A stretch of 64,000 nt of DNA from an uncultured Gammaproteobacteria bacterium (GTDB lineage: Bacteria > Cyanobacteriota > Vampirovibrionia > LMEP-6097), in assembly GCA_964517685.1 (NCBI GenBank), contig CAZFCF010000001.1, forward strand, positions 345,458-409,457, written 5' to 3'. Made by a program: the position numbers and the translations under genes. How positions within the stretch are numbered: position 1 is the stretch's first letter; each line of letters begins with the position of its first letter. The notes under the pieces are model-generated. The model saw only the letters and a list, made by a program, of their open reading frames with translations, was not told the origin of the DNA and ran no database searches. Below are positions 1 to 64,000 of the stretch, piece by piece.

Positions 1-992
1 ATGGAAACATGCTCAGGACGTATTTTGCCTTGTTCTTTTAGACGAGTAATTTGCAAAGTAAGAAATTGTGCTTTGCTGATTTCTGTGAGCATCCAAGCTA
101 AATCAGCTTGAATAAGCTGATGTGAAGCAATAGGTTTGCCGTGAAACTGCACGCGTGTAAGCGAGTAATCAAGAGCTGTTTGATAGCAATTCATTGCAGC
201 ACCAATCACACCCCAAGCTATACCAAGTCTAGCTGAGTTCAAACATTGCAAAGCAGCTTTTAGACCGCTATCTGTACCAGGTAAAAGATTTTCTTCTGGA
301 ATAATACAATCAGAAAATATCAATTCAGAAGTGACTGAAGCTCGTAAAGAATGTTTTCCAGTCATTAATTTGGTAGAGAATCCTGGAGTGTTTTTTTCCA
401 CCAAAAAGCCTCTGACATTAGCTCCTAGCTTTGCCCAAACAACTGCAATATCAGCAACAGAGCCGTTAGTGATCCACATTTTTGCGCCATTAAGTTTATA
501 ACCAGCCGTCACTTTTTCAGCACGTGTCTCCATTTCTGATGGATTAGAACCATGATCTGGTTCAGTTAAACCAAAGCAGCCAATAGCTTTGCCTTGAGCA
601 AGCAAAGGTAACCATTTATTTTTTTGTTCTTCACTACCAAAAGTTGCAATCGGAAACATCACAAGTGAAGTTTGTACAGAATTAAAAGATCTAATTGCTG
701 AATCACCGGCTTCAAGCATCATATTAATTAAACCGTAAGAGACATAACCAGTTCCCGGACAGCCATAGCCATGAATCGGCGCTCCAAGAAAACGCATGCC
801 ACCAATTTTAGGAATTAGTTCTTGCGGAAATCTATCTTCGTTATAAGCTTTATCAATAATTGGCATCACTTCTTTATTCGTGAAGTCCATAGTATTGTTC
901 ATGATCAAAATCTCTTCCTCACTTAATAGCGATTGGAAATCAGCAAAGTCAGTCAGACGAATCTTAGGCATAAATATAAGTTTATCAGCCAT
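1..992 (-). CDS. Acyl-CoA dehydrogenase, glutaryl-CoA dehydrogenase-like. The window contains the N-terminal ~330 codons; the C-terminus runs off the window start.
   Basis: Reverse translation from the ATG (complement of 990-992) gives MADKLIFMPKIRL...GCFGLTEPDHGSNPSEMETRAEK...KMWITNGSVADIAVVWAK. These are ACAD-family motifs. The reading frame is open to position 1. Confidence 0.75.
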   Translation of the reverse strand, partial: MADKLIFMPKIRLTDFADFQSLLSEEEILIMNNTMDFTNKEVMPIIDKAYNEDRFPQELIPKIGGMRFLGAPIHGYGCPGTGYVSYGLINMMLEAGDSAIRSFNSVQTSLVMFPIATFGSEEQKNKWLPLLAQGKAIGCFGLTEPDHGSNPSEMETRAEKVTAGYKLNGAKMWITNGSVADIAVVWAKLGANVRGFLVEKNTPGFSTKLMTGKHSLRASVTSELIFSDCIIPEENLLPGTDSGLKAALQCLNSARLGIAWGVIGAAMNCYQTALDYSLTRVQFHGKPIASHQLIQADLAWMLTEISKAQFLTLQITRLKEQGKIRPEHVS

Positions 993-1020
993 TTATTAGG
1001 ACGTCATTGTAAGTACTGAG

Positions 1021-1135
1021 AGCATTTTTTGAATACTCTCTTTCACTCCCTATTACTTGCTCCCTCCCAGCTGCGCCGCTCGGAAGCGCCGTAAAAAGGG
1101 GACCCTATAGTTCAAGAAAGTATTCAAAAAAATGC
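1021..1135. repeat. MITE-like element: a GC-rich core flanked by 17-bp terminal inverted repeats.
   Basis: TIR-L agcattttttgaatact (1021-1037) and TIR-R agtattcaaaaaaatgc (1119-1135). GC-rich core ...tccctcccagctgcgccgctcggaagcgccg... Confidence 0.55.
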
Positions 1136-1157
1136 ATGGCAATTATAAGAAGTCAAA

Positions 1158-1757
1158 CTAGACATCTGCTAACTTTCTTGCAGACGATTGAGCTCCAGGA
1201 ATAAAAGTTGAATACTGCTTAGAGCTTGCCATATAACGTGAGTCAGGATCTGAAGTCATTGCTGAATTAGTTTGATTTGCAGCAAGAGTATTACGAGAGT
1301 CTTTGCCACCAAGTAAATCTCTAAGCTGATTCACTTGCTCTTCTAATTTACTTAAACGCTCTTCAACAGATTCTGGTGGAGCTTTTCTATCAGCGATTTT
1401 TTGCCATTCATCAATGGCACTTGAACCTGCTTGCTCAGCAGCTCTTGAAGATTTAAATTCATCGCTTGCTCTTTGAAGCCTTGGCGTAGAAGAGTCACCA
1501 AGAATTGCACCAGGTCTAGAAGCTAAGAATCTTGCTTTACTTGCTCTGTCTCTTGCTTTATTTGCGCTCTGTGTATCACTGTCAGAAACAGGTTTAAACT
1601 CTGCATCAACTATTACCCCTCTAACAGTGTCTCGTCTAACAGTTGATTTATTGTGTAAAATTGGACCATTAGGATTCTGCGGGCCGCCTCTATTAACAAG
1701 ACTCGGCGCCAGTTTTTGCATGTGGTATGAACTACCAGATAGTGAATCAAAACCCAC
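1158..1757 (-). CDS. Hypothetical protein, 199 aa, Ser/Ala/Arg-rich with a coiled-coil segment.
   Basis: ORF track only. No recognisable motif. Confidence 0.4.
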   Translation of the reverse strand: MGFDSLSGSSYHMQKLAPSLVNRGGPQNPNGPILHNKSTVRRDTVRGVIVDAEFKPVSDSDTQSANKARDRASKARFLASRPGAILGDSSTPRLQRASDEFKSSRAAEQAGSSAIDEWQKIADRKAPPESVEERLSKLEEQVNQLRDLLGGKDSRNTLAANQTNSAMTSDPDSRYMASSKQYSTFIPGAQSSARKLADV

Positions 1758-1989
1758 TCTTCATTACATACGCAAGCTAAGTTAAAAATAGGTTAAGGAG
1801 ATTAATCAGCATCAGGGGCGTTGATTTCAAGTTAAAAATTTCTTAGAGACCAGAACAGATTCTAGGTGATATATTTATACAACCCTCCTGAACAGGGATT
1901 TGTTTAGAACTTAGTCAAAGTCAACAAAACTGAATAGTAATAAAGATAACCAAGCCTAGACTTGGTTATAAAAGAGCGCCCACCCGACG
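1758..1989. other. Non-coding region upstream of dnaA; candidate oriC or dnaA promoter.
   Basis: 232-bp AT-rich non-coding gap directly 5' of dnaA. aagttaaaaat is repeated twice. No clear TTATCCACA boxes are seen. Confidence 0.3.
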
Positions 1990-3501
1990 ATGTTAGATCA
2001 ATTAGAAAGCAATTTTAACCACAATATAGACCAAAATAGTAGCGAGCAAAGCGAATATTCATCAATAAGCATCAAAAGCTCAGAAGATTCTGAAAATATA
2101 GTTATAGAAAATGGCTATATCGAGCTTTGGCAACAGGTTCTTGAATATCTAGAGAAAAAACTCAGAAAACCCAGCTTTGATACGTGGATCAGACCAACAC
2201 AGCTAATCAAGATCGAAAGCGACACAGCAACGATTGCAGTGAAAAATGAGTTCACTAGAAACTTTCTGCTCCAAAGCTATTACAAAGAAATACAAGAGGC
2301 ATTAAAAGAAATTCTGGCTAAATCTATAGCTATAAAATTTATAGTTCTTATAGATTTAGAAATCCCTGAAAACCAGTCAATATCTAATGTTGAAAATGAG
2401 AAAAATTTTAACGATAAGCAAATTAGTCTTGCGGAAATAAAAACACCTAATAGTTCTTACAAGAAACATTCGACTAAACTCAACAGTAAATTCAATTTTC
2501 TAAATTTCATACTTGGTAAATCTAATCAAGCACCTTATACTTTTGCAAAAGCAATCACTGAAAGCAGTTCAGGAGTTTATAGTTCTCTATTTATACATTC
2601 AGATACAGGTCTGGGTAAAACTCATTTATTGCATGCCATTGGCAATCAAGCTCAGGAACTGCAATACGGGCTCAAAGTTAAATACGTTAAAGCTGAAGAC
2701 TTCACAAACGAACTTATAGTTTCCATTCAACGCAACAACACTGCACAGTTTAGATCTAATTACAGAAACTTAGATTTATTACTTTTCGATGATTTTCATT
2801 TTCTTGATAACAAAAAAACCTGCCAAGAAGAGTTTGCATTCACCCTAGAATCCATTATTGAAAATGGTGGCAAAGTAGTAATGTCTTCAGCAAAAATGAT
2901 TGAAGAGTTTAAAACTCTTTCAAATAAACTCAAAAGTAAAATTCGTGGTTCTTTAATCTCAACTATAGAGAAACCCAATTACACAACACGTTTAAAAATC
3001 CTTTCAGAGAAAGCTAATATCTCGCAAATTCAAATCAACGAAGAACATTTAGGATTTATAGCGGGTAAATTCGAGAACAATGTGCGTGAGCTTGAAGGTG
3101 CATTAATGCAAATATCCGCCTTTAAGAATTTTGCAGGTGAAAGTATTGATGATGATCTTATAGCTAATCTCTTTGGGGGTATTGCGCCAGAACCGGAATA
3201 CAAAGGTTTATCAATAGAAAAAATCACCAAGAAAGTCGCAGAATTTTATGACTGTGATTTATCGGAGCTTATCGGCAAGTCAAGAGTTAAAGAAATAGCT
3301 AACGCACGACATCTTGCTATCTATTTAGCTCATACAATTTTGAGACTGAGTTATACAAGAATCGGTGATTATTTTGCTGGAAGAAAGCATAGTTCAATAA
3401 TTCATTCTGCTTCGATGGTGAGAAAAGATATTAATTCAGATAACTCTAATAGTAATTATAAATACGCAATAGAACAAATTAAAAAATCTCTATCCGTCTA
3501 A
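1990..3501 (+). CDS. dnaA: Chromosomal replication initiator DnaA.
   Basis: Walker A GLGKTHLLHAIGNQ, an AAA+ core and the C-terminal DnaA DNA-binding signature ANARHLAIYLAH...RIGDYFAGRKHSSIIHS. The N-terminal ~60 aa is an extension; the true start may be internal. Confidence 0.9.
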   Translation: MLDQLESNFNHNIDQNSSEQSEYSSISIKSSEDSENIVIENGYIELWQQVLEYLEKKLRKPSFDTWIRPTQLIKIESDTATIAVKNEFTRNFLLQSYYKEIQEALKEILAKSIAIKFIVLIDLEIPENQSISNVENEKNFNDKQISLAEIKTPNSSYKKHSTKLNSKFNFLNFILGKSNQAPYTFAKAITESSSGVYSSLFIHSDTGLGKTHLLHAIGNQAQELQYGLKVKYVKAEDFTNELIVSIQRNNTAQFRSNYRNLDLLLFDDFHFLDNKKTCQEEFAFTLESIIENGGKVVMSSAKMIEEFKTLSNKLKSKIRGSLISTIEKPNYTTRLKILSEKANISQIQINEEHLGFIAGKFENNVRELEGALMQISAFKNFAGESIDDDLIANLFGGIAPEPEYKGLSIEKITKKVAEFYDCDLSELIGKSRVKEIANARHLAIYLAHTILRLSYTRIGDYFAGRKHSSIIHSASMVRKDINSDNSNSNYKYAIEQIKKSLSV

Positions 3502-3533
3502 CCAGAACTCTACTTTGGGTAAATAATTAAAAT

Positions 3534-4637
3534 ATGACTCAAACTTTAGAGCAGTACACTAAAGAAAATCCTTTTCTAACTTTGCTTTTAGAAAATTATA
3601 TTTTAAACAAACCTGGTTCAAGTAAAGATACCAGGCACTTTGTAATTAGTTTAAAAGACAGCGGTATTAATTATGAACCTGGTGATTCATTGTATGTTTG
3701 TCCAGAAAACGAAATCAATTTAGTCAATGAACTACTTAGCTATTTAAAACTTGATCTAAACAAAGAAGCAGAACTGCATCGCTTTACTCAAGAAATTAAT
3801 ATTACTAGAGCCAGTAATAAACTTTTCAAATTAATAGAAGGCAAGCTAGGTGAGGCTTTTAATACTACTGAAGCAACAGAGAAATTTAATGGCTATAGCA
3901 TTCCTGGCATTATCAAAACTCTTAAAGCACAGTATTCTAATTTAGAACTTAGTAGTAATGAAATTGCTGAAAACTCTTCTAAATTACAAGCAAGAGCATA
4001 TTCAATAGCCTCTTCTTTAAAAGCTCATCCAGAAGAAGTTCATCTTTGTATCTCCAGAGTAGATACAGAAGTCAATGGACAACAGGTTCTTGGAGTATGT
4101 TCTAACTATCTTTCATCTAGAGTGCCACTAAATCAAAAAAATCTAAGAATCTACTTACACAGCAATGATAAATTCAGGTTACCTAGCGAAAAAACTACCG
4201 ACATCATCATGGTTGGTCCTGGTACTGGCATTGCACCTTTTAGAGCCTTTATCGAAGAAAGAAATTTCCTAAGAGATCAAGGTGAAACAGTTGGCAAAGA
4301 CTGGCTTTTCTTTGGTGACCAAAAAGCTGCATATGACTACCTTTATGAAGACGAATTTGAAGCATATGCAAAAAAATATAACTTAAAAGTTACTACAGCC
4401 TTTTCACGTGATCAAGCTGAAAAAGTATATGTGCAAAATAAAATGAAAGAAAACTCGAAAGAGATTTTTGCAATGCTGGAAAATGGTGCTTACTTCTATG
4501 TGTGTGGTGATGCAAGACGTATGGCGAAAGATGTTGATCAAGCCTTACAAGAAATTATTACTGAGAACGGCAAGAACGCAGAAGAGTATATCAAAAACTT
4601 AAAAGATACTAAGAGATATTGCAGAGATGTCTATTAA
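3534..4637 (+). CDS. FAD/NAD(P)-binding oxidoreductase of the ferredoxin-NADP+ reductase / sulfite-reductase-flavoprotein (CysJ-like) family.
   Basis: FNR signature RAYSIASS, the NAD(P)-binding motif GPGTGIAPFRAF, and a C-terminal YVCGDARRMAKDV motif typical of the FNR superfamily. Confidence 0.6.
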   Translation: MTQTLEQYTKENPFLTLLLENYILNKPGSSKDTRHFVISLKDSGINYEPGDSLYVCPENEINLVNELLSYLKLDLNKEAELHRFTQEINITRASNKLFKLIEGKLGEAFNTTEATEKFNGYSIPGIIKTLKAQYSNLELSSNEIAENSSKLQARAYSIASSLKAHPEEVHLCISRVDTEVNGQQVLGVCSNYLSSRVPLNQKNLRIYLHSNDKFRLPSEKTTDIIMVGPGTGIAPFRAFIEERNFLRDQGETVGKDWLFFGDQKAAYDYLYEDEFEAYAKKYNLKVTTAFSRDQAEKVYVQNKMKENSKEIFAMLENGAYFYVCGDARRMAKDVDQALQEIITENGKNAEEYIKNLKDTKRYCRDVY

Positions 4638-6722
4638 ATGTCCGTCTTATTTGCATCACTTGGCATAATTTTTGGATCCCTTTATTTTGTAATTGGTGAT
4701 AATCGAGTTATGCTTGCAGCTTTAGTTGCATTCGTAATATCAAGTGCAGTCTTTACCACTCTTAGACATCGTCGCAAAGAAATCATTAGTTTTCTAGTTT
4801 TTTTCTTATTGATGTTTTTTAATTACAACCTGAGATCAGACTTTTTAGAGGTTTTTGACTTAGAGCAATATATCACCACAAACAAGTCACAGCTTTACTT
4901 TCAAATAGTAAGCCCACCTCGTAATAGAGTTTTCTATTCTGAATTTATAGTTCAAGTAAAAAATAAAAACAGAAAGTTCAGTAATATAGTCAAAGATATT
5001 TTCCTGCCTTATAGATTCTTAGCTAAAGCCCCTGCTACTTTAGGATTGGCAGAAGCTGATATAGTTGCCATTCAAGACCTTTCGCTCCATAGATTAGATC
5101 GATATAGATACAGAATCTACAAGAAAAACAAAGTCTTTAATGAATCAGAAACTAAGAGTATAAGTTTTGTTGCTTCTGAAGACAATATATTTACTAAGGT
5201 ACAAAACTCTATTAAAGAATATTTCTTTAGAAATCTAAGTTTCGAAAATGCTCAAATCGCCAGCAGCTTACTTCTTGGAGCTAAAACAGCAAGCCCTCCA
5301 GAAGAGTTTTCTAGGATTTCCTACAAACTCGGTATAGGTCATTTCTTGGCAGCATCAGGTTTTCAGCTCGTAGTTTTAGGGTTTTTAATAAACTCTATTT
5401 TCAAAACTCTCAAATTCAATCTCTATGTCACTAATTTAACAACCTTAGTATTAGTTCTGTTTTATGCGGGTCTAGCAGGGTTTAGTCCTTCTATAACTCG
5501 TGCAGCTATTTGCGTTGCTGTATTTTTACTCTTGCAACTTAGTAAGCGTAAAATGGATAGTAAAAGATTTTTACTAATACTGGCTGGAATAGTTTTATTT
5601 ATTGATCCCTACACTGTTTTAGACTTAGGCTTTCAATTCAGCTATCTAGCTACATTAGCTCTATTAATTTGGACTTCAACTATAGAGAAGAAACTTGAAT
5701 TTATTAAACCTAAATTCATTCGCGAAGGGGTGGCTATAACGCTTTCAGTACAGTTATTCTTGCTACCTTTATCAATTTATTACTTTGGAAATTTACAAAT
5801 CTGGAGTATCCTTGCCAATATAATTCTTACACCAATCTTGACTCTAATTACTTTACTTTCATTCTTTGGTCTATGTTTCCTTATTGAACCGCTTTTAAAT
5901 TTAACTAAATACTTGGTCTATCATGCCAACCAATTACCAGGTCTAGATTCTGCCTATGATATGGATTTCTCAAGTATGGTACTTATGACTTTATTTCTTA
6001 ATATGCTTGCCTTTGCAATCATAAGACCTAATATTAATACTCCAAATGATGCTGAGTTCATGAAAACTATTTATACACGCTATTACGATGAGAATATTTT
6101 TTTATTCTTGAAAAAAATATTTACTGACCCTTGTATGCAAATCAGTGTGCTAGTTTCTACTTTGGCTTTGCTTTTAGCAACTAGCCTGCCTCCATACAAC
6201 ACTGTTGTATTGCCTATTGAAAATGGCTTGATTAAAAATTTCCCTGCACTTAAGCAAGTAATGAAGGATAAATCAATTAATTCTCAATATCTTGATTATC
6301 AAGATTTGAAAATATTACTAATTAAGAATCGTAGTTCACTTAAGAAGTTAGGAACTCTGACTGGCAATCTACAAGAAGTAGATATTTTAATTTTGCCGCA
6401 GTTAAATGAAAAAGATATTTATTTAAATACTCTAATAGAAATTACTAAACCACAGTTTGTTGTTGCTTCAGTCAGGAGGAGTCATAGTAAAAAACAAATG
6501 CCGTCATCGCGAAGCCGCGAAGCGGCTGTGGCTGTCATTGCGAGCGAAGCGAAGCAATCCCCCGGCGCTCAAAATGGGATTGCCACGTCGCCTTCGCCTC
6601 CTCGCAATGACGACACAAATAAGGTGGATTCTAATTTGAAAATTATTACTGGAAAGGCTCACACCGTTATAGATTCAGGTGTATTATACATAAGTAAAGG
6701 AAAATTTTGGAGTCTCAATTAA
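4638..6722 (+). CDS. ComEC/Rec2-like polytopic membrane protein (competence/DNA-internalisation family). It carries an in-frame GC-rich palindromic insertion.
   Basis: Many TM helices; motif GIGHFLAASGFQLVVLGFL resembles the ComEC GxxHLLAISGLH motif. Residues ~615-665 (SVRRSHSKKQMPSSRSREAAVAVIASEAKQSPGAQNGIATSPSPPRNDD) are encoded by the 6498-6613 palindromic element. Confidence 0.55.
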   Translation: MSVLFASLGIIFGSLYFVIGDNRVMLAALVAFVISSAVFTTLRHRRKEIISFLVFFLLMFFNYNLRSDFLEVFDLEQYITTNKSQLYFQIVSPPRNRVFYSEFIVQVKNKNRKFSNIVKDIFLPYRFLAKAPATLGLAEADIVAIQDLSLHRLDRYRYRIYKKNKVFNESETKSISFVASEDNIFTKVQNSIKEYFFRNLSFENAQIASSLLLGAKTASPPEEFSRISYKLGIGHFLAASGFQLVVLGFLINSIFKTLKFNLYVTNLTTLVLVLFYAGLAGFSPSITRAAICVAVFLLLQLSKRKMDSKRFLLILAGIVLFIDPYTVLDLGFQFSYLATLALLIWTSTIEKKLEFIKPKFIREGVAITLSVQLFLLPLSIYYFGNLQIWSILANIILTPILTLITLLSFFGLCFLIEPLLNLTKYLVYHANQLPGLDSAYDMDFSSMVLMTLFLNMLAFAIIRPNINTPNDAEFMKTIYTRYYDENIFLFLKKIFTDPCMQISVLVSTLALLLATSLPPYNTVVLPIENGLIKNFPALKQVMKDKSINSQYLDYQDLKILLIKNRSSLKKLGTLTGNLQEVDILILPQLNEKDIYLNTLIEITKPQFVVASVRRSHSKKQMPSSRSREAAVAVIASEAKQSPGAQNGIATSPSPPRNDDTNKVDSNLKIITGKAHTVIDSGVLYISKGKFWSLN
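6498..6613. repeat. GC-rich palindromic element (RPE-like), complete copy inside comEC, in frame.
   Basis: caaatgccgtcatcgcgaagcc...tgtcattgcgagcgaagcgaagcaatcc...ggattgccacgtcgccttcgcctcctcgcaatgacg. GC is far above the local background. Left and right halves are mutually complementary. Confidence 0.8.
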
Positions 6723-7492
6723 TGACTAATATTGTTGCTATTGATCTAGGAGCTACAAATACTAAAATTGGTATTTTTGATAATGATAAACTCATTGCCC
6801 AAGAAGTTTTCACTACCTCAAAAAATCCTGAAGAGCTTGCAGAAAATATTTGCACCCATATAATTAATTTCACGCAGTATGAACCACTTGCTATTGGCGT
6901 GGGAGCTGCTGGCTTTTGGGATGAAAAATGTCTTTTAAAGCAAAGTCTTAATTTACCAGAATTAATTGATTATCCATTATGGGAAATAGTTTCTAAGAGT
7001 TTAAACTTGCCTATTTTTCTCAAAACTGATGTTGAGCTTGCCGTTATGGGTGAAGCAGTTTATGGTCTTAAGAACAAATACAGCAATGTTCTTTATATCA
7101 ATATGGGAACTGGTTTCAGCGCAGGGCTCTACAAAGATGGCGAAATTTTTACAACTAGTTATTCACCAACTTTAAGATTGAGCTTTATGGTACAAGCACA
7201 ATTACTGAATCAAGAAGAATCTACACCTTATGAGCAGAACCTTCAATCAATCATCACACTCTCATCAACCCTAATCAACTTGGCTTGTATTCTTTCTCCA
7301 GAAATTATTGTTTTTGGTGGTGGCAAAGTTGATAATAATTGGGATTCAATCATTGCTCCTGCAGTAGAAAAAGCTCAAGAATATTTAGATCAAGTTTTAG
7401 TCTATAAAATCAAATTTTCCAAGGCAAAACTAGAATATCCAACTTTATATGGAGCATATGAACTAGTAAAACGTGAAGTCTCATCTATTTAG
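6707..7492 (+). CDS. ROK-family sugar kinase (glucokinase-like).
   Basis: N-terminal IVAIDLGATNTKIG (ATPase phosphate-1), a KTDVELAVMGEAVYG ROK-like motif, and GGG near the C-terminus. Confidence 0.5.
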   Translation: MESQLMTNIVAIDLGATNTKIGIFDNDKLIAQEVFTTSKNPEELAENICTHIINFTQYEPLAIGVGAAGFWDEKCLLKQSLNLPELIDYPLWEIVSKSLNLPIFLKTDVELAVMGEAVYGLKNKYSNVLYINMGTGFSAGLYKDGEIFTTSYSPTLRLSFMVQAQLLNQEESTPYEQNLQSIITLSSTLINLACILSPEIIVFGGGKVDNNWDSIIAPAVEKAQEYLDQVLVYKIKFSKAKLEYPTLYGAYELVKREVSSI

Positions 7493-7521
7493 ACTATTCA
7501 GGAAAGATCTTCAGAGGAATA

Positions 7522-8196
7522 TTGATTATAGTGCTTCTTTTATTACGAAGATTAATATTTGTTCCTTTACTTGCTCTTAGCTTTCAGTGGCCAGCAGGTT
7601 CTGTAAGTTTATTAGATGGCGGCGGTGTTAAATCCAGTTCATTAAGTACTGGTCCTAGAGGCTATCTTGAACCCTATATTGCAAGAAATGTTGGGGATGT
7701 AATCACTATCAAAATAGTAGAAAATATTCAGTCCCTAAAAAAATCACAAATCATTCTTGATAACGATACTAGAAGTGATTCAGGTTTATCTCTTCAACTC
7801 GCCATGACTGCTACAAGCTCTCTTACTCCTTCAGCAAATAATGTGGCAAACATGCTTACTAATTTTTCTCTTCCGGTTGATTATTCAAGAAGAAATATCA
7901 AAGAGATTTCAGTGGACAACAAAGAACAATTTTTTACTTTAGTTAGCTGTTTAATAGTGGAAGTAGATCCAGAAAATGGCAATATGGTTGTAGAAGGTAG
8001 CAGACAGATCCTTATGGAAGGCGAGACTAAGAGCCTTTATGTCAGAGGTATTGTCTTCCCTAAAGATATAGATTCTAATAATGAATTACCAAGCTATAAG
8101 TTAGCCAATGCTCAAGTACAAATCATTGACAGTGGTACCCTTTCTAAAGAAAGAGACAGTGGATTCGTACAGAAAATATTTAGAAGACTTTTCTAG
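7522..8196 (+). CDS. flgH: Flagellar L-ring protein FlgH.
   Basis: ARNVGDVITIKIVEN matches the FlgH block RVGDIxTVxIxE. GNMVVEGSRQILMEGETKSLYVRGIVFPKDIDSNNELPS matches the FlgH C-terminal block. Start codon is uncertain; no clear lipobox. Confidence 0.6.
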   Translation: MIIVLLLLRRLIFVPLLALSFQWPAGSVSLLDGGGVKSSSLSTGPRGYLEPYIARNVGDVITIKIVENIQSLKKSQIILDNDTRSDSGLSLQLAMTATSSLTPSANNVANMLTNFSLPVDYSRRNIKEISVDNKEQFFTLVSCLIVEVDPENGNMVVEGSRQILMEGETKSLYVRGIVFPKDIDSNNELPSYKLANAQVQIIDSGTLSKERDSGFVQKIFRRLF

Positions 8197-9066
8197 GCTT
8201 GCTTGCACTTCTATAACTTTATTAACAGGAGCTTTCTTGTATTTAAGTCTGTATAATTCAACCCAACCATATTCTTTCAAGAAATATAAATCCTTCTTGA
8301 GGTTCTCAACCCAAACAAAAGAGTTATCAGGATTTCTAGGCTCTTCAGTTAAAGCTAAAAAGTCTGGAACCTTAATGCCAACAAAATCTATTGGAGCTTC
8401 AACATTATAAGCAGAGTTATCGATTAGAACTCTTGCACCATAAATAGGTGGATATTTAGCTGTATAGTATTTAGCCAGATATGGATGAATATTTTTATTA
8501 CCAGTTAAGTGTTGAAAAGATCTTTTGACATAAGATTTATAGAAGCCTACTGTATAGAGCTTAAGCTTTGATTTCTGTTGCGGATGTATATTATTGCGAT
8601 GATTAGGATAGAGAGCAAAATCTCTGTTATAAGGTTTACGAACATCCTCATTAGCAATGACCTTATCAAAGTATTTTGCTAATCCAGAACTGCCCAGAAT
8701 GTCCTTGGCATAGGCTTTACGATTATTAGTAAAAATCATAAGATTGAAACCCAATCTTTTAGCATATTCCAGAATCTCGATCGCTCCAGGACGAATCACA
8801 TATTGCTGACCATCTAAGGAAGTGTTGACCTTATATCCCAATCTCTTTGCAGTTGAAATATCTTCCTTAGTCATTCGATCTGAAGCAATTAAAGTCTCAT
8901 CTAAATCAAAAGCCAAATATTTAGAATTTTTGTCTAAGACTACAGCTTTAGGCGCAGCTTCATAAGTTTCAAGAACACCTTCAAAGGCATTAGCACTTAA
9001 ACCACTGAGTAGAAGAATAAGTAAAACTAAGAGATTTTTTTTGAGCATTTGAATAATTTTTATCAT
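8101..9066 (-). CDS. Secreted HAD-superfamily phosphatase of the FCP1/NIF (CTD-phosphatase-like) type.
   Basis: N-terminal signal peptide (LLVLLILLLSGLSANA). NIF-domain signature AFDLDETLIAS (DxDxT) plus downstream HAD-like blocks. The 3' end overlaps flgH by 96 nt. Confidence 0.5.
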   Translation of the reverse strand: MIKIIQMLKKNLLVLLILLLSGLSANAFEGVLETYEAAPKAVVLDKNSKYLAFDLDETLIASDRMTKEDISTAKRLGYKVNTSLDGQQYVIRPGAIEILEYAKRLGFNLMIFTNNRKAYAKDILGSSGLAKYFDKVIANEDVRKPYNRDFALYPNHRNNIHPQQKSKLKLYTVGFYKSYVKRSFQHLTGNKNIHPYLAKYYTAKYPPIYGARVLIDNSAYNVEAPIDFVGIKVPDFLALTEEPRNPDNSFVWVENLKKDLYFLKEYGWVELYRLKYKKAPVNKVIEVQASLEKSSKYFLYESTVSFFRKGTTVNDLYLSIG

Positions 9067-9188
9067 AACAGATGCTTAGCTGGGCTTGTTATTTAGCCAA
9101 TCGCCACTTTGGGTAGTGAAATTTTCTTGAATGAAAAAGTACTTTCGACCCCTTTCATTTCTATTTTGCGTTAAGCATAATTTTTATT

Positions 9189-9413
9189 GTGAAGACTGAG
9201 TACGATAAAATTATCGATGATTTTTGGAAATTAGTCGCAGTAATGCTGGCAAGCCCAGAAGCTAGTTTATTCCTATATACTTTCCAAAATTTTGAAAATA
9301 TAAACTACAATAATTATTATTGGGGCAAGCATCTAGTTGGACTAATTCTTGTGCTTGCTAGTTTAAGAGTATTTAGGGGAATCTACGAAAGAAATATAAG
9401 GGAAAAATTATGA
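9189..9413 (+). CDS. Small hypothetical protein, 74 aa.
   Basis: ORF track only, in an otherwise unannotated gap. Confidence 0.25.
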   Translation: MKTEYDKIIDDFWKLVAVMLASPEASLFLYTFQNFENINYNNYYWGKHLVGLILVLASLRVFRGIYERNIREKL

Positions 9414-9625
9414 ATGAAAGTTTAATTGGTTTATTAAAAGGTTTTGGTATGTTCTTTATGATGATAGGTTTTTTAGTATTTATTGGCAGACCTGTCAATA
9501 AAATGGCTTTTAAAAAAGAACTAGAACAAGAAAAGGCTATGAATCTTAAGGGAAAAGGTTGGTCATTAGAACGTTGGTTCTTTTGTGATATTTTAGCTTT
9601 TCCGAAAAAAGATTTTATGAATTAA
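9410..9625 (+). CDS. Small hypothetical membrane protein, 71 aa.
   Basis: Hydrophobic segment FGMFFMMIGFLVFIG. ORF track only. Confidence 0.25.
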   Translation: MNESLIGLLKGFGMFFMMIGFLVFIGRPVNKMAFKKELEQEKAMNLKGKGWSLERWFFCDILAFPKKDFMN

Positions 9626-12255
9626 CTAGCAACCACGTTAACTAATTTCTCTGGAACCACTATAACTTTCTTCACACTCAAGCCTTCAATACGCTTTTGC
9701 ATTTTAGTATTAGCTAAAGCAAGCTTTTCAATAGCAGCCTTATCCATTGATTTCTCAACTTCAATAACATCTATCTTTTTACCCATGAATTGAATCACGA
9801 GATTATAGCTATTAGTTTCTAGATACTCATCTTGATATTGAACCCATTTCTGTATATGTACTGAATTAGCTTTCATAAATTCAGCAGAGAAATCTTCATT
9901 AGTATTTTTCAGTAAAACCATTTCAAACCACAACTCTTCAGCTAAATGTGGAGTAAATGGAGAAAGAATTTTAATAAAGTTAAAAAGTACATGACGGAGA
10001 ACTTTTTGATCTTCTTCATCAAAGGTACTAGCAGATTCATTTCTAGCGTTTATATATTTGTACATTGAATTGATAAATTCGAACATTCTAGAAATAGCAG
10101 TATTAAAACCATTTCTTTCAGGATCTAAATCATTAGTAATCGCTTTAAGTGCTTGATGAAAAGCTCTAAGAATATCTGCATTATCAGATTCAAGCTCAGC
10201 TACGTTTTCATTAAAAGCAAATTCATAATTAGTAGTTTCTACTTTTAGTGTGTCTTTCAGTTGTTCGAAGAGACGCCATACTCTAGAAACAAATCTAAAT
10301 TGACCGATAGCAGCTTCATCTTGCCACTCTACTTCTGCTTCTACTGGAGCTGCAAAGAGAATAAATAATCTAGCTGCATCGGCACCATACTCATCGAAGA
10401 AATCATTAGTACCAACCACATTGCCGCGTGATTTAGACATCTTTGCTATCTTGCCTTCAGTCTCTGAATATTTCACCACCATACCTTGTGAAAGTAAGCG
10501 AGTGAAAGGTTCATCATAGTTCAGTAAACCACAGTCCCTAAGAGCCTTAGTGAAGAATCGAGAATAGAGTAAATGGAGAATTGCATGTTCTATACCACCC
10601 ACATATTGATCAACAGGAAAAACTTTATCCTTAGCAAAAGGTAAATTTAAATTATGCGCATCAGGATATCTCAAAAAATACCAACTACTACACATAAAGG
10701 TGTCCATAGTGTCAGTAATTCTTTTGGCTTTTTTACCAGTAGTCGCGCAAGTAGTTTCATACCACTCTGGACTATTTGCAAGTATAGAACCACCATCAGA
10801 CTTAGCTTTAGCAAAATCTATGTCGAGTGGAAGCTTTACAGGAAGCTGTTCATAAGGCACTGGATTAATTTCCCCATCTTCAGTTTCCACTAAAGGAATT
10901 GGACAACCCCAATAGCGTTGCCTGCTTATAAGCCAATCTCTCAATCTATAAGTAGTTTTGAAATCAGCAAAGCCTTTAGCCTTGCCCCACTGAACTATTT
11001 TAGTTTTAGCAGTTTCATTATCTAAGCCATTGAATTCACCACTGTTAACCAAAGTTCCAGTGCCAGTGTAAGCTGCTGTCATTGCGAGAAGGGCGGAGCC
11101 CGACGAAGCAATCCCATTGTGGTGACTTGAAGACCCATCTTCACCCTGAATAACCTCTTTCATTGGTAACTTGAATTCTTTAGCAAACTCAAAATCTCTT
11201 TCATCATGCGCAGGAACCGCCATCACTGCACCCGTTCCATAATCCACTAAAGCATAATCTGCAATCCAAACAGGAATTTTTTCGTTGGTAAAAGGATTGA
11301 GACAATAGGCACCAGTAAAGCAGCCAGTTTTTTTTCTACCTTCTGCTGTCCTTTCAATCTCTGTAAGTGACGCAGTTATAGTAATGTAATCAGCAATAGC
11401 TTTTTTCTGAGCTTCAGTACTTAGCTTAGCTACAAGCTTATGTTCGGGAGCCAAGACCATATAAGTCACTCCCATAATGGTGTCAGGTCTAGTAGTAAAA
11501 ACTTTAATTCTTTCGCTAGTAGCTTTGCCTTCAGCATCAAGAATAGGAAAATCAATTTCTGCACCTTGAGATTTACCAATCCAATTACGTTGCATTAGTT
11601 TTACGCTACTAGGCCAGTGTTCAAGCTTATCCAAGTCCGTGAGCAGTTCTTCTGCATAAGCAGTGATCTTCAAGAACCATTGTTTCATCATGCGTTTCTT
11701 GACTTCAGTGTTACCATGACGCCAACATTTACCATCTTCTACTTGCTCGTTTGCAAGCACAGTATTACATTCAGGACACCAATTAACAGGAGCTTCTTTC
11801 TGGTATGCAAGACCTTTATCATAAAGTTTTAGAAATAAATATTGAGTCCATTTGTAGTAATCTTCTCTACAAGAAACTACTTCCCTGTCCCAGTCATAAC
11901 TAGTGCCCATGCGCTTGAGCTGTTCATCACGCATATAACGAATATTTTCTTCAGTCCATTTACCTGGATGAATATTACGTTCGATAGCTGCATTCTCTGC
12001 AGGTAAACCAAAGGCATCAAAGCCCATAGGATTCAAGACATTAAAACCTTGCATTCTTTTGTAACGAGAAATTACATCTGAGATCGTATAAACGCGCATA
12101 TGTCCCATGTGGAGATTGCCACTAGGATAAGGAAACATCACTAGAGAATAAAACTGTTCTTTATTTTTCTCATTTTCATCATACTGATAGAGCTTGGCTT
12201 TTTCCCAAAGCCTTTGCCATTTAGTTTCAATGTTTTTTGGATTATATTCAGACAT
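9622..12255 (-). CDS. leuS: Leucine--tRNA ligase, with an in-frame GC-rich insertion.
   Basis: PYPSGNLHMGHMRVYTISDVISRY (HIGH region) and KMSKSRGN. 877 aa. The GC-rich element at 11076-11128 encodes EDGSSSHHNGIASSGSALLAMTAA within the protein. Confidence 0.9.
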   Translation of the reverse strand: MSEYNPKNIETKWQRLWEKAKLYQYDENEKNKEQFYSLVMFPYPSGNLHMGHMRVYTISDVISRYKRMQGFNVLNPMGFDAFGLPAENAAIERNIHPGKWTEENIRYMRDEQLKRMGTSYDWDREVVSCREDYYKWTQYLFLKLYDKGLAYQKEAPVNWCPECNTVLANEQVEDGKCWRHGNTEVKKRMMKQWFLKITAYAEELLTDLDKLEHWPSSVKLMQRNWIGKSQGAEIDFPILDAEGKATSERIKVFTTRPDTIMGVTYMVLAPEHKLVAKLSTEAQKKAIADYITITASLTEIERTAEGRKKTGCFTGAYCLNPFTNEKIPVWIADYALVDYGTGAVMAVPAHDERDFEFAKEFKLPMKEVIQGEDGSSSHHNGIASSGSALLAMTAAYTGTGTLVNSGEFNGLDNETAKTKIVQWGKAKGFADFKTTYRLRDWLISRQRYWGCPIPLVETEDGEINPVPYEQLPVKLPLDIDFAKAKSDGGSILANSPEWYETTCATTGKKAKRITDTMDTFMCSSWYFLRYPDAHNLNLPFAKDKVFPVDQYVGGIEHAILHLLYSRFFTKALRDCGLLNYDEPFTRLLSQGMVVKYSETEGKIAKMSKSRGNVVGTNDFFDEYGADAARLFILFAAPVEAEVEWQDEAAIGQFRFVSRVWRLFEQLKDTLKVETTNYEFAFNENVAELESDNADILRAFHQALKAITNDLDPERNGFNTAISRMFEFINSMYKYINARNESASTFDEEDQKVLRHVLFNFIKILSPFTPHLAEELWFEMVLLKNTNEDFSAEFMKANSVHIQKWVQYQDEYLETNSYNLVIQFMGKKIDVIEVEKSMDKAAIEKLALANTKMQKRIEGLSVKKVIVVPEKLVNVVAS
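11076..11128. repeat. Partial RPE-like element inside leuS, in frame.
   Basis: gctgtcattgcgagaagggcggagcccgacgaagcaatccc shares the left half with the 6498 and 56229 copies. Confidence 0.65.
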
Positions 12256-12304
12256 GCCTTGTACATTTTATCTTATTAAACAAGACTTCTTAAGGAGAGT
12301 ATTT

Positions 12305-12520
12305 CATTAAGCCTTATTAAGCGTAATAATTGATATGAATACGAGATGAGGCAAATGAAGCTTGGTTAGCAAATCAGCTGGGCGCGAAGTTTAAGGAATA
12401 TAAAGTTTTTTAATAATTTTTTTTATTCGCGAAGCGTGTTTCAAGCCCAGCTCGATTTGCTCCAAGCGTAATGAAGTTGAATCCGTATGAAATATCACAT
12501 TACGCTATAAGGCTTAATAA
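12305..12520. repeat. Nested palindromic element: outer inverted repeats plus an inner GC-rich palindrome, between the leuS start and the ABC-permease gene end.
   Basis: Outer arms cattaagccttattaagcgtaataa (12305-12329) and cattacgctataaggcttaataa (12497-12520, inverted). Inner arms gcttggttagcaaatcagctgggcgcgaag (12357-12389) and cgcgaagcgtgtttcaagcccagctcgatttgctccaagc (12428-12467). Confidence 0.6.
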
Positions 12521-13985
12521 ATACTCTATTAACTCCATCTATTAAAAAATTAAAAAACAAAGCAAGCAACGCAGCCGAAATCGCACCCATAAGTATTAAA
12601 GAATTATCACCGAGATCAATCCCAGTTTTAATCAAATCACCAAGACCACCGGCTCCGACAAAGGTAGCAAGTGTAGCCATGCCAACGCAAATCACCGTAG
12701 TAGTTTTAAGCCCTGCAAAAATATATGGCATTGCAAGTGGTAGCTTGATTCTCCACAGAATCAAAGACTCTTTGAGCGCGAGTGAATTAGCTAAATCTAT
12801 ATATTCAGGAGCAATAGTTTTAATTCCCGTATAAGTATTTTGGACTATTGGTAATAAGCCATAAAGTATCAAAGCCATAATTGCAGCTGGCATTCCCAAG
12901 CCTAATATTGGAATTAGTAGAGCAAGCAAAGCCAAGCTAGGAATGGTTTGTATGATTGAAGCTAAAGCTAAAACCAATTTAGCTAAATTCTCTTTATAGC
13001 TAATCAAGATCCCCAGACTAAGACCCAAAACTAAAGCTATTAAGACCGCAATAAAAGTTATTTGTAAATGTCTAACAAAGGCTTTAGCCAAACTTTGTAA
13101 ATCTTCTTCAAACCTAGATTTAGGCTGTAAAGCCTTTCTTTGAGTCAATTCAGCCACAAAAGAATTAGCAACCGATTCATAACTTTCACCATTAATAATT
13201 CGCTGATTTAATTCAATAATTTTTTGATTGCTTAAAGAACCTTCTAAGATTTTTATTACTGATTTTATTTGCGGGAAATTAACAAGTAAATCTTTTCTGT
13301 ATACCAGAATAGATTCATAACTCTTAAGAGCATTTAAATCATCTTTAAGTATCTGGAACTCTGAACTATTAATTCGGGAATCAGTAGAATAAGCATCTAT
13401 AAGATCCACTTTATTGGTTCTCAAAGCATCAAGAGCAATATTATATTCAAGAGCTTTTAAATTTTTGTGTAAATCTAATTTATAAATATCTTCCAAAAGA
13501 CTTAGCCCATCAGGTCTTGCAATGAAATTATGACTTAAGCCATAACGCAAATCTTCTTTCGTTAAATCTGAAATATTTTGTAAATGAATCTCATCAGCTA
13601 AACCTTTTCGAACTAGCAAAACAAAATTATTATCGAAACCAAGACTTTTACTGAAACTAATTTGTTTTTCAGCTAATGCGGTATTTAGATCCTTAGTAGA
13701 TTTCTTTAAACTCAAATCTCTACCAAAAATATAATTAGCTAAAGAAGAAATATAATCCGGATAAATATCAATCTTATTAGCTTGCAAAGCATTAAAACAA
13801 ATATTTACTCCTCCTAAGTAATAAAACTTTTTGACTTTATAATTAGTTTCTTGCTCAATGGTTTGTGAAAGGATTTCAGCTACTAATATCGACTCTGGGA
13901 AGTTACGAGAACCAATATTTATAATAGTTTCAGCCTTAGCACTCAATAAAAAACAAGAAATAAAAATTAGCCAAAAATACTTCAT
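12495..13985 (-). CDS. Osmoprotectant-type ABC transporter: substrate-binding domain fused to a permease domain.
   Basis: Signal peptide, an OpuAC/ProX-like N-terminal domain, and a C-terminal multi-TM domain with an ABC permease EAA-like loop. Confidence 0.6.
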   Translation of the reverse strand: MKYFWLIFISCFLLSAKAETIINIGSRNFPESILVAEILSQTIEQETNYKVKKFYYLGGVNICFNALQANKIDIYPDYISSLANYIFGRDLSLKKSTKDLNTALAEKQISFSKSLGFDNNFVLLVRKGLADEIHLQNISDLTKEDLRYGLSHNFIARPDGLSLLEDIYKLDLHKNLKALEYNIALDALRTNKVDLIDAYSTDSRINSSEFQILKDDLNALKSYESILVYRKDLLVNFPQIKSVIKILEGSLSNQKIIELNQRIINGESYESVANSFVAELTQRKALQPKSRFEEDLQSLAKAFVRHLQITFIAVLIALVLGLSLGILISYKENLAKLVLALASIIQTIPSLALLALLIPILGLGMPAAIMALILYGLLPIVQNTYTGIKTIAPEYIDLANSLALKESLILWRIKLPLAMPYIFAGLKTTTVICVGMATLATFVGAGGLGDLIKTGIDLGDNSLILMGAISAALLALFFNFLIDGVNRVFIKPYSVM

Positions 13986-13986
13986 A

Positions 13987-15483
13987 TTAGATTTTGTTCT
14001 CTTTATATTTCTCTAAAATATACTCTGCAAAGTAACTAATATCATCTTCAAGTTGAGAACGTTCTAAAGCAGCAAAGTATTTTTTACGATCTTCACTTGG
14101 AATAGTAAGCCATCTATATTTGCCTTGAACAAAAGCTAAGTTCATCAAAAATCTTGAAATCCTGCCATTGCCATCACTATGAGGATGAATCCAGACATAA
14201 AAATAATGTAAGAAAATTCCTCTTTCAAAACCATTCTCTATCTCTTTCAAATAATCAAATAAAGTATCTAATAAAGCATAAAGTTTTTCGTGTGCTGGAG
14301 GTACAAAATTAGCTCCCTTAATACTAACCATATGATTACGATAAACATTCAACTCACCATTGATCAACTTTGCATTAATACTAGGTTTCCACAGTTCTTG
14401 GAATAGTTTTTTAGACAAAGCTTCATTGATAACAAAATTACTTGAAATAATTTTTTTTATATATCCCAAAGCATTCATAAAACCTTTAGCAGCTAATTGA
14501 TTTTTCAAATCTACATCATCAACTTGTTCACTGTCGTTTTCTTGTAAATAATCAATAAGAGCCTTAGTTACTGTATAACCTTCAATAGTCAAACTATGGT
14601 AAGTATCATCAACAATAATTGCATCAATATCTTTATCCGTTAAGTTATTGGTTAATTTCTTTGGTTTTTTTAAATGCTCTAATATTTTTATAGCTTTTAA
14701 TATTGAAATTTCAAATCTAGAAACATATATAGGTTTTTCTGTATTAGTAGATAGAACAAAGTCATCAAAAGGATTTACCACTTTAATTTTGGCATCCATA
14801 ATTTTAAAGAACTCCTCTAACTCTAGACGAAGGACTGTATCTCCAATTTGATCTAAAGCTCCAATTAATCTTGCAAGTAAAACTGGTGAACTGTTAGCTT
14901 TAAAAAATTCAAGTATATATTGATCATCTCGATCTGATGATTTAAGCAATGACATGATTTCATATTTAAAATTTTTGTATTCACTTAAAGTGGAATTAAT
15001 TATCAAAAATTCATGTTTTAAATGACTATAAGAACCAGCAAAACAATTTGAAACTAAGATTGGTTTAGTATCAAAATTTTCATCATAAGCAGCAAGTATT
15101 TTCACACCTGAAATCAAGTCAATGATTCTATTTGACTTAGATTTAGTTGCTAAAGAAATTTGTGATGAGTGAATACTGAAATCTTCTACAAGAAATTTAT
15201 ATGCATAATTCCCAGTTAAATACCAACCATCTTTAAAACTTAAATTTAGAAATTGAAAAACTATAATCCAAAAATTATTTTTAAAAGCTATTTCTGCAGA
15301 ATCAAATTGATCTTTGATAAAACAATATTGTTTATTTAAATCTTCAAGAAAAGATTTATGCTTCAGAAATTTATAAATTTTAGTTTCAATAGAACTTTTT
15401 TCAAATACAAGTTGTTTTTGCTTAAGCTGGCGTTTTAGCCAATTCTTTGATTGAAGTTCAATATCATTCAAGGTTTCTGCCAT
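13987..15483 (-). CDS. Fic/Doc (Fido) family protein, 498 aa.
   Basis: Canonical Fic motif HPHSDGNGRISRFLMN (HxFx[DE]GNGRxxR). An upstream SLTIEG matches the inhibitory [ST]xxxE[GN] motif of class-II Fic proteins. Confidence 0.75.
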   Translation of the reverse strand: MAETLNDIELQSKNWLKRQLKQKQLVFEKSSIETKIYKFLKHKSFLEDLNKQYCFIKDQFDSAEIAFKNNFWIIVFQFLNLSFKDGWYLTGNYAYKFLVEDFSIHSSQISLATKSKSNRIIDLISGVKILAAYDENFDTKPILVSNCFAGSYSHLKHEFLIINSTLSEYKNFKYEIMSLLKSSDRDDQYILEFFKANSSPVLLARLIGALDQIGDTVLRLELEEFFKIMDAKIKVVNPFDDFVLSTNTEKPIYVSRFEISILKAIKILEHLKKPKKLTNNLTDKDIDAIIVDDTYHSLTIEGYTVTKALIDYLQENDSEQVDDVDLKNQLAAKGFMNALGYIKKIISSNFVINEALSKKLFQELWKPSINAKLINGELNVYRNHMVSIKGANFVPPAHEKLYALLDTLFDYLKEIENGFERGIFLHYFYVWIHPHSDGNGRISRFLMNLAFVQGKYRWLTIPSEDRKKYFAALERSQLEDDISYFAEYILEKYKENKI

Positions 15484-15501
15484 AACTATTAGTAATTATA
15501 C

Positions 15502-15616
15502 CCGATATTTTCCAGCAATTAATACCGATACTTTCCAGTGAATGAAGCCTAGCTTTACTAGAAAAAGTCGCCTAGTTTCACTAGAAAATCTTGCCTAGTT
15601 TTACTGGAAATTTCTA
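15502..15616. repeat. Tandem direct-repeat array, 5 units of 23 bp.
   Basis: Units start at 15502, 15525, 15548, 15571 and 15594: ccgatattttccag..., ccgatactttccag..., cctagctttactagaaaaagtcg, cctagtttcactagaaaatcttg, cctagttttactggaaatttcta. Confidence 0.7.
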
Positions 15617-15617
15617 A

Positions 15618-16295
15618 TTACTGGCTTAAAATAAGGCTTTTTAGCTCTAAGCTCCTATCAGCCAAACCCTCAATTTCTTCCGAGTTATGGCTTACAAGAA
15701 TCATTGAAGTACCCTGTTTTTTAAGCAATTGAAACTTATTAATCAAAATAGATTTAGTTTCTTTATCAATACCATTAAAGGGTTCATCAAGTAAAAGTAA
15801 TTTAGGTTTATTCATTAATGCCAAAGCTAAAGCGACTCTTTGCGCTTGCCCACCCGAAAGCTCTGCTGGATAACGACCTTCATATTCCCTAAAATTAATC
15901 TCCACAAAATCCAGTAATTCAGAAATTTCTTGTAAGAAAAAATCTTTCTTAGCTTGAAAGCCAAAAATCATTTCAGTGTTTCTCATTTCATTTTGCTTAG
16001 ATAAAGCCAAATTATCAAACACAGTTAAATGCGGAAATAGGATTCCTTTTTGGAAAATATATGAAATTTGTTTTCTAAGATCTTTTAAATCCCAATCATT
16101 GATTGATTTATCAAAGAAAGAAATAGAGCCCTTATCATAAGCCAAAAGCCGATTAATAAGTTTCAGAACTGTAGTTTTACCAGAACCACTGGGACCAATG
16201 ATAGCTAAGCATTCGGAATCAGTGACGTTAAAACTAAGATCACAAACAATCGGTTTATCACTAAAACTTTTAGAAATATCTCGTACTTCAAGCAT
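15618..16295 (-). CDS. ABC transporter ATP-binding protein.
   Basis: Walker A GPSGSGKTT, ABC signature LSGGQAQRV, Walker B LLLLDEP. Confidence 0.8.
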   Translation of the reverse strand: MLEVRDISKSFSDKPIVCDLSFNVTDSECLAIIGPSGSGKTTVLKLINRLLAYDKGSISFFDKSINDWDLKDLRKQISYIFQKGILFPHLTVFDNLALSKQNEMRNTEMIFGFQAKKDFFLQEISELLDFVEINFREYEGRYPAELSGGQAQRVALALALMNKPKLLLLDEPFNGIDKETKSILINKFQLLKKQGTSMILVSHNSEEIEGLADRSLELKSLILSQ

Positions 16296-16870
16296 TAGAA
16301 TACTTGAGTTACAGTTTCTACTAAATCAGGAACCTCTGCAAGCAAGGCACGCTCAACACCCATTTTCATAGTCATCAGAGCACTTGGACAAGTACCACAA
16401 GCCCCAACCATTCTTAGCCTTGCATCCTTAGCAACAACATCAACCAATTCAATATTGCCGCCGTCAGCAACTAAAGCAGGTCTAATTTTATTTAAAACAG
16501 CTTCAATACGTCCTCTAGCATCAGAGTCATCACCACTTGGAGCAGTTTCAGCAGGTTTATTTTGTTCTGCCCATTTATGCATTCCATCAAGATTAGATTT
16601 GATAGCTTCTTTAATCTCTAGATGAATATCTTTCCAATTGATATGTTCTTCTTTATCAACAGTAACGAAATTATTCATAACGAAAACTTTCTTGATACCA
16701 GGTATTTTAAAAAGAGATTCAGCGAGCGTATTGCCAACATTTTGAGCTTCATTAATGTTTAAATAACTCAGCGAATTTGAGTAAGGATAAATTACTTCAC
16801 TGCAAATAAACTTCAGGCTATTTGGGTTAGGGGTGTATTCCGCTCGTACAGTAAGGTTTAAGGTATCCAT
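16295..16870 (-). CDS. nfuA: NfuA-type Fe-S cluster assembly protein (Nfu_N + NifU-like domains).
   Basis: C-terminal GACGTCPSALMTMKMGVE is the NifU CxxC motif. An Nfu N-terminal domain is present. Confidence 0.65.
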   Translation of the reverse strand: MDTLNLTVRAEYTPNPNSLKFICSEVIYPYSNSLSYLNINEAQNVGNTLAESLFKIPGIKKVFVMNNFVTVDKEEHINWKDIHLEIKEAIKSNLDGMHKWAEQNKPAETAPSGDDSDARGRIEAVLNKIRPALVADGGNIELVDVVAKDARLRMVGACGTCPSALMTMKMGVERALLAEVPDLVETVTQVF

Positions 16871-16888
16871 ACTGTAATTATAGCTTAT

Positions 16889-18208
16889 TTAGTACTCAGG
16901 GAACCTGTCGTCTCCAGTATCATCGTCGTCGTCAGGGTTTTCGTTATATTCTTCAACATCTTCATCGTCTTCGAAGTCTTCGTCTTCTTCCTCTTCGACT
17001 TCTTCTTCATCTAGATCTTCAACATCATCTTCAAGGTCATCATCTTCTTCCTCAAGATCATCAGAATCATCATCTAGATCTTCATCAGGATCATCTAAAT
17101 CATCATCACCCAGCATAAGTTCTGCTTCTTGATCACTAAAATCGTTAGCACCTAATTCTTTACTATCTTGGCTTTCTAGTTCTAAAATAGACATGGTTTC
17201 ATCCTCTAAATCGATATTGTCAATAATATTATTATCCACATTTTCGCCATGTTGCAACAGGTAATCTTCTAAACTTAAATTTTCGAAATCAAGGTCATCT
17301 AATGGGTCAATTTTGACTTCTATTAAGCCTTCTAGAAGCTCGTTTTTAGGCTCAATCATTGGGTCTTTTAAGGGTTTTATCTCATAACCTAAATAACGTC
17401 CTAAGACCTCTTTTAATACTTTTATTTGACCACTGAAAGATGCGTCAAGACGACCACCTTGAGTATTTACAATACAAGAGCCTTGATCGATACTTTCATC
17501 TTTTTGAAAAACTAATTTTATGGAAGGATCGAGCACTTTTAACAAGGCTTTTTCCAGGAAAGCAACTTTATCAATATCCTTTGGATGTAAATAAATTTGC
17601 ATAATACCTTTGGCGGTAACAACTTTAGAAATAGCTCTTTCTACTTGAGTTTGCAAGACTTCATCATTAGTTTCAACTTCATATCCAAGGATTTGATTAA
17701 CTAAATCAAAAGCAATGGACATAATTTCTTTTTTGGATTCTTCAATTACATTTTTCTTAGCATGATGAAAAGTTGCGAGATAATTCATTAGCTCAGCAAT
17801 GATCTCTGAAGCTTTAGACATTCCCTCTTCAAAGGATTGTTTAAGTTCTTGTTCTTTTAAAATTACAATTTGATTTCTTTCATTTTCAAGTAATTTTTTA
17901 GTATCATAAATTTCAATCTCAGCAGTTTTTTTATAGGCATTAGCCTCCTCAACAATAGTTGCAGCCTCAGTTTGAGCCTCTTGGATCATTTGCTGTATTT
18001 CTTCTTCAGCATGAGATTTTTTAACAGCAATCTCCCTATTGAATTCCTCTAATAATGCTTCAGATTTTTTTTGTACTAAAGATTGAGCTTGATTCTCAAT
18101 TTCTTGAGTAATAGGATTATTGAAATTAAAACCAGAGTTAGAAATAGCAGTAGCTTTAGTAACAGGTACTACAATCTCCTTTACTGTTTTTTTCTTCTTT
18201 ATTAACAT
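16889..18208 (-). CDS. fliH: Flagellar assembly protein FliH (SctL family) with a ~170-aa poly-acidic C-terminal tail.
   Basis: N-terminal Glu/Ala/Gln-rich coiled coil. C-domain GSCIVNTQGGRLDASFSGQIKVLKEVL matches the FliH/YscL C-terminal block. Residues ~270-439 are >60% Asp/Glu. Confidence 0.6.
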   Translation of the reverse strand: MLIKKKKTVKEIVVPVTKATAISNSGFNFNNPITQEIENQAQSLVQKKSEALLEEFNREIAVKKSHAEEEIQQMIQEAQTEAATIVEEANAYKKTAEIEIYDTKKLLENERNQIVILKEQELKQSFEEGMSKASEIIAELMNYLATFHHAKKNVIEESKKEIMSIAFDLVNQILGYEVETNDEVLQTQVERAISKVVTAKGIMQIYLHPKDIDKVAFLEKALLKVLDPSIKLVFQKDESIDQGSCIVNTQGGRLDASFSGQIKVLKEVLGRYLGYEIKPLKDPMIEPKNELLEGLIEVKIDPLDDLDFENLSLEDYLLQHGENVDNNIIDNIDLEDETMSILELESQDSKELGANDFSDQEAELMLGDDDLDDPDEDLDDDSDDLEEEDDDLEDDVEDLDEEEVEEEEDEDFEDDEDVEEYNENPDDDDDTGDDRFPEY

Positions 18209-18580
18209 CTATACGTTCTCTAAAACTACTTCATCGATAATTTTTGCAATAGTGTGACTAATATTAGGTCGCATTTTTCTTTTACCTAATCTGTACTCAA
18301 TATATTCACGAACTAAAGGTCTTTCAGTAACAATGAACTCTTGGCTGCGTTGCACTTTAGTTTCATTTTTAACATTTGCAATTAATTTAAAAAAGTCTGG
18401 CCAAGATTTTGCGAAATAATCCCAATCCTCCTGTGACAAAGTCTCATCAATACTGAGATCCACTTCACTAATTTTTTGTACTAAAGGCAAGGGCAATTGT
18501 TCAAAAATAGATTTTTGCGTTTGTGGTGGTAGAGATCTTAAGATCAATGCCAGAGATTTTAATTTTCGATTCATGTCCAT
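18209..18580 (-). CDS. Short FliG-like protein, 123 aa, resembling only the FliG N-terminal (FliF-binding) domain.
   Basis: Sits in the fliG position between fliF and fliH. KLKSLALILRSLPPQTQKSIFEQLPLPLVQKISE resembles the FliG N-terminal block (KAAILLLSLGEE..AAEVLKHL...EV..L). No middle or C-terminal FliG domains follow. Confidence 0.4.
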   Translation of the reverse strand: MDMNRKLKSLALILRSLPPQTQKSIFEQLPLPLVQKISEVDLSIDETLSQEDWDYFAKSWPDFFKLIANVKNETKVQRSQEFIVTERPLVREYIEYRLGKRKMRPNISHTIAKIIDEVVLENV

Positions 18581-18602
18581 CCCAAATTCTCCAATTTAAA
18601 AA

Positions 18603-20366
18603 CTATTCATCCAGCCACATTTGAATTTTCTTAGCCAGTAGATCTGGTTTAGAACTTGCGACCGATTGAAAATCATTTAGAAGGTTATCAAATTGCATTT
18701 GCTCTTTAGCTTCAGGGCTATCATTTTGTACATATGAAGTCGCCTCTGGTTTCTCATATGGATTAGCAAAATCACTCTTAGACGGGTTTTGATTCATCAT
18801 TTCGCGAAGTAAAGCTTCTTGCTGTTCAAGTGCCTTACCCTCTCCAAAATCCTCAAAATCATTACTAATATAATTTTCGTTGAGAACTTCGTCAAATTCA
18901 TTAGAAAGATTTGGATCGATCTCAGGATTATAATTTTTGTTTGCAGCAGCACTTAAGAAATTCAGTGAGATTATTGCCACCAGAAGTAAGCCAACAATAA
19001 TTCCTACTATTGTAAGCACCTTCATGATTACACTCCATACTCCACCTTTAAAGAAGCTTGAAACGTTTTGCCATATAGTAGCTTTCGCAGCAGCAGAAGC
19101 TGGAGAATCTTTTGAATGTAAATCTACTACAGTGATCTTGACATTTTCTGCAGTGATCTCTGGACCAACTACAGCAGCCACACTGTCTCTTAATTGTTGT
19201 AATGAAATCATCGCTGGAACTGCTTTATCTACAGCCAGAGCAACTGTTACGTCACGAATGCCACCAGGTAAGAAAGTAATATTTTTTTGTTCATAACTAG
19301 GGAGCATCGTCTCATTGATATTAGTTGCATTATAATTTTTTCCGCTATTAGAATTAGCGCTGCCATCTCCACCGCCACCTGCAGCATTAGCTTGAAGTTG
19401 TTCTGTGTTAGCTTGGCGTGAACCAACTGCACCTTCTGAGTATAGAGTTTGTTGTTGTTGTACTTTTTCTCTAGCAAGTGAAACACTGACACTGACTTCG
19501 TATTCAGGAGAACCAAGAATCACATCAAGATACTTAGTAACTCTCTTTTCAATAATTTTATTTAGTCTTTCAACTTCATCGATGTAATCATCAGTACCGC
19601 CTTCTTCTTCGGCTTTGAAGCTGCTGTAATTTCTACCTTGAGTATCAACTATAGAAATTCTCTCTTTCTTTAAATTAGGAATATATCCTCTTAGAATATT
19701 TACAATACTTTTTACTTGTGATTTAGTGATCTCATCACCATCATTCTGAAGTTCGATTTGCACAGTTGCAGTAGTATCTGCTTCTTCATCAGTAAAGATT
19801 TTTTGCTCTGGAACATTTACTCTAACTATTGCTGAACGTAAACCTTCTAATCTACTTATAATTCTAGAAAGGTCACCATTGATAGCTCTAGTGAGTTTGA
19901 TACGTTTGTCATAATCACTTGCAGCCCAATCACTGACATCGAAAAGACCATAGTCGTCATTTTCTAAAAGATTGGTTCTTGAGAGTGATAGGTAAGAACT
20001 TTCAATTGCATTTTCGTAAACCTGGACAACATACTCTCCTGGTTTTTCACTTGGTATAACTTTAGCTTCAATGTTTACTGATTTTAACTTGGCAACAATT
20101 TCAAAAGCTCTAGCTTGATCTATTTCTTGTACTAGAGGTACTAATTTACCTTTGTTTTCGGCATTATTGTTTTCTTTTTTTCCAGCAAAGAAAAAAATTG
20201 AAATTGCAATTATGACAACAACAGAAACACCGATAATTGCATAAAGTCTTTTTTGAGGGTCATTTAAAATTCCTTGAAAGAAATTAGCTGCGCCGCCTCC
20301 TGCATTGTTGGTTCCTTCACCAAAATCAATGTCATTATTATTTTCTGTAGTAACTTCTCCTGCCAT
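18603..20366 (-). CDS. fliF: Flagellar M-ring protein FliF.
   Basis: 587 aa. N-terminal TM helix. The YscJ/FliF ring-building region (RLEGLRSAIVRVNVPEQKIF...ATVQIEL...ISIVDTQGR) aligns with E. coli FliF. C-terminal TM helix. Confidence 0.75.
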   Translation of the reverse strand: MAGEVTTENNNDIDFGEGTNNAGGGAANFFQGILNDPQKRLYAIIGVSVVVIIAISIFFFAGKKENNNAENKGKLVPLVQEIDQARAFEIVAKLKSVNIEAKVIPSEKPGEYVVQVYENAIESSYLSLSRTNLLENDDYGLFDVSDWAASDYDKRIKLTRAINGDLSRIISRLEGLRSAIVRVNVPEQKIFTDEEADTTATVQIELQNDGDEITKSQVKSIVNILRGYIPNLKKERISIVDTQGRNYSSFKAEEEGGTDDYIDEVERLNKIIEKRVTKYLDVILGSPEYEVSVSVSLAREKVQQQQTLYSEGAVGSRQANTEQLQANAAGGGGDGSANSNSGKNYNATNINETMLPSYEQKNITFLPGGIRDVTVALAVDKAVPAMISLQQLRDSVAAVVGPEITAENVKITVVDLHSKDSPASAAAKATIWQNVSSFFKGGVWSVIMKVLTIVGIIVGLLLVAIISLNFLSAAANKNYNPEIDPNLSNEFDEVLNENYISNDFEDFGEGKALEQQEALLREMMNQNPSKSDFANPYEKPEATSYVQNDSPEAKEQMQFDNLLNDFQSVASSKPDLLAKKIQMWLDE

Positions 20367-20463
20367 CCAAGTATTTCTTAATCAAATTCTTTATTCCACT
20401 TTTGTTTACTTAGCCATTTATCCCCGTCGCTTATCGGCTAGGTTTTTTAGGTAAATGCGCAAA

Positions 20464-20811
20464 TTAAACTTGCATACTAGTTAATTTATCAAAGGCACCA
20501 ACTACTTTTTGGCTTACCGCTGTTATTAACTTAAATGCTACATCAGCCTTACCTAAAGCAATCATCACTTCGTGAATATCAACCTTACCTGTATGAACAG
20601 CTTGAATACTGAGGTCTTCAGGCTTGCCCATCACGCTGTTTGCTTGATTGACTAATTGTCCTAAAGTCCCACCGAAGCTGGTTCCTGCGACTCCCGAGCC
20701 AGAACTAATATAACCGCTTAAAGCCGGATGATTAGGGACTCCTGGGACTCCCGGTAATTTGCCATAGCCTGCAAGCATGGGCATAGATTGAAATTGTTGT
20801 GTATTTGCCAT
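20464..20811 (-). CDS. fliE: Flagellar hook-basal body protein FliE.
   Basis: C-terminus VSQKVVGAFDKLTSMQV matches FliE (VRNKLVAAYQEVMSMQV in E. coli). Size is typical for FliE. Confidence 0.75.
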   Translation of the reverse strand: MANTQQFQSMPMLAGYGKLPGVPGVPNHPALSGYISSGSGVAGTSFGGTLGQLVNQANSVMGKPEDLSIQAVHTGKVDIHEVMIALGKADVAFKLITAVSQKVVGAFDKLTSMQV

Positions 20812-21085
20812 TAATTCTCCAATGAAACTTGGATTAATAGAACTAAATCAGACTTAAGAGCAGGTTAAGAACTTTGAGGAATCTTTATTCGAACGTAGGC
20901 GAAAGCATAGAGCTTGCTCTTATGCTGAGCTGAGAGAGAACATAGTTTTGTGAAACAAAACTTTATCTTTAAACAAGATTCAAGCAAAAATGGCTAAAAA
21001 ATTACCTGTTATAATCTGAGAGTCTTTTAATTAGGGTCTTGGGCCATAGTTAAGGCACGGTGTATTTTATAAGGAGTTATATTCA

Positions 21086-21322
21086 ATGGCTGAAATGGAA
21101 ACTGTAGGTTTAGCAATAGGTGCTGGTATCGCTGCTCTCGGAGTAACAGGTCCTGCAATAGCAGTAGGTAATGTAGCGGCAAAAATGCTTGAAGGGTCTG
21201 CAAGACAACCTGAGCATACTGGTGCGCTTTTTACTAACGCAATTATATTTGCGGGTATGTCTGAAGCATTAGGGATTCTTGCATGGCTAGTTTCTTTCCT
21301 AATTTTTGGGAAAATCGCTTAG
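21086..21322 (+). CDS. atpE: F0F1 ATP synthase subunit c.
   Basis: 78 aa, two TM helices, GLAIGAGIAALG... with a conserved acidic residue in helix 2. Confidence 0.85.
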   Translation: MAEMETVGLAIGAGIAALGVTGPAIAVGNVAAKMLEGSARQPEHTGALFTNAIIFAGMSEALGILAWLVSFLIFGKIA

Positions 21323-21342
21323 TTTATACTAAATAATCAACA

Positions 21343-21792
21343 ATGGCACTAAATTTTACTTTTGTAATTTTTACTATGAGCTTCATTATCTTTCTTGGGA
21401 TAATGAAGCTTGTTTTTTTTGATAAACTCAAAAAAGTCATTACGCACAGAGAGAAATTTATAGAAGCTAACTTAGAAGCGGCTCGTAAAGCTGCAAAGCA
21501 AGCTAATGCTGAGCTTAAAGATTCTAATTCTTCTGACATTTTAAGCAAAGCTAGAATTCAATCCCAAGAAATTATTTCTCAAGCAATTGAAATTGCTAAT
21601 TCTAAAAAACAATCTTTATTAGATGCATCGCACGAAGAAATTCAAAACAAAATTTCTAGCGAACTAAAAGATATTAACTCTGAAAAAGACGAACTAATGG
21701 CTTCATTAGGTAATCAAGTTCAAGAGATCGTAAAATTCACTCTTGATAAGTTCTACACAGAGCTTGGTGATAAAGAAACAGTAGCTGCATAA
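21343..21792 (+). CDS. F0F1 ATP synthase subunit b'.
   Basis: Single N-terminal TM helix followed by a long charged coiled coil. First of two consecutive b-type genes. Confidence 0.6.
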   Translation: MALNFTFVIFTMSFIIFLGIMKLVFFDKLKKVITHREKFIEANLEAARKAAKQANAELKDSNSSDILSKARIQSQEIISQAIEIANSKKQSLLDASHEEIQNKISSELKDINSEKDELMASLGNQVQEIVKFTLDKFYTELGDKETVAA

Positions 21793-21806
21793 AACAATAA
21801 AACGAA

Positions 21807-22301
21807 ATGGAAAACAATCAATTAATTCAACAAGTACTTGAAAGCAATCTAATCAATTTCACTATTGCTTTAATTATACTTGTAGTTTTCCTAGTTAAAT
21901 TCGTACCTAAATCAACTCAAGAGCGTAAGACAGAACTTGAACGTGAGATAGCGGCTGCAAAACAAGCCAAATTAGAAGCTGAGGAAAAGCTCAAAGAACT
22001 TGAACGTGAAATAGAAAGAGCTAAACAAGAATCAATTAAAATTGTTGAGAACGCGAAGATCAGTGGCGAAAAAATCAAAGAAGAAACTTTGGTTCAAGCT
22101 AAAAATGAAATAGAGAAATTAAACAAACAAGCTATTCATGAAATTGAACTACAAAAAACTTCAGCAATAGAAAATCTTAGAAAAGAAGTTGCACAGAAAG
22201 TTTATGAGCTTACTGAAAAAGCAATCTCTGAAAGAAGTTCAGATTTAAACAAATCTATTAACAGTAAAGTTATTAGAGACCTAGAAGGAGCAAAAAACTA
22301 A
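21807..22301 (+). CDS. atpF: F0F1 ATP synthase subunit b.
   Basis: N-terminal TM helix followed by an E/K/A-rich coiled coil. Second b-type gene. Confidence 0.65.
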   Translation: MENNQLIQQVLESNLINFTIALIILVVFLVKFVPKSTQERKTELEREIAAAKQAKLEAEEKLKELEREIERAKQESIKIVENAKISGEKIKEETLVQAKNEIEKLNKQAIHEIELQKTSAIENLRKEVAQKVYELTEKAISERSSDLNKSINSKVIRDLEGAKN

Positions 22302-22834
22302 TGATCAGCTCTAAAGATCTATTAATCATCAAAAAATACGCTGAAGCTCTCGCTAAAGTGAAACTTTCAGAAGGCATTATCACTCAATTAGAATTGCTCA
22401 AAAATCTTATTGAAGAGAATTCTGAATTCAGTTCCTTCCTGGCTAATCCAAGCATCAAAAAAGAAGTCAAGGCAGATCTTATTAGAAAAACTTTCTCTGC
22501 TACTTTCGATTCAGAACTAATTAACACTCTATTAGTGCTTTTAGAGAAGCGCAGAGTTAATCTTTTTAGTTCACTTGCTGATGCTTATAGAGAAATCTAC
22601 AATAAAGCTAATAATGTTTCTACTGCAGAAATAAGCGCTCCTCAAGAAATCAAAGATTCAGAACTGAATGCTATTAAAGATAGGCTTGAAAAGCTTTTCA
22701 ACAAAAATATCAACATCACGCAAACAATTGATAGTTCAATTAGCGCTGGTATGAAAATCAAAGTAGAGAATAAAGTTATTGATTCCACTTTAGAGAAGAA
22801 AATGCGTGATCTTAAAGAGCTTTTGAATATATAA
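22301..22834 (+). CDS. atpH: F0F1 ATP synthase subunit delta (OSCP).
   Basis: 177 aa. C-terminal ISAGMKIKVENKVIDSTLEKKMRDL matches the delta-subunit block (IGG.I..GD.VIDGS). Confidence 0.7.
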   Translation: MISSKDLLIIKKYAEALAKVKLSEGIITQLELLKNLIEENSEFSSFLANPSIKKEVKADLIRKTFSATFDSELINTLLVLLEKRRVNLFSSLADAYREIYNKANNVSTAEISAPQEIKDSELNAIKDRLEKLFNKNINITQTIDSSISAGMKIKVENKVIDSTLEKKMRDLKELLNI

Positions 22835-22836
22835 CC

Positions 22837-23271
22837 ATGAGTACTGAAGGAAAAATTGCCATTGCTTCAGATCATGCAGCTTTTAAGCTCAAAGAATTTC
22901 TAAAAAAATATCTTCAAGAGAAAGGTTCGACAGTAGTCGATTTAGGTTGTGACTCTGAGGAATCAACCGACTATCCTATATATGCTCACAAATTAGCTCA
23001 GTACGTACAGACTGAGAATGCTCAAGGTATCTTATTATGCGGCAGCGGTATTGGCATGAGCATAGTTGCCAACCGCTATAAGGGTGTTAGAGCAGCACTT
23101 TGTACTAATACAGAATTTGCTAAATTATCTCGAGAACATAATAATGCCAATGTCTTAGTCTTAGCGGCACGCTTCACTGATGAAAGTACTGCCAAAGAAA
23201 TTCTTGAAACCTGGCTGGATACTGAGTTTGAAGGTGGTAGACACCAAAAACGTGTTGAACAAATAGATTAA
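22837..23271 (+). CDS. rpiB: Ribose-5-phosphate isomerase B / LacAB family sugar-phosphate isomerase.
   Basis: IAIASDHAAFKLK...GILLCGSGIGMSIVANRYKGVRAAL is typical of RpiB. Confidence 0.75.
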   Translation: MSTEGKIAIASDHAAFKLKEFLKKYLQEKGSTVVDLGCDSEESTDYPIYAHKLAQYVQTENAQGILLCGSGIGMSIVANRYKGVRAALCTNTEFAKLSREHNNANVLVLAARFTDESTAKEILETWLDTEFEGGRHQKRVEQID

Positions 23272-23294
23272 GGGACTAAAATGTTAAGATCTAA

Positions 23295-23783
23295 GTGACA
23301 AGTCCATCAGAAATGAGAAATATACTATCAGTACTTGTTGAAAATGAAGCCGGAGTTCTTGCCAGAATCTCTGGTATGTTTAGCCGCCGTGGTTACAATA
23401 TTGAAAGTATTACGGTAGGTGAATCTGAAGTTCCAGGCTTAAGCCGTATGGTAATTGTTACTAATATTGAAGACGTTGAGCAGATTCAAAAACAATTACA
23501 TAAGCTCATTAACACTATTAAAGTTACTAACCTTTCTGATTTAAGCTATGTCGATAGAGAATTAGCTTTAATTAAAGTCTCTACCAAAATTAATCGCGGT
23601 GAGATTATTGAAATCGCTAGTCTTTTTAGAGCCCGCATTATTGATGTGGCTGATGACGCTCTAATTATAGAAGCCATTGGTGACAATGAAAAAATCAATG
23701 CACTCATTCAAATTTTAAAACCCTTCGGAATCAAAGAAGTTTCTAGAACTGGGACTATCGCGATGATTCGCGGCAAGAAGTAA
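23295..23783 (+). CDS. ilvH: Acetolactate synthase small (regulatory) subunit.
   Basis: N-terminal ACT domain LSVLVENEAGVLARISGMFSRRGYNIESITVG is typical of IlvH/IlvN. Confidence 0.7.
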   Translation: MTSPSEMRNILSVLVENEAGVLARISGMFSRRGYNIESITVGESEVPGLSRMVIVTNIEDVEQIQKQLHKLINTIKVTNLSDLSYVDRELALIKVSTKINRGEIIEIASLFRARIIDVADDALIIEAIGDNEKINALIQILKPFGIKEVSRTGTIAMIRGKK

Positions 23784-23790
23784 TTTAAAA

Positions 23791-23920
23791 CGCCGTCATT
23801 GCGTCAACTTAGGCTCAAATGCCGTCATCGCGAAGCCTCGAAGAGGCTGTGGCGATCCAGTCTACCAACTATTCCAATTGACTGGATCCCCAGCTTGCTA
23901 CGCAAGCCGAGGATGACGCC
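23791..23920. repeat. RPE-like GC-rich palindromic element, intergenic.
   Basis: cgccgtcattgcg...caaatgccgtcatcgcgaagcctcgaagaggctgtggcgatccagtctacca...gactggatcccc...cgcaagccgaggatgacgc. Confidence 0.8.
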
Positions 23921-23990
23921 TACTTAACCAAATTATAACAATCATATGTATTCATACACTCCATAGAGGGGAAAGAGGAGTACTCAGAAT

Positions 23991-24608
23991 ATGGCAGACA
24001 GTAAAATTAATCCAGTATTGGAGCAAGTTGCATCAAGCAACAAGAAAGAACATGGCCTCAGAGATGAGAAAAAACAGGTCGCGAAACTAGAATCGCGCAT
24101 AAACTCTCTTTTACAACAAAAAGATTCTTTAGATCCTTCAGTAATCATGAGCCTTAGAGGCGAAGCTGCAATGCTTGATAAAACTGCAGATTACGCTGAT
24201 AAATTAGCTACGCTATCTGAAAAAAATGATCCAGATTTTAAGAAGAAAAATCTAGAGGAAGTCAGGGAACTTTTAAGTACACAACTTGGTATTCCAGCAG
24301 AGTTCGTAGATCAATTAAGTATTCTCGTTAAAGCTGGTCCAGAGGCACTAAGAGAAGCTGCAAATGTTTATAGAACTGAAGCTGCTAAAAAACGTGAACA
24401 TGCAGATTTACTCGGTACTCAACTTGAAAAAGTTGATAAAGAGATTAAAGAGCTTAATCACATAAAAGAGCAGCTATCTGATCAAAACGGTTCAGCTAGT
24501 AGTTCAATCAAAAATTTTCTTGCTGATCTTCGTTACAAAGAAGCTATCAGAGATAAGTCGGAGCAAGTACTTAAGGAGATGTTACAGCAAATAGAAGCTG
24601 GGGTGTAA
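23991..24608 (+). CDS. Hypothetical coiled-coil protein, 205 aa.
   Basis: ORF track. Charged, helical. First of a three-gene set. Confidence 0.4.
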   Translation: MADSKINPVLEQVASSNKKEHGLRDEKKQVAKLESRINSLLQQKDSLDPSVIMSLRGEAAMLDKTADYADKLATLSEKNDPDFKKKNLEEVRELLSTQLGIPAEFVDQLSILVKAGPEALREAANVYRTEAAKKREHADLLGTQLEKVDKEIKELNHIKEQLSDQNGSASSSIKNFLADLRYKEAIRDKSEQVLKEMLQQIEAGV

Positions 24609-24610
24609 TT

Positions 24611-24886
24611 ATGGGTGTCAATCCATCACTAGAATTAGCATATTCAGAATTCAAAACAGAGCTTTATGAGTCGCAGATGACTTCGCTTGAGAATTCAATG
24701 GACCAACTCATGCAGAACAATGAGGATGGTTCAGCAACAGCTCAAGTAGCACAACTTCGTTCACAAATTAATACAGTGAGAGGTTCAATAGGTTTTTGGA
24801 GAGGTGAAGCAAGTTATTGGAGACAAGAAATTAACGAAGGTAAGCTAGCAACTAAAGAGGGTAACAAACTAGCATCGTCATCATAA
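24611..24886 (+). CDS. Small hypothetical coiled-coil protein, 91 aa, paralogous to the next ORF.
   Basis: Shares a C-terminal block with the 24903-25166 product: FWRGEASYWRQEINEGK versus AFWKQELNESKEARK. Confidence 0.4.
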   Translation: MGVNPSLELAYSEFKTELYESQMTSLENSMDQLMQNNEDGSATAQVAQLRSQINTVRGSIGFWRGEASYWRQEINEGKLATKEGNKLASSS

Positions 24887-24902
24887 GAGAGGACCAAATA
24901 CT

Positions 24903-25166
24903 ATGTCGTCAGTAAACACAACAGTAAAATTAGCCAGTGTAGTAAGTGATATAGATGCTCTACAGACAGCTGTCAGCGACGTTGAACGTCGTATGGATGC
25001 ATCTTTACTGGGAGCATCAACTGAGGATATTGGTGCATTAAGACTAGAATTAGAAAGATTAAAATCATCACTTGGTGAATCCAGAAACTCAGAAGCTTTT
25101 TGGAAACAGGAATTAAACGAAAGTAAAGAAGCAAGAAAAGCCCAAGGCGATATAGCAAGGGCATAG
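24903..25166 (+). CDS. Small hypothetical coiled-coil protein, 87 aa, paralogous to the previous ORF.
   Basis: See the previous entry. A 3-nt gap separates it from 24611-24886 and a 16-nt gap separates the two paralogs, suggesting an operon. Confidence 0.4.
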   Translation: MSSVNTTVKLASVVSDIDALQTAVSDVERRMDASLLGASTEDIGALRLELERLKSSLGESRNSEAFWKQELNESKEARKAQGDIARA

Positions 25167-25198
25167 AGAATTCTTATACATGATATATTGCTTTTAGT

Positions 25199-26047
25199 AT
25201 GCTTCCAAAAGCAATAATCACCGGTGGTACAGGTTATATAGGTTCTAACTTACTAGAGAATTTAACAGAATTTGATATTACTGTTTGTGATAGAACTCTC
25301 AAAAGAGAGAATTTATCCAAGCCTGAATTATACAAATATATTCAAATTGATTTATGCCAAGAGTTCAAATCAAAAGAATTTGAGCAAGCTATTCTTGATT
25401 CACAAATAATTATTCATAGTAGTTTTTTAGGAAATTTTGCCAATGAAAAAAATTTTATTGACTATGTGGCAAAAAGAAATCCACAAATTAAATTTGTTTA
25501 TTTATCCAGCGCTGCAGTTTATGGTGATCTTGAAGCAGAGTATAAAGAAAATTCTCACGCTAGTTTTTCAGAAGGGTCTATCTGTAAACCAATCAATGAC
25601 TACGGTAGAACCAAGCTAGTTTGCGAAGATTTAGTAAAAAATACTTTTGCTAATTATCTCATTATACGAATTGCTAATCCCTTTGGCAAAGAAGTTTCTA
25701 ATAAAGGTATGTATAAACTTTTTAAAACTAAACTGGAAGCAGGTGAGCGTAAATTAGATCTCAATGCAGATTTTCCCGGACAAATTATCAGAGATTTTAT
25801 TTATATAGATGAGCTTTGCAAACAAGTTAGCAACTTGATTACTAACCAACAGACAGGTGTATTTAACATTAGTTCAGGCTCTGGTAGAACACTGGAAGAT
25901 TTAATTCAAGAACTTGCGCAAAGTTTAAATATCAATTACCAAGATATAGAACTTAATTATGCTGATCATAAAGTAGATGAAATTAAAGTATCTATATTGG
26001 GGTCGTACTTCAACAAGCAACAAAAATCAAATAAGCTTCTAGAATAA
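25199..26047 (+). CDS. NAD-dependent epimerase/dehydratase (SDR family).
   Basis: Rossmann motif ITGGTGYIGSNL near the N-terminus. Confidence 0.65.
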   Translation: MLPKAIITGGTGYIGSNLLENLTEFDITVCDRTLKRENLSKPELYKYIQIDLCQEFKSKEFEQAILDSQIIIHSSFLGNFANEKNFIDYVAKRNPQIKFVYLSSAAVYGDLEAEYKENSHASFSEGSICKPINDYGRTKLVCEDLVKNTFANYLIIRIANPFGKEVSNKGMYKLFKTKLEAGERKLDLNADFPGQIIRDFIYIDELCKQVSNLITNQQTGVFNISSGSGRTLEDLIQELAQSLNINYQDIELNYADHKVDEIKVSILGSYFNKQQKSNKLLE

Positions 26048-26097
26048 AGTTAGAAGCGAAATTATATTAAATTTGTTGCTTGTTGAAGTACGACCCC
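25999..26097. repeat. Perfect 26-bp inverted repeat (ggggtcgtacttcaacaagcaacaaa and its complement) separated by 47 bp; a hairpin between convergent genes.
   Basis: Arm 1 at 25999-26024 lies inside the 3' end of the epimerase CDS. Arm 2 at 26072-26097 is immediately downstream of the convergent IMPDH-family gene. Confidence 0.7.
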
Positions 26098-26098
26098 G

Positions 26099-27202
26099 TT
26101 AGAAAGCCTTATGTGGCTTACCTTCCAGGTAACTACTGTAAGTAATTTTCACAAACTTAGCTTTCTCTTGAAGTTCTTTTATATTACGGGCGCCACTATA
26201 GCTAAGACCACTTTTCAGTCCTTTGGTCATACGCGGAAGTATATGTCTAACACTACCTTTATATCTAACAGTAAGTGCCACGCCTTCTTCATTGATGTTC
26301 TCAATTCCAAAATCACTTTGTGCCATAGCTGATGCCATGCCTCTATAACTTTTGGTCATCTCTTCATTTTCATTACGCCAAACTTTTCCTGGAGTTTCTT
26401 TACAACCAGAGAACACTGAACCCATCATTACTGCATCAGCGCCAGCAGCAAGTGCTTTAGTAATATCGCCATAGACTTTGATACCACCATCAGCAATGAT
26501 AAAAATTTCTTTGCCGGGATTTGCTTTTAAGAAATCATCCTTAGCTTGCTTTGCTGCAATTACAGCAGAAAGCTGCGGGTAACCAGCTCCTGTTTTAACT
26601 CTGGTAGTACAGACAGAACCCGGTCCTATTCCGACTTTGATACAATCTGTGCCCCACTCAAAAAGTGCTTTAGCAGCTTCATAAGTTGCAACATTACCAG
26701 CAATGATTCCAATTTTACTGCCGTAAGTAGTTCTAAGATATTGAATTTTTTTCTTCACTAAAGCATGATGACCATGAGCAACATCTATACAAAAATGTTT
26801 AATGCCTACTTTAAAAGCTGCTTCAACTCTCTCTTGATCATGCACTCCGATTGAAACCACTAAGGGCTTCTCAGCTTCATTTTCTTCTTTAAAAAGTTCT
26901 CTATATTTATTGATCTCTTCAAGCAATTCTTCAATTGACATATAACGATGTAAGAAACCAGTGGCACCGTGTTTAGCCATAGTGAAAGCCATTTGATGCT
27001 CAGTAACTGTATCCATATTTGCAGAGATATAAGGAATCTCTAAAGGGAAATCACTAAGAATTTTTGTAGTAACTTTAACTTCCTCTCTATGCTCAACATC
27101 TGAGTATTGGGGGATGAGAAGCACGTCATCAAAAGTTAGGCCCTCTTCAAATTTAAAATTAAGATTCATAGTATTTTGTAAATAAGCAAACCAAATTATC
27201 AT
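26099..27202 (-). CDS. IMP dehydrogenase / GMP reductase family oxidoreductase without a CBS insert.
   Basis: LTFDDVLLIPQYS at the N-terminus and the catalytic loop GIGPGSVCTTRVKTGAGYPQLSAV. Confidence 0.75.
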   Translation of the reverse strand: MIIWFAYLQNTMNLNFKFEEGLTFDDVLLIPQYSDVEHREEVKVTTKILSDFPLEIPYISANMDTVTEHQMAFTMAKHGATGFLHRYMSIEELLEEINKYRELFKEENEAEKPLVVSIGVHDQERVEAAFKVGIKHFCIDVAHGHHALVKKKIQYLRTTYGSKIGIIAGNVATYEAAKALFEWGTDCIKVGIGPGSVCTTRVKTGAGYPQLSAVIAAKQAKDDFLKANPGKEIFIIADGGIKVYGDITKALAAGADAVMMGSVFSGCKETPGKVWRNENEEMTKSYRGMASAMAQSDFGIENINEEGVALTVRYKGSVRHILPRMTKGLKSGLSYSGARNIKELQEKAKFVKITYSSYLEGKPHKAF

Positions 27203-27283
27203 AGCCCGCGGCTATCCTTATAGTTATAAATTTCTATAAGGTTTAATAGAGATCTTGCAAAACTGTTTTCACACCGTCTTTCT

Positions 27284-29506
27284 TTGTGTATTATAAAGAG
27301 GGACAAAAAACAACCAGTAAATACGATTATGAAATTTATAGACTTTAAAAATATATGGGTAAGGCTCGCAATTATAGTAATTATTGCGGCAATCACTTGG
27401 TCAAGTAGTATCACCAATGAATTCGTTGGTTACGATGACATCAAACTAATAATTCGTAACGAAAGAGTACAGAAAGATCTTGCTTATACTCTGAATTTTT
27501 ATTGGAATATAGTTTCAGATAGTCATAACGTAGCTTGGACAAATTACCCAACAGTAATTTATAGACCTCTAGAGTGGTTTGGTTCAGCAGTAGGTTACAA
27601 AATCTGGGGACCTAGATCTTGGGCATACCATTTATTTGTAAATTTTAGTTTCCACATTCTCAATTCAATATTACTGTTCTTTATTATTTCAAAGATATTT
27701 TATACACCGATCAAAGGCACTGAAGATCCAGCAATAGAGATTGTTTCAAGTCCAAAGGCTTTGACCAAAACTAAAGGTAAAAAAAGTAAAAGCTCTACCA
27801 AAACCTTTACTCAAAATACAAATAAATTAGAGAACTTACATAGAGTTTCTTGGTGGTTACCTTTTGTAATTATTCTACTTTGGGTAATACATCCTCTACA
27901 TAATGAGGCAGTAAATATGCTGACTTCTGGTGTTGGCTTCTTGTCAGCAACTCTATTCTGCCTGACCGGTTTTACTATTTTTCTCTATGTACAAGACCTT
28001 CATAAATTAAAGAATATTGGACTTTTAGTACTCGCAAGTGCTCTCATGTTTATTGGCTATCATGGTTCAGAAATGACTGTCATTGCCCCTTGGGTTTTAG
28101 TAGTAGTATTTGCTCGCTCGATCTTGGGCAGGGACATCAAAAGCTATAAGCATGAGCTTTTCAAGATTATTTTGGCATTTGCTTCATCTATTAGCTATCT
28201 TTCACATAGATCTTTTATTGTATCTGAAGATAAAGAATGGATGGCAGGTGGACTCAATAATTTCTTTGAAAGACTATTTGTAGTTGCACCAGAAATTTTA
28301 TTTCATTACGTTAAATTATTTTTCTTTCCTATCAAACTCACTGTAGATCAGCATCACAATGTAGTTTTAGAAAATGCTTACACACCTTACCATTTACTAT
28401 GCTTTGCAGTTGCTTTAGCTTTTGTTCTTGGCTTTTTTTATTTTATGTTTTTAAAAGAACCAGATTATGATTTGCACAATAAATTAATTGCTGGATCTAT
28501 CTTCTTTACTGGCTTTAGCATTGCAATTTCTCTGAACATTATTCCTCTCTATGTACTTGCAAGAGACAGATATACTTACTTTTTTTGTTTAGGTATGTAT
28601 TGTGTGATTTTTCTTATTGCTGATAAATATTGGTTTAGCAAAGATTCAATTAAAGAAAAATTATTTAACAACATAAATAATCTAAGAACTATTTTGATTA
28701 CAATACTTTGTATTTTAGTAGTTGCTTACGGAACTAGATCTTTTATAAAATCATTTGATTGGCGCAATGGTGAAGCTTTCTGGAGCTCTACGATTGACTC
28801 TGTAAGTGATCTTGGCAGTAAACAAAATTGGCGCTATAGATTATTGCAATATTATCAAGATCCAGGTACTACTACTTTTGTAGCAAATCAATTTATTAAA
28901 GAGAAAGCTCAAAAAGATTTCAATGAGTTTCCTTTTATTTACAACTTACTCAATAATCAAACTATTAATTTTTACCTCAAGGAGGCTGCAAACCCAGATC
29001 ATTATCTACTTAATAAATATTCTTACATTGGTAATAAAGCAATTGCTTCTGCATTATTCTTTAATGCAACTGAAGCTTTGACTACATCACAGTTTGACCT
29101 TGCAATGAATTTATTCAAAGCATCTCATTTATACTATCCTGAGCATTTCCAAACTAACTTGCAAATGCTTATTCATACTTATGGTCAGGATGAGAAATTT
29201 ACAAACTATCTATTAAGTAAAATGGAAAAGGATGCCTATAGTAATTCATTCTTAGCTAAAGGATTAATGGATGGACTGTTCTATATTAAACATCCTCGAA
29301 CTTACCAATATGCAAGGCTCTATGCACAACGCTTTCCAAACACACAAGTATTCAATGTCTATCTTTTCCATGCATCCTTAATGGTAAAAGATTATCCAAC
29401 AGCTTATGCTGCGGCAAAAGAAGTCACGAAGAAATACGTTGAACAAGATACTTTTAGTGACTTTATGAGACAGTATGAAGCGGCAAATGGGATTTCTAAG
29501 CCTTAA
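27284..29506 (+). CDS. Polytopic membrane protein with a C-terminal TPR-like region (PMT/ArnT-like glycosyltransferase fold plus TPR, TMTC-like).
   Basis: ~10 predicted TM helices in the N-terminal 450 aa, then a soluble helical-repeat C-terminus. The start may be the internal MKFIDFKN at ~27329. Confidence 0.45.
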   Translation: MCIIKRDKKQPVNTIMKFIDFKNIWVRLAIIVIIAAITWSSSITNEFVGYDDIKLIIRNERVQKDLAYTLNFYWNIVSDSHNVAWTNYPTVIYRPLEWFGSAVGYKIWGPRSWAYHLFVNFSFHILNSILLFFIISKIFYTPIKGTEDPAIEIVSSPKALTKTKGKKSKSSTKTFTQNTNKLENLHRVSWWLPFVIILLWVIHPLHNEAVNMLTSGVGFLSATLFCLTGFTIFLYVQDLHKLKNIGLLVLASALMFIGYHGSEMTVIAPWVLVVVFARSILGRDIKSYKHELFKIILAFASSISYLSHRSFIVSEDKEWMAGGLNNFFERLFVVAPEILFHYVKLFFFPIKLTVDQHHNVVLENAYTPYHLLCFAVALAFVLGFFYFMFLKEPDYDLHNKLIAGSIFFTGFSIAISLNIIPLYVLARDRYTYFFCLGMYCVIFLIADKYWFSKDSIKEKLFNNINNLRTILITILCILVVAYGTRSFIKSFDWRNGEAFWSSTIDSVSDLGSKQNWRYRLLQYYQDPGTTTFVANQFIKEKAQKDFNEFPFIYNLLNNQTINFYLKEAANPDHYLLNKYSYIGNKAIASALFFNATEALTTSQFDLAMNLFKASHLYYPEHFQTNLQMLIHTYGQDEKFTNYLLSKMEKDAYSNSFLAKGLMDGLFYIKHPRTYQYARLYAQRFPNTQVFNVYLFHASLMVKDYPTAYAAAKEVTKKYVEQDTFSDFMRQYEAANGISKP

Positions 29507-29567
29507 GGATCCAGAACTACTCAAAAGATATTGATATTTCACGAATCGATGAGTTATTATCTTCCAC

Positions 29568-30380
29568 ATGGCAACAAAAAACGCAGTAAATAACACAGGA
29601 ATAACTCCTTTAATAAATGTTATAGAGCAAGCTGCTAAAGAAGCTCATTCTAATCCTGTGGATTCGACTATTACTGATCCTAGTTCTTCTACTTCTGCTC
29701 CTTTTAATCAACTTTTTACCAAGAGTATTTCTATGGCTAATGAACTTCTTTCCTCTCCTTTCTCAAACGAGAGTAACATGACTGTAACAGAAAATATTGT
29801 TAATGGAATTACGGCACTTGGTTATAAAGCTGCGGGACAAATTTCTTCAGTACTAAACAATGTTAGCCTCACACTTGGAAACACAATAAGAAAAAAACTG
29901 CAAAACGAAGCAAGAGAAACTTTAATCACAACTCTTAACGATCCTAGTGTGCAAATTGACTGTAAACCAATATACAAGAAGGGTTCAATTCCAGTAAGTA
30001 AATTCTTTGGATATCCAATACAGAGAGTTCCCACAACTCTTACTCTTAAGACTCAAGATCAAAAAATGCGCACTTATACAATATGGCTTGAAATTGAAAA
30101 TCCAGAAACAGAAGGTATAATTAGTAATTGGTCAAACATAGAAAATATTCAACTATTAAAAGTAGAACAAGATTTGATTACGGATTCTTCTGGTTTAAAT
30201 GGAAATAACCTTAAACTTGAGATAGGGGTAGTTCCACCATCTCCACCGCCGCCGCCGCCAAAACCTGGCGAACGAACTCAATTATACTATCCAGACCCTT
30301 TTGATCAAGAACTTTTAGATTGCCTCAACAAAAAAGATATTTTGAATAAAGCTTGGAAAGCAGCTCTTGGCTATTCTTAA
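29568..30380 (+). CDS. Hypothetical proline-rich protein, 270 aa.
   Basis: Contains VVPPSPPPPPPKPGE. No TM segment. Ser/Thr/Asn-rich N-terminus. Confidence 0.45.
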   Translation: MATKNAVNNTGITPLINVIEQAAKEAHSNPVDSTITDPSSSTSAPFNQLFTKSISMANELLSSPFSNESNMTVTENIVNGITALGYKAAGQISSVLNNVSLTLGNTIRKKLQNEARETLITTLNDPSVQIDCKPIYKKGSIPVSKFFGYPIQRVPTTLTLKTQDQKMRTYTIWLEIENPETEGIISNWSNIENIQLLKVEQDLITDSSGLNGNNLKLEIGVVPPSPPPPPPKPGERTQLYYPDPFDQELLDCLNKKDILNKAWKAALGYS

Positions 30381-30525
30381 TAGCCAAATCGATATAGAAG
30401 AAGGCAAACACATAGAATCTAAGATCTCTCTACAAGGTTTGCTTGCCTCATAAAGAATCCTCATACTTATAAATAGCAGCCGGTCGTATATTGGCTTCTA
30501 GAGCTATAATCTCAGATTTATTTAA

Positions 30526-32004
30526 TTGACATTACGTCGCGATTCAGCTATTATCTCGAGGGTGCAGGTCAGATCACTATTCAAACCTTTTTACTATGCT
30601 CCAGACAGCGAAGCTACAAGTGGAGCTGGGGCAGAACCACCACCAGAAAGTAATTTTAATAAAAAGCTTGCAGCCAAAGTCAAACCTAACCCAAATCTGC
30701 AATTAAAGTTAGCAGTAATATCTTTCCGTCAAAAAACTTCTGCTTTGTATGAAGAAGCATTAGATCCTGACGACCCTGTGGGCACTTTATATAAAAAGAA
30801 TAAAACTAAAGTTGACCTAGAGCAATTAGCAGAAGAAGTAAAAAAACTTATTGAACAAGGTGCAGATCCTAATTTTCAAATCAAAGGAAGATTTTTACTG
30901 GGTTTTCTATGTGAAATTTACGATCACCTAAATTCCATATCTGATTTTGGTCCAGAAGCAAAATCACTTAACGATGTCTTTAAAGAATTAGTTATTAGCT
31001 TAGTAGAATCAGGAGCCAACTTAGCCAATATTGAGTGGAGATGGCGAGATCATGAATCATCCTATAATCCCATATTATCGATATTTAATCATTCCGAGGA
31101 TTTCAATAATTTAGAAAAGCTTCTATTAATTAACTCAACTGCTCAAAGTGTTTTAGATCAAACAACATTACTACATCAAGTCATTAAAATTTACTCACCA
31201 AGGGATAAAACATCTGATTACAACGATAAATTTGCAAAGATAGTTGAGGCAATGATTATGAATGGTGCAGATCCAGATTCAAGGAATGCAGATGGTGATT
31301 CAGCTAAAGATGCGGCTCTTGGACTTGATCACTGCTCCACTGCAATTAAAAAAGCTCTCGGTATACAAGATTGTCTACCTAATCTTTATGAACTTTATCA
31401 GAAAGGTGATTTTGATGATGAGCTCTTGGAAAGAAGTCATCCTGATGATCTTATTACTAATGATGTAAGTAACTCTGTAATTTATTTGATGACTAGTAAA
31501 GGAGATATAGAAAATTTAAAAAAAATTTTAAAGCCAGCTAAAATAAATTTTTCAAATAATCCAGAATTTTGGACTAGGATATTGCGCGAAGCATTGGACA
31601 CGTTACGTCCATCCTCTCGTGGTGAAAATGCAATAGAAGTAATAATGTTTTTTCTAAATAATGGAGTCAAACCAGATTACCTTATATCTAATCGCTTTTT
31701 TACTCTTATAACAGATATAAGGTTATTAGGTAGCATTAGACCATTACCACAAGAATTTTTAGATAAAATTATAGAAACATCTCGCTATTTAAGTGATATT
31801 AACCTTAAAGAACTACGTGAATTTATTGAAAAAAAATATCATTTAAGTAATGATAAAGCTCTTTTGAAAAAATTCCCAAGAGCTACACCTGAGAATATGG
31901 ACGAATTAAAAAGGTTATATAATCAATATATTGTAAATCCAGAGAAGCCTGAGAACTTAACGAACCTCAATATACACCTGCATTTTATTAAAAATAGAGA
32001 TTAA
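30526..32004 (+). CDS. Ankyrin-repeat protein, 492 aa.
   Basis: Several ANK-like units: LIEQGADPNFQIKGRFLLGFLCEI, LVESGANLANIE, MIMNGADPDSRNADGDSAKDAALG, FLNNGVKPDYL. Confidence 0.6.
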   Translation: MTLRRDSAIISRVQVRSLFKPFYYAPDSEATSGAGAEPPPESNFNKKLAAKVKPNPNLQLKLAVISFRQKTSALYEEALDPDDPVGTLYKKNKTKVDLEQLAEEVKKLIEQGADPNFQIKGRFLLGFLCEIYDHLNSISDFGPEAKSLNDVFKELVISLVESGANLANIEWRWRDHESSYNPILSIFNHSEDFNNLEKLLLINSTAQSVLDQTTLLHQVIKIYSPRDKTSDYNDKFAKIVEAMIMNGADPDSRNADGDSAKDAALGLDHCSTAIKKALGIQDCLPNLYELYQKGDFDDELLERSHPDDLITNDVSNSVIYLMTSKGDIENLKKILKPAKINFSNNPEFWTRILREALDTLRPSSRGENAIEVIMFFLNNGVKPDYLISNRFFTLITDIRLLGSIRPLPQEFLDKIIETSRYLSDINLKELREFIEKKYHLSNDKALLKKFPRATPENMDELKRLYNQYIVNPEKPENLTNLNIHLHFIKNRD

Positions 32005-32040
32005 AATTAAACCAGTCAATCAGAAGTTCTTAAGTAGACT

Positions 32041-32106
32041 GGATTGCCACGTCGGACTTCGTCCTCCTCGCAATGACATGGATCCTTACGCTTCGCTCAG
32101 GATGGT
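32041..32106. repeat. RPE-like element, right half, at the junction of the ankyrin-gene insertion.
   Basis: ggattgccacgtcggacttcgtcctcctcgcaatgacatggatccttacgcttcgctcaggatgg. The last 30 nt are identical to the ddl insert at 41133-41163. Confidence 0.7.
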
Positions 32107-32951
32107 AACTGATACTTATAAATAGCCGCCGGTCGTATATTGGCTTCCAGGACTATAATCTCTGACCCATCTTGTTTCATTAAGTCAATAGAAAAAATCT
32201 CAGGCATAATGATTTGGTTAGCCCAAGCGAACTCATCAATCACATTAACTATTTCAGCAATAAATTTCTTTTGAGCATCGCCCCAGTTTTCTTGGATATA
32301 TAAATCACCAAATATATAAAGTGCTTTGGTCTCTTTGGCATCCTTTATATATTCTTGTAAGAGACAATCATCATATTTTAAAATTTTGCTAATTGCTTCA
32401 TTGCCTACATTTAACTCTGTGACTGGGATTACTGCAAAGTCAATTTTTTCAGTTCCATGACGTGGCTTAACTGCGATAGATTGAAATTTAGATAGTTTAT
32501 TTTTTTCCTCATCACTAATAAATTTATGATTAGTATGAATGGTTAAAGTGAAAGGCTGTCTAATTTCATTTGCTGTCATTAAGGCATAAAACAAAAATTT
32601 ATCATCAAAGATTTTAGCTATTTTATTGTAGGGATTAACCTGATAGACTTCATGGTCAAATGCCCATTTGGAGATGGTTTTATGAAGGCTTATTTCTTCG
32701 TCCAAAGGTAGATGCACAGTATAAATATAAAAAGATTTAGGATCTAACTCTAAGAGCTTATTCAAATCATCATAATGACAAGTAAGAACTTCTTTAAAAT
32801 CTGTTTTTTCTTTTATAGCTTTTAGAGAAGATTCGAGTAATTTACCATCAAGACCATGTACTAAATATAGAGATAAATTTTTCTTAGAACCTCTAAATTT
32901 AAGCTCTCTACCCAAATTAAAATCTTCGAATTTATTAGCTAGACTTCTCAT
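32097..32951 (-). CDS. Hypothetical protein with weak ATP-grasp-like features.
   Basis: Weak ATP-grasp resemblance (KPRHGTEKIDFAVI, QEYI, LEANIRPA). Its last ~18 codons are duplicated at 30463-30516. Confidence 0.35.
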   Translation of the reverse strand: MRSLANKFEDFNLGRELKFRGSKKNLSLYLVHGLDGKLLESSLKAIKEKTDFKEVLTCHYDDLNKLLELDPKSFYIYTVHLPLDEEISLHKTISKWAFDHEVYQVNPYNKIAKIFDDKFLFYALMTANEIRQPFTLTIHTNHKFISDEEKNKLSKFQSIAVKPRHGTEKIDFAVIPVTELNVGNEAISKILKYDDCLLQEYIKDAKETKALYIFGDLYIQENWGDAQKKFIAEIVNVIDEFAWANQIIMPEIFSIDLMKQDGSEIIVLEANIRPAAIYKYQLPS

Positions 32952-33442
32952 AAATATGCTCTTGGGTTAATTGCCTTAGAGAAATTTTTACCATCTTCAT
33001 AGAACATAACCCTGATGCCTCTAAAGCCAATTTTAGCCTTGCCTCTATAGTTATTTTCATAAGCAACTAAACCTTTCTGGAAAAAATGACCTTGAACTTT
33101 AGCCTGGTTAACTTCTTTTACATAACTACCTCTTTGACCTAACTCAAACATTTTCAAAGCTCGGTTTTTAACTTCTTCTCTATTTAAATTTGGATTTGCA
33201 TGAGGTTGTGGATAAAGATGTTCCATCTTTACTTTGTCATTGAGGAAGAAAGCTTTAAGACGCCAGCTACTATCTAATGAATAAGTTACATAGCCAGTAA
33301 AGCCTAGCTTAGAAGGGAAGTCCTTAACTTCTACAGGCTGACCATACTGAGCTAGATTTTGCTCATAATTATTATTCAATTTTGCAGAGACTTTATTAAC
33401 ACTAAAGAATATTAATAAAGCTAAAGCTAATTTGTATTGCAT
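32948..33442 (-). CDS. Hypothetical secreted protein.
   Basis: Signal peptide MQYKLALALLIFFSVNKVSA. I start the CDS at internal Met 38 (33442). The longer 33553 start would overlap the divergent kinase gene. Confidence 0.4.
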   Translation of the reverse strand: MQYKLALALLIFFSVNKVSAKLNNNYEQNLAQYGQPVEVKDFPSKLGFTGYVTYSLDSSWRLKAFFLNDKVKMEHLYPQPHANPNLNREEVKNRALKMFELGQRGSYVKEVNQAKVQGHFFQKGLVAYENNYRGKAKIGFRGIRVMFYEDGKNFSKAINPRAYL

Positions 33443-33516
33443 AGAGTTAATTATATAGCAAATGAATGATTGAAGTTTGGAAGCAGTGCCAAAATGATTT
33501 AGAATTACTTTTCTAG

Positions 33517-34773
33517 ATGTCTGATTTGAAAATTGAAAATAGAACATACTCATGGAGCTGGTTTAGAAGCTTAGTTAAAATCATTAAAGATTACGATCAG
33601 GTGAATTTAATTGTAGAAAAAGTCCAAGAGTCGTTTATTGATTATTTAAATTATTATCGTGCAGAAATTTTTATCGTAGAGAATCCTGACAAAGAAGGTA
33701 ATGAAAAAAACTACGTAGATAAACTTGCTAGTTCATCTTTTTTTAGTAGAGAAGTTATAGAAGATATTTTCCTACATAAGAAGCCTTGTAGATTGGATGA
33801 CAAACAAGTTATTTTTCCATTAGAGACAGAGGATAGAATCTTAGGTTTAGTTTACGTTTATAGTAAAGAACAAATTAACCAAGAAGAATTTAATATGCTC
33901 TGGTCTTTTTGTGATCACTTAGCAACTAGAGTAAATGAATTACAAATGCCGACAAATTTAGATCCAGTTTCTAAAACTAAAATCAAAGAGATCTCCAATT
34001 CAATTTTCAATAACCTAAAAAGCTTTCTGGAAGCGTCTTTAGGACGATTAAAAGTACTGGAAGAACAGAATATTCAACTCGTAGAAGTTAACCGCACCAG
34101 AACAGAATTAATCAATAACGTTTCTCATGAATTAAGAACTCCGCTTGTAAGTATTATGGGCTTTTCAAATTTATTACAAAGACATGAAGCTAAGCCTGAA
34201 TTAATCAAAGAAGCCAGTGAACAAATTCAATCAGCTGGAAGCCGTCTCTCAAGGATGATTGATGACTTGATCCAACTCAACCGAGCTAGCACACGTGGCT
34301 GGGATATCAATTCAGAAAAATTAGATATTGGTGAGATTACAAAGTTTGTCATCAACACTCTTGCACCCCTAAACAAAGATCATAATTTTACAGTTAGCTA
34401 TATCAATGAATATCCGCTCATTAAAGCAGATAGAAAACTTTTAAGACAAGTTATAGAGAATCTCTTAATCAATGCCATTAAATATTCACCTTATGGTGGT
34501 GAAATTAATTGCTCAATAAAAATAGACGAAGGAAAAAAAGAATTAATTTTTGCAATTCGTGATAATGGCATAGGCATGACTAGAGAAGAACATGACAGGG
34601 TTTTTGAAAGATTTTATCGTGCGAAGAATCCTCAAACAGAAAATATTCCAGGCTTAGGCTTAGGTTTAAGTATCTGTAAGGATGTTATAGAAGCGCTCGA
34701 TGGTAAAATAAGCTGTGAATCAGAGTTTGGCACCGGTTCAATTTTTACTATTGTTTTTAATTATGGAAATTAA
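33517..34773 (+). CDS. Cytoplasmic sensor histidine kinase (GAF-like N-terminal domain, HisKA, HATPase_c).
   Basis: H-box NVSHELRTPLVSIMGFSNLL, N/G boxes IRDNGIGMTREEHDRVFERFYRA and GLGLGLSICKDV. No TM helix. Confidence 0.8.
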   Translation: MSDLKIENRTYSWSWFRSLVKIIKDYDQVNLIVEKVQESFIDYLNYYRAEIFIVENPDKEGNEKNYVDKLASSSFFSREVIEDIFLHKKPCRLDDKQVIFPLETEDRILGLVYVYSKEQINQEEFNMLWSFCDHLATRVNELQMPTNLDPVSKTKIKEISNSIFNNLKSFLEASLGRLKVLEEQNIQLVEVNRTRTELINNVSHELRTPLVSIMGFSNLLQRHEAKPELIKEASEQIQSAGSRLSRMIDDLIQLNRASTRGWDINSEKLDIGEITKFVINTLAPLNKDHNFTVSYINEYPLIKADRKLLRQVIENLLINAIKYSPYGGEINCSIKIDEGKKELIFAIRDNGIGMTREEHDRVFERFYRAKNPQTENIPGLGLGLSICKDVIEALDGKISCESEFGTGSIFTIVFNYGN

Positions 34774-35086
34774 AGAAATTACAGTTCAAGAACTTAAAGG
34801 CATGCAAGATAGTGGCAAAGACTATGTTCTTATAGACGTGCGTAATCCTGATGAATTTGATTATTGCAACTTGGGTGGCACTTTAATACCAATGTCACAA
34901 ATTGCTGAAAGGCTTACAGAGATTCCTAAAGACAAACTAGTAATCATTCATTGTCATCACGGCGGCAGAAGCCGCAAAGTAGTTCAATGGTTACAAGATG
35001 CTCAGGGATTTGATAACTTACATAATCTCTATGGCGGCATCCATGCGTGGTCCACTGAAATAGACACAAGTGTGCCTATGTATTGA
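34763..35086 (+). CDS. Rhodanese-domain sulfurtransferase.
   Basis: Active-site loop IIHCHHGGRSRK. Start taken as ATG at 34763, overlapping the kinase stop by 11 nt. Confidence 0.7.
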   Translation: MEIKEITVQELKGMQDSGKDYVLIDVRNPDEFDYCNLGGTLIPMSQIAERLTEIPKDKLVIIHCHHGGRSRKVVQWLQDAQGFDNLHNLYGGIHAWSTEIDTSVPMY

Positions 35087-35087
35087 A

Positions 35088-35355
35088 ATGAGTCTTAAAA
35101 GCATAATGTGATCTTCATATAGATTCGACTTCATTCCACTTGGAGCAAATCAAGCTTCTTTCTTCTCATCTCATATTACGATCAATATTACGCTTCTAAG
35201 ACTCATTATCAATATAGTTATCATTTCCAAGAGCCTCTCCGAAAAGCTCCCAGATGCTAGGCTTGCGAGTCCCCGAGGAGCCGGAGTTTACTTAGCGTAA
35301 ATGAGGACGACGAGGGGCGAGCGTAACAACGCAGATGGGACTTTGCGGAAGGCTC
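35088..35355. repeat. Composite palindromic element: an AT-rich hairpin followed by a GC-rich palindrome of a different family, intergenic.
   Basis: atgagtcttaaaagc (35088-35102) pairs with gcttctaagactcat (35192-35206). gagcctctccgaaaagctcccagatgc (35231-) pairs with gcagatgggactttgcggaaggctc (-35355). Confidence 0.55.
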
Positions 35356-36463
35356 AATACTCATTTGACTTAATAACTTTTAACCTGCTCAGCTCTACAT
35401 TGTAATCAATGACCGCGTTAATCGTAGCCAGTATCGGCAAAGCAAAAGCAATACCAATAATGCCTCCAACTTTCGCGCCGATGATCACAGCAAAGATTAT
35501 TGCTAAAGGATGTAGTCCTAAAGCATCACCCATTATTCTTGGAGCGATGAAGTTATCTCTCAGGAATTGTGTGTAGAGTAGATAAATTGCAAAGGCAATA
35601 ATTCCTTTACTCAATCCACTGGTCAAGCAAATGATTACTATACATGGAATAATTGCAGTCCAAGTTCCTATTACAGGAAAGACCTCTAACATCTGAGCAA
35701 AGGCAAACAATACAGCAAAAGGCACTTGCAAAAATAAATAAGTAACCAACATAACTGCAGAAGTCATAGTTGCAATTTGTACTTGTCCTGAGACAAAGGC
35801 ATTTAAACTACAATTTATTTTGACACGAATGGCCTGTAAATGCCTTGCAAGTCTGTCAGAGAATGGGGTTAAGAAGAGATGCCAAGCTCTATCTCCATCA
35901 ATTAACATATAAAAAGTCATTATTAAACTGAGAACTACGTAAAGAATAATGTTCACCGAGCTTGCAATTACCGTCATAAAAGTAGCTCCAGCATCAGCAA
36001 CATTTACTTGAGTTACAAAGCCAATTAAAGAATTTAAAATCTCTTCTTCACGCATATGTGAAAGAGGTAATTCAATTTGATAATTCTTCAGTAAAAATAA
36101 ATTCAAATTCAGCAAGAGCTGATAAATCTCTGTAACCAAGTTAGGCAAAGAGTTTCGTAACACTATAAACTGATCAACAATAGCAGGATAGCCAAAATAT
36201 ATTATGCAAACTAAAATCAAAACTGCAGCTGAGAATATTGATATAACAGCAAGTCCTCGTGATTTTATATGCCTTGCTAAAAAATTCACGGGTCTTGCAA
36301 GCATATAGTTAATTAGAATCGCAACAAAAAAACAAAAAACAATATCTTTAAATTGTTCGCCTATTTTTATTAGGACATAGCCAAGCGCAATCCATAACAA
36401 AACCAAAAGTAATCTATAAACTTGCTGTTTTAGAGAATTTATAGATTTATCATCAGGAATCAC
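35354..36463 (-). CDS. AI-2E family transporter (PerM/YdiK-like membrane protein).
   Basis: 369 aa, ~8 TM helices. Topology and size are typical of the AI-2E/UPF0118 family. Confidence 0.5.
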   Translation of the reverse strand: MIPDDKSINSLKQQVYRLLLVLLWIALGYVLIKIGEQFKDIVFCFFVAILINYMLARPVNFLARHIKSRGLAVISIFSAAVLILVCIIYFGYPAIVDQFIVLRNSLPNLVTEIYQLLLNLNLFLLKNYQIELPLSHMREEEILNSLIGFVTQVNVADAGATFMTVIASSVNIILYVVLSLIMTFYMLIDGDRAWHLFLTPFSDRLARHLQAIRVKINCSLNAFVSGQVQIATMTSAVMLVTYLFLQVPFAVLFAFAQMLEVFPVIGTWTAIIPCIVIICLTSGLSKGIIAFAIYLLYTQFLRDNFIAPRIMGDALGLHPLAIIFAVIIGAKVGGIIGIAFALPILATINAVIDYNVELSRLKVIKSNEY

Positions 36464-36545
36464 TTACTTATATTTAAAGATACCCTGCAAAGCTTGTCAA
36501 AAAATATACTTAATATATAATGAAAAACTGACGACCAAATCTTCC

Positions 36546-37271
36546 ATGGCAACAATAACCATCAAAAAAAATAAAAACGGCACCTTCTTAGACTTAAGTA
36601 AGGAGGACTTTTGTTCCCGTGATTTTTTTGCAGGATTTTCTGACTTTACAAATCAAGTATCAACATTCCTTTCTGGCACTTCAGTTTCTCTAATAGTTCC
36701 CAATGAATTAAAGAGAGAAGAGACTGAAAATTTAAATGTCATCAAACAACTTAAGGAAGAATTGAATAGAAGAAATATTTCTCTCAAGGCAATAGTCAGT
36801 GAGCTAGAGAATGCAAGCGTTGATGACGAGAGCGCTTTAAAGACTAAGGTAAAAAAAATTACTAAAGCTAAAAAAGAAAAAATAGAAGAACAAGTTTCAG
36901 AAAAAGAAATAATCGATACCAGTTCTTTACCTGAAACTTTATATATCAAAAATAATCTTCGCTCAGGTCAGCTCATTAAATATCCAGGAAATGTTTTTGT
37001 ACTTGGAGATGTAAATCCCTCTGCAGAAATTTTTGCTGATGGTGATGTAATCATTTGGGGTACTTTAAGAGGAATCGTTCACGCAGGCGTTGCTGGGGAT
37101 GCTAATGCCAAAGTGATTGCGATGGACATTAAAGCAGGTCAGATCAGAATTGCTAATAAATTAGCTTCATTAAACAAAAAAAGCTCTCAATTAAAATTTA
37201 ATAACGGAAATAAAATCCCATTAGTTGCAAAAATCGAGAATAATGAGATAATAATCACAAGGTATTTTTAA
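36546..37271 (+). CDS. minC: Septum site-determining protein MinC.
   Basis: C-terminal LRSGQLIKYPGNVFVLGDVNPSAEIFADGDVIIWGTLRGIVHAGVAGD beta-helix block. Followed by minD and minE. Confidence 0.8.
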   Translation: MATITIKKNKNGTFLDLSKEDFCSRDFFAGFSDFTNQVSTFLSGTSVSLIVPNELKREETENLNVIKQLKEELNRRNISLKAIVSELENASVDDESALKTKVKKITKAKKEKIEEQVSEKEIIDTSSLPETLYIKNNLRSGQLIKYPGNVFVLGDVNPSAEIFADGDVIIWGTLRGIVHAGVAGDANAKVIAMDIKAGQIRIANKLASLNKKSSQLKFNNGNKIPLVAKIENNEIIITRYF

Positions 37272-37273
37272 AT

Positions 37274-38074
37274 ATGGCAGACGGTAAAGTAATAGTAATC
37301 ACATCAGGCAAAGGAGGAGTAGGAAAAACTACTACCACCGCTAATATTGGAGCTGCTTTGGCAAGCTTAGGTAAAACAGTCTGCGTTATGGACATGGATA
37401 TCGGTTTAAGAAACCTTGATATTCTTATGGGTCTTGAAAATAGAGTTGTTTATAACTTAGTTGAAGTTGTAGAAGGCACTTGCACACTCAAACAAGCTTT
37501 AGTAAAAGACAAAAAAATGCCAAATCTTTGTTTGCTACCAGCAGCGCAAACTAGAGACAAAACTGCAGTTAACTCAGATCAAATAAAAGCTTTAGTAGAA
37601 GAAATCAAAACAGTTTTTGATTTTGTTTTAGTTGATTGCCCAGCAGGTATTGAATCTGGTTTCCAGAACAGCATTGCTGGAGCAGATCAAGCAGTAGTAG
37701 TAGTAACTCCTGAAATGTCGTCAGTAAGAGATGCTGACAGGATTGTAGGATTGCTTGAAGCAAGAAGAGATCAATTTGCAGCTATTAATTTAATTGTAAA
37801 TAGAGTTAAACCAGGTCTTATAGAAGCTAATCAAATGATGAGCGTCGATGATATCTGTGAAATCCTTTCAATCGATCTTATTGGCGTGGTTCCTGATGAT
37901 GAAGACATCATTATTTCTACTAACAAAGGAGAGCCGCTTTCTCTTACTACCAATAAGTCAGCAGGACAAGCTTACAGAAACATAGCGAAAAGATTACTCG
38001 GTGAGGAAGTACCTTTTATGGAACTGAATAAAAGACTTAACATCATTAATAAAATAAAGGCGATATTTGCTTAA
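37274..38074 (+). CDS. minD: Septum site-determining ATPase MinD.
   Basis: VIVITSGKGGVGKTTTTANIGAALA deviant Walker A. C-terminal amphipathic helix. Confidence 0.9.
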   Translation: MADGKVIVITSGKGGVGKTTTTANIGAALASLGKTVCVMDMDIGLRNLDILMGLENRVVYNLVEVVEGTCTLKQALVKDKKMPNLCLLPAAQTRDKTAVNSDQIKALVEEIKTVFDFVLVDCPAGIESGFQNSIAGADQAVVVVTPEMSSVRDADRIVGLLEARRDQFAAINLIVNRVKPGLIEANQMMSVDDICEILSIDLIGVVPDDEDIIISTNKGEPLSLTTNKSAGQAYRNIAKRLLGEEVPFMELNKRLNIINKIKAIFA

Positions 38075-38086
38075 AGGATTATTGAT

Positions 38087-38434
38087 ATGAGAAATATTTT
38101 TCGTTGGCTTTTAGGAATTAAACATGATGGTAGCGGGGTTACAGCTTCTAATCGCATGAAGACAATGCTGGTCAATGATCGTTATCAATTACCACAGGGT
38201 GTTATTGAACAACTTAAGCAAGATTTTCTTTCTGTAGCAGCAAGATATTTTGATGTCGACCTTGATTCATCTGAGTGTGTGATAAAATCACTCGGTGACC
38301 GCAAAGCGTTCATTTCAGCCACAGTACCACTTTTAGGTAGAGGTATCCCAAAAGATGCAAACACAACAGGAAAACACAACTCGTCAAAAGCTTCAAGAAG
38401 AAATAGCGGCAATTTTTCGTCTACCGCTTCCTGA
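38087..38434 (+). CDS. minE: Cell division topological specificity factor MinE, with an unusual C-terminal extension.
   Basis: N-terminal MRNIFRWLLG...SNRMKTMLVNDR membrane-targeting and anti-MinCD region is typical of MinE. The ORF continues ~30 aa beyond the usual length and overlaps the bioB start by 80 nt. Confidence 0.65.
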   Translation: MRNIFRWLLGIKHDGSGVTASNRMKTMLVNDRYQLPQGVIEQLKQDFLSVAARYFDVDLDSSECVIKSLGDRKAFISATVPLLGRGIPKDANTTGKHNSSKASRRNSGNFSSTAS

Positions 38435-39317
38435 ACTAATTTTTAAAGCACAGCTTATTCATAGAGAATTTCATGACCCGAATGAGATTCAATTCTGCAC
38501 CCTGAGTAGTATCAAGACTGGCGCTTGTCCAGAGGATTGTGGCTACTGCTCACAATCAGCCCGCTATAAGACAGGACTCCAGTATGAGCCGTTAATTTCT
38601 GAAGAGCAAATGCTAAAAGAAGCCAGAGAAGCGCAAGCAAATGGCTCGACGAGATTTTGTATGGGAGCCGCTTGGCGTGAGATTCCTGATGGACCAGATT
38701 TTGATCGCGTGGTTAATGTGGTCTCTGAAGTTAAAGCTATGGGCATGGAGCCTTGTGTGACTCTTGGTATGTTAACTTCAGAGCAAGCTCTACGCTTAAA
38801 AGCTGCCGGACTACATAGTTACAATCACAATATAGACACTTCTGAAGAGCATTATTCTAAGATCATCTCTACTAGAACTTTTCAAGATCGTTTAGATACT
38901 ATTAGCCATGTGCAAGAAGCAGGCATTAATGTTTGTTGTGGTGGAATTTTGGGGCTCGGAGAAAGTTTTGAAGATAGAGTTAGCTTTGTAGCTAGCCTTG
39001 CAGCAATGGACCCACAGCCTAGCTCAGTGCCAATCAATGTCCTAGTGCCGATTGCAGGGACTCCGCTTGAAGAGGCTGAGCCTATAGATAAATTTGATTT
39101 AGTGCGCACTGTAGCTGTTGCCCGCATTATGATCCCGCGTGCGCGCATTAGATTATCAGCAGGCAGGTTAACTATGAGCGAAGAACTGCAAGCAATGTGC
39201 TTTATAGCTGGAGCTAATAGTATCCACACTGGAGATAAACTTCTTACAACTCCACTTGCCGGCAAATCGAAAGACCATGAGCTGGTTGAGAAACTTGGCA
39301 TGAAGGTTGCAAGGTAG
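38355..39317 (+). CDS. bioB: Biotin synthase.
   Basis: Radical-SAM motif IKTGACPEDCGYCSQS. Typical BioB length. Confidence 0.9.
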   Translation: MQTQQENTTRQKLQEEIAAIFRLPLPELIFKAQLIHREFHDPNEIQFCTLSSIKTGACPEDCGYCSQSARYKTGLQYEPLISEEQMLKEAREAQANGSTRFCMGAAWREIPDGPDFDRVVNVVSEVKAMGMEPCVTLGMLTSEQALRLKAAGLHSYNHNIDTSEEHYSKIISTRTFQDRLDTISHVQEAGINVCCGGILGLGESFEDRVSFVASLAAMDPQPSSVPINVLVPIAGTPLEEAEPIDKFDLVRTVAVARIMIPRARIRLSAGRLTMSEELQAMCFIAGANSIHTGDKLLTTPLAGKSKDHELVEKLGMKVAR

Positions 39318-39330
39318 TTTTTATATCAAA

Positions 39331-40353
39331 TTACGCGAAGCTGTAATATTCTGCTAGATTATAGTCTTTTTGAATCTTAGTAAAATCTATAAATTTGCGA
39401 CTTTGTTCGTAATTCTCAGCAGCTTCTTTAGTTGGAAGTTCACAGACATTAGCAGATTTACTAAACTTCTCTACTGTAAAAGCTTCTTGAATAGCTGCTT
39501 TGATACCTGATGTCTTACTGTTTTCTGTAATTGATTTAAAGAACCTAAATTGCCTCAAGAGATTCTCTAATTTATAAATTTCTACTTCAAGATCATGTTG
39601 TTGTTTTTCATTTGGTACTTCATAATTTATTTTACTGCGCTCTTCATAACAACTCCCTAATTGGTAATCTATTAAATAAGCTAATTGACCTAGCCTTTTA
39701 TTTATGAGAGACCCTAAATCATTTTCATTTTCTCTTAGAAGTTTACTTTTATTAGATTGAACAATGTTTTTTAATTCTTTTGCAGCCTTATCACTTTTTT
39801 CTTTCAAAAGATTTTGCAAAGCCGAGAACAATATTCTTTCACGTAAATCTATAGTCACTTTATTTGGACTATGTAGAGAACCAAAGAACCTTGTGAGCAT
39901 AGGTATTCTTTGATTAGCTAAAGCTAAATTTAGATGTGTTTTAACATCCAGTTCCCCATCCAAAAATTTTCTCTCAGGTGCATTTGAATTAATCACTGGT
40001 CTAGATTCAGCTCTATCAACAGCTTTTGCAGAACCTTGTTCTAAATTAGAAACTTCTCCCAGAAGTTTAGGTCGTATAGACTTCCATTGTTGATACAAAG
40101 ACTTGAGTTCTTGTCTTAAATTTCTAAAGAAACCAGGTTGCTTAATTAAGTCAAACTGGTTGTTTATAGTTTTGATGAACGTAGGTAATTTGTGTTGCTC
40201 TTCTGAACTTAATGTCCTTAACTCACCTCTCTTGTAGCCAGAGAATATCTTTTGAGCATTAGGAATAGTCATTCTTTGCAAACTGTCTAGTTCCTTTAAT
40301 CCTCCATAAACAAAGTTAAGGGCATGGGTTATTTGGGTAGTAGTGTGGACCAT
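39331..40353 (-). CDS. Hypothetical protein, 340 aa.
   Basis: ORF track. Helical, charged, no TM segment, no recognisable motif. Confidence 0.4.
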   Translation of the reverse strand: MVHTTTQITHALNFVYGGLKELDSLQRMTIPNAQKIFSGYKRGELRTLSSEEQHKLPTFIKTINNQFDLIKQPGFFRNLRQELKSLYQQWKSIRPKLLGEVSNLEQGSAKAVDRAESRPVINSNAPERKFLDGELDVKTHLNLALANQRIPMLTRFFGSLHSPNKVTIDLRERILFSALQNLLKEKSDKAAKELKNIVQSNKSKLLRENENDLGSLINKRLGQLAYLIDYQLGSCYEERSKINYEVPNEKQQHDLEVEIYKLENLLRQFRFFKSITENSKTSGIKAAIQEAFTVEKFSKSANVCELPTKEAAENYEQSRKFIDFTKIQKDYNLAEYYSFA

Positions 40354-40409
40354 TCAGAAATATTATCTAAAAACAATTAGGTTGTCAATATCTCTTCAAT
40401 AGCATCCAT

Positions 40410-40478
40410 AAAAAGTTTCGATTATAATCGAAACTTTTTGATATTTTAGGAAAGTTTAGATTATAGTCTAAACTTTTA
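40410..40478. promoter_or_regulatory. Two adjacent ~28-bp palindromes (candidate operator sites) in a divergent promoter region.
   Basis: aaaagtttcgattataatcgaaactttt (perfect) and gaaagtttagattatagtctaaactttt (one mismatch). Centres are ~39 bp apart, between the 39331-40353 gene (minus strand) and ddl (plus strand). Confidence 0.5.
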
Positions 40479-40491
40479 ATAACTAAACATT

Positions 40492-41499
40492 ATGGACAAA
40501 TCAATCATAGTAATTTGCGGTGGACTTTCAGAAGAAAGAGAAGTTTCATTAAGATCTGGAGCAAATGTTCATAGTGCCTTACAGAGACTAGGTTACGCTA
40601 ATGCTGAGTTATTTGATTTCAAAGATTATAATTCACTTTCTGATCTAGTTGAAAAAAAACGCCAAGGAAAATTTGATCAAGCTTTCTTACTTACTCATGG
40701 TACTTATGGTGAAGATGGTTGTATTCAAGGTTTTATGGAATTACTGGGTGTACCGTATACCGGTTCAAAGGTTGAAACTAGCGCTATTTGCATGAATAAG
40801 ACTCGTACTAAAGAAATTCTTAGTGCGCATAATTTACCAATATTAAAAACTTATTTAGCTAAAGAAGTATATGAAGGTTCGACTGATCTAGATGCCAATA
40901 CGGAAATAATCCTCAAACCTAGTGTCGGCGGTTCTAGTGTCGGCATTACCAAATTCAATTCTCAAGCTGAATTCAAGAATTTTATAGATGCAAATATTCA
41001 AGTTAAAAATGAAATTGAAAAATATTTCATTGAGAAATTTATTCGTGGTACTGAAGTAACTACAAGTATTATTGAAGCAAACTTGGAGATGATCACAGAG
41101 AATAAGAATCATTGTAAGGCTTTGCAAAGAACTGGATCCTTACGCTTCGCTCAGGATGACGGGACTATAGTTTCATTACCTATATTAGAATTACGTCCTA
41201 AAAACGAATTCTACGATTATGAAGCTAAATATACTAAGGGCATGACTGAGTTTGTTTTGCCTGCGGAGATAAGCACAGAACTAGAAGAAGCAATTCATAC
41301 CTATGCCCTGGAAGCCTTTCATCAATTAGATTGTAAGGGTGCAGCTAGAGTTGATTTTATTATCGATGGTAAAACTAATAAGCCTTATATTCTTGAAGTT
41401 AATACTTTACCTGGCATGACTGATACAAGTGATTTACCTGCGCAAGCTAAAGCGGCAGGGATTAGTTACGATGAGCTGGTGAGAATTATTCTTTCTTAG
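40492..41499 (+). CDS. ddl: D-alanine--D-alanine ligase, with a small in-frame GC-rich insertion.
   Basis: ATP-grasp Ddl blocks (IIVICGGLSEEREVSLRSG; EVNTLPGMT). TGSLRFAQDDGTIV is encoded by the GC-rich fragment at 41133-41163. Confidence 0.85.
   Translation: MDKSIIVICGGLSEEREVSLRSGANVHSALQRLGYANAELFDFKDYNSLSDLVEKKRQGKFDQAFLLTHGTYGEDGCIQGFMELLGVPYTGSKVETSAICMNKTRTKEILSAHNLPILKTYLAKEVYEGSTDLDANTEIILKPSVGGSSVGITKFNSQAEFKNFIDANIQVKNEIEKYFIEKFIRGTEVTTSIIEANLEMITENKNHCKALQRTGSLRFAQDDGTIVSLPILELRPKNEFYDYEAKYTKGMTEFVLPAEISTELEEAIHTYALEAFHQLDCKGAARVDFIIDGKTNKPYILEVNTLPGMTDTSDLPAQAKAAGISYDELVRIILS
41133..41163. repeat. Short RPE-like fragment, in frame in ddl.
   Basis: ggatccttacgcttcgctcaggatgacggg. 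Confidence 0.6.
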
Positions 41500-42118
41500 T
41501 CTCGGTCTTAAAATTATACTCTTCACCCTTAATCAGGCGGCTAATATTGCCACTATGTTTAATCAGAACTATATAAATAAAAGCAAATATACCAAAGCAA
41601 ATCACTGGCAGAGTTTCACCAAAGAGCCAGAGCCAAATAGGAACTAAGGGCACACAAACTATAGAACCTAAAGAAGAGAAACCTGAGAGCTTAACTGTAG
41701 TAACCCAAATTACAAGAGTGATCAAAGCCACTATTGGATTCAGTGCTAGCAAAACACCCAAACCCGTTGCTGAAGATTTACCACCTTTAAAACCAATAAA
41801 AATACTTTTACTATGAGCAATAATCGGCACAAGAGATAGCGCAAGAAACAACCATTGCAAATCTCCTGGGAAAAGTCCTGAATAATTCTTAGCCCAGAAC
41901 ACTGGCAGAAAGCCTTTGAGCACATCTACAAGTAGAACCACAAATGCTTGCCATTTACCTACTAGACGTAAAACATTAGTAGCACCAGTACTGCCGCTGC
42001 CTTCTTTAGTTAGATCTATACCAAAAGCTTTACCCATCCAATAGCCACTTGGAATAGCTGCCACTAAATAAGTAAAACTGAAAAGTAAAATATAACTAGT
42101 TAGATTCTGGAAATTCAT
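41486..42118 (-). CDS. plsY: Glycerol-3-phosphate acyltransferase PlsY.
   Basis: AAIPSGYWMGK...GSGSTGATNVLR conserved PlsY N-terminal motifs. Confidence 0.85.
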   Translation of the reverse strand: MNFQNLTSYILLFSFTYLVAAIPSGYWMGKAFGIDLTKEGSGSTGATNVLRLVGKWQAFVVLLVDVLKGFLPVFWAKNYSGLFPGDLQWLFLALSLVPIIAHSKSIFIGFKGGKSSATGLGVLLALNPIVALITLVIWVTTVKLSGFSSLGSIVCVPLVPIWLWLFGETLPVICFGIFAFIYIVLIKHSGNISRLIKGEEYNFKTETKKE

Positions 42119-42449
42119 AATGAAGAGTTTTAGTGGTCATTAAAAAGTAATTCTTAGCTTCGAGATTCTTGGGATTTAATTTTATGGCTTCATCCAAAAG
42201 CTCTTTGGCTTCTCTATATCTTTGATGTTTATCAATCTTAAGATCGGAAAGTTTATATAAAGCAAATTCCTGATGTACTTCAGAATTATAATTCTTAGCT
42301 CTAGTTGTTTTATATTGGTTTAAAACTTCAATGGCTTTTTCATAACGCTTTTCTTTAACTAAATTCTTAGCCTCACCCAGGTCTTCAAAGACCCCGCAGG
42401 CAGTAACCAGAAACAAAGTCAAAAATGCTGTTATGATTTTTTTAAGCAC
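42096..42449 (-). CDS. Small lipoprotein with TPR-like helices.
   Basis: Lipobox LVTAC. Helical repeats. Confidence 0.4.
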   Translation of the reverse strand: MLKKIITAFLTLFLVTACGVFEDLGEAKNLVKEKRYEKAIEVLNQYKTTRAKNYNSEVHQEFALYKLSDLKIDKHQRYREAKELLDEAIKLNPKNLEAKNYFLMTTKTLHYEFPESN

Positions 42450-42478
42450 AAAGATAATGATAGAACATTAAGCCAATC

Positions 42479-43501
42479 ATGGATAGAGCCGCCCACAAAG
42501 CCATAAAAATAAGCCTTTCAGCAAAGATTTCATTACTGATTTTAGTAACGCTTTATTCAATAATGCTACTTAGTGATTTTATTGCACCATATGATCCGCT
42601 TTATCAAAATCCCGAAGCTGGCTATGCTAGTCCCACAAAAATTCATTTAAATAAAAATGGCTTCTATATTTATCCACAGAAATTTTTAATTGATGAGCAA
42701 AGTTACCAAAAACAAAATATCGAAGTTGATGAGAAGCTTGGTGGCAAAAAATACTATTTAAAATTTTTCCAAGAGGGCAAACTATTTAGCGTAGAAAAAC
42801 CAGCTCATATTTATATTTTAGGAACAGATAGAATTGGCAGAGATTTATTTTCACGTTTGGTACATGGCAGTAAACCAAGCTTACTCATTGGTTTTCTGGG
42901 CATACTTATAGCCTTTCCCATTGGCGCAATCTATGGTGGTATCTCTGGCTACTTGGGTGGACCTGTAGACAATATAATGATGCGTCTTGCCGAGGCGATT
43001 ATGTCCTTGCCAACTTTTTATCTACTAATAATTCTTTCAGCGATGTTACCTGCTAGTTTGGATAACTTCCAAAGGTTCTCTTTGATCACAGTGATTCTCT
43101 CTTTTGTATCTTGGGCTGGACTTTCAAGAATCATCAGAGGCCAAGTGCTTTCAATTAAATCCAAGGAATTTATAGATTCAGCCAAAACTATTGGACAAAA
43201 GGATTACGCAATAATTCTCAAACATCTCATACCGCATACCTTTAGTTTCTTAGTTATTGCCATGACTTTAAGCGTGCCGGGTTTTATCATCGGTGAGTCA
43301 GCACTAAGCTTCTTAGGTTTAGGCATTAATCAACCTGATCCCAGCTGGGGCAATATACTTTCTGAAGGTAAGGATCTGAGTAATATTCTTACAAGACCTT
43401 GGCTCATTTTTATTCCTACTACATTGATCTTTGCTGCGGTGTTTAGTTTTAATATACTTGGGGATTATTTGAGAGATTTGTTGGATCCGAAGAGTCAGTA
43501 A
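42479..43501 (+). CDS. ABC transporter permease, OppC/DppC-like.
   Basis: Six TM helices. Binding-protein-dependent permease EAA region (MRLAEAIMSLPTFYLL). Confidence 0.65.
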   Translation: MDRAAHKAIKISLSAKISLLILVTLYSIMLLSDFIAPYDPLYQNPEAGYASPTKIHLNKNGFYIYPQKFLIDEQSYQKQNIEVDEKLGGKKYYLKFFQEGKLFSVEKPAHIYILGTDRIGRDLFSRLVHGSKPSLLIGFLGILIAFPIGAIYGGISGYLGGPVDNIMMRLAEAIMSLPTFYLLIILSAMLPASLDNFQRFSLITVILSFVSWAGLSRIIRGQVLSIKSKEFIDSAKTIGQKDYAIILKHLIPHTFSFLVIAMTLSVPGFIIGESALSFLGLGINQPDPSWGNILSEGKDLSNILTRPWLIFIPTTLIFAAVFSFNILGDYLRDLLDPKSQ

Positions 43502-43506
43502 TAGCA

Positions 43507-43609
43507 AATGCCGTCATCGCGAGCCAGCGAAGCTGGCGTGGCGATCCAGTCTGCCACAAGCTTTAATCAGTTCTGGATCCCTACGTCGCTTCGCTCCTCA
43601 GGATGACGA
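43507..43609. repeat. RPE-like GC-rich palindromic element abutting the truncated xerD-like gene.
   Basis: aaatgccgtcatcgcgagccagcgaagctggcgtggcgatccagtctgccaca...ctggatccctacgtcgcttcgctcctcaggatgacgac. Confidence 0.8.
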
Positions 43610-43610
43610 C

Positions 43611-44411
43611 TTACAAATTCACAGTCTTCTGCCCAGTAAGGTCTCTGAGCAAAGTCTCATGGGCGCCGTTTTCTTTCATATGCTTGAGAAAACTATTGCG
43701 CAGAATTGACGGAGAAACTCTTTTAGTAAGTCCAGATTTCTTAGCTGCATCTCTAATCAAACGAAAGATTTCGCGCTCTGAAACTCCTTCACCACGGCGA
43801 TTAAGTATAAGCTTAGAGTTAATACCCAGATTATTGTTTTTAATATGCTCTTGAATATAGCTTGCAAGTAGCTGATTGAAGGGGATTATGCGTTCTTTAA
43901 ATTTATTAGATCTTGGAATAGTAATTAATTGTGACTCTAAATCAATATCTGTAATAGTCAGCTTAACTAGTTCACCAACTCTGATTCCAGTAGCATAAAT
44001 TAACTCCAAAACAATTTTACTTTTTAGATCATGCTCTTCATAATCAAGCAAAATTACAATTTCATCTTCAGAAAGAAAAGTACAAGTCTTGTTACGGTAT
44101 TGAGAATCTCTTTGGATTTGCATAAAAGGATCTCTACTAACTAAACCCTTCTCTCTGAGCCAAATCCAAAAACCATGCATTGCCGTTAATTTACGATTGA
44201 CAGCAGCTGTAGATTTACCCTGCTCTTCGATATAAGCTCTAAATTTATTTAGGATCTCAGAATTTAAATTAGTAAGTAGAAAATTTACATCAAGCTTGTT
44301 AACACAAAAATTATAAAAATCCATTAAATCGCGGCGATAAAGTCTAAGAGAATTAAAACTAAAAATCTTATTTTCTTCGATATAATTTATGTATTCTCCT
44401 AAAAGCTCCAT
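43611..44411 (-). pseudogene. XerC/XerD-like tyrosine recombinase that appears C-terminally truncated. The reading frame stops where a GC-rich palindromic element begins.
   Basis: N-terminal LYRRDLMDFYNFC core-binding block. Catalytic ATGIRVGEL (Arg) and ILRNSF (H-x-x-R) are present, but the final GH..TT..Y.H tyrosine block is absent. The stop codon abuts the element at 43507-43609. Confidence 0.5.
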
Positions 44412-44463
44412 AGCAATTCAGTATTAAAGGATTATAGCCCAACAAGCGCAAGCTTGTCTTTAG

Positions 44464-45189
44464 ATGATGAACAAAAAAACAATGCCACAAAAACTTCTTG
44501 CAATAGTGCCCGCTGCCGGCACTGGCAGCCGCATGAATAGTGATACGCCAAAACAATTTATTGAGATCAATGGCAAACCAATTCTCATCATTACTCTTGA
44601 AACCCTTATAAACACTGGATTTTTCGAGAAAATTATCATCCCTACAATTGATATAAATTACAGCAAAGAAATCATTCACAAGTTTCTAGCAGAGCATGAA
44701 AATTCCTTAATAGTATGCAGTGGTGGTAAAACGCGTCAAGAAAGCGTTTACAAGGCTTTACAAGAAGCAAAGAAATTTGCTATTGAAACTCAGCTGACTT
44801 TGGTGCACGATGCTGCGCGAGCATTAATTGATCAAGAAACAATCACTAATGTAATCGATAAAGCTATAGAAACTGGCGCTGCAAGCGCTGCAAGGCCAGT
44901 AACAGATACTCTAAAACTTAGTCGTTTGCAAAATTCAGACTTTATAATCGAAAAAAATATCTCTCGCGAAAATCTTTGGACAATGCAAACACCACAAGTT
45001 TTCAAATCATCTCTTTTGTATGAGGCACATCAAAAAGCTCATGAAGAAAATTTCTCAGGAACAGATTGTTGTGCACTTGTAGAAAATCTCGGACAAGAAA
45101 TTTATTTAGTAGAAAGCCCTTTGACTAATATCAAAATTACAACCCAAGAGGATATTAGTTTTGCGAAGGTCGTATTTTATCAAGGTTAG
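44464..45189 (+). CDS. ispD: 2-C-methyl-D-erythritol 4-phosphate cytidylyltransferase.
   Basis: LLAIVPAAGTGSRMNSDTPKQFIEINGKPIL. Confidence 0.85.
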   Translation: MMNKKTMPQKLLAIVPAAGTGSRMNSDTPKQFIEINGKPILIITLETLINTGFFEKIIIPTIDINYSKEIIHKFLAEHENSLIVCSGGKTRQESVYKALQEAKKFAIETQLTLVHDAARALIDQETITNVIDKAIETGAASAARPVTDTLKLSRLQNSDFIIEKNISRENLWTMQTPQVFKSSLLYEAHQKAHEENFSGTDCCALVENLGQEIYLVESPLTNIKITTQEDISFAKVVFYQG

Positions 45190-48097
45190 CATTAATAAAA
45201 TTTTCAAAAGCACGAGAAAAAGCACCATATTCATCGTCCATATGGTCACGGTTTATATTATTGGCAAGGAGAATCCAATCGGTTCTCATATCTCTAAATC
45301 CTCTCATTATTGAAATCTCATTATCATATGTTGCATTAAATTTATTAGGATCTATTTGTTTTATGTCCAATCCTCGAAGTTTAACAACAGCTTCAATAAC
45401 AATAGCTTTTAAAGCTTTGTCCATATCAGAAGAATGAATTTTACTTCTTATCTCCGCAAGATTTGTATGAAACTTATATTTTTCTTCTGCTTTTGGCGGC
45501 GGAGAGACTATTGAATCATCTTTAGCAAGAGCAGTGATAGTAAAAAATAGTTGGCTTGCAAGAGAGTCTATAAGCTTAATTTCTTTTTTAACTAAAGTTG
45601 CTTTAGCTTCTCTTGGATCTGCTGCTGAACCTTCTCTTCTGAAGAATGCTCCATACTCCAATAATGCTGTTTTATAATTACTAAAAGTATCTCTAAAATC
45701 ATTTAATATAGTTAACCCGCTTCGCTGACCTTTAGGTAATTTCAAATCTATTATTTTTTTGTCTTTAAGAAAATCTATTAAATTAGAATAAAATACTCCA
45801 TGATTTTTAGATTTTTCAATTAAATCCTTGATACTAGGCTTAAGATGCGATTTATCATCTGCCTGCTTTGCAATTGATTTAGATACTTTCTTTTCCTCAA
45901 CAACATCGGCAATCATGCTTCTTACTGCCTTTTCATCAAACTTTGCATAATATGGACCATCATTCTTGAATTCTTCTAAAGCAAAGCTGAATCCTTTCTT
46001 ATTGAGCGGCTCCTGTGTCGGTGGTAATTGTTGTACTGATTTTTCAGAGACAGAAGATGCTGGTACTGCTGCTGTTTGCTCATTTGGTTTCACTGAGTTC
46101 TCTTCTATTTTTCTAATACGTTGATTAATATATTCTTCAAATTTATTTTTAAAATTCACAAAAGCTTGATCCTTTTCAAAATGATTACTCTTAATAAAAT
46201 TTTTCAAGGCACCGAGTGGCACAGACCATGATAAGTCACTGCCTATTATTTCTTCAGCCAATTTTCCTGTTTCTGAATCTGTTTGAGCTGTGCCTTCACT
46301 CCTTCCTTTTATTTGATGTGCTGCTTCTCTAACAAGTTTTCTTAATATGAAATCCTCTTTTTTAATTCCTCCTTTAATTTCTCCATCTTTAATCATTGCA
46401 ATCGATAGCTCTAAGCTTGTAGGATTAAAATGTGCTTTATAGCCTGAAGTTGTGGTAGTACTCACATTTTCAGGTGCTGGTTCTTCAGCTACTTTTACTT
46501 TATTTGTACCTTGTCCAGGTTTATTATTACGTAAAGTAAAAACCAAATCTTTTTTTTGCTTTTCTAGATTTGATGGCAATTCATCATGAATTTTATTTAT
46601 TTGATCGTGTATAAAATTTGTATCCCCAACAGATTCCATTTTGTTGTCGTCATCTTCTAACTTATAAGTAATTGAAGGTTGAGACTTAGAATCATCTGGA
46701 TATCGAGTTTCTATAACAAGTGTTTTTGGCCCTACTCGATTAGCTAGATAATAATGATTTACACTCACATCTTTAACAACTTGTGATAAATCTAATTTTA
46801 ATTTGACCGATGACTTACCATCAACTAAATTCTGCGAACCTGCTTCAATATCAGTTAGATAGGGAAGTAATTCAAGAATACGGTCAAGATCTTGAAAGTC
46901 TCTCAATATGTGTGAAAGATGTCGACCGTCGGGTTCTTCTAACGGTTGCACAGAAGTCATTCCAAGAGGAAGTATCTCTTGTGTTTCAAGCTTTTCATCG
47001 CGTAGATTTTCAAAAAGTTTTCTTTGTTTAGAATCCGATGGCAAAGCTTGTAAAATAGTATTTAAAGCTTGATTATCATTATTTTCTAGAGACCAGCAGC
47101 CCCTAACCTCCCTACCATTTCTACCTCTACATGCAAAGGTAATAAACTGTTTATCACTAATCATTTCTGTTTTTATTACAACAACTTGTTTACCAATATT
47201 AGACAATAAATCTAACTTTAAAGATATAGAATTTTTATCTTCTCCTTTATCAACTGATTCAATATAAGGTATAAGTGCAAGAAAATCTTCTAATTTACGG
47301 TTTTCCAAAAGTTTATGTTCAAAATTATCCCAAAGGTCTTTTGCAATTTTTGGATCTATTGGCTTTGCTTTACTTTGCTTAATTGCAGTAGGTAATAAAT
47401 TACTAAACTGTTTTCTAATTTGAGTTGGTAAACTTCCTAGAATTTTCGAAAGAACGTTTATCGGAAGAGTATACTCCAAGCCATTGATACCAAACTTAAT
47501 CACCTTTTCGTTAATTCCAATCTCTATCGGTAATTGATATGCATTGATATTTTTTGGCAATGTTGCTTCCAGTGAAAAAACTGCTAATAAACCTTTGTAA
47601 TCTTCCGGCTCAGGTAAAGAATCTAGAGTAGAATTTTCTTGAGGATACTTTTTTTCTACCTTAACAACATAAGGCAGCAATCTTTTCAAATCCTCAAGTC
47701 CTCCAGTTGTGCCCATCATTAATTTAGTGATGGAAGATTCAAGTTTTTCTTTTTTACTACGACGTGATGCTGCAAAAACGAGACCACCACCACTTAATAA
47801 AGTACTAAGTGCAATATATAAATTTTTGTCATATAGAATTTTATTGATTTGATCAGCCACTATTGCTGTATCTTCAATTGTTGTTTCTTCAATCGTAGTT
47901 GCTGGAATTTTTCTAATATCAATATACTCTTCACCACCATCACCTATAAAGTCTGGCTTCAAAGGCATTTCAGCTTTTTTGGTTATCGTATTAGTTGTAT
48001 TATTTTTAGAAGGCTCAACTAAATCATGAACAGTGTAAGCTCCAAAGCCTGTTAAGCTTAGCCCAGTGAATGTAACTATATTTTTCAGGAAGCTCAT
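45155..48097 (-). CDS. Large hypothetical protein, 980 aa, with an N-terminal hydrophobic segment and internal ~100-aa repeats.
   Basis: Repeated block L(E/D)(D/R)(L/F/I)(K/L)(R/A/E)L(L/I)PY(V/I/L)... recurs at least three times, followed by a K/E-rich C-terminus. Confidence 0.45.
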   Translation of the reverse strand: MSFLKNIVTFTGLSLTGFGAYTVHDLVEPSKNNTTNTITKKAEMPLKPDFIGDGGEEYIDIRKIPATTIEETTIEDTAIVADQINKILYDKNLYIALSTLLSGGGLVFAASRRSKKEKLESSITKLMMGTTGGLEDLKRLLPYVVKVEKKYPQENSTLDSLPEPEDYKGLLAVFSLEATLPKNINAYQLPIEIGINEKVIKFGINGLEYTLPINVLSKILGSLPTQIRKQFSNLLPTAIKQSKAKPIDPKIAKDLWDNFEHKLLENRKLEDFLALIPYIESVDKGEDKNSISLKLDLLSNIGKQVVVIKTEMISDKQFITFACRGRNGREVRGCWSLENNDNQALNTILQALPSDSKQRKLFENLRDEKLETQEILPLGMTSVQPLEEPDGRHLSHILRDFQDLDRILELLPYLTDIEAGSQNLVDGKSSVKLKLDLSQVVKDVSVNHYYLANRVGPKTLVIETRYPDDSKSQPSITYKLEDDDNKMESVGDTNFIHDQINKIHDELPSNLEKQKKDLVFTLRNNKPGQGTNKVKVAEEPAPENVSTTTTSGYKAHFNPTSLELSIAMIKDGEIKGGIKKEDFILRKLVREAAHQIKGRSEGTAQTDSETGKLAEEIIGSDLSWSVPLGALKNFIKSNHFEKDQAFVNFKNKFEEYINQRIRKIEENSVKPNEQTAAVPASSVSEKSVQQLPPTQEPLNKKGFSFALEEFKNDGPYYAKFDEKAVRSMIADVVEEKKVSKSIAKQADDKSHLKPSIKDLIEKSKNHGVFYSNLIDFLKDKKIIDLKLPKGQRSGLTILNDFRDTFSNYKTALLEYGAFFRREGSAADPREAKATLVKKEIKLIDSLASQLFFTITALAKDDSIVSPPPKAEEKYKFHTNLAEIRSKIHSSDMDKALKAIVIEAVVKLRGLDIKQIDPNKFNATYDNEISIMRGFRDMRTDWILLANNINRDHMDDEYGAFSRAFENFINANLDKIRPSQN

Positions 48098-48131
48098 ATT
48101 ATCTATACTATTATAAAGTATTGAAATACTA

Positions 48132-51041
48132 TTATTTTACATTTGTTGGAGTTTTTATAATTGTATAATCGCCATCCACTTTCTTAAAGAGTTCACGACC
48201 AATAGTTTTTAATAATGATTGAATCTCAATAAAAATTGGATAGTATTGATTATTGTTTTTTTGTTCTGATTTTTTGGTTAAATAATTTAAATAGGGATAA
48301 CCTTCACCTAATTTCACCCCAACACTTTGATTCTGCAATACAGCTAATTCTTTTGCTTTATCTAAGCCATTAATAGCCTCGTTCTTATTATTTGCTTGAG
48401 CTGTTTGTACTACAATCTCATCTTTATTTTTTGCATAAATTCTCAATGCAACTGCACTTGTAGAATTATGGTAAAGCAATTCAATACTGCCATCATCTGT
48501 TTTAATTCTATCTACCTTAGAATTTGCTAGCTCATGTTTACCAAATAATTTTTCTTTAGCTTCATTTGATAATTTCAATTCACTTAGTTTTAAAGCTTCA
48601 TCAATTGTTTTAGTTTCTTTGGAAACAGGTGGTGTTGAAGTTTTGATTGGCTTTGTAGTTTCTTGCTTAGGTGATTTTTTCACTTCAGGAATTGCTAGTT
48701 CCAATTTAGAACCAAGCTGTTTTAAATCTACTTTTCCTAATTTAATTCTTATTGGAGCTGGCTCTGTTTCTTTCGCTGGCTGTTCTTTAGTTTCTTTTTC
48801 CTGCTCAGGTGATTCTTTCATTTCTTCGATTACTATTGGTTCAAAAGTTTTGTTAGACTGACTCAAATCTTTATTTAATGAAATTCTGATTGGAGTTAAA
48901 TCCACAATTGATTCTGGTGTTGCCGCAGCACCTCTATTATTTTCTTTTGTCTCGGAAGGATTTTTAGCAACAGTAGACTTATCCATATAAAAATCCTTAC
49001 CTTTGAAGTCATAAGTTGTATTTGTCGGTCTTGAAGGAGTAGTCTCAACCTCAGAAGTAGTCCTTTTAATATCAGTAATATCCCTAACTAATGGCTTCCT
49101 TGGAGTACGCTCAGCAAGAGTATTTGATTTAAAAATTTGACCTTCTAAATTTAGCGCAGTAGCTATTGGTGGAGCTATCTTATTAGCACCCTTCATAAAC
49201 CCACTAACATTAGTTTTTACAGCCTTGCCAAATTCAACTGCTTCAGTCGCAAAGTCTAAACCTTGCAGCAGCATTGATTTTGCAGTTTCATTTATTTCAT
49301 TCTTTAATTGAGTTTTTAAATCTTCATTTAAATCACTCAAAGCTTTTATGCCGACAGGAAGCATCATGAGACCATCTGCTAGACCTTTTGTACCTGAAAT
49401 TACTAAAGGTCCCAAATTTGGTATATCAATAGGTTCATCAGCGATAGTTACAGGCAAAGCCGGTGGCTCTGGTCTTTCTTCAACAATATTAATTGGTAAT
49501 TCTGGTGGCGGCGGTCCTACTTCTGCTTCAGGATTCTTCATTGGCTTTACTACTATTGGAGCCGTCTTATTTTCTGACTCTGGTGCAAAAGTTACTGTTG
49601 TAGGTATTTCATTTTCATCAGCAACCATTGCTTCAATTGGTGAATTATTTTCATATTGCTTGAGAATATGATTGATGCCTTCTTTTACAGTTTCATCACT
49701 GCTGCTTTTCATTTCCTCTAAAAAATTACGAGCAATTTCTGTTATATTTTTATCTGCAAAAATAATATCCTTAGAAGATGAATCAATAACAAATTCTTCA
49801 GCTAACTCTGCACTCTTTAAAGCAGAATCTTCATCTGTATCATAACTTGCACGTATTGCTATAGTTCCAGGATCTTTATAGCTAATTTTTAAAGCTAATG
49901 CTTTTATATCATCAAGTTCTCCATTATCACTAATCAAAGTATGTGGATGAACCAGATCAAGACTATTAGTTTCTTTATTAAAATTTGATTTCTCTTTTAT
50001 ATTACTACCATTTAAGTTCATGCACCATAGCGCACCAGGCGTTCTCAAATTGTAACCATTATATTTATCTCTTTTAAAACTTGGTATAAATTCTTTTTCT
50101 ACTTTTGGCGCAGATTCTGGTGGACTTGGCATTGCTTCTGCTGCTTTCTTTTCCGAGTCTCTGATCATTGTTTTTAATTTTTCGCTTGCTTCAGGTTTTT
50201 CAGGAACAGTGTCGTTAAACCATACTTTAGCTTCAGTAGCAAAAAGATTTTTACCTTTGTTCTCCTCACGACCCAACCAGTCCAGAGCTGATTTATAAGG
50301 TACATAGCTAAAGCCATCACTACCATCCTTTTTAGAATAGTGATCAATTAAATACCACTCATTATCTATTTTTGCCTGATATAAAAAAGAATTTACTTCT
50401 TCCGGTTTTGATCCAAAGTTCTCCGGCTTAGATTTTGTTAACTCAGTAATAACTGGTTCACTTTCCACTTTTGCATCTTCTATTGGAGTTACTGGCTTTT
50501 CTGTTACCGGCATCTCAGGCTTTGACTCAATACCTTTTTCTTCAGTACCTGATGGTGCATTCATATAATCAATACTTTGCTTCAAGCTTGCTGGTACTAC
50601 TGTCCATCCAAGAGTCTTTGAGTGTGCTGGATCAAAAATCGATCCACCATTCTTTCTAATTTCATTTGCTTTAGATTCTTTAATCATTTTTACGCTTGGA
50701 TCAACACCCGCTCTAGTATCGCGTAAAACTAAATATGACTCACCATTAGTACGAGCTCGATAAAATTTCAAACCTTGATAATTTTCTTTATCTAAACTCG
50801 AATCAAATTCTTTTGGACTAAGTTCTTTTGTATCAAATGTTGTCCATGGAGCTGGACTAACTATTGAATTAGAATCATTAGTTGTATTTGGCGTAAAACT
50901 GTCTTTCGGTGCAGCACAACTTGGAGCCTGTGTTTGTACAGGAGCACAAGGCTGAGATTTATGATATTTATGTTTTGCCTGCATTACAGGTGCATAAAAA
51001 GCTTGTTGCTGAATAAATTGCTGTCTACATTTTTTCCCCAT
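48132..51041 (-). CDS. Large hypothetical protein, 969 aa, Pro/Glu/Lys/Thr-rich, with a GPPPPELP proline motif.
   Basis: ORF track. Low-complexity and P-rich linkers. No TM segment. Confidence 0.45.
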   Translation of the reverse strand: MGKKCRQQFIQQQAFYAPVMQAKHKYHKSQPCAPVQTQAPSCAAPKDSFTPNTTNDSNSIVSPAPWTTFDTKELSPKEFDSSLDKENYQGLKFYRARTNGESYLVLRDTRAGVDPSVKMIKESKANEIRKNGGSIFDPAHSKTLGWTVVPASLKQSIDYMNAPSGTEEKGIESKPEMPVTEKPVTPIEDAKVESEPVITELTKSKPENFGSKPEEVNSFLYQAKIDNEWYLIDHYSKKDGSDGFSYVPYKSALDWLGREENKGKNLFATEAKVWFNDTVPEKPEASEKLKTMIRDSEKKAAEAMPSPPESAPKVEKEFIPSFKRDKYNGYNLRTPGALWCMNLNGSNIKEKSNFNKETNSLDLVHPHTLISDNGELDDIKALALKISYKDPGTIAIRASYDTDEDSALKSAELAEEFVIDSSSKDIIFADKNITEIARNFLEEMKSSSDETVKEGINHILKQYENNSPIEAMVADENEIPTTVTFAPESENKTAPIVVKPMKNPEAEVGPPPPELPINIVEERPEPPALPVTIADEPIDIPNLGPLVISGTKGLADGLMMLPVGIKALSDLNEDLKTQLKNEINETAKSMLLQGLDFATEAVEFGKAVKTNVSGFMKGANKIAPPIATALNLEGQIFKSNTLAERTPRKPLVRDITDIKRTTSEVETTPSRPTNTTYDFKGKDFYMDKSTVAKNPSETKENNRGAAATPESIVDLTPIRISLNKDLSQSNKTFEPIVIEEMKESPEQEKETKEQPAKETEPAPIRIKLGKVDLKQLGSKLELAIPEVKKSPKQETTKPIKTSTPPVSKETKTIDEALKLSELKLSNEAKEKLFGKHELANSKVDRIKTDDGSIELLYHNSTSAVALRIYAKNKDEIVVQTAQANNKNEAINGLDKAKELAVLQNQSVGVKLGEGYPYLNYLTKKSEQKNNNQYYPIFIEIQSLLKTIGRELFKKVDGDYTIIKTPTNVK

Positions 51042-51185
51042 GATTTAATTACCTTCCGTTTTATCGAATCCTCACTTGATATTAAAAGGATAATGATAGG
51101 GAAATTTTGACAGGTAAACCCTTAATCAGGTATTAACTATTAAGTATCAACTTGGAGTTCTGTCTTCTAAAAAGCTTATGGTAGG

Positions 51186-51222
51186 CTGGATTGCCACGCC
51201 GCTTCGCGGCTCGCAATGACGA
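51186..51222. repeat. RPE-like fragment, right half, intergenic.
   Basis: ctggattgccacgccgcttcgcggctcgcaatgacga. Confidence 0.6.
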
Positions 51223-51259
51223 TTATTGTCCTTAAATTAACACCCATGCTCCCGATGGA

Positions 51260-52279
51260 CTATATCCAAAATATAGGATCTAGCCCTGGGATCGCGGCAC
51301 CATCAATGATCTGATTAATTTGTTTTCTGACTTTATTTTTATAAGCTTCTTGTAAGGGATGCGATTCAGGCATGCAGGCTTCTAAAGAAAACTTGCCAGC
51401 CCATTCATCATTTTCCATATCTTCAGCACCCAAATTACGAGCAGCCATTTCACTACAGTGATTCATTAGATTTTGTGCAAAGACAATTTCATTAGTAGGT
51501 CTTAGAGCCGCAGTGGCAGTTTCTTTAGCAAGCGATATAGTCCAACACACAGTTCCATCATCAAATCTTTCTACTGAGTTGAGATATTTACTTTCACCCC
51601 GACCACCAAGGTGAGCAATCTGTCTCAGGTTGCGATATTGATCCACAGTGGTTTCATTAATTACAATTGGTTCTGTTTTATCAAAAGAGCAATGTTTCAC
51701 ACTAATAATATGATGAGCCTCATCATATTGAATAACTTGCACAAAATTTGTTTGCAAGGTTTTTTCTGATGGATAAGCGATAAGTACTTGATTTGCAGCT
51801 TCATTTCTTTTAAACCAAACCTGGAAATCTCTTTTATCAGGTCTTGTAATATCAAGCATTTGATTAAAAGCAAATTCACTTAAATGAGAATATTGCGCAT
51901 GAATCTTGGATAATCGTTGCTTAGTCATAGAACAGATTCTAGGCTGAAACCCTTTCTCTTCCAGGCTTTCAATGTTACCCAAATTAACGTAAGGCTCAAG
52001 ATTACGAGAAGGAATAAGTTCTAGTGTTTGTTTAAACTCTGGAGAGTTATGCTGCGGAAAGACTCCGACTCTTTTATCTTCTTGTGGAAAAGCAATATTT
52101 ACTTTACTTGCCTGACCAGGCTTAGTCATCAAAACTAACTCAGTAAGATTTTCTGGATCAAGTCGCTTACCGCTTTTACTGGAATTTTTATATGCATAAG
52201 GACCACCAACATAATTAAACTTATGTTCAAGTCTTACACTCTCAACTGCTTTTGCTTCTTCTTTTTGTTCTTCATCCAT
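51260..52279 (-). CDS. Hypothetical protein, 340 aa, paralog of the 52343-53446 product.
   Basis: Shared blocks with its neighbour: RVG(V/R)FPQHN, RDF(Q/D)VW, PIVINETT/PLVINQT, NS(V/L)ERFDDGT, ARNLGAE, GKFS(L/P)EAC(M/V)PESH, VRKQ(I/V)NQI(I/V)DGA(A/C)IPGL(D/T)PIF. Confidence 0.5.
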   Translation of the reverse strand: MDEEQKEEAKAVESVRLEHKFNYVGGPYAYKNSSKSGKRLDPENLTELVLMTKPGQASKVNIAFPQEDKRVGVFPQHNSPEFKQTLELIPSRNLEPYVNLGNIESLEEKGFQPRICSMTKQRLSKIHAQYSHLSEFAFNQMLDITRPDKRDFQVWFKRNEAANQVLIAYPSEKTLQTNFVQVIQYDEAHHIISVKHCSFDKTEPIVINETTVDQYRNLRQIAHLGGRGESKYLNSVERFDDGTVCWTISLAKETATAALRPTNEIVFAQNLMNHCSEMAARNLGAEDMENDEWAGKFSLEACMPESHPLQEAYKNKVRKQINQIIDGAAIPGLDPIFWI

Positions 52280-52342
52280 CTCTATGCAGAGAGTATCTTT
52301 TAGAAATAATTCTATGTCTAAAGAAACCTACCTTAAGTTAGC

Positions 52343-53446
52343 TTAGCCTGTAAAACTAGTATTTTCAAGCGTAGAGATTGGGAAGATTGGCGTTAAACCA
52401 GGTATACAAGCTCCATCAACAATTTGATTAACTTGTTTTCTTACTGAAGTTTTGTACTCTCTTCTAACTATGTATTTATCATGGGATTCAGGCACACAAG
52501 CCTCAGGAGAGAACTTACCAATCCAAGACTGAGTTTTAGTATCAATACCTTCTGCACCTAAATTTCTTGCTGAGAACTCTGTAAGTTCTTTATTCAGACC
52601 AGGCAATAGAATTACTTCTCCATCATCTTTCAAGACTGCTGAACCAACTACATTCTTACCAAACTTAAAGTCAGAAGTAGTCCACATGATAGTTCCATCA
52701 TCAAATCTCTCCAAAGAATTCACAAAAGAATTAGAAGTAGATCCCGTAACGCCCACATGAGCAATATTGCGAGTACGACCATCTTTATCAATGCAGGTTT
52801 GATTTATTACCAGTGGAATACTCGTCTCATAAACCACATGCCTTAAATCACAGACAGCACCTGATTCATCAAGGAATACACTTTGCATAAATTGAATCAA
52901 AAAGTTATGAGGATTAATATAGGCAATCATAATTTCACCTTCAACTTCTCTAACCCAAACATCAAAATCTCTTTTTTCTACTTCACTTTGCAAACAAAGC
53001 ATCTCTTTAAAACATTCAGAACTTAAATGAGCAAACTGGTTTGCTAAATTCGCAATTTTTTTCTTGGTAAGAGTGGCTTTATGTGGCTTAAAGCCAGCCT
53101 CTTCTAAACTAAATACAGAATGCAGGTCACGATATTTATCCAGCGTGAGAGAAGCTAAAACTTGAATTCCAGTTTGAAAAGCACCTGGAGTATTGTGTTG
53201 AGGAAATCTACCTACTCTTTGATCGCGAGGTGGTACCTTTAATTCTAATAATCTTGCTTGTCCAGGAGATGCATAAACTATTCTTGACTGAGAAGGTAAG
53301 TTTTTGTTTTTATTTGATTTAGAAGTCTTACTTAAGTAATTAAAATTATGCTTGATATTCAATGCTTGGCCAGGAGCAGTATCTAATACCTCCTGAGCAA
53401 GTTTAATTGCATCATCTATAATTGCCGATTGCGACATCTGACCCAA
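52343..53446 (-). CDS. Hypothetical protein, 367 aa, paralog of the 51260-52279 product.
   Basis: See the paralog entry. Confidence 0.5.
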   Translation of the reverse strand: MGQMSQSAIIDDAIKLAQEVLDTAPGQALNIKHNFNYLSKTSKSNKNKNLPSQSRIVYASPGQARLLELKVPPRDQRVGRFPQHNTPGAFQTGIQVLASLTLDKYRDLHSVFSLEEAGFKPHKATLTKKKIANLANQFAHLSSECFKEMLCLQSEVEKRDFDVWVREVEGEIMIAYINPHNFLIQFMQSVFLDESGAVCDLRHVVYETSIPLVINQTCIDKDGRTRNIAHVGVTGSTSNSFVNSLERFDDGTIMWTTSDFKFGKNVVGSAVLKDDGEVILLPGLNKELTEFSARNLGAEGIDTKTQSWIGKFSPEACVPESHDKYIVRREYKTSVRKQVNQIVDGACIPGLTPIFPISTLENTSFTG

Positions 53447-53508
53447 CCCCTCCTAGGGTTATGTAGCTATTGTTGCTGGATTGGATTAAGGGTTGGTTAA
53501 GGTGAAAT

Positions 53509-54345
53509 TTATTTCTTCCCATCAATGATTTTCTTTTTGTTTTGGGGTAAATAATTTTCTTGGCTAATAATAGATTTGCCAGTTTTTGATTCTAGATCTT
53601 TTCTGGCTTTACCAGCTACTCCACCACCGGTTTTGGCAGCCTCTTTGTTTTGCACAAAACCATGTGCATCATTTTTTCTAGTAATCTCTGTGGTTGCAGC
53701 TTCGCCAAGCATTGAAAAAATTAACTCTAAATCAGTCATGTGATCTCTTAAATTTTCGCGCTTGAGATTTTTGTGTTTTTTATATTCACTTGGAGTCATT
53801 CCAAAAGTTGCTCTGGATATTTCTGCAGTAAGAATTGAATATTCTTTTCCTTCTTTGACATCACGTTGCTTCCATTCATCTGTAAGTTCTTCACGAATGG
53901 CAATAGAGCGCATACGCTTTTCTATCCAATTCTCTGAATAACCTTTAGCTTTATAAATTTCTCTTGCTCTTTGACTAGCAAGCTCAGGATTTTCAATTTC
54001 TTTAACTCGGTCATATCCAACTTGAGCAAGCCAAAGTTTTAGTGGTTCTGCTTTTGGCGATGGAATTGACTGAATAATTCGAAGCATCGTTTCAGTATTA
54101 GCACAATCAGTTTTGCGATATTTGCCATCAATTGCTAATAATTTCAACTGGTTACAATTTGTAACCGTTTGATTTGAACCTTCATTCATTAACCTATTTT
54201 TTAGGACTTTCCAGTAATTTCTAGCGTCTTCACTAACTCCTAAAACATCAATTACATCTACAACAGAAAACCACCATTCATCATTATGTAAGGTTTTACG
54301 GATTTCCTTTTCTTCAAAAATGGCTAATTTATATTCTTCATTCAT
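53509..54345 (-). CDS. DinD-like (DNA-damage-inducible protein D) / Bro-N family protein.
   Basis: C-terminal RDHMTDLELIFSMLGEAATTEITRKNDAHGF...KTGGGVAGKARKDLE aligns with E. coli DinD (DHMGSTELAANLFRATQTEEKLKRDGV...GRKVRQTIQELGG). Confidence 0.55.
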   Translation of the reverse strand: MNEEYKLAIFEEKEIRKTLHNDEWWFSVVDVIDVLGVSEDARNYWKVLKNRLMNEGSNQTVTNCNQLKLLAIDGKYRKTDCANTETMLRIIQSIPSPKAEPLKLWLAQVGYDRVKEIENPELASQRAREIYKAKGYSENWIEKRMRSIAIREELTDEWKQRDVKEGKEYSILTAEISRATFGMTPSEYKKHKNLKRENLRDHMTDLELIFSMLGEAATTEITRKNDAHGFVQNKEAAKTGGGVAGKARKDLESKTGKSIISQENYLPQNKKKIIDGKK

Positions 54346-54453
54346 CGCGATACTCTTACAAATATATTAGCACAGAGGGTCTTTAAAAAGCTCCTAATTA
54401 TTGATATTCAATGATAAATTTATTTTCAGTTTTTATTAAATACTTTTTTAAAA

Positions 54454-57363
54454 TTATGAGATTGCCATCAATTCATCTTCAAAGATTTTTTTCTTATTAC
54501 TAACTTCATCCAGATTAGCTTTCAGTTCTTCTATCTTTTCAGGAGAAGCATTCTTAATAAAGCCATCAGAGCTAAGTCTTGAGTTTAGAACTTTAATATC
54601 AGCATTAAGTTTCTCAATTTGCTTTTTGATTTTCTCTGAGAGCTTATTGAGATCTACAATGCCACTTAAAGGAACTATAACTTCAATTCCAGAAATTTGA
54701 TTTTTGAAAGCAGGCTTAGCATCTACAGTATTAGACTCAAAACTTACTTTACTTAATTTCACTGGATTCTTTATATATTCACTAAAGTTCTCAAGCTTAG
54801 ATTTCAAAGCCTGATCTTTAATTACTAAAATCACCTCAAAATTCACTGACCATGGGATATCTAGAGACTGACGAATATTACGCAAGTTACCAATTAGATC
54901 TTTAATAAGTTCTACAGTGCTATTAGCTTCTGAGAAATTAAAATTCTCTGCTTTAGGATAGCTTGCAAAACAAATTGATTTAGTCTCAGCATTATCAATC
55001 GCAGAAAAATCATACTTAGCTTTTAGCTCTTGCCAAATCTCTTCAGTGATAAATGGAGCAATTGGATGTAAGGCTCTTAAAGACGCTTCAAGAATATAAA
55101 AGAGAATTTGTTTTTGGCTAGATTTATCAGCACTATCTATCTTAGTAAATTCAATATACCAATCACAAAAATCGAACCAAGTAAACTCATAGATTAGCTT
55201 TTGGATCTTGGTTAGATCATATCCCTTAAATGCTTCATCAATTTCAGCAAGCACTTTAGAGAATTTAGTTAAAACCCATTTATCAGTTTCAAGTAAGTTA
55301 CTAGTGTCTAATTTGCTCATGACTGCAGGCTTAAAAGTTCCACCGTCATCTAGCTTAGTCATCACAAACTTAGTTGCATTAAAAAGCTTGTTACAGAATT
55401 TACGATACTGCTCAAATGTATCAGAGAACCAAGCTTCGTTCTGATCTTTACGACCAGGGAATTTTACATCTTGTTGTCCATGAATACCGACGCTGGCATA
55501 CCAAAGACGACTAGCATCAGCGCCATATTTACTAACCATCTCTAAAGGATCAATAGCATTGCCTTTAGACTTACTCATACGTTTACCATCAGGTGTTTGC
55601 ACAACTGGATGAATCAATATATCTGAGAAAGGCTGCTTACCATTTTCAAAATATATACTTGAGAAAATCATTCGCGTCACCCAGAGATTAATGATCTCTC
55701 TTGCAGTTGCAAGCACATCAGTCGGGTAGAATTTTTCAAAAACTTTTTGATCGAAGTCTGTAGTCTCAAGCTCACCTTTAGCAGACTTCAAGGTCTCAAA
55801 CGGCCAGAGTGCACTACTAAACCAAGTATCAAGTACATCATCATCTTGCCTATGATCTAGTTCTCTAGCTTTTTCAGCAGCATAGTATCTAGTCACCAAG
55901 CCTGATTCATCATCGGCAGGGTTTTCTTTATCGTTAAAAGGATTAGGAGTACCAGCATTCGTCTCATAATAGAAAACTGGAATTCTATGTCCCCACCAAA
56001 TCTGACGGCTTACACACCAGTCTTGAATATTTTCAAGCCAGTTTTTAAAAATCACATTATATCTTTCTGGAGTGAATTGCGATTTACCAGAAGCAACTAA
56101 ATCGAGTGACTTTTGAGCTAGACCTTGCATTGCTAAGTACCACTGTTCACTTAGATAAGGTTCGATTTCAGTATTGCAACGATCGTGAAGGTCTTTTTCT
56201 TGGTCGTATTCTGTAGTTTGCACAAGTACGTCATTGCGAGCAGAGCGTGTCATTGCGAGCGGAGCGAAGCAATCTCCCTGCATAGACTGGATCGCCACGC
56301 CCTGCTGCGCAGGACTCGCCATGACATTTTTGTTGTCACTGTGACCAAGTAAAGCAAGAACCTTCTCTCTTGCAGCATACCTATCAAGCCCAGTCAACCC
56401 AAGGCTTTCAGGGATCTCTGGGCAAGCTTTCATCTTGGCTTGTTTATCCATAATTATTGGTTTATCTAAGCCATGTTTTTTACCAATCTCGAAATCATTA
56501 GCATCATGTGCTGGAGTAACTTTTAGGGCACCAGTACCAAAGTCGGTCTTCACATGCTCATCAAGAATCACAGGAATTTCTTTATTGCTAAGTGGGATTA
56601 AAACCTTAACTGAATCAGGAGCGTTTTTAATTTGTTTAATCAAACCAGAGAATCTCTCATCATTAGGATTAATCGCAACTGCCACATCACCAAACATAGT
56701 CTCTGGACGGGTTGTAGCGACAGTAATTGATTCATTAGAATCTTTGATTTGGTATTTAATTTCGTAAAGTTTTTTCTTAGTTGTTTCTTTTGCAATTTCC
56801 AAATCCGAAAGTGAAGTAAGACATTTAGGACACCAATTCACTACACGATTACCGCGATAAATTAGTCCATCATTGAAATATTTAATAAAAGCATTCTGCA
56901 CCGCTGAAGCGTAGTGGTCATCCATGGTGTAGCGAATACGTTTATAATCTGGACTAAAGCCCAAGACTTTCATTTGCTCAATGATTTTATTACCGTAGTC
57001 TTCTTTCCAAGCTTTCACTCGCTTGAGAAATTCTTCTCTACCTAGATCTTCTTTTCTTTTGTGTTCGGTTTGCTTGAGATTTTTCTCAACCACCAGCTGA
57101 GTACCGATACCAGCATGATCAGTACCAATTTGCCAAAGCACATCTTTACCAAGCATACGGTTGTAACGAATTAGAATATCTTGGATAGTGCCACCCAAGG
57201 CATGACCCATATGTAACTCGCCAGTCACATTCGGTGGTGGCAAAGCAATAGAAAAACTTTCAGTATTTTCACGGACAGTGGTATCAAAAATACCTTGCTC
57301 AAGCCAATTTTTCATCCATTTGCTTTCGATTTCTATTGGTGAATATTGTTTGCTTGCGTCCAT
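54454..57363 (-). CDS. valS: Valine--tRNA ligase, with an in-frame GC-rich insertion.
   Basis: PPPNVTGELHMGHALG and KMSKSKGN, plus a C-terminal coiled coil. The element at 56229-56326 encodes ...NKNVMASPAQQGVAIQSMQGDCFAPLAMTRSARNDV... Confidence 0.9.
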   Translation of the reverse strand: MDASKQYSPIEIESKWMKNWLEQGIFDTTVRENTESFSIALPPPNVTGELHMGHALGGTIQDILIRYNRMLGKDVLWQIGTDHAGIGTQLVVEKNLKQTEHKRKEDLGREEFLKRVKAWKEDYGNKIIEQMKVLGFSPDYKRIRYTMDDHYASAVQNAFIKYFNDGLIYRGNRVVNWCPKCLTSLSDLEIAKETTKKKLYEIKYQIKDSNESITVATTRPETMFGDVAVAINPNDERFSGLIKQIKNAPDSVKVLIPLSNKEIPVILDEHVKTDFGTGALKVTPAHDANDFEIGKKHGLDKPIIMDKQAKMKACPEIPESLGLTGLDRYAAREKVLALLGHSDNKNVMASPAQQGVAIQSMQGDCFAPLAMTRSARNDVLVQTTEYDQEKDLHDRCNTEIEPYLSEQWYLAMQGLAQKSLDLVASGKSQFTPERYNVIFKNWLENIQDWCVSRQIWWGHRIPVFYYETNAGTPNPFNDKENPADDESGLVTRYYAAEKARELDHRQDDDVLDTWFSSALWPFETLKSAKGELETTDFDQKVFEKFYPTDVLATAREIINLWVTRMIFSSIYFENGKQPFSDILIHPVVQTPDGKRMSKSKGNAIDPLEMVSKYGADASRLWYASVGIHGQQDVKFPGRKDQNEAWFSDTFEQYRKFCNKLFNATKFVMTKLDDGGTFKPAVMSKLDTSNLLETDKWVLTKFSKVLAEIDEAFKGYDLTKIQKLIYEFTWFDFCDWYIEFTKIDSADKSSQKQILFYILEASLRALHPIAPFITEEIWQELKAKYDFSAIDNAETKSICFASYPKAENFNFSEANSTVELIKDLIGNLRNIRQSLDIPWSVNFEVILVIKDQALKSKLENFSEYIKNPVKLSKVSFESNTVDAKPAFKNQISGIEVIVPLSGIVDLNKLSEKIKKQIEKLNADIKVLNSRLSSDGFIKNASPEKIEELKANLDEVSNKKKIFEDELMAIS
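56229..56326. repeat. RPE-like element inside valS, in frame, with a duplicated left end.
   Basis: cgtcattgcgagcagagcgtgtcattgcgagcggagcgaagcaatctccc...gactggatcgccacgccctgctgcgcaggactcgccatgaca. Confidence 0.8.
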
Positions 57364-57527
57364 TACTTTAAGTTAAATTAGCATATTAAGGCAAATCTAT
57401 ATAATTGCTGAGCCGAATAGTAAAATTAATCGGCTCAAATAAAAGATAATTCTGAGCCGATTGTTCTTAATATCATATTAATTTTGGTGTTATATATGAT
57501 ACTAAATCTGGTATTATAATATTATGA

Positions 57528-57785
57528 TTGGACAAAAAATATACTAAAATTCTCAGGAAAATCAAAGAGAATCCAAAAGCTGTAACAGTCACTGAACTCA
57601 TAAAGCTAATGGAATTGATCGGTTTTTCTTATAGAAGAGGTTCTAAGAATCATTATATTTTTTACTATCAATCATTAACTATTGGAGTTGCGCCTCCTCA
57701 TCCTGGCAAACATATAAAACCAATTTATGTAAGAGAATGTCTAAAGGCAATTAATGAGGTAATAGAAAATGACCAAAAAAACTAA
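57528..57785 (+). CDS. hicA: HicA-family mRNA interferase toxin.
   Basis: 85 aa; HicA (YcfA-like) C-terminal block HPGKHIKPIYVRECLK. Confidence 0.6.
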   Translation: MDKKYTKILRKIKENPKAVTVTELIKLMELIGFSYRRGSKNHYIFYYQSLTIGVAPPHPGKHIKPIYVRECLKAINEVIENDQKN

Positions 57786-58152
57786 AGAACAAAATTTCAA
57801 ACAAGAAATAAAAAACTATCTAGAGCTTCCATATAGCTTCACGGTTGCCAAAGATACTGATGAAGACGAAGAGGAATACTTTTATGCTTTAGTCAATGAA
57901 TTACCTGGTTGCGTTTCAGACGGCAAAACCCCAGAAGAAGCTTTGAAGAACATTAAAGATGCAATGTACGATTGGATTGAAACAGCTTTAATTAATGGGG
58001 AGAGAATTCCTGAACCTAATAAATGCAGCGGTAAATTTTCAGTAAGAATTCCACCTTCTTTGCATCAAGATCTTATTAATAAAAGTAATCGTGAAGGCGT
58101 AAGTATTAACCAACTAGTTACTTCTGCTATTTCAAGAGCTGTGGGTTTTTAG
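57769..58152 (+). CDS. hicB: HicB-family antitoxin.
   Basis: Overlaps hicA by 17 nt. HicB fold motif LPGCVSDGKTPEEALKNIKDA and a C-terminal RHH-like GVSINQLVTSAISRAVG. Confidence 0.6.
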   Translation: MTKKTKEQNFKQEIKNYLELPYSFTVAKDTDEDEEEYFYALVNELPGCVSDGKTPEEALKNIKDAMYDWIETALINGERIPEPNKCSGKFSVRIPPSLHQDLINKSNREGVSINQLVTSAISRAVGF

Positions 58153-58164
58153 TAGGTAAATTGA

Positions 58165-58515
58165 CTATCGGCTAGAAAACAAAACTTTTCCTGTTCGTTT
58201 AATTTCTCTAATAAAATCAGGATCAATATAGGAATCTTCGTTGTAATAACTTTTTGAAGGAAATGCCAATAACTGCAAATATGGCTCACAAAGTCCAGCT
58301 TTTCTAGAAACGGTTAAAACATTCTTGAACATAGCCTGTCCAACTTCTAAATCTGGTGAGACGACAGCAATATCTACATCACTCAAATCTGTTGCTGTGC
58401 CTTTTGCATAGGAACCAAAAAGTATAATCTCATCAATTTGAAAACTCTTTGTAACCGAATTAACGACTTTATCTGTAAGTTCTTTTAATTCTACGGTAGT
58501 TTTTTTTCCAGCCAT
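58165..58515 (-). CDS. Minimal nucleotidyltransferase (MNT; Pol-beta superfamily).
   Basis: LFGSYAKGTATDLSDVDIAVV is the GS...D.D motif. No HEPN partner gene is adjacent. Confidence 0.6.
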   Translation of the reverse strand: MAGKKTTVELKELTDKVVNSVTKSFQIDEIILFGSYAKGTATDLSDVDIAVVSPDLEVGQAMFKNVLTVSRKAGLCEPYLQLLAFPSKSYYNEDSYIDPDFIREIKRTGKVLFSSR

Positions 58516-58674
58516 GCAAATATCCTTTTTGTTTCCGTAATCAAGTTTTTAAGTAATTTTTCTAAAGAATCATGACATTTCTCAATGTAAGTAAGATTAA
58601 TCAATATGATGTAAGAATTTTACTATCTTTAAGGCTTAGAAAGACCTTTCTAACTATGATATATTAATTCAGTT

Positions 58675-61600
58675 ATGACCAATCAGGTTACTGATTCCAA
58701 TAAAGATTCTAATCAGGTCCAAGAGAATAAATACACTAAGACTATTTTGCTGCCGCAAACAGATTTTCCAATGCGTGGCAATGGTCCAGTAAGAGAACCT
58801 GAATTCCAAAAGACCTGGTATGAGCAAAAAGTTTATGAAAAATCACTGGCTCTGAAAGAGAAGAATGGTGCTGAGATGTTTATTCTTCATGATGGACCAC
58901 CTTATCTAAGTTCGGATAAAATCCACATCGGAACTGCACTCAACAAAATTCTTAAAGACATAGTTATCAAATATAAATCACAGCGTGGTTTTAGAACGCC
59001 TTACATACCTGGCTATGACTCACATGGTTTACCAATCGAGAACGCGGTAGTAAACGGGATTAAAGGCGGCAGGCAAGCAGTAAGCATCCCTGAACTGCGC
59101 GAGAAATGTAAAGATTTTGCTCTTCAAAACCTTAAGGGACAAGAAGCTAAGTTCAAAAGACTTGGAGTCTTGGGGGATTGGGAGCATCCTTATATAACTT
59201 TAGATCCTAAGTTCGAAGCTGAACAACTAAGAGTCTTTGGTGAGATGGCTGCTAAAGGCTATATCTATAGAGGTCTTAAGGCTGTCTATTGGAGCTATGG
59301 TGCAGAGACCGCTTTAGCTGATGCTGAAGTAGAATACAACGAAGCACATGAGTCACAAGCTATCTATGTGGCTTTTCCTTTTGAAGAAAAATCACTCAGC
59401 AACACTAATAAAGCAATCAGCAAATTTAAATTTAAAGACCAGCTTAAAACTGCTAAAGCACTGATCTGGACTACAACTCCTTGGACTATACCTGCTAACT
59501 TAGCAATCGCTTTAAATAAAAAAATTGATTACTGCATAGTTAAAGCAATTAAAGAAAACGAGAAAGATGGTACTACTAAAGAAATTGGTAATTTTATTCT
59601 TGCTGAAAAGCTCATAGCTTCTGTTGCTAAAGAAACTAATCTTAAGCTTGAACAAGTTACTGAAACTTTTAAAGGCGCTGAACTAGAAGGTGCAGTTTTC
59701 TTACATCCACTTTTCGGCAGAGAATCTGTAATAGTTTTTGGTGATCACGTTACTACTGAAGCCGGTACAGGTTCTGTACACACCGCACCTGGACATGGTC
59801 AGGAAGATTTTCAAGTTGGTAAAGAATATAACTTAGATATTCTTTGTCCTGTTGATGGCAGAGGTATCTACACTAAAGATGCTGGCACATATGAATTTAA
59901 AACAGATATTCTTTACAAAATTGCTGGTAGTAATGAAAGTCTAAAAGCTAAATTAGAGAATTTAGGCAAGCCACAAAAGCTTGATTTCATGGGCTTACAT
60001 ACTATCAAGCAAGGTAATGATGCAATTATTGCAGCGTTAATTGATGCAGGCGCGCTAGTCAAAAAAAGCAAACTAGTTCATAGCTATCCTTATTGTTGGA
60101 GATCTAAAACTCCACTACTTTATCGTGCAACCGAACAGTGGTTTGCCAGCGTTGATGGCTTTCGCCAAAAAGCCCTTGATGAAATCAAACGTGTAGAATG
60201 GATTCCAGAAAGGGGCATGAACCGCATCTATTCAATGGTAGAGGATAGAGGCGATTGGTGTATTTCCCGTCAACGTACTTGGGGAGTGCCGATTCCAGCT
60301 TTTTATGATAAATCTCAGCTGAATGAAAGCGGCAACCCACTTGCCTTTCTGGATCAAGAAATCATTGAACATGTTGCCAAAATTTTTGCAGAAGAAGGAA
60401 GTTCAGCTTGGTACACAAAAGAAATCAAAGATCTACTACCTAGTCATTATTTAGAAGGCAATCCTAGAAAGGATTCCAAACATCCACAATATAATCCAGA
60501 AAAACTCAGCAGAGAAATGGATACTATGGATGTTTGGTTTGATTCTGGTTCTACTCACAGAGCAGTAGTAGCAGCACGTCCAGAACTTTGTCCTGATGGT
60601 AAATTCAAACCCGTAGATTTATATCTCGAAGGTTCAGATCAACATCGTGGCTGGTTCCAATCAAGCTTACTTACTTCAGTTGCAACCAATGGTTTTGCAC
60701 CATATAAAGCTGTTCTAACTCATGGCTTTGTTATGGATGAGAAGGGACAGAAAATGTCTAAGTCAGCCGGTAACGTAGTGGATCCTGAAGATGTAATCCA
60801 AAAATATGGCGCAGATATACTCAGGCTCTGGGTTGCAAGCGTGGACTATTCTATCGATATTAAAGTTGGCGACAATATGTTCAAACAGCTTAGCGATATC
60901 TACAGAAATTTCAGAAACACTTGTAGATATATGCTTGGTAGCTTGTATGACTTCAATCCAGAAACAGATAGCCTGCCATATGCAGAGCTCAACGAACTCG
61001 ATAAACTCATCTTGCATCGCTTGCAAAACCTCAAAGAGAAACTAACTGAGTCTTTTGATAAATATCAATTCTTTAAGTATTATCAATTAATTCAGAATTT
61101 CTGTTCTGTAGATTTATCATCTTTCTATTTCGATATCATTAAAGATAGACTTTATACTAATGCTGCAAATTCTAAATCACGCAGAGCTGCGCAAACAGTA
61201 ATCTATGAGCTACTTTCAGCGCTTAATAGATTATTCGTGCCAGTGGTGCCGCATTTAGCAGAAGATGTTTTACAACATAGTCCCGAACAAGTGAAAAAAT
61301 CATACTTAAAGAAAGACTTCTTTACTAAAGGCTGTACTGAAAAAGAATTTAGTGTTCTACTCTCCTCCTGGCCTGCTATTGATACTGAATTCGTGAATAA
61401 TCAACTTGAGCAAGATTGGAATAAGATTCTTGAGATTAGAGAATTAGCTTTCAAAGAGATTGAACTTCTTCGTCAGAACAAAGTTATAGGCAAGTCTTTA
61501 GAAGCTGAAGTAACTATTCATGCTGATCCCCAAACAGAAAAATTTTTAAAAAGTATTCAAGATGAAATCAACGCAGTGTTTATAGTTTCGAATCACCAGA

Positions 61601-61734
61601 TTATTTCAGATACAGTAAATAAAGTTGTTGCTGGTAAATTTGCTGGAGTTAAATGCGAACGTTGCTGGAAGTTATTTGCTGAAAGCGATATGCGTGGGGA
61701 GATTTGCTTTAGCTGTCAGGAAGCATTGCTATAA
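58675..61734 (+). CDS. ileS: Isoleucine--tRNA ligase (bacterial type, C-terminal zinc finger).
   Basis: KMSKSAGN, class-I editing and catalytic domains, and C-terminal CERCWK...CFSCQ. Confidence 0.9.
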   Translation: MTNQVTDSNKDSNQVQENKYTKTILLPQTDFPMRGNGPVREPEFQKTWYEQKVYEKSLALKEKNGAEMFILHDGPPYLSSDKIHIGTALNKILKDIVIKYKSQRGFRTPYIPGYDSHGLPIENAVVNGIKGGRQAVSIPELREKCKDFALQNLKGQEAKFKRLGVLGDWEHPYITLDPKFEAEQLRVFGEMAAKGYIYRGLKAVYWSYGAETALADAEVEYNEAHESQAIYVAFPFEEKSLSNTNKAISKFKFKDQLKTAKALIWTTTPWTIPANLAIALNKKIDYCIVKAIKENEKDGTTKEIGNFILAEKLIASVAKETNLKLEQVTETFKGAELEGAVFLHPLFGRESVIVFGDHVTTEAGTGSVHTAPGHGQEDFQVGKEYNLDILCPVDGRGIYTKDAGTYEFKTDILYKIAGSNESLKAKLENLGKPQKLDFMGLHTIKQGNDAIIAALIDAGALVKKSKLVHSYPYCWRSKTPLLYRATEQWFASVDGFRQKALDEIKRVEWIPERGMNRIYSMVEDRGDWCISRQRTWGVPIPAFYDKSQLNESGNPLAFLDQEIIEHVAKIFAEEGSSAWYTKEIKDLLPSHYLEGNPRKDSKHPQYNPEKLSREMDTMDVWFDSGSTHRAVVAARPELCPDGKFKPVDLYLEGSDQHRGWFQSSLLTSVATNGFAPYKAVLTHGFVMDEKGQKMSKSAGNVVDPEDVIQKYGADILRLWVASVDYSIDIKVGDNMFKQLSDIYRNFRNTCRYMLGSLYDFNPETDSLPYAELNELDKLILHRLQNLKEKLTESFDKYQFFKYYQLIQNFCSVDLSSFYFDIIKDRLYTNAANSKSRRAAQTVIYELLSALNRLFVPVVPHLAEDVLQHSPEQVKKSYLKKDFFTKGCTEKEFSVLLSSWPAIDTEFVNNQLEQDWNKILEIRELAFKEIELLRQNKVIGKSLEAEVTIHADPQTEKFLKSIQDEINAVFIVSNHQIISDTVNKVVAGKFAGVKCERCWKLFAESDMRGEICFSCQEALL

Positions 61735-61742
61735 TCTTGTAA

Positions 61743-63419
61743 ATGTTCTCTAGAATAGAGCCATTCTCAAAACAAAACTTCTATTACAACCTTGATGGGT
61801 TGGAACCTGCTTCACCATTAAATCCAAAACTTCCAGAATCTATAATTCCTCAACTTTCAGAAGGTCCAAATCCTAGCAACGAATTTGACAGTAAATTTTT
61901 AAAACTAATAAATGATCCAGATTTTTTTACTAAATTTCCCTTTAGAACAGTGGTTCTACAAAATATAAATGATCAAAAATTATTAGAAAAACTCACAAAA
62001 GGTTTTGAAGCTTATTTTCTTAGACAAGTAGAACCAGGAGATTGTGATAGATCTATAATGCGAGAAAATCTAAATAGATTTTCACAAAATACACATCTAA
62101 ACCCTGAGCAGCAAACTAGATTAACCAAATGCTTTCTTCGCAGCTTTGGACAAAACGAAACTAAAGCAGAGATATTAGAAAAAATTTTAAATGACTCAGA
62201 GTTAAATACAATTGAGGATGACACAATTATTGGATGTTTTCCTTGGACTAAAGATGATTTAGAAAAACTCTGCAAAGTAGCATATGACAATCTTTTATCT
62301 TCGCTTACTTATCATCTTAGTAAATTAGAGCTTAGTCCAGAACAATTTAAAGGTTTAATTTCTGTCACCCGAGACTCTTTAGCCTCTACTCAAAATGCAG
62401 CAGAAAGAATAAGCTTAAAAGCTATTATTCAAAATTTAATTCGAAATCCAGCAATATATAAAATAGAAAATAGAGATAGTTTAGATATTTTAATTAGCTT
62501 ATTAGACAAGAAAATAAAAATTGATTTACATCCCATTCAAAATGTAGTTAATCAAGCTCAATTATCCAAAATTACAAAAATTTATAAAGAACAAAATGGA
62601 TTTATTGATAAATATTTTATTGAAGCTTTAGCAAAAAATAAAAATTTTAGTTTAGCAGAATTCAAAGAGTTTCTTGAAAAGTATACAACCTTCAAAGGCT
62701 TAGGATTAGAATATCAGCTTTCAAAACATTATAGTAAGCCAGTTATAAACCTCAAGCAAATTTCAGCTTTTTTTGATCACTTAACGGAGAATACAACAAT
62801 TGACGAAGATGATGATCCGACTTTTGAATTTGCAAGTGATTTAATATCCTCCATAGCAAACTTAGATGATACTTTATTTGAAAAACTTTTAAAGTCACTA
62901 TCCATCACTGAATACGATAGCTCCAGGAATAAAATTTTATATGCTTTAGCTTCATCAGTAATAAGCAAACAACAAATTGACAAACTAATTGATAAAGTTG
63001 ATGAAGTTTTTGAAGATATTGATAATTCAATTGAAGCTTTACCCTCAATTGATCCACTAGTAACAGATATGAGATCTTTACAAGAAAGTGTTTTGTTTTT
63101 TAATCAATCTTTGAAATCATTAACGGAAAAAAATCCTTCGAAATTTGACTTGAGTACATTCATTAGATCTTTATTTGCAAATAAGAATATTAATCTTCAA
63201 CAAATAAAACATCTATTAGATATACTCAAGCCAATTATGGAAACTGCAAATATTCCTGTCACCTACTGGACGAGCAACTCTTCAGAGCTTAACCAATTAA
63301 AATTACTATTTTTAGATAGAAATGATGATAAAGAATTTGAAAGATTCATTCAAGTAGCCAAAAAATATCCAGATAGTCTTTCGGGCAAAGTTTATGCTTA
63401 CGCCACTACAGCAGCTTAA
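61743..63419 (+). CDS. Hypothetical protein, 558 aa.
   Basis: ORF track. Helical. No motif recognised. Confidence 0.4.
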   Translation: MFSRIEPFSKQNFYYNLDGLEPASPLNPKLPESIIPQLSEGPNPSNEFDSKFLKLINDPDFFTKFPFRTVVLQNINDQKLLEKLTKGFEAYFLRQVEPGDCDRSIMRENLNRFSQNTHLNPEQQTRLTKCFLRSFGQNETKAEILEKILNDSELNTIEDDTIIGCFPWTKDDLEKLCKVAYDNLLSSLTYHLSKLELSPEQFKGLISVTRDSLASTQNAAERISLKAIIQNLIRNPAIYKIENRDSLDILISLLDKKIKIDLHPIQNVVNQAQLSKITKIYKEQNGFIDKYFIEALAKNKNFSLAEFKEFLEKYTTFKGLGLEYQLSKHYSKPVINLKQISAFFDHLTENTTIDEDDDPTFEFASDLISSIANLDDTLFEKLLKSLSITEYDSSRNKILYALASSVISKQQIDKLIDKVDEVFEDIDNSIEALPSIDPLVTDMRSLQESVLFFNQSLKSLTEKNPSKFDLSTFIRSLFANKNINLQQIKHLLDILKPIMETANIPVTYWTSNSSELNQLKLLFLDRNDDKEFERFIQVAKKYPDSLSGKVYAYATTAA

Positions 63420-63506
63420 GTACAAACACGTAATTCAGCCTAAAAACAATTTCTCTTCAAACACTTATGCTATGCTAAATCCAAATAAATCAAAGGGGGA
63501 TTTATC

Positions 63507-63866
63507 ATGGGATTAGTTTACGCAGATTTAGTTTTAGAAAATGCAAAGTTTGATCAACCAAACAAAGTCAGAGTCAAGGCTTTAGTTGATACGGGATCGC
63601 TGTATCTTTGTATTCCAGAGTCTGTTTGTGAGAAATTAGGAATAACAGGATTTTACAAAAAGCAGGTAAGACTTGCAGATGGTAGCTATAGAGAATCTAA
63701 GTATGTTGGTCCAATAGAGGTTAAGTATGAAGACAAGGGCTGCCTGGTTGGTGCTTTAGTAATGGGAGATGAAGTTTTATTGGGAGCAATTCCCATGGAA
63801 GACATGGACATAATGGTTGATCCCTCTGGGCAACGCTTAATTACAGCTAATCAAGGTAGGGCTTAA
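63507..63866 (+). CDS. Retropepsin-like (clan AA) aspartic protease.
   Basis: Catalytic LVDTGSLYLCIP (D-T-G-S), ~120 aa. Single-lobe retropepsin size. Confidence 0.55.
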   Translation: MGLVYADLVLENAKFDQPNKVRVKALVDTGSLYLCIPESVCEKLGITGFYKKQVRLADGSYRESKYVGPIEVKYEDKGCLVGALVMGDEVLLGAIPMEDMDIMVDPSGQRLITANQGRA

Positions 63867-64000
63867 AAAGTATTACTGATTGCCAAGATGTAATTATCCT
63901 TAAAAATTGATATAAGAGCTTATTTTTTAAAAAGCTCATGCTATAAATACGCATTGTGGCTTTATCACAAAAAGCCAAATTTTGCATGTTTGCTAAAGCA

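Follow-up and report, generated by a model that had tools for sequence, protein, structure and literature searches.

Four consecutive minus-strand genes between valS and ispD, none with a recognizable housekeeping identity, raise the question of whether they form a single effector island, as the first-pass annotation had proposed, or a mixture of genes with different histories. The window (the whole stretch of DNA that was analyzed, 64,000 nucleotides) belongs to a cyanobacterium of the Caenarcaniphilales (Vampirovibrionia/Melainabacteria) that is low in GC, flagellated and non-photosynthetic. The window was compared with loci of relatives labeled L006, L025, L026, L035, L041 and L044 to L047. 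The four open reading frames lie in a row as annotated, with the following neighbors.

44464-45189, plus strand: ispD, conserved anchor on the right; convergent to g3 and, in this genome, also to g1
45155-48097, minus strand: g1, open reading frame of 980 aa
48132-51041, minus strand: g2, open reading frame of 969 aa
51260-52279, minus strand: g3, open reading frame of 339 aa, paralog of g4
52343-53446, minus strand: g4, 367 aa when read from a TTG codon, 364 aa when read from the ATG at 53437
53509-54345, minus strand: accessory Bro-N/DinD-like gene of 278 aa, inserted separately between valS and g4
54454-57363, minus strand: valS, conserved anchor of the syntenic block on its left side

Public gene calls place the g4 start at the ATG three codons downstream of the TTG, giving 364 aa, and the g3 reading frame, annotated at 340 aa, encodes 339. 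On the opposite strand, the last 11 codons of g1 run into the 3′ end of ispD. The described lack of housekeeping identity holds: searches with g1–g4 and with the L025 and L046 alleles returned no significant Pfam, NCBIfam, PHROGs or PADLOC match for any of the g1–g4 families, and g1 and g2 had no match among PDB sequences. Comparison with the relatives separates the genes, and we consider it probable that the block is built of three unrelated layers: a core gene pair (g4-g3), a replacement-type islet (g2-g1), and an independently inserted Bro-N gene. This explanation draws on observed synteny, distribution, polymorphism, mosaicism, excess synonymous divergence and native composition, from which proposals of heteromer formation, membrane topology and an interaction function are inferred.

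The g3 and g4 proteins share 38% identity over ~340 aa (E = 1e-81), which confirms that they are paralogs. Their family comprises 101 homologs in two identity tiers, often sharing one contig, and was met here only in MAGs labeled Caenarcaniphilales or Melainabacteria; no relatives were found in viral contigs. Among 30 g3/g4 loci drawn from GTDB species representatives, the gene order valS-g4-g3-ispD-xerC-oppC-tpr-plsY-ddl is present in ~25 of the species-level MAG loci. Distant members keep the same attachments, g4 to valS and g3 to ispD: g4 is always directly downstream of valS, and g3 is always convergent to ispD, even where g4 sits elsewhere. The g3 orthologs of relatives are 48–74% identical, and identity to the L006 proteins is 52% for g4, 54% for g3, 56% for ValS and 49% for IspD. 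The family alignment contains 27 invariant columns, and the invariant residues include many His, Asp, Glu and Arg. Because both genes are conserved like ValS and IspD and are syntenic in ~25 relatives, they are core genes of the order, evolving as slowly as ValS or IspD, and not effectors. The single four-gene island is thereby refuted for this half of the block, where the supposed lack of syntenic counterparts does not hold (the same position is occupied in ~25 species-level relatives); accessory status, in the sense of being absent from or non-syntenic in relatives, was found for g1 and g2 only.

The AlphaFold model of the g3/g4 fold is confident (pLDDT 84): a helix at the N terminus is followed by a disordered linker, then by a meander of ~12 antiparallel β-strands and finally by a long helix at the C terminus. 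No structural neighbor was found for this model. Its best matches, all weak, fall in the Kelch-blade, MORN, YD/Rhs and OspA-like classes, and the long antiparallel β-meander is likewise seen in β-hairpin-repeat proteins such as single Kelch blades, MORN proteins, YD/Rhs shells and OspA-like single-layer sheets. Profile positions 239–286 match one Kelch-like blade (designed Kelch protein, E = 8.8e-10; KLHL20, E = 4e-4). Examined as a possible propeller, the family shows this one blade-like segment by sequence, ~12 strands in the model and no significant propeller match. A Pfam scan of 55 family members yielded no consistent family, with Kelch_1 matched by a single member of the 55 (E = 0.028); a "Vezatin" assignment, also from one of the 55 members and below the cutoff at 20.3 bits, was taken as chance. 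The g4-g3 genes would represent an ancient duplicated pair of soluble, probably cytoplasmic proteins of ~350 aa each. Since both copies are kept wherever both loci are visible, the distribution suggests that g3 and g4 form a heteromeric enzyme or scaffold of housekeeping type, and a more speculative reading is that they may represent a new fold and an order-specific, essential heteromeric enzyme.

The other half of the block behaves as a cassette at the g3|ispD junction. Its breakpoints were mapped by blastn against L025, L047 and L044: DNA homology to the sister genomes, at 83–87% identity in the flanks, ends exactly at the g3 stop codon and within the last ~26 bp of ispD. Close genomes that are 97% identical in XerC and 93–97% identical in g3 differ in their cassettes and carry four g3|ispD haplotypes.

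45164-51263, no strand assigned: variable cassette of 6.1 kb in place of the ~218 bp of intergenic DNA of the empty-site haplotype
Haplotype of the window: genes of 969 and 980 aa
Haplotype of L025 and L047: genes of 782, 799 and 276 aa
Haplotype of L046: genes of 599 and at least 390 aa
Haplotype of L044 and L045: empty site

Alternative or absent content between conserved flanks in close genomes is the hallmark of a replacement islet, and it is what we observe here. Among relatives, only the closest have g2 and g1, and since one close genome has an empty site, the two genes are dispensable. The comparative genomics that the first-pass annotation had recommended thus divides the block: g4 and g3 are conserved and syntenic, while g2 and g1 are present or absent, diverged and mosaic, so that accessory behavior survives from the original proposal for this pair alone.

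The cassette alleles are only 25–45% identical, and different modules are common to different pairs of alleles. The g2 protein matches the 782-aa protein of L025 at its N terminus (E = 5e-20) and C terminus (E = 1.7e-21), and is ~44% identical to the 599-aa protein of L046 over 427 aa; g1 is 27% identical to the 390-aa fragment of L046. The L046 and L047 alleles have only their first ~520 bp in common. One stretch of the cassette retains similarity at the DNA level.

48649-49364, minus strand: mosaic block of g2 (aa ~560–798); elsewhere in the cassette no DNA similarity to the L046 allele was found

By blastn this block is 75% identical to L046 over 725 bp, compared with 84% for the flank.

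Low identity by itself could reflect weak constraint on disordered, repeat-rich proteins, and g1 and g2 might be lineage-specific structural or "filler" proteins, or genes nearing loss, under relaxed selection. The two proteins are indeed repeat-rich, of low complexity and rich in Lys and Glu, the internal repeats differ from allele to allele, and one close relative has an empty site; the single-sequence AlphaFold2 prediction of g1 is also of very low confidence (pLDDT 35.5, unusable). Excess synonymous divergence is not expected from weak constraint, however. Identity at fourfold-degenerate sites is 33/76 = 0.43 in the conserved blocks of the cassette, close to chance, and 211/313 = 0.67 in the flanking genes (Fisher p = 1.8e-4). 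The 76 sites come from alignments that are 32–38% identical, and chance residue matches among them push identity toward chance; allowing for ~20% of such matches, ~0.61 would be expected against the 0.43 observed. Drift at the flank divergence (d4 ~0.45) would leave ~65–70% DNA identity; no DNA similarity was found, and the synonymous sites are saturated. In addition, intact open reading frames of 599–980 aa are kept in all three alleles in DNA of 33% GC, conservation is seen in both terminal domains of g2 and in residues 70–293 of g1 (E from 1e-16 to 1e-21), and the central g2 block is shared between two alleles at the protein and DNA identities given above. Relaxed constraint is accordingly a very unlikely explanation. 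On these few sites and three alleles, the cassette alleles are older than the divergence of the flanking genome or have been exchanged by recombination. A divergence gradient in ispD toward the cassette, a mark of a recombination tract, was looked for and not seen, with ispD uniformly ~78% identical.

None of the marks of a horizontally acquired island was observed. No flanking repeats, tRNA genes, Rfam matches or mobile integrase were found, and the adjacent XerC-like recombinase is core and syntenic. The GC content of g1 and g2 is 0.33–0.34 and their codon-usage distance is 0.106–0.126, inside the core range of 0.08–0.16; the comparison with the core genome, proposed earlier as a check on the island, therefore shows native genes with no sign of foreign origin. 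A promoter/terminator scan was uninformative, since the 38 sites observed match the 37.8 expected.

Replacement flexible genomic islands and islets are known as fixed loci between conserved flanks that hold alternative gene sets in close strains, for example the O-antigen and surface-glycosylation loci of marine bacteria. The g2-g1 cassette shares with them a fixed site between core genes, sharp breakpoints at gene boundaries, presence/absence and alternative alleles, native composition, a lack of mobility genes, and synonymous divergence above that of the flanks. It differs from O-antigen-type islets in having no glycosyltransferase or other recognizable surface-biosynthesis enzyme, in consisting of two or three ORFan proteins, and in that its alleles are homologous but mosaic instead of being unrelated gene sets. 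We propose that the islet sits in a "safe" convergent g3-ispD junction, that g2 and g1 would always travel together with their own upstream region, and that homologous recombination acting through the flanks, which are conserved, would swap their deeply diverged, module-shuffled alleles or remove them. The allele pattern would then be the signature of diversifying or frequency-dependent selection. We regard the cassette as a strain-variable replacement islet that probably serves interaction with other cells or phage; near-complete divergence or absence in sister genomes is typical of strain-specific genes with such a role in cell interaction.

The gap between g3 and g2 also contains a fragment of a repeated element.

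51186-51222, plus strand: half copy (GGATTGCCACGCCGCTTCGCGGCTCGCAATGAC) of a GC-rich palindromic element, between the g3 stop and g2 start codons

The annotation of this fragment as part of a palindromic element is correct, as it belongs to a repeat family, aligned by eye, whose 9-mer CGCAATGAC occurs in 8 copies in the window against 0.16 expected; a further copy of the element is found upstream of g4 in L046.

The g1 protein combines features that point to a membrane location.

45155-48097, minus strand: g1, in which a hydrophobic leader at the N terminus and a transmembrane-like segment precede three repeats of ~136 aa and a helical C-terminal half
47765-47821, minus strand: transmembrane-like segment of g1, aa 93–111 (LYIALSTLLSGGGLVFAAS), followed by RRSKKEK; Kyte-Doolittle 19-mer score 1.59
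46463-47740, minus strand: internal repeats of g1, three tandem units of ~136 aa with L..[LI][LI]PY at aa 137, 273 and 408

Residues 93–111 form the best transmembrane-like stretch, with a Kyte-Doolittle score just under the usual threshold; the N-terminal hydrophobicity noted earlier is real but modest. A hydrophobic leader and a transmembrane segment are found in all three g1 alleles, and in the 799-aa homolog of L025 (L25_799) the transmembrane-like segments are positioned at residues 8–26 and 89–107. Three repeats are present as described, with a period of ~136 aa, given by the spacing of the L..[LI][LI]PY motifs, in place of the ~100 aa first estimated. Smith-Waterman scores of 55 for R1-R2 (z = 5.7) and 72 for R2-R3 (z = 8.8) were reached by none of 200 shuffles in either case, while the R1-R3 comparison alone was not significant against shuffles. 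From hydropathy and the positive-inside rule, the most likely anchor site of g1 is the inner membrane of the bacterium itself; a hairpin with both termini inside (Nin-Cin) is predicted, and the large repeat-bearing part would lie in the cytoplasm.

The g2 protein is predicted to be a partly disordered, soluble partner of g1, with no transmembrane segment or signal peptide. It is Pro/Glu/Lys/Thr-rich (K 11.2%, E 9.7%, P 7.4%, T 7.0%) and contains the GPPPPELP motif, both as annotated.

49494-49517, minus strand: GPPPPELP in g2, aa 509–516

The motif is not a family feature, because the segment is gapped in the L025 homolog and unmatched in the L046 homolog. What is conserved is the N terminus (MG[KR][KR]CRQQ...QAPSCAAPKD[ST]F) and the C-terminal domain, with a variable, mosaic middle. 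The start of the protein (MGKKC...) was considered as an N-myristoylation site, but a Lys following the Gly breaks the usual consensus, and the idea was dropped, as nothing supports a eukaryotic site of action; a weak match of the g2 C terminus to the g4 N terminus, at E = 0.002 against five sequences, was dismissed as chance. Relatives of the pair are confined to the closest genomes. When g1 was compared exhaustively by phmmer with 1.84 billion representative proteins, only g1 itself and P0104, the 799-aa gene product of L025 (E = 1.8e-8), were returned, and only self-matches of g1 and g2 were found among 5.8 billion proteins. In the open reading frames of 33 related loci, all of them searched by phmmer with g1, g2 and the alleles of L025, none appeared beyond L025. 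No relatives were found in IMG/VR or JGI metagenomes (protein patterns), or with a degenerate QAPSCAAPKD pattern.

These properties bear on a narrowed form of the effector island, in which g2, and perhaps g1, would be delivered to a eukaryotic host or prey cell by flagellar type III export, for example, or by some other secretion route, their fast evolution reflecting an arms race with host targets. In other lineages the g3|ispD junction holds an ankyrin gene (L035; Ank_2, E = 1.6e-8) or a pentapeptide-repeat gene (L026; E = 5e-26), and in L041 a DUF1521 gene lies just upstream of g3 (E = 1.8e-13); in the T3SS-secreted NopE1/NopE2 and in VIC_001052, DUF1521 is the domain that performs autocleavage (PMC6506597). 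The literature describes marine Caenarcaniphilales as putative parasites or predators (PMC7848738), which is in keeping with such a role. Conserved across all three alleles, the first 46 residues of g2 lack acidic side chains and have a high content of Gln, Pro, Ala, Ser and Lys, a composition that would be compatible with an export signal. Also encoded in the window are FliF, FliH, FlgH and a Fic protein, together with a leader-bearing NIF/FCP1-like phosphatase, the last in agreement with its annotation as FCP1-like (PF03031, E = 1.6e-10).

Against secretion, the window has no dedicated T3SS, T4SS or T6SS gene, the components present being only the flagellar FliF, FliH and FlgH, and the leader and transmembrane segment of g1 followed by RRSKKEK fit retention in its own inner membrane. 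Neither g1 nor g2 has a eukaryote-like domain in Pfam, NCBIfam or PHROGs, GPPPPELP is not conserved in the homologs, and the empty site in a close relative shows the genes to be dispensable. The supposed ankyrin protein at 30526-32004 (492 aa), cited in favor of an effector repertoire, has no Pfam match at E ≤ 0.01. Like known effector repertoires (ankyrin, pentapeptide, DUF1521/NopE-type, chlamydial Inc), g1 and g2 are large, lineage-restricted and fast-diverging, ankyrin and pentapeptide genes occur at the same junction in other Caenarcaniphilales, and g1 has two N-terminal hydrophobic segments; yet g1 and g2 carry none of the ankyrin, pentapeptide, DUF1521 or Inc domains. Among g1–g4 and their alleles no effector domain was matched, and the Ank, pentapeptide and DUF1521 domains belong only to unrelated genes of other lineages. 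The hydrophobic segments of g1 are ~65 residues apart, in contrast to the tight bilobed hairpin of the chlamydial Inc proteins. We regard an effector role for the cassette, with secretion of g2 or g1 into a eukaryotic cell, as unlikely.

Another candidate function involves the Bro-N gene. The annotation of a Bro-N/DinD-like neighbor is well founded, with PF02498 matched at E = 2e-12 (48 bits against a cutoff of 25.6 bits), which places the protein in the Bro-N family, a full-length match to PADLOC PDC-S13 (E = 6.7e-123) and a match to phrog_15286 (E = 6e-101); in these respects it resembles E. coli DinD/Bro-N and PDC-S13. It is an accessory gene, absent from the valS|g4 junction in every relative locus examined in which the junction was covered, and L044 has an unrelated 174-aa open reading frame there. 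With this gene 2.4 kb away and a HicA/HicB-like pair just past valS, g2-g1 could be an anti-phage or abortive-infection module, made up of a membrane-anchored sensor or effector and its partner, and the presence/absence and allele turnover at the site are like those of defense islands. However, the DinD/PDC-S13 likeness belongs to the separate neighbor and not to the core pair or the cassette: PDC-S13 is matched only by the Bro-N gene, g1–g4 and the L025 alleles have no PADLOC match, and the Bro-N gene is parted from the cassette by the core g4-g3 pair and was inserted independently. Searches of g1, g2 and their alleles revealed no catalytic domain, be it nuclease, ATPase, protease, TIR, SIR2 or another, and known defense genes are usually swapped as conserved units, not as mosaic alleles of such low identity at a fixed locus. 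We find a defense module highly doubtful.

Strain-specific interaction with a host cell, prey cell or phage is the most likely role of the g2-g1 islet. A bolder extension, tentative and rather improbable as a whole, is that g2-g1 is a two-protein specificity module of non-photosynthetic cyanobacteria that are putatively predatory or parasitic, with ancient, recombining allele classes under balancing selection, alongside a new-fold enzyme formed by g3/g4. In such a module g1 may be membrane-anchored and g2 may be its exported partner, with the acid-free N terminus as the putative export signal, and the allele set may decide which host cells, prey cells or phages a strain engages.

Within a run of "unknown" genes, the most conserved sequences of a genome can thus stand next to its most variable ones, and only comparison with relatives separates them. 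The g3/g4 family, found order-wide, confidently modeled and without sequence or structural relatives, is a clean target for a lineage-specific function. The hypervariable, mosaic and dispensable locus beside it marks the strongest strain-level selection in the Caenarcaniphilales, uncultured relatives of cyanobacteria, and for that reason the cassette provides a concrete handle on their ecology, be it host or prey range or phage pressure.

The four consecutive minus-strand ORFs that the first-pass annotation read as a candidate effector island (45155-53446) are present as described, flanked by valS and a Bro-N/DinD-like gene on one side and by ispD on the other. None of the four, here g1 to g4, has a significant match in Pfam, NCBIfam, PHROGs or PADLOC, and a sequence search of the PDB with g1 and g2 gave zero matches. 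We conclude with high confidence that the block is a composite of a core paralog pair (g4-g3), a replacement-type hypervariable two-gene islet (g2-g1, the cassette) and an unrelated Bro-N insertion. The finding does not open a new category; the protein families in it are previously undescribed.

Genes of the block and the Bro-N neighbor
45155-48097, minus strand: g1, 980 aa
48132-51041, minus strand: g2, 969 aa
51260-52279, minus strand: g3, 339 aa
52343-53446, minus strand: g4, 367 aa from a TTG start, 364 aa in public gene calls
53509-54345, minus strand: Bro-N/DinD-like gene, 278 aa, PF02498

The proposed paralogy of g3 and g4 is borne out (38% identity, E = 1e-81). A family-profile scan of one genome per GTDB species gave 30 loci, in which every ORF was then blasted against the window proteins, and about 25 of the 30 show the order valS - g4 - g3 - ispD (convergent) - xerC - oppC - 117-aa TPR-like - plsY - ddl. 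The two genes lie apart in the most distant genomes, with g4 still after valS (loci L004/L005) and g3 still facing ispD (L029-L037), and the duplication is therefore ancient; both genes are retained wherever both loci are visible, as in JABSOS01 (L005 and L037). Conservation of g3/g4 equals that of their housekeeping neighbors: identity to locus L006 is 52% for g4 and 54% for g3 versus 56% for ValS, 49% for IspD and 64% for XerC, and identity to L012 is 61% and 74% versus 53% for IspD, 77% for XerC and 67% for Ddl. A 55-member g3/g4 alignment contains 27 invariant columns, which include the motifs FPQHN, KRDF, ERFDDG, NLGAEG and DGAxIPGxxPIF, and AlphaFold2 produced a confident model from it (pLDDT 84.3, pTM 0.76), composed of an N-terminal helix, a disordered linker (31-54), a few helices, an antiparallel meander of ~12 strands and a long C-terminal helix. 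Family profile positions 239-286 match one Kelch-like blade; a Pfam scan of the 55 members returned zero recurring family, and neither a transmembrane segment nor a leader was found in g3/g4. We therefore regard g3/g4 as a pair of housekeeping type that is specific to the lineage, core rather than island, and possibly a heteromer.

The cassette has a restricted distribution. Both g1 and g2 retrieve only themselves among 5.8 billion proteins, and exhaustive phmmer over 1.84 billion cluster representatives added one g1 relative, the 799-aa P0104 (E = 1.8e-8), which sits in the sister genome L025 (identity to the window of 94% for g3, 93% for g4, 97% for XerC, 97% for OppC and 77% for IspD). Its match to g1 is confined to residues 70-293, and the similarity of a 782-aa L025 protein to g2 is limited to the two ends, N-terminal (1-237, E = 5e-20) and C-terminal (784-962, E = 1.7e-21). 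Flank DNA identity of 83-87% breaks off precisely at the stop codon of g3 (window 51262) and restarts at 45164, within the final bases of ispD, with nothing alignable between. Further close relatives were obtained by cluster look-up.

Genes between g3 and ispD
Window: 969 + 980 aa
L025 and L047: 782 + 799 + 276 aa, with no difference between the two
L046: 599 aa + a second gene, 390 aa or longer
L044 and L045: empty (g3, 192 bp, ispD)

The cassette is also absent from more distant relatives; in L012 the g3-ispD gap is 16 bp. The 599-aa L046 protein resembles the L025 allele over its first 290 residues (40%) and the window allele over residues 171-587 (44%); the DNA that L046 has in common with the window is a single 725-bp block (48649-49364, 75%), and that in common with L047 only the first ~520 bp (73.5%). 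Because L046 shares different blocks with each, the alleles are mosaic. The effector-island interpretation was half right: g2-g1 is a hypervariable, dispensable cassette, whereas for g3/g4, syntenic and conserved, the effector reading fails on the refuting condition that the annotation itself named.

Fourfold-degenerate sites were compared within identical residues between the window and L025. They are 61-79% identical in g3, g4, xerC and ispD (pooled 211/313 = 0.67 versus ~0.38 by chance), and in the confidently aligned g1 and g2 blocks 33/76 = 0.43, essentially the level of chance (Fisher p = 1.8e-4 versus the flanks), a value drawn from few sites and pushed downwards by some chance-identical residues. 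Neutral decay at flank divergence (d4 ~0.45) predicts alignable cassette DNA, but the cassette DNA is not alignable; with the near-chance fourfold sites, this means that the cassette alleles predate the genomes carrying them. The pattern points to replacement of the cassette via recombination through the conserved flanks, and to divergent alleles being maintained long-term. There is no sign of a mobile element at the cassette: the window contains no tRNA genes or Rfam matches, no flanking repeats of the cassette were found, and the adjacent tyrosine recombinase is the XerC-like gene that every relative has in the syntenic position. Atypical composition was not seen either, g1 and g2 having a GC of 0.33-0.34 and GC3 and codon usage inside the core range. 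The cassettes of the window and of L025 have in common a short stretch, CCTGTCAAAA, ahead of the g2 start, so that an upstream region of its own seems to come with the cassette.

The Bro-N gene, whose label is upheld by PF02498, has full-length matches to the PADLOC candidate PDC-S13 (E = 6.7e-123) and phrog_15286 (E = 6e-101). It is absent from the valS/g4 junction in every relative locus examined with that junction covered, and L044 has an unrelated 174-aa ORFan in its place; this junction is therefore a second variable spot, with Bro-N as an accessory gene inserted there separately. One or two large ORFs (831-1287 aa) matching no queried window protein lie directly upstream of valS in L015, L017 and L018; they resemble neither g1 nor g2 (phmmer E > 0.1), and big unknown genes seem common around the conserved valS-ispD block. 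Just past valS, an overlapping pair of 85 and 127 aa (57528-58152, plus strand) was judged by eye to be HicA toxin/HicB antitoxin-like. Between ddl and bioB, a 340-aa ORFan (39331-40353, minus strand) has zero Pfam, NCBIfam, PHROG or PADLOC matches; L012, although syntenic apart from this, lacks it and has ddl directly next to bioB, and it looks like another lineage-specific insertion.

The palindromic-element fragment noted between g2 and g3 does belong to a repeat family, of the form GGATTGC..hairpin..CTCGCAATGAC, GC-rich and dispersed in a 34% GC genome, whose 9-mer core is found 8 times across the window versus 0.16 expected.

Copies of the palindromic element
Window 6534-6611
Window 11078-11086
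Window 23795-23803
Window 32069-32077
Window 51186-51222
Window 56230-56257
L046:46-82

Several copies lie within the valS, leuS and comEC reading frames and leave them uninterrupted, as Rickettsia palindromic elements likewise do.

Proteins identical to the window's occur in several Logan and ENA assemblies and on one 415-kb NCBI contig. Some g4 homologs come from MAGs labeled Candidatus Caenarcaniphilales/Caenarcanales, Melainabacteria, Vampirovibrionia or Cyanobacteria, and about one-third of the genome loci from MAGs labeled Gammaproteobacteria, Proteobacteria or plain 'bacterium'; we take the latter labels to be probable errors, because those loci have the same gene order.

Other genes of the window
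1990-3501, plus strand: dnaA
7522-8196, plus strand: flagellar FlgH
8101-9066, minus strand: NIF/FCP1-like HAD phosphatase (PF03031, E = 1.6e-10), N-terminal hydrophobic leader
13987-15483, minus strand: Fic-domain protein (PF02661, E = 9e-14)
16889-18208, minus strand: flagellar FliH, very long acidic C-terminal tail
18603-20366, minus strand: flagellar FliF
29568-30380, plus strand: 270-aa protein with a PPSPPPPPPKP run, zero Pfam matches
30526-32004, plus strand: 492-aa protein, zero Pfam matches at E <= 0.01

With dnaA inside the window, the region is close to the replication origin. The first described Caenarcaniphilales genome reportedly lacked flagella, and given this the flagellar genes may be notable. 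Among the context genes invoked for an effector repertoire, the FCP1-like phosphatase keeps its assignment, and that of the 'ankyrin' protein, the 492-aa ORF, gains no Pfam support. Marine representatives of the order Caenarcaniphilales have been described as putative parasites or predators (PMC7848738).

The three tandem repeats claimed for g1 are real, with a period of ~136 aa rather than ~100: the marker L..[LI][LI]PY recurs at residues 137, 273 and 408, and neighboring units align with scores far beyond those of shuffled sequences (z = 5.7, 8.8). Internal repeats differ from allele to allele, each having its own set. A hydrophobic leader is found in 3/3 g1-family N-termini, that of L046 resembling a signal peptide ending in AGA, and a second hydrophobic segment lies near residue 90-110 in 3/3, followed in g1 by RRSKKEK; the positive-inside rule would place the large part of g1 with the repeats on the cytoplasmic side. 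For g1, single-sequence AlphaFold2 gave an unusable model (pLDDT 35.5). No hydrophobic segment was found in g2-family proteins, which share the N-terminus MG[KR][KR]CRQQ...QAPSCAAPKD[ST]F and have zero acidic residues in positions 1-46. GPPPPELP is indeed present in the K-, E-, P- and T-rich g2 (residues 509-516); the segment is a gap in the L025 homolog and unmatched in that of L046.

Large genes at or beside the g3/ispD junction in other Caenarcaniphilales lineages
L026, 9876-12092: 739-aa pentapeptide-repeat protein in the junction (E = 5e-26)
L035, 7657-10344: 896-aa ankyrin-repeat protein in the junction (E = 1.6e-8)
L041, 5549-7747: 733-aa DUF1521 protein just upstream of g3 (E = 1.8e-13)

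The g3/ispD junction is an insertion hot spot. DUF1521 is the autocleavage domain of NopE1/NopE2 and VIC_001052, proteins secreted by T3SS (PMC6506597), and the pentapeptide, ankyrin and DUF1521 genes circumstantially favor an interaction or effector role of the site's occupants; equally, the convergent junction may merely be tolerant of insertions. That g1/g2 are secreted effectors proper seems unlikely to us, and defense or weakly constrained filler, to about the same degree as each other, less likely still. Most of the remaining weight falls on a broader, unspecified role of g1/g2 in interaction with other cells or phage.

Follow-up and report, generated by a model that had tools for sequence, protein, structure and literature searches.

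The four-strand antiparallel meander that forms a blade of the Kelch repeats (PF01344), represented by KLHL20, KEAP1 and the designed SAKe propellers, and the β-meanders of Borrelia OspA, the YD-repeat shells of Rhs/TcC proteins and the MORN repeats are the described architectures closest to the gene pair analyzed here. At the level of short motifs, the counterparts are cis-autoproteolytic junctions, namely HN↓[CST] at the C-terminus of inteins, HL↓T in GPS and HF↓S in Nup98 and ZU5. The pair, genes A and B, is located in a 64,000-nucleotide stretch of DNA (hereafter, the window). With the Kelch repeats, it shares a single stretch of about 28-50 aa in A that is predicted to form the same four-strand antiparallel meander; with OspA and the other β-meander proteins, a long run of antiparallel β-hairpins; and with the autoproteolytic junctions, in what may be a likeness of motif only, a His-Asn-[Ser/Thr] sequence that is invariant at a domain boundary in 53/53 sequences.

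The tandem gene pair and its homologs

The principal features of the pair, all on the minus strand, are the following:

52343..53446, minus strand: gene B (B-type paralog), an ORF of 367 aa when read from the TTG at 53446
52280..52342, minus strand: B-A spacer of 63 nt, defined from the sequence and subjected to a terminator scan
51260..52279, minus strand: gene A (A-type, ancestral-like copy), an ORF of 339 aa plus stop with an ATG start
51189..51220, minus strand: GC-rich palindrome GTCATTGCGAG...GGCAATC, lying 40 nt beyond the stop codon of A and delimiting the pair on the 3' side

An earlier note, made from the sequence of the window, had described these ORFs as tandem paralogs. Both are indeed present, and BLASTP aligned their products over the full length (38% identity, 60% positives, 340 columns, E = 1e-81), with all of the collinear blocks listed in that note contained in the alignment; this similarity is far beyond chance. 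For gene B, the in-frame ATG at 53437, which gives a protein of 364 aa, is a more likely start than the TTG at 53446 because an AGGAGG box is located 11 nt upstream of it. The terminator scan detected no convincing terminator on the minus strand of the spacer, and therefore B and A are probably co-transcribed; in orthologous loci, the gap between the two genes is 8-260 nt. Counts from the promoter and terminator scan were at the shuffle level and carried no information. The palindromic element downstream of A belongs to a repeat with copies scattered across the window. Gene B evolves faster than A and carries a B-specific N-terminal helix. The calculated pI values are 5.9 for A and 6.8 for B; both proteins have hydrophilic N-termini, and a crude Kyte-Doolittle test (maximum 19-residue mean of 0.57 for A and 1.35 for B) revealed no signal peptide, TM or hydrophobic segment. 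By these sequence features, both are predicted to be soluble, cytoplasmic proteins.

Neither A nor B reaches any threshold in Pfam or NCBIfam, and no match was obtained for either in PHROGs or PADLOC, in agreement with the previous description of an unrecognized conserved domain; no hit to a well-known housekeeping family was found in the databases. Scans of these four curated libraries returned only sub-threshold noise, including Kelch_1, DeoRC, SpoVG and Vezatin, and the same held when 53 aligned family members were scanned singly against Pfam (DeoRC in 5, Kelch_1 in 3, SpoVG in 3). The names 'SpoVG' and 'DeoR/GlpR' assigned by JGI to two homologs were traced to this noise and discarded. A word-indexed search of 5.8 billion clusters identified 76 clusters of homologs of A, at 42-95% identity and 210-390 aa in length, with no precomputed Pfam domain; where names are given, these read 'hypothetical protein', and the sources are Melainabacteria or Cyanobacteria MAGs. 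An HMM search of 1.84 billion representatives, performed without a word index and initiated with the profile of the 53 aligned members, detected 14 proteins at E < 1e-30, the other matches being fragments, along with a few long Kelch-repeat proteins whose similarity is limited to profile positions ~228-281, matched four to eight times per protein. Aside from this Kelch-repeat stretch, the search identified no distant relatives outside about 14 clusters. Similarly, the profile search against PDB sequences retrieved only Kelch propellers and designed SAKe propellers, over one stretch. No credible domain fusions were detected among the family members; one apparent fusion of an HlyD-like N-terminus with a family C-terminus looks like an assembly chimera. 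No relatives of A or B were found on phages or plasmids with tblastn or on IMG/VR viral contigs, and searches of a literature library for Caenarcaniphilales and for Melainabacteria signature proteins retrieved no paper that mentions the family. By elimination, the A/B family falls outside all of the known families and folds against which it was tested (sequence libraries, PDB and Foldseek).

Distribution, gene order and evolutionary history

In a pattern-plus-tblastn scan of 185,579 species, each represented by one genome, we identified 30 family loci. Where specific, the taxon labels at these loci are Melainabacteria, Vampirovibrionia, Cyanobacteriota or Caenarcaniphilales/'Caenarcanales', the others being generic, and each of the two main clades of the family tree contains order-level Caenarcaniphilales labels. 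The label 'uncultured Gammaproteobacteria' on a third-party MAG set with family loci appears to be erroneous, given that the contigs share the whole synteny block. The family was found only in the order Caenarcaniphilales (Melainabacteria/Vampirovibrionia), whose members are fermentative, non-photosynthetic Melainabacteria (Soo et al. 2014, PMC4040986).

Two gene orders are observed in these loci. In one, a reverse-oriented ileS is followed by valS, B and A, and then by a reverse-oriented ispD, an xerC-like gene, oppC, plsY and ddl; in the other, A alone lies between the reverse-oriented ileS and ispD, B is absent and valS is located elsewhere. In all of the A-bearing loci recovered, A adjoins ispD; it is a core gene, present in single copy at a constant chromosomal site between ileS and ispD. 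In one MAG, A and valS-B reside on separate contigs, and another MAG contains two basal family copies. The locus in the window has the first of the two gene orders, supplemented by lineage-specific insertions that are common only to a 95%-identical relative: a Bro-N gene that separates valS from B and, between A and ispD, two low-complexity ORFs of ~970 aa, which are neither paralogs of each other nor members of the family. In the PHROGs and PADLOC scans, only the Bro-N neighbor (53509-54345) gave a match, to PDC-S13 (PADLOC, E = 7e-123). The DUF1521 protein encoded upstream of A in one locus is unrelated to B. We also attempted to derive a function from the neighborhood, and this approach failed: the conserved neighbors are functionally heterogeneous, and therefore the synteny shows chromosomal stability and no functional link.

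In the neighbor-joining tree of 44 full-length family members, the topologies of the A clade and the B clade mirror each other, and hence the duplication is older than the sampled radiation. The single-copy genomes form a clade nested within that of A, with a group of two-copy genomes on either side. The simplest history is that a single tandem duplication predates the divergence of the sampled lineages, with the two genes inherited vertically together thereafter and B lost in one clade. This loss came together with the loss of the local valS, and the copy number of the family does not vary beyond one or two. We estimated dN/dS with the pairwise Nei-Gojobori method, using the neighboring genes ileS, valS, ispD and xerC in the same genome pairs for comparison. 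The values are 0.02-0.05 for A (except for one saturated pair at 0.15) and 0.08-0.16 for B, against 0.04-0.05 for ileS, 0.08-0.12 for valS, 0.02-0.18 for ispD and 0.05-0.15 for xerC. Both A and B are under strong purifying selection comparable to that on the aminoacyl-tRNA synthetase genes ileS and valS, and given these values, the constraint on A equals that on an aminoacyl-tRNA synthetase, and B is about half as constrained.

Predicted structure and conserved residues

The conserved segments of the two proteins map to the window as follows:

52181..52237, minus strand: N-terminal motif of A, V-x-L-x-H-x-x-N-Y-V-G-G-x-Y-A-Y-K-N-S, in a region predicted to be disordered
52043..52051, minus strand: H77-N78-S79 of A, closing the invariant R-A-G-x-[YFH]-P-Q-H-N-[S/T] motif (from the alignment)
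53189..53197, minus strand: H84-N85-T86 of B, the paralog version of the HN[S/T] motif (from the alignment)
51530..51616, minus strand: residues 222-250 of A, AHLGGRGESKYLNSVERFDDGTVCWTISL, the most conserved block, which resembles one Kelch blade
52670..52762, minus strand: residues 229-259 of B, AHVGVTGSTSNSFVNSLERFDDGTIMWTTSD, the paralog copy of the most conserved block (from the alignment)
51269..51310, minus strand: C-terminal tail of A, IIDGAAIPGLDPIF, following the long C-terminal helix (from the alignment and the AlphaFold2 model)
52382..52423, minus strand: C-terminal tail of B, IVDGACIPGLTPIF (from the alignment)

AlphaFold2, run with the family alignment, yielded one model each for A (pLDDT 79.4, pTM 0.70) and B (pLDDT 79.8, pTM 0.74), with the same order of secondary structure elements in both. 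The confident core (residues ~85-339, pLDDT 85-98 in both models) consists of a strand, two short helices, an antiparallel meander of 10-12 strands with an inserted helix, a long C-terminal helix and the IPGxxPIF tail. The N-terminal ~80 residues of A and B are modeled with low confidence and predicted to be disordered, and yet bear invariant motifs. Using Foldseek with the threshold E ≤ 0.001, we detected no neighbor for A in PDB or among the BFVD viral models, and none for B in PDB. The best Foldseek neighbors, OspA, Rhs/TcC shells, MORN proteins and SdgB, are non-significant (query-normalized TM ≤ 0.27, E ≥ 0.004). Comparison of non-overlapping segments with hhalign revealed no internal repeats in the β region (probabilities ≤ 1.5%).

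The residues invariant in both clades are H19, Y23, H77-N78-[S/T], H196, D213, R219, H223, E237, R238 and D240-D241. The full set of polar positions that are invariant or at least 90% conserved across the clades comprises H19, Y23, R70, Q76, H77, N78, Q129, R150, D151, Q181, H196, N208, D213, R219, H223, N234, E237, R238, D240, D241, N282, E286, K314, R318 and D326. Conserved structural residues include Gly, Pro, Trp and the C-terminal I-P-G-x-x-P-I-F. The AHxG, NS[VL]ERFDDG, ARNLGAE and IDGAxIPGxxPIF motifs are conserved among the 53 family members; the key residues of the A block 222-250 are H223, G225, N234, E237, R238, D240, D241 and W246, and those invariant in the A tail are D326, G327, I330, P331, G332, P335 and F337. 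In the N-terminal motif of A, H19 and Y23 do not vary in either clade, whereas GG..YKNS is maintained in the A clade alone. In the RAGx[YFH]PQHN[S/T] motif, H77 and N78 never change and position 79 is always Ser or Thr (53/53 and 44/44 sequences); a hypervariable acidic linker of 7-32 aa directly follows the motif. Positions conserved within one clade only number 51 in A and 26 in B; A keeps the fuller ancestral set of constraints, including NYVGGxYAYKNSS, RPDKRDF, C197, E209 and C302.

Two motifs, EAC.PESH and AHxG, had previously been considered invariant. This is correct for AHxG, in which H223 and G225 are invariant, but not for EAC.PESH: C302 is present in 30/30 A-clade and 10/14 B-clade sequences (about 90% family-wide), being replaced by Ala or Arg in the remaining four B-type proteins, and the P-E-S-H part is variable in both clades, with the His conserved in neither. 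The four B-type proteins without C302 still keep every core invariant residue.

Possible functions and comparison with known systems

Invariant His, Asp, Glu, Arg, Asn and Gln residues have been kept in both paralogs over a deep divergence, which suggests a ligand-, metal- or substrate-binding site; from the residue composition, the four invariant His together with Asp, Glu, Arg and Asn look more like an enzyme or a metal site than a scaffold. A would work in the cytoplasm as an oligomer, A-A where A is alone and A-B where both are encoded, with a putative polar site on the sheet formed by H196, D213, R219, H223, N234, E237, R238 and D240/D241. This site may bind or transform a small ligand or a partner, and the H19/Y23 and PQHN[S/T] loops of the N-terminal arm would close over it; the arm and the C-terminal tail might fold over the site or dock in trans within the oligomer. 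B would keep the core site but, having lost roughly half of the constraints specific to A, is probably a specialized or regulatory subunit. We lean slightly toward this picture as a whole, that is, a soluble cytoplasmic core protein with a His/Asp/Glu/Arg polar site and, probably, an A-A or A-B oligomer. That the family is specifically an enzyme is a more doubtful proposition. Still more speculative, and rather unlikely in our estimation, is the scenario in which A, joined by B as its partner subunit, acts as an essential Caenarcaniphilales-specific enzyme with an unseen fold that could replace, by non-orthologous displacement, a missing housekeeping activity of these streamlined genomes, with PQHN↓[S/T] possibly serving to self-process the N-terminal arm.

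The main rival to the polar-site picture is a non-enzymatic scaffold or adaptor, in which the β-meander would be a protein-binding surface and the N-terminal motifs and the IPGxxPIF tail would be docking peptides for partners or self-assembly. The resemblance to one Kelch blade is compatible with such a role, and so are the best, albeit non-significant, Foldseek neighbors (OspA, MORN and the Rhs shell), which are binding or structural β-meander proteins, and the conserved termini of low or moderate pLDDT, with invariant Gly, Pro and aromatic residues in the tail. However, 19 invariant polar or charged residues, including four His, in both paralogs are more typical of a catalytic or ligand site, there is no repeat architecture, and no partner gene is consistently adjacent; we regard a scaffold as unlikely. 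An improbable alternative is that H-N-[S/T] is a cis-autoproteolytic site at which Asn cyclization or an N-to-O acyl shift would free the ~78-residue N-terminal arm. The invariance of H77 and N78, the Ser/Thr at position 79, the hypervariable acidic linker directly after it and the likeness to the HN↓[CST] sites of inteins and the H-x↓[ST] sites of GPS, Nup98 and ZU5 would fit this possibility. Nevertheless, A and B contain no Hint/intein, GAIN, Nup98-APD, ZU5 or other autoprocessing domain detectable by sequence or fold; the region upstream of HN[S/T], predicted to be disordered, has no Pfam or Foldseek match to an autoprocessing fold or its blocks; the site is in a low-confidence region rather than a strained β-turn; and a three-residue motif is weak evidence that could equally well come from an active-site loop.

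The two interpretations offered in the earlier note fare worse still. A Cys/His hydrolase or transferase acting through EAC.PESH and AHxG is very improbable: C302 is universal in the A clade and H223 throughout the family, but the Cys is replaced by Ala or Arg in 4 of 14 B-type proteins, PESH is variable in both clades, and no papain-, transglutaminase- or NlpC/P60-like similarity was detected with Pfam, NCBIfam, PDB sequences or Foldseek. The other interpretation, tandem duplication and divergence of the kind seen in host-interaction genes, taken here to mean fast-evolving, effector-like genes for interaction with a host or prey that arose by recent tandem duplication, is largely refuted, and we assign it the lowest probability of all. 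In its favor are the lineage-specific insertions beside the pair (the Bro-N/PDC-S13 gene and the two ~970-aa ORFs), the resemblance to the eukaryote-like Kelch motif and the fact that some Vampirovibrionia are predators. Against it, the duplication is ancient, dN/dS of the pair (0.02-0.16) is as low as that of the housekeeping neighbors, the position among housekeeping genes is fixed, the copy number stays at one or two, and signal peptides, TMs and relatives on phages, plasmids, viral contigs or other mobile elements were not found. Thus, the pair is neither a Cys-dependent enzyme nor a fast-evolving host-interaction pair.

The practical outcome is, in this respect, negative: the Cys/His chemistry and the host-interaction readings can be dropped. 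As things stand, this is one more conserved hypothetical family, order-specific ones being common; a specialist would be little surprised, and no long-standing question becomes testable through it. Should the family prove to be an enzyme or an essential factor, it would be a lineage-defining component of an uncultured, non-photosynthetic cyanobacterial order, could provide a clean marker gene for Caenarcaniphilales, and would be a target for structural genomics because Foldseek finds no PDB neighbor for its fold. The A/B pair, an ancient duplication of which one clade has lost B, also offers a natural test case of the transition from a homomer to a paralogous heteromer.

Among the known systems, OspA, the Rhs/TcC shells and the MORN proteins differ from A and B in showing no sequence similarity to them and in having unlike helices and termini, and A and B are cytoplasmic, without a lipoprotein or toxin context. 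Of the named families, the Kelch blade comes nearest, with A[H]xGxxGxxxxxNSVERFDDGTxxW in the family aligned to the blade consensus avGGxdgxxxLNSVERYDpxtxxW. Nevertheless, the A/B family contains one unit instead of a series, with the profile match confined to positions ~226-275; Kelch_1 scores 14.4 bits on A against a Pfam cut-off of 20.1, with any match at E ≤ 10 in only 3/53 members; the best per-stretch E-value in PDB is 0.63, the total significance being a sum over six target blades; and no closed propeller is present among the Foldseek matches. Membership among the Kelch-repeat β-propellers thus fails on threshold score, number of repeats and propeller fold, and the likeness is a resemblance or a relic. 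The family also resembles the lineage-specific, DUF-type 'conserved hypothetical' core gene families, being order-restricted, present in one or two copies, syntenic and subject to purifying selection; public MAGs give it no annotation other than 'hypothetical protein'. It differs from these in that no DUF or Pfam entry covers it and in that dN/dS as low as that of ileS places its conservation toward the top of the range for families of this kind. A and B are best described as an unclassified, DUF-grade family with one Kelch-blade-like meander.

Additional genes around A and B

The orthologous loci show two recurrent gene orders, ileS / valS - B - A / ispD and ileS / A / ispD, A and B being the tandem paralogs of the orphan Caenarcaniphilales family. 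In the window, five further genes were located in the intervals of the first arrangement:

45155-48097, minus strand: 980-aa ORF, between A and ispD
48132-51041, minus strand: 969-aa ORF, Pro/Glu/Lys-rich, low-complexity, between A and ispD
53509-54345, minus strand: Bro-N domain protein, 278 aa (Pfam, E=1.9e-12), between valS and B
57769-58152, plus strand: HicB-like antitoxin gene, between valS and ileS
58165-58515, minus strand: small nucleotidyltransferase gene of the MNT/Pol-beta type, between valS and ileS

The two long ORFs did not match any family in Pfam or NCBIfam searches, and direct comparison led us to reject the possibility that they are paralogs of each other. Their insertion between A and ispD is limited to the window genome and L006, the closest relative of the window locus (95% identical). 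Given that these ORFs are just 29-34% identical to their L006 counterparts, they evolve very fast. If this neighbourhood holds candidates for lineage-specific proteins of the surface or of interaction with other organisms, they look to be these two ORFs and not A and B.

The Bro-N protein shows a full-length match to the PADLOC candidate defence gene PDC-S13 (E=7e-123) and also matches phrog_15286 (E=6e-101). ORF comparison detected no relative of this gene in the full valS-B-A orthologous loci; L006 starts within B and is uninformative in this respect. For the HicB-like antitoxin and nucleotidyltransferase genes, the same type of comparison also identified no relatives in the orthologous loci; there, ileS and valS are directly divergent neighbours.

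Variation in other loci and database records

In one of the single-copy lineages, the interval between ileS and A contains another gene:

L004 7684-9885, plus strand: DUF1521 protein, 733 aa

This protein, which is unrelated to B, contains an HGDPH motif and, at the C-terminus, GISGQQ(L/Y)D repeats. DUF1521 is a metal-induced self-cleaving domain (GD|PH) of NopE-type effectors.

P0087, a 231-aa database protein recovered by profile search, combines an HlyD/membrane-fusion-like N-terminus with the last 80 residues of the A/B family, and is most likely a chimera produced by assembly or gene calling, not a genuine fusion.

Many third-party MAGs (loci L006-L008, L010, L021, L023, L028, L029, L031, L032 and L034) are titled 'uncultured Gammaproteobacteria bacterium', and the L020 record 'Proteobacteria bacterium'. 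The melainabacterial synteny block is present in the MAGs with the former title, and both designations are probably taxonomic mislabels in public records.

A palindromic repeat inside valS

The window also contains a GC-rich short palindromic repeat, GTCATTGCGAG followed by a variable hairpin and GGCAATCC, the core of which occurs 7 times against 0.22 expected:

54454-57363, minus strand: valS
56229-56340: repeat copies inside valS
6536, 6601, 11080, 32067 and 51189-51220: other repeat copies

The two valS cores are arranged in tandem and belong to an in-frame insertion of 37 aa (SDNKNVMASPAQQGVAIQSMQGDCFAPLAMTRSARND), which seven orthologous valS genes lack. Further copies lie within two other ORFs (4638-6722 and 9622-12255), and two intergenic regions also carry the repeat. 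In its behaviour, this repeat is similar to the in-frame palindromic elements of Rickettsia.
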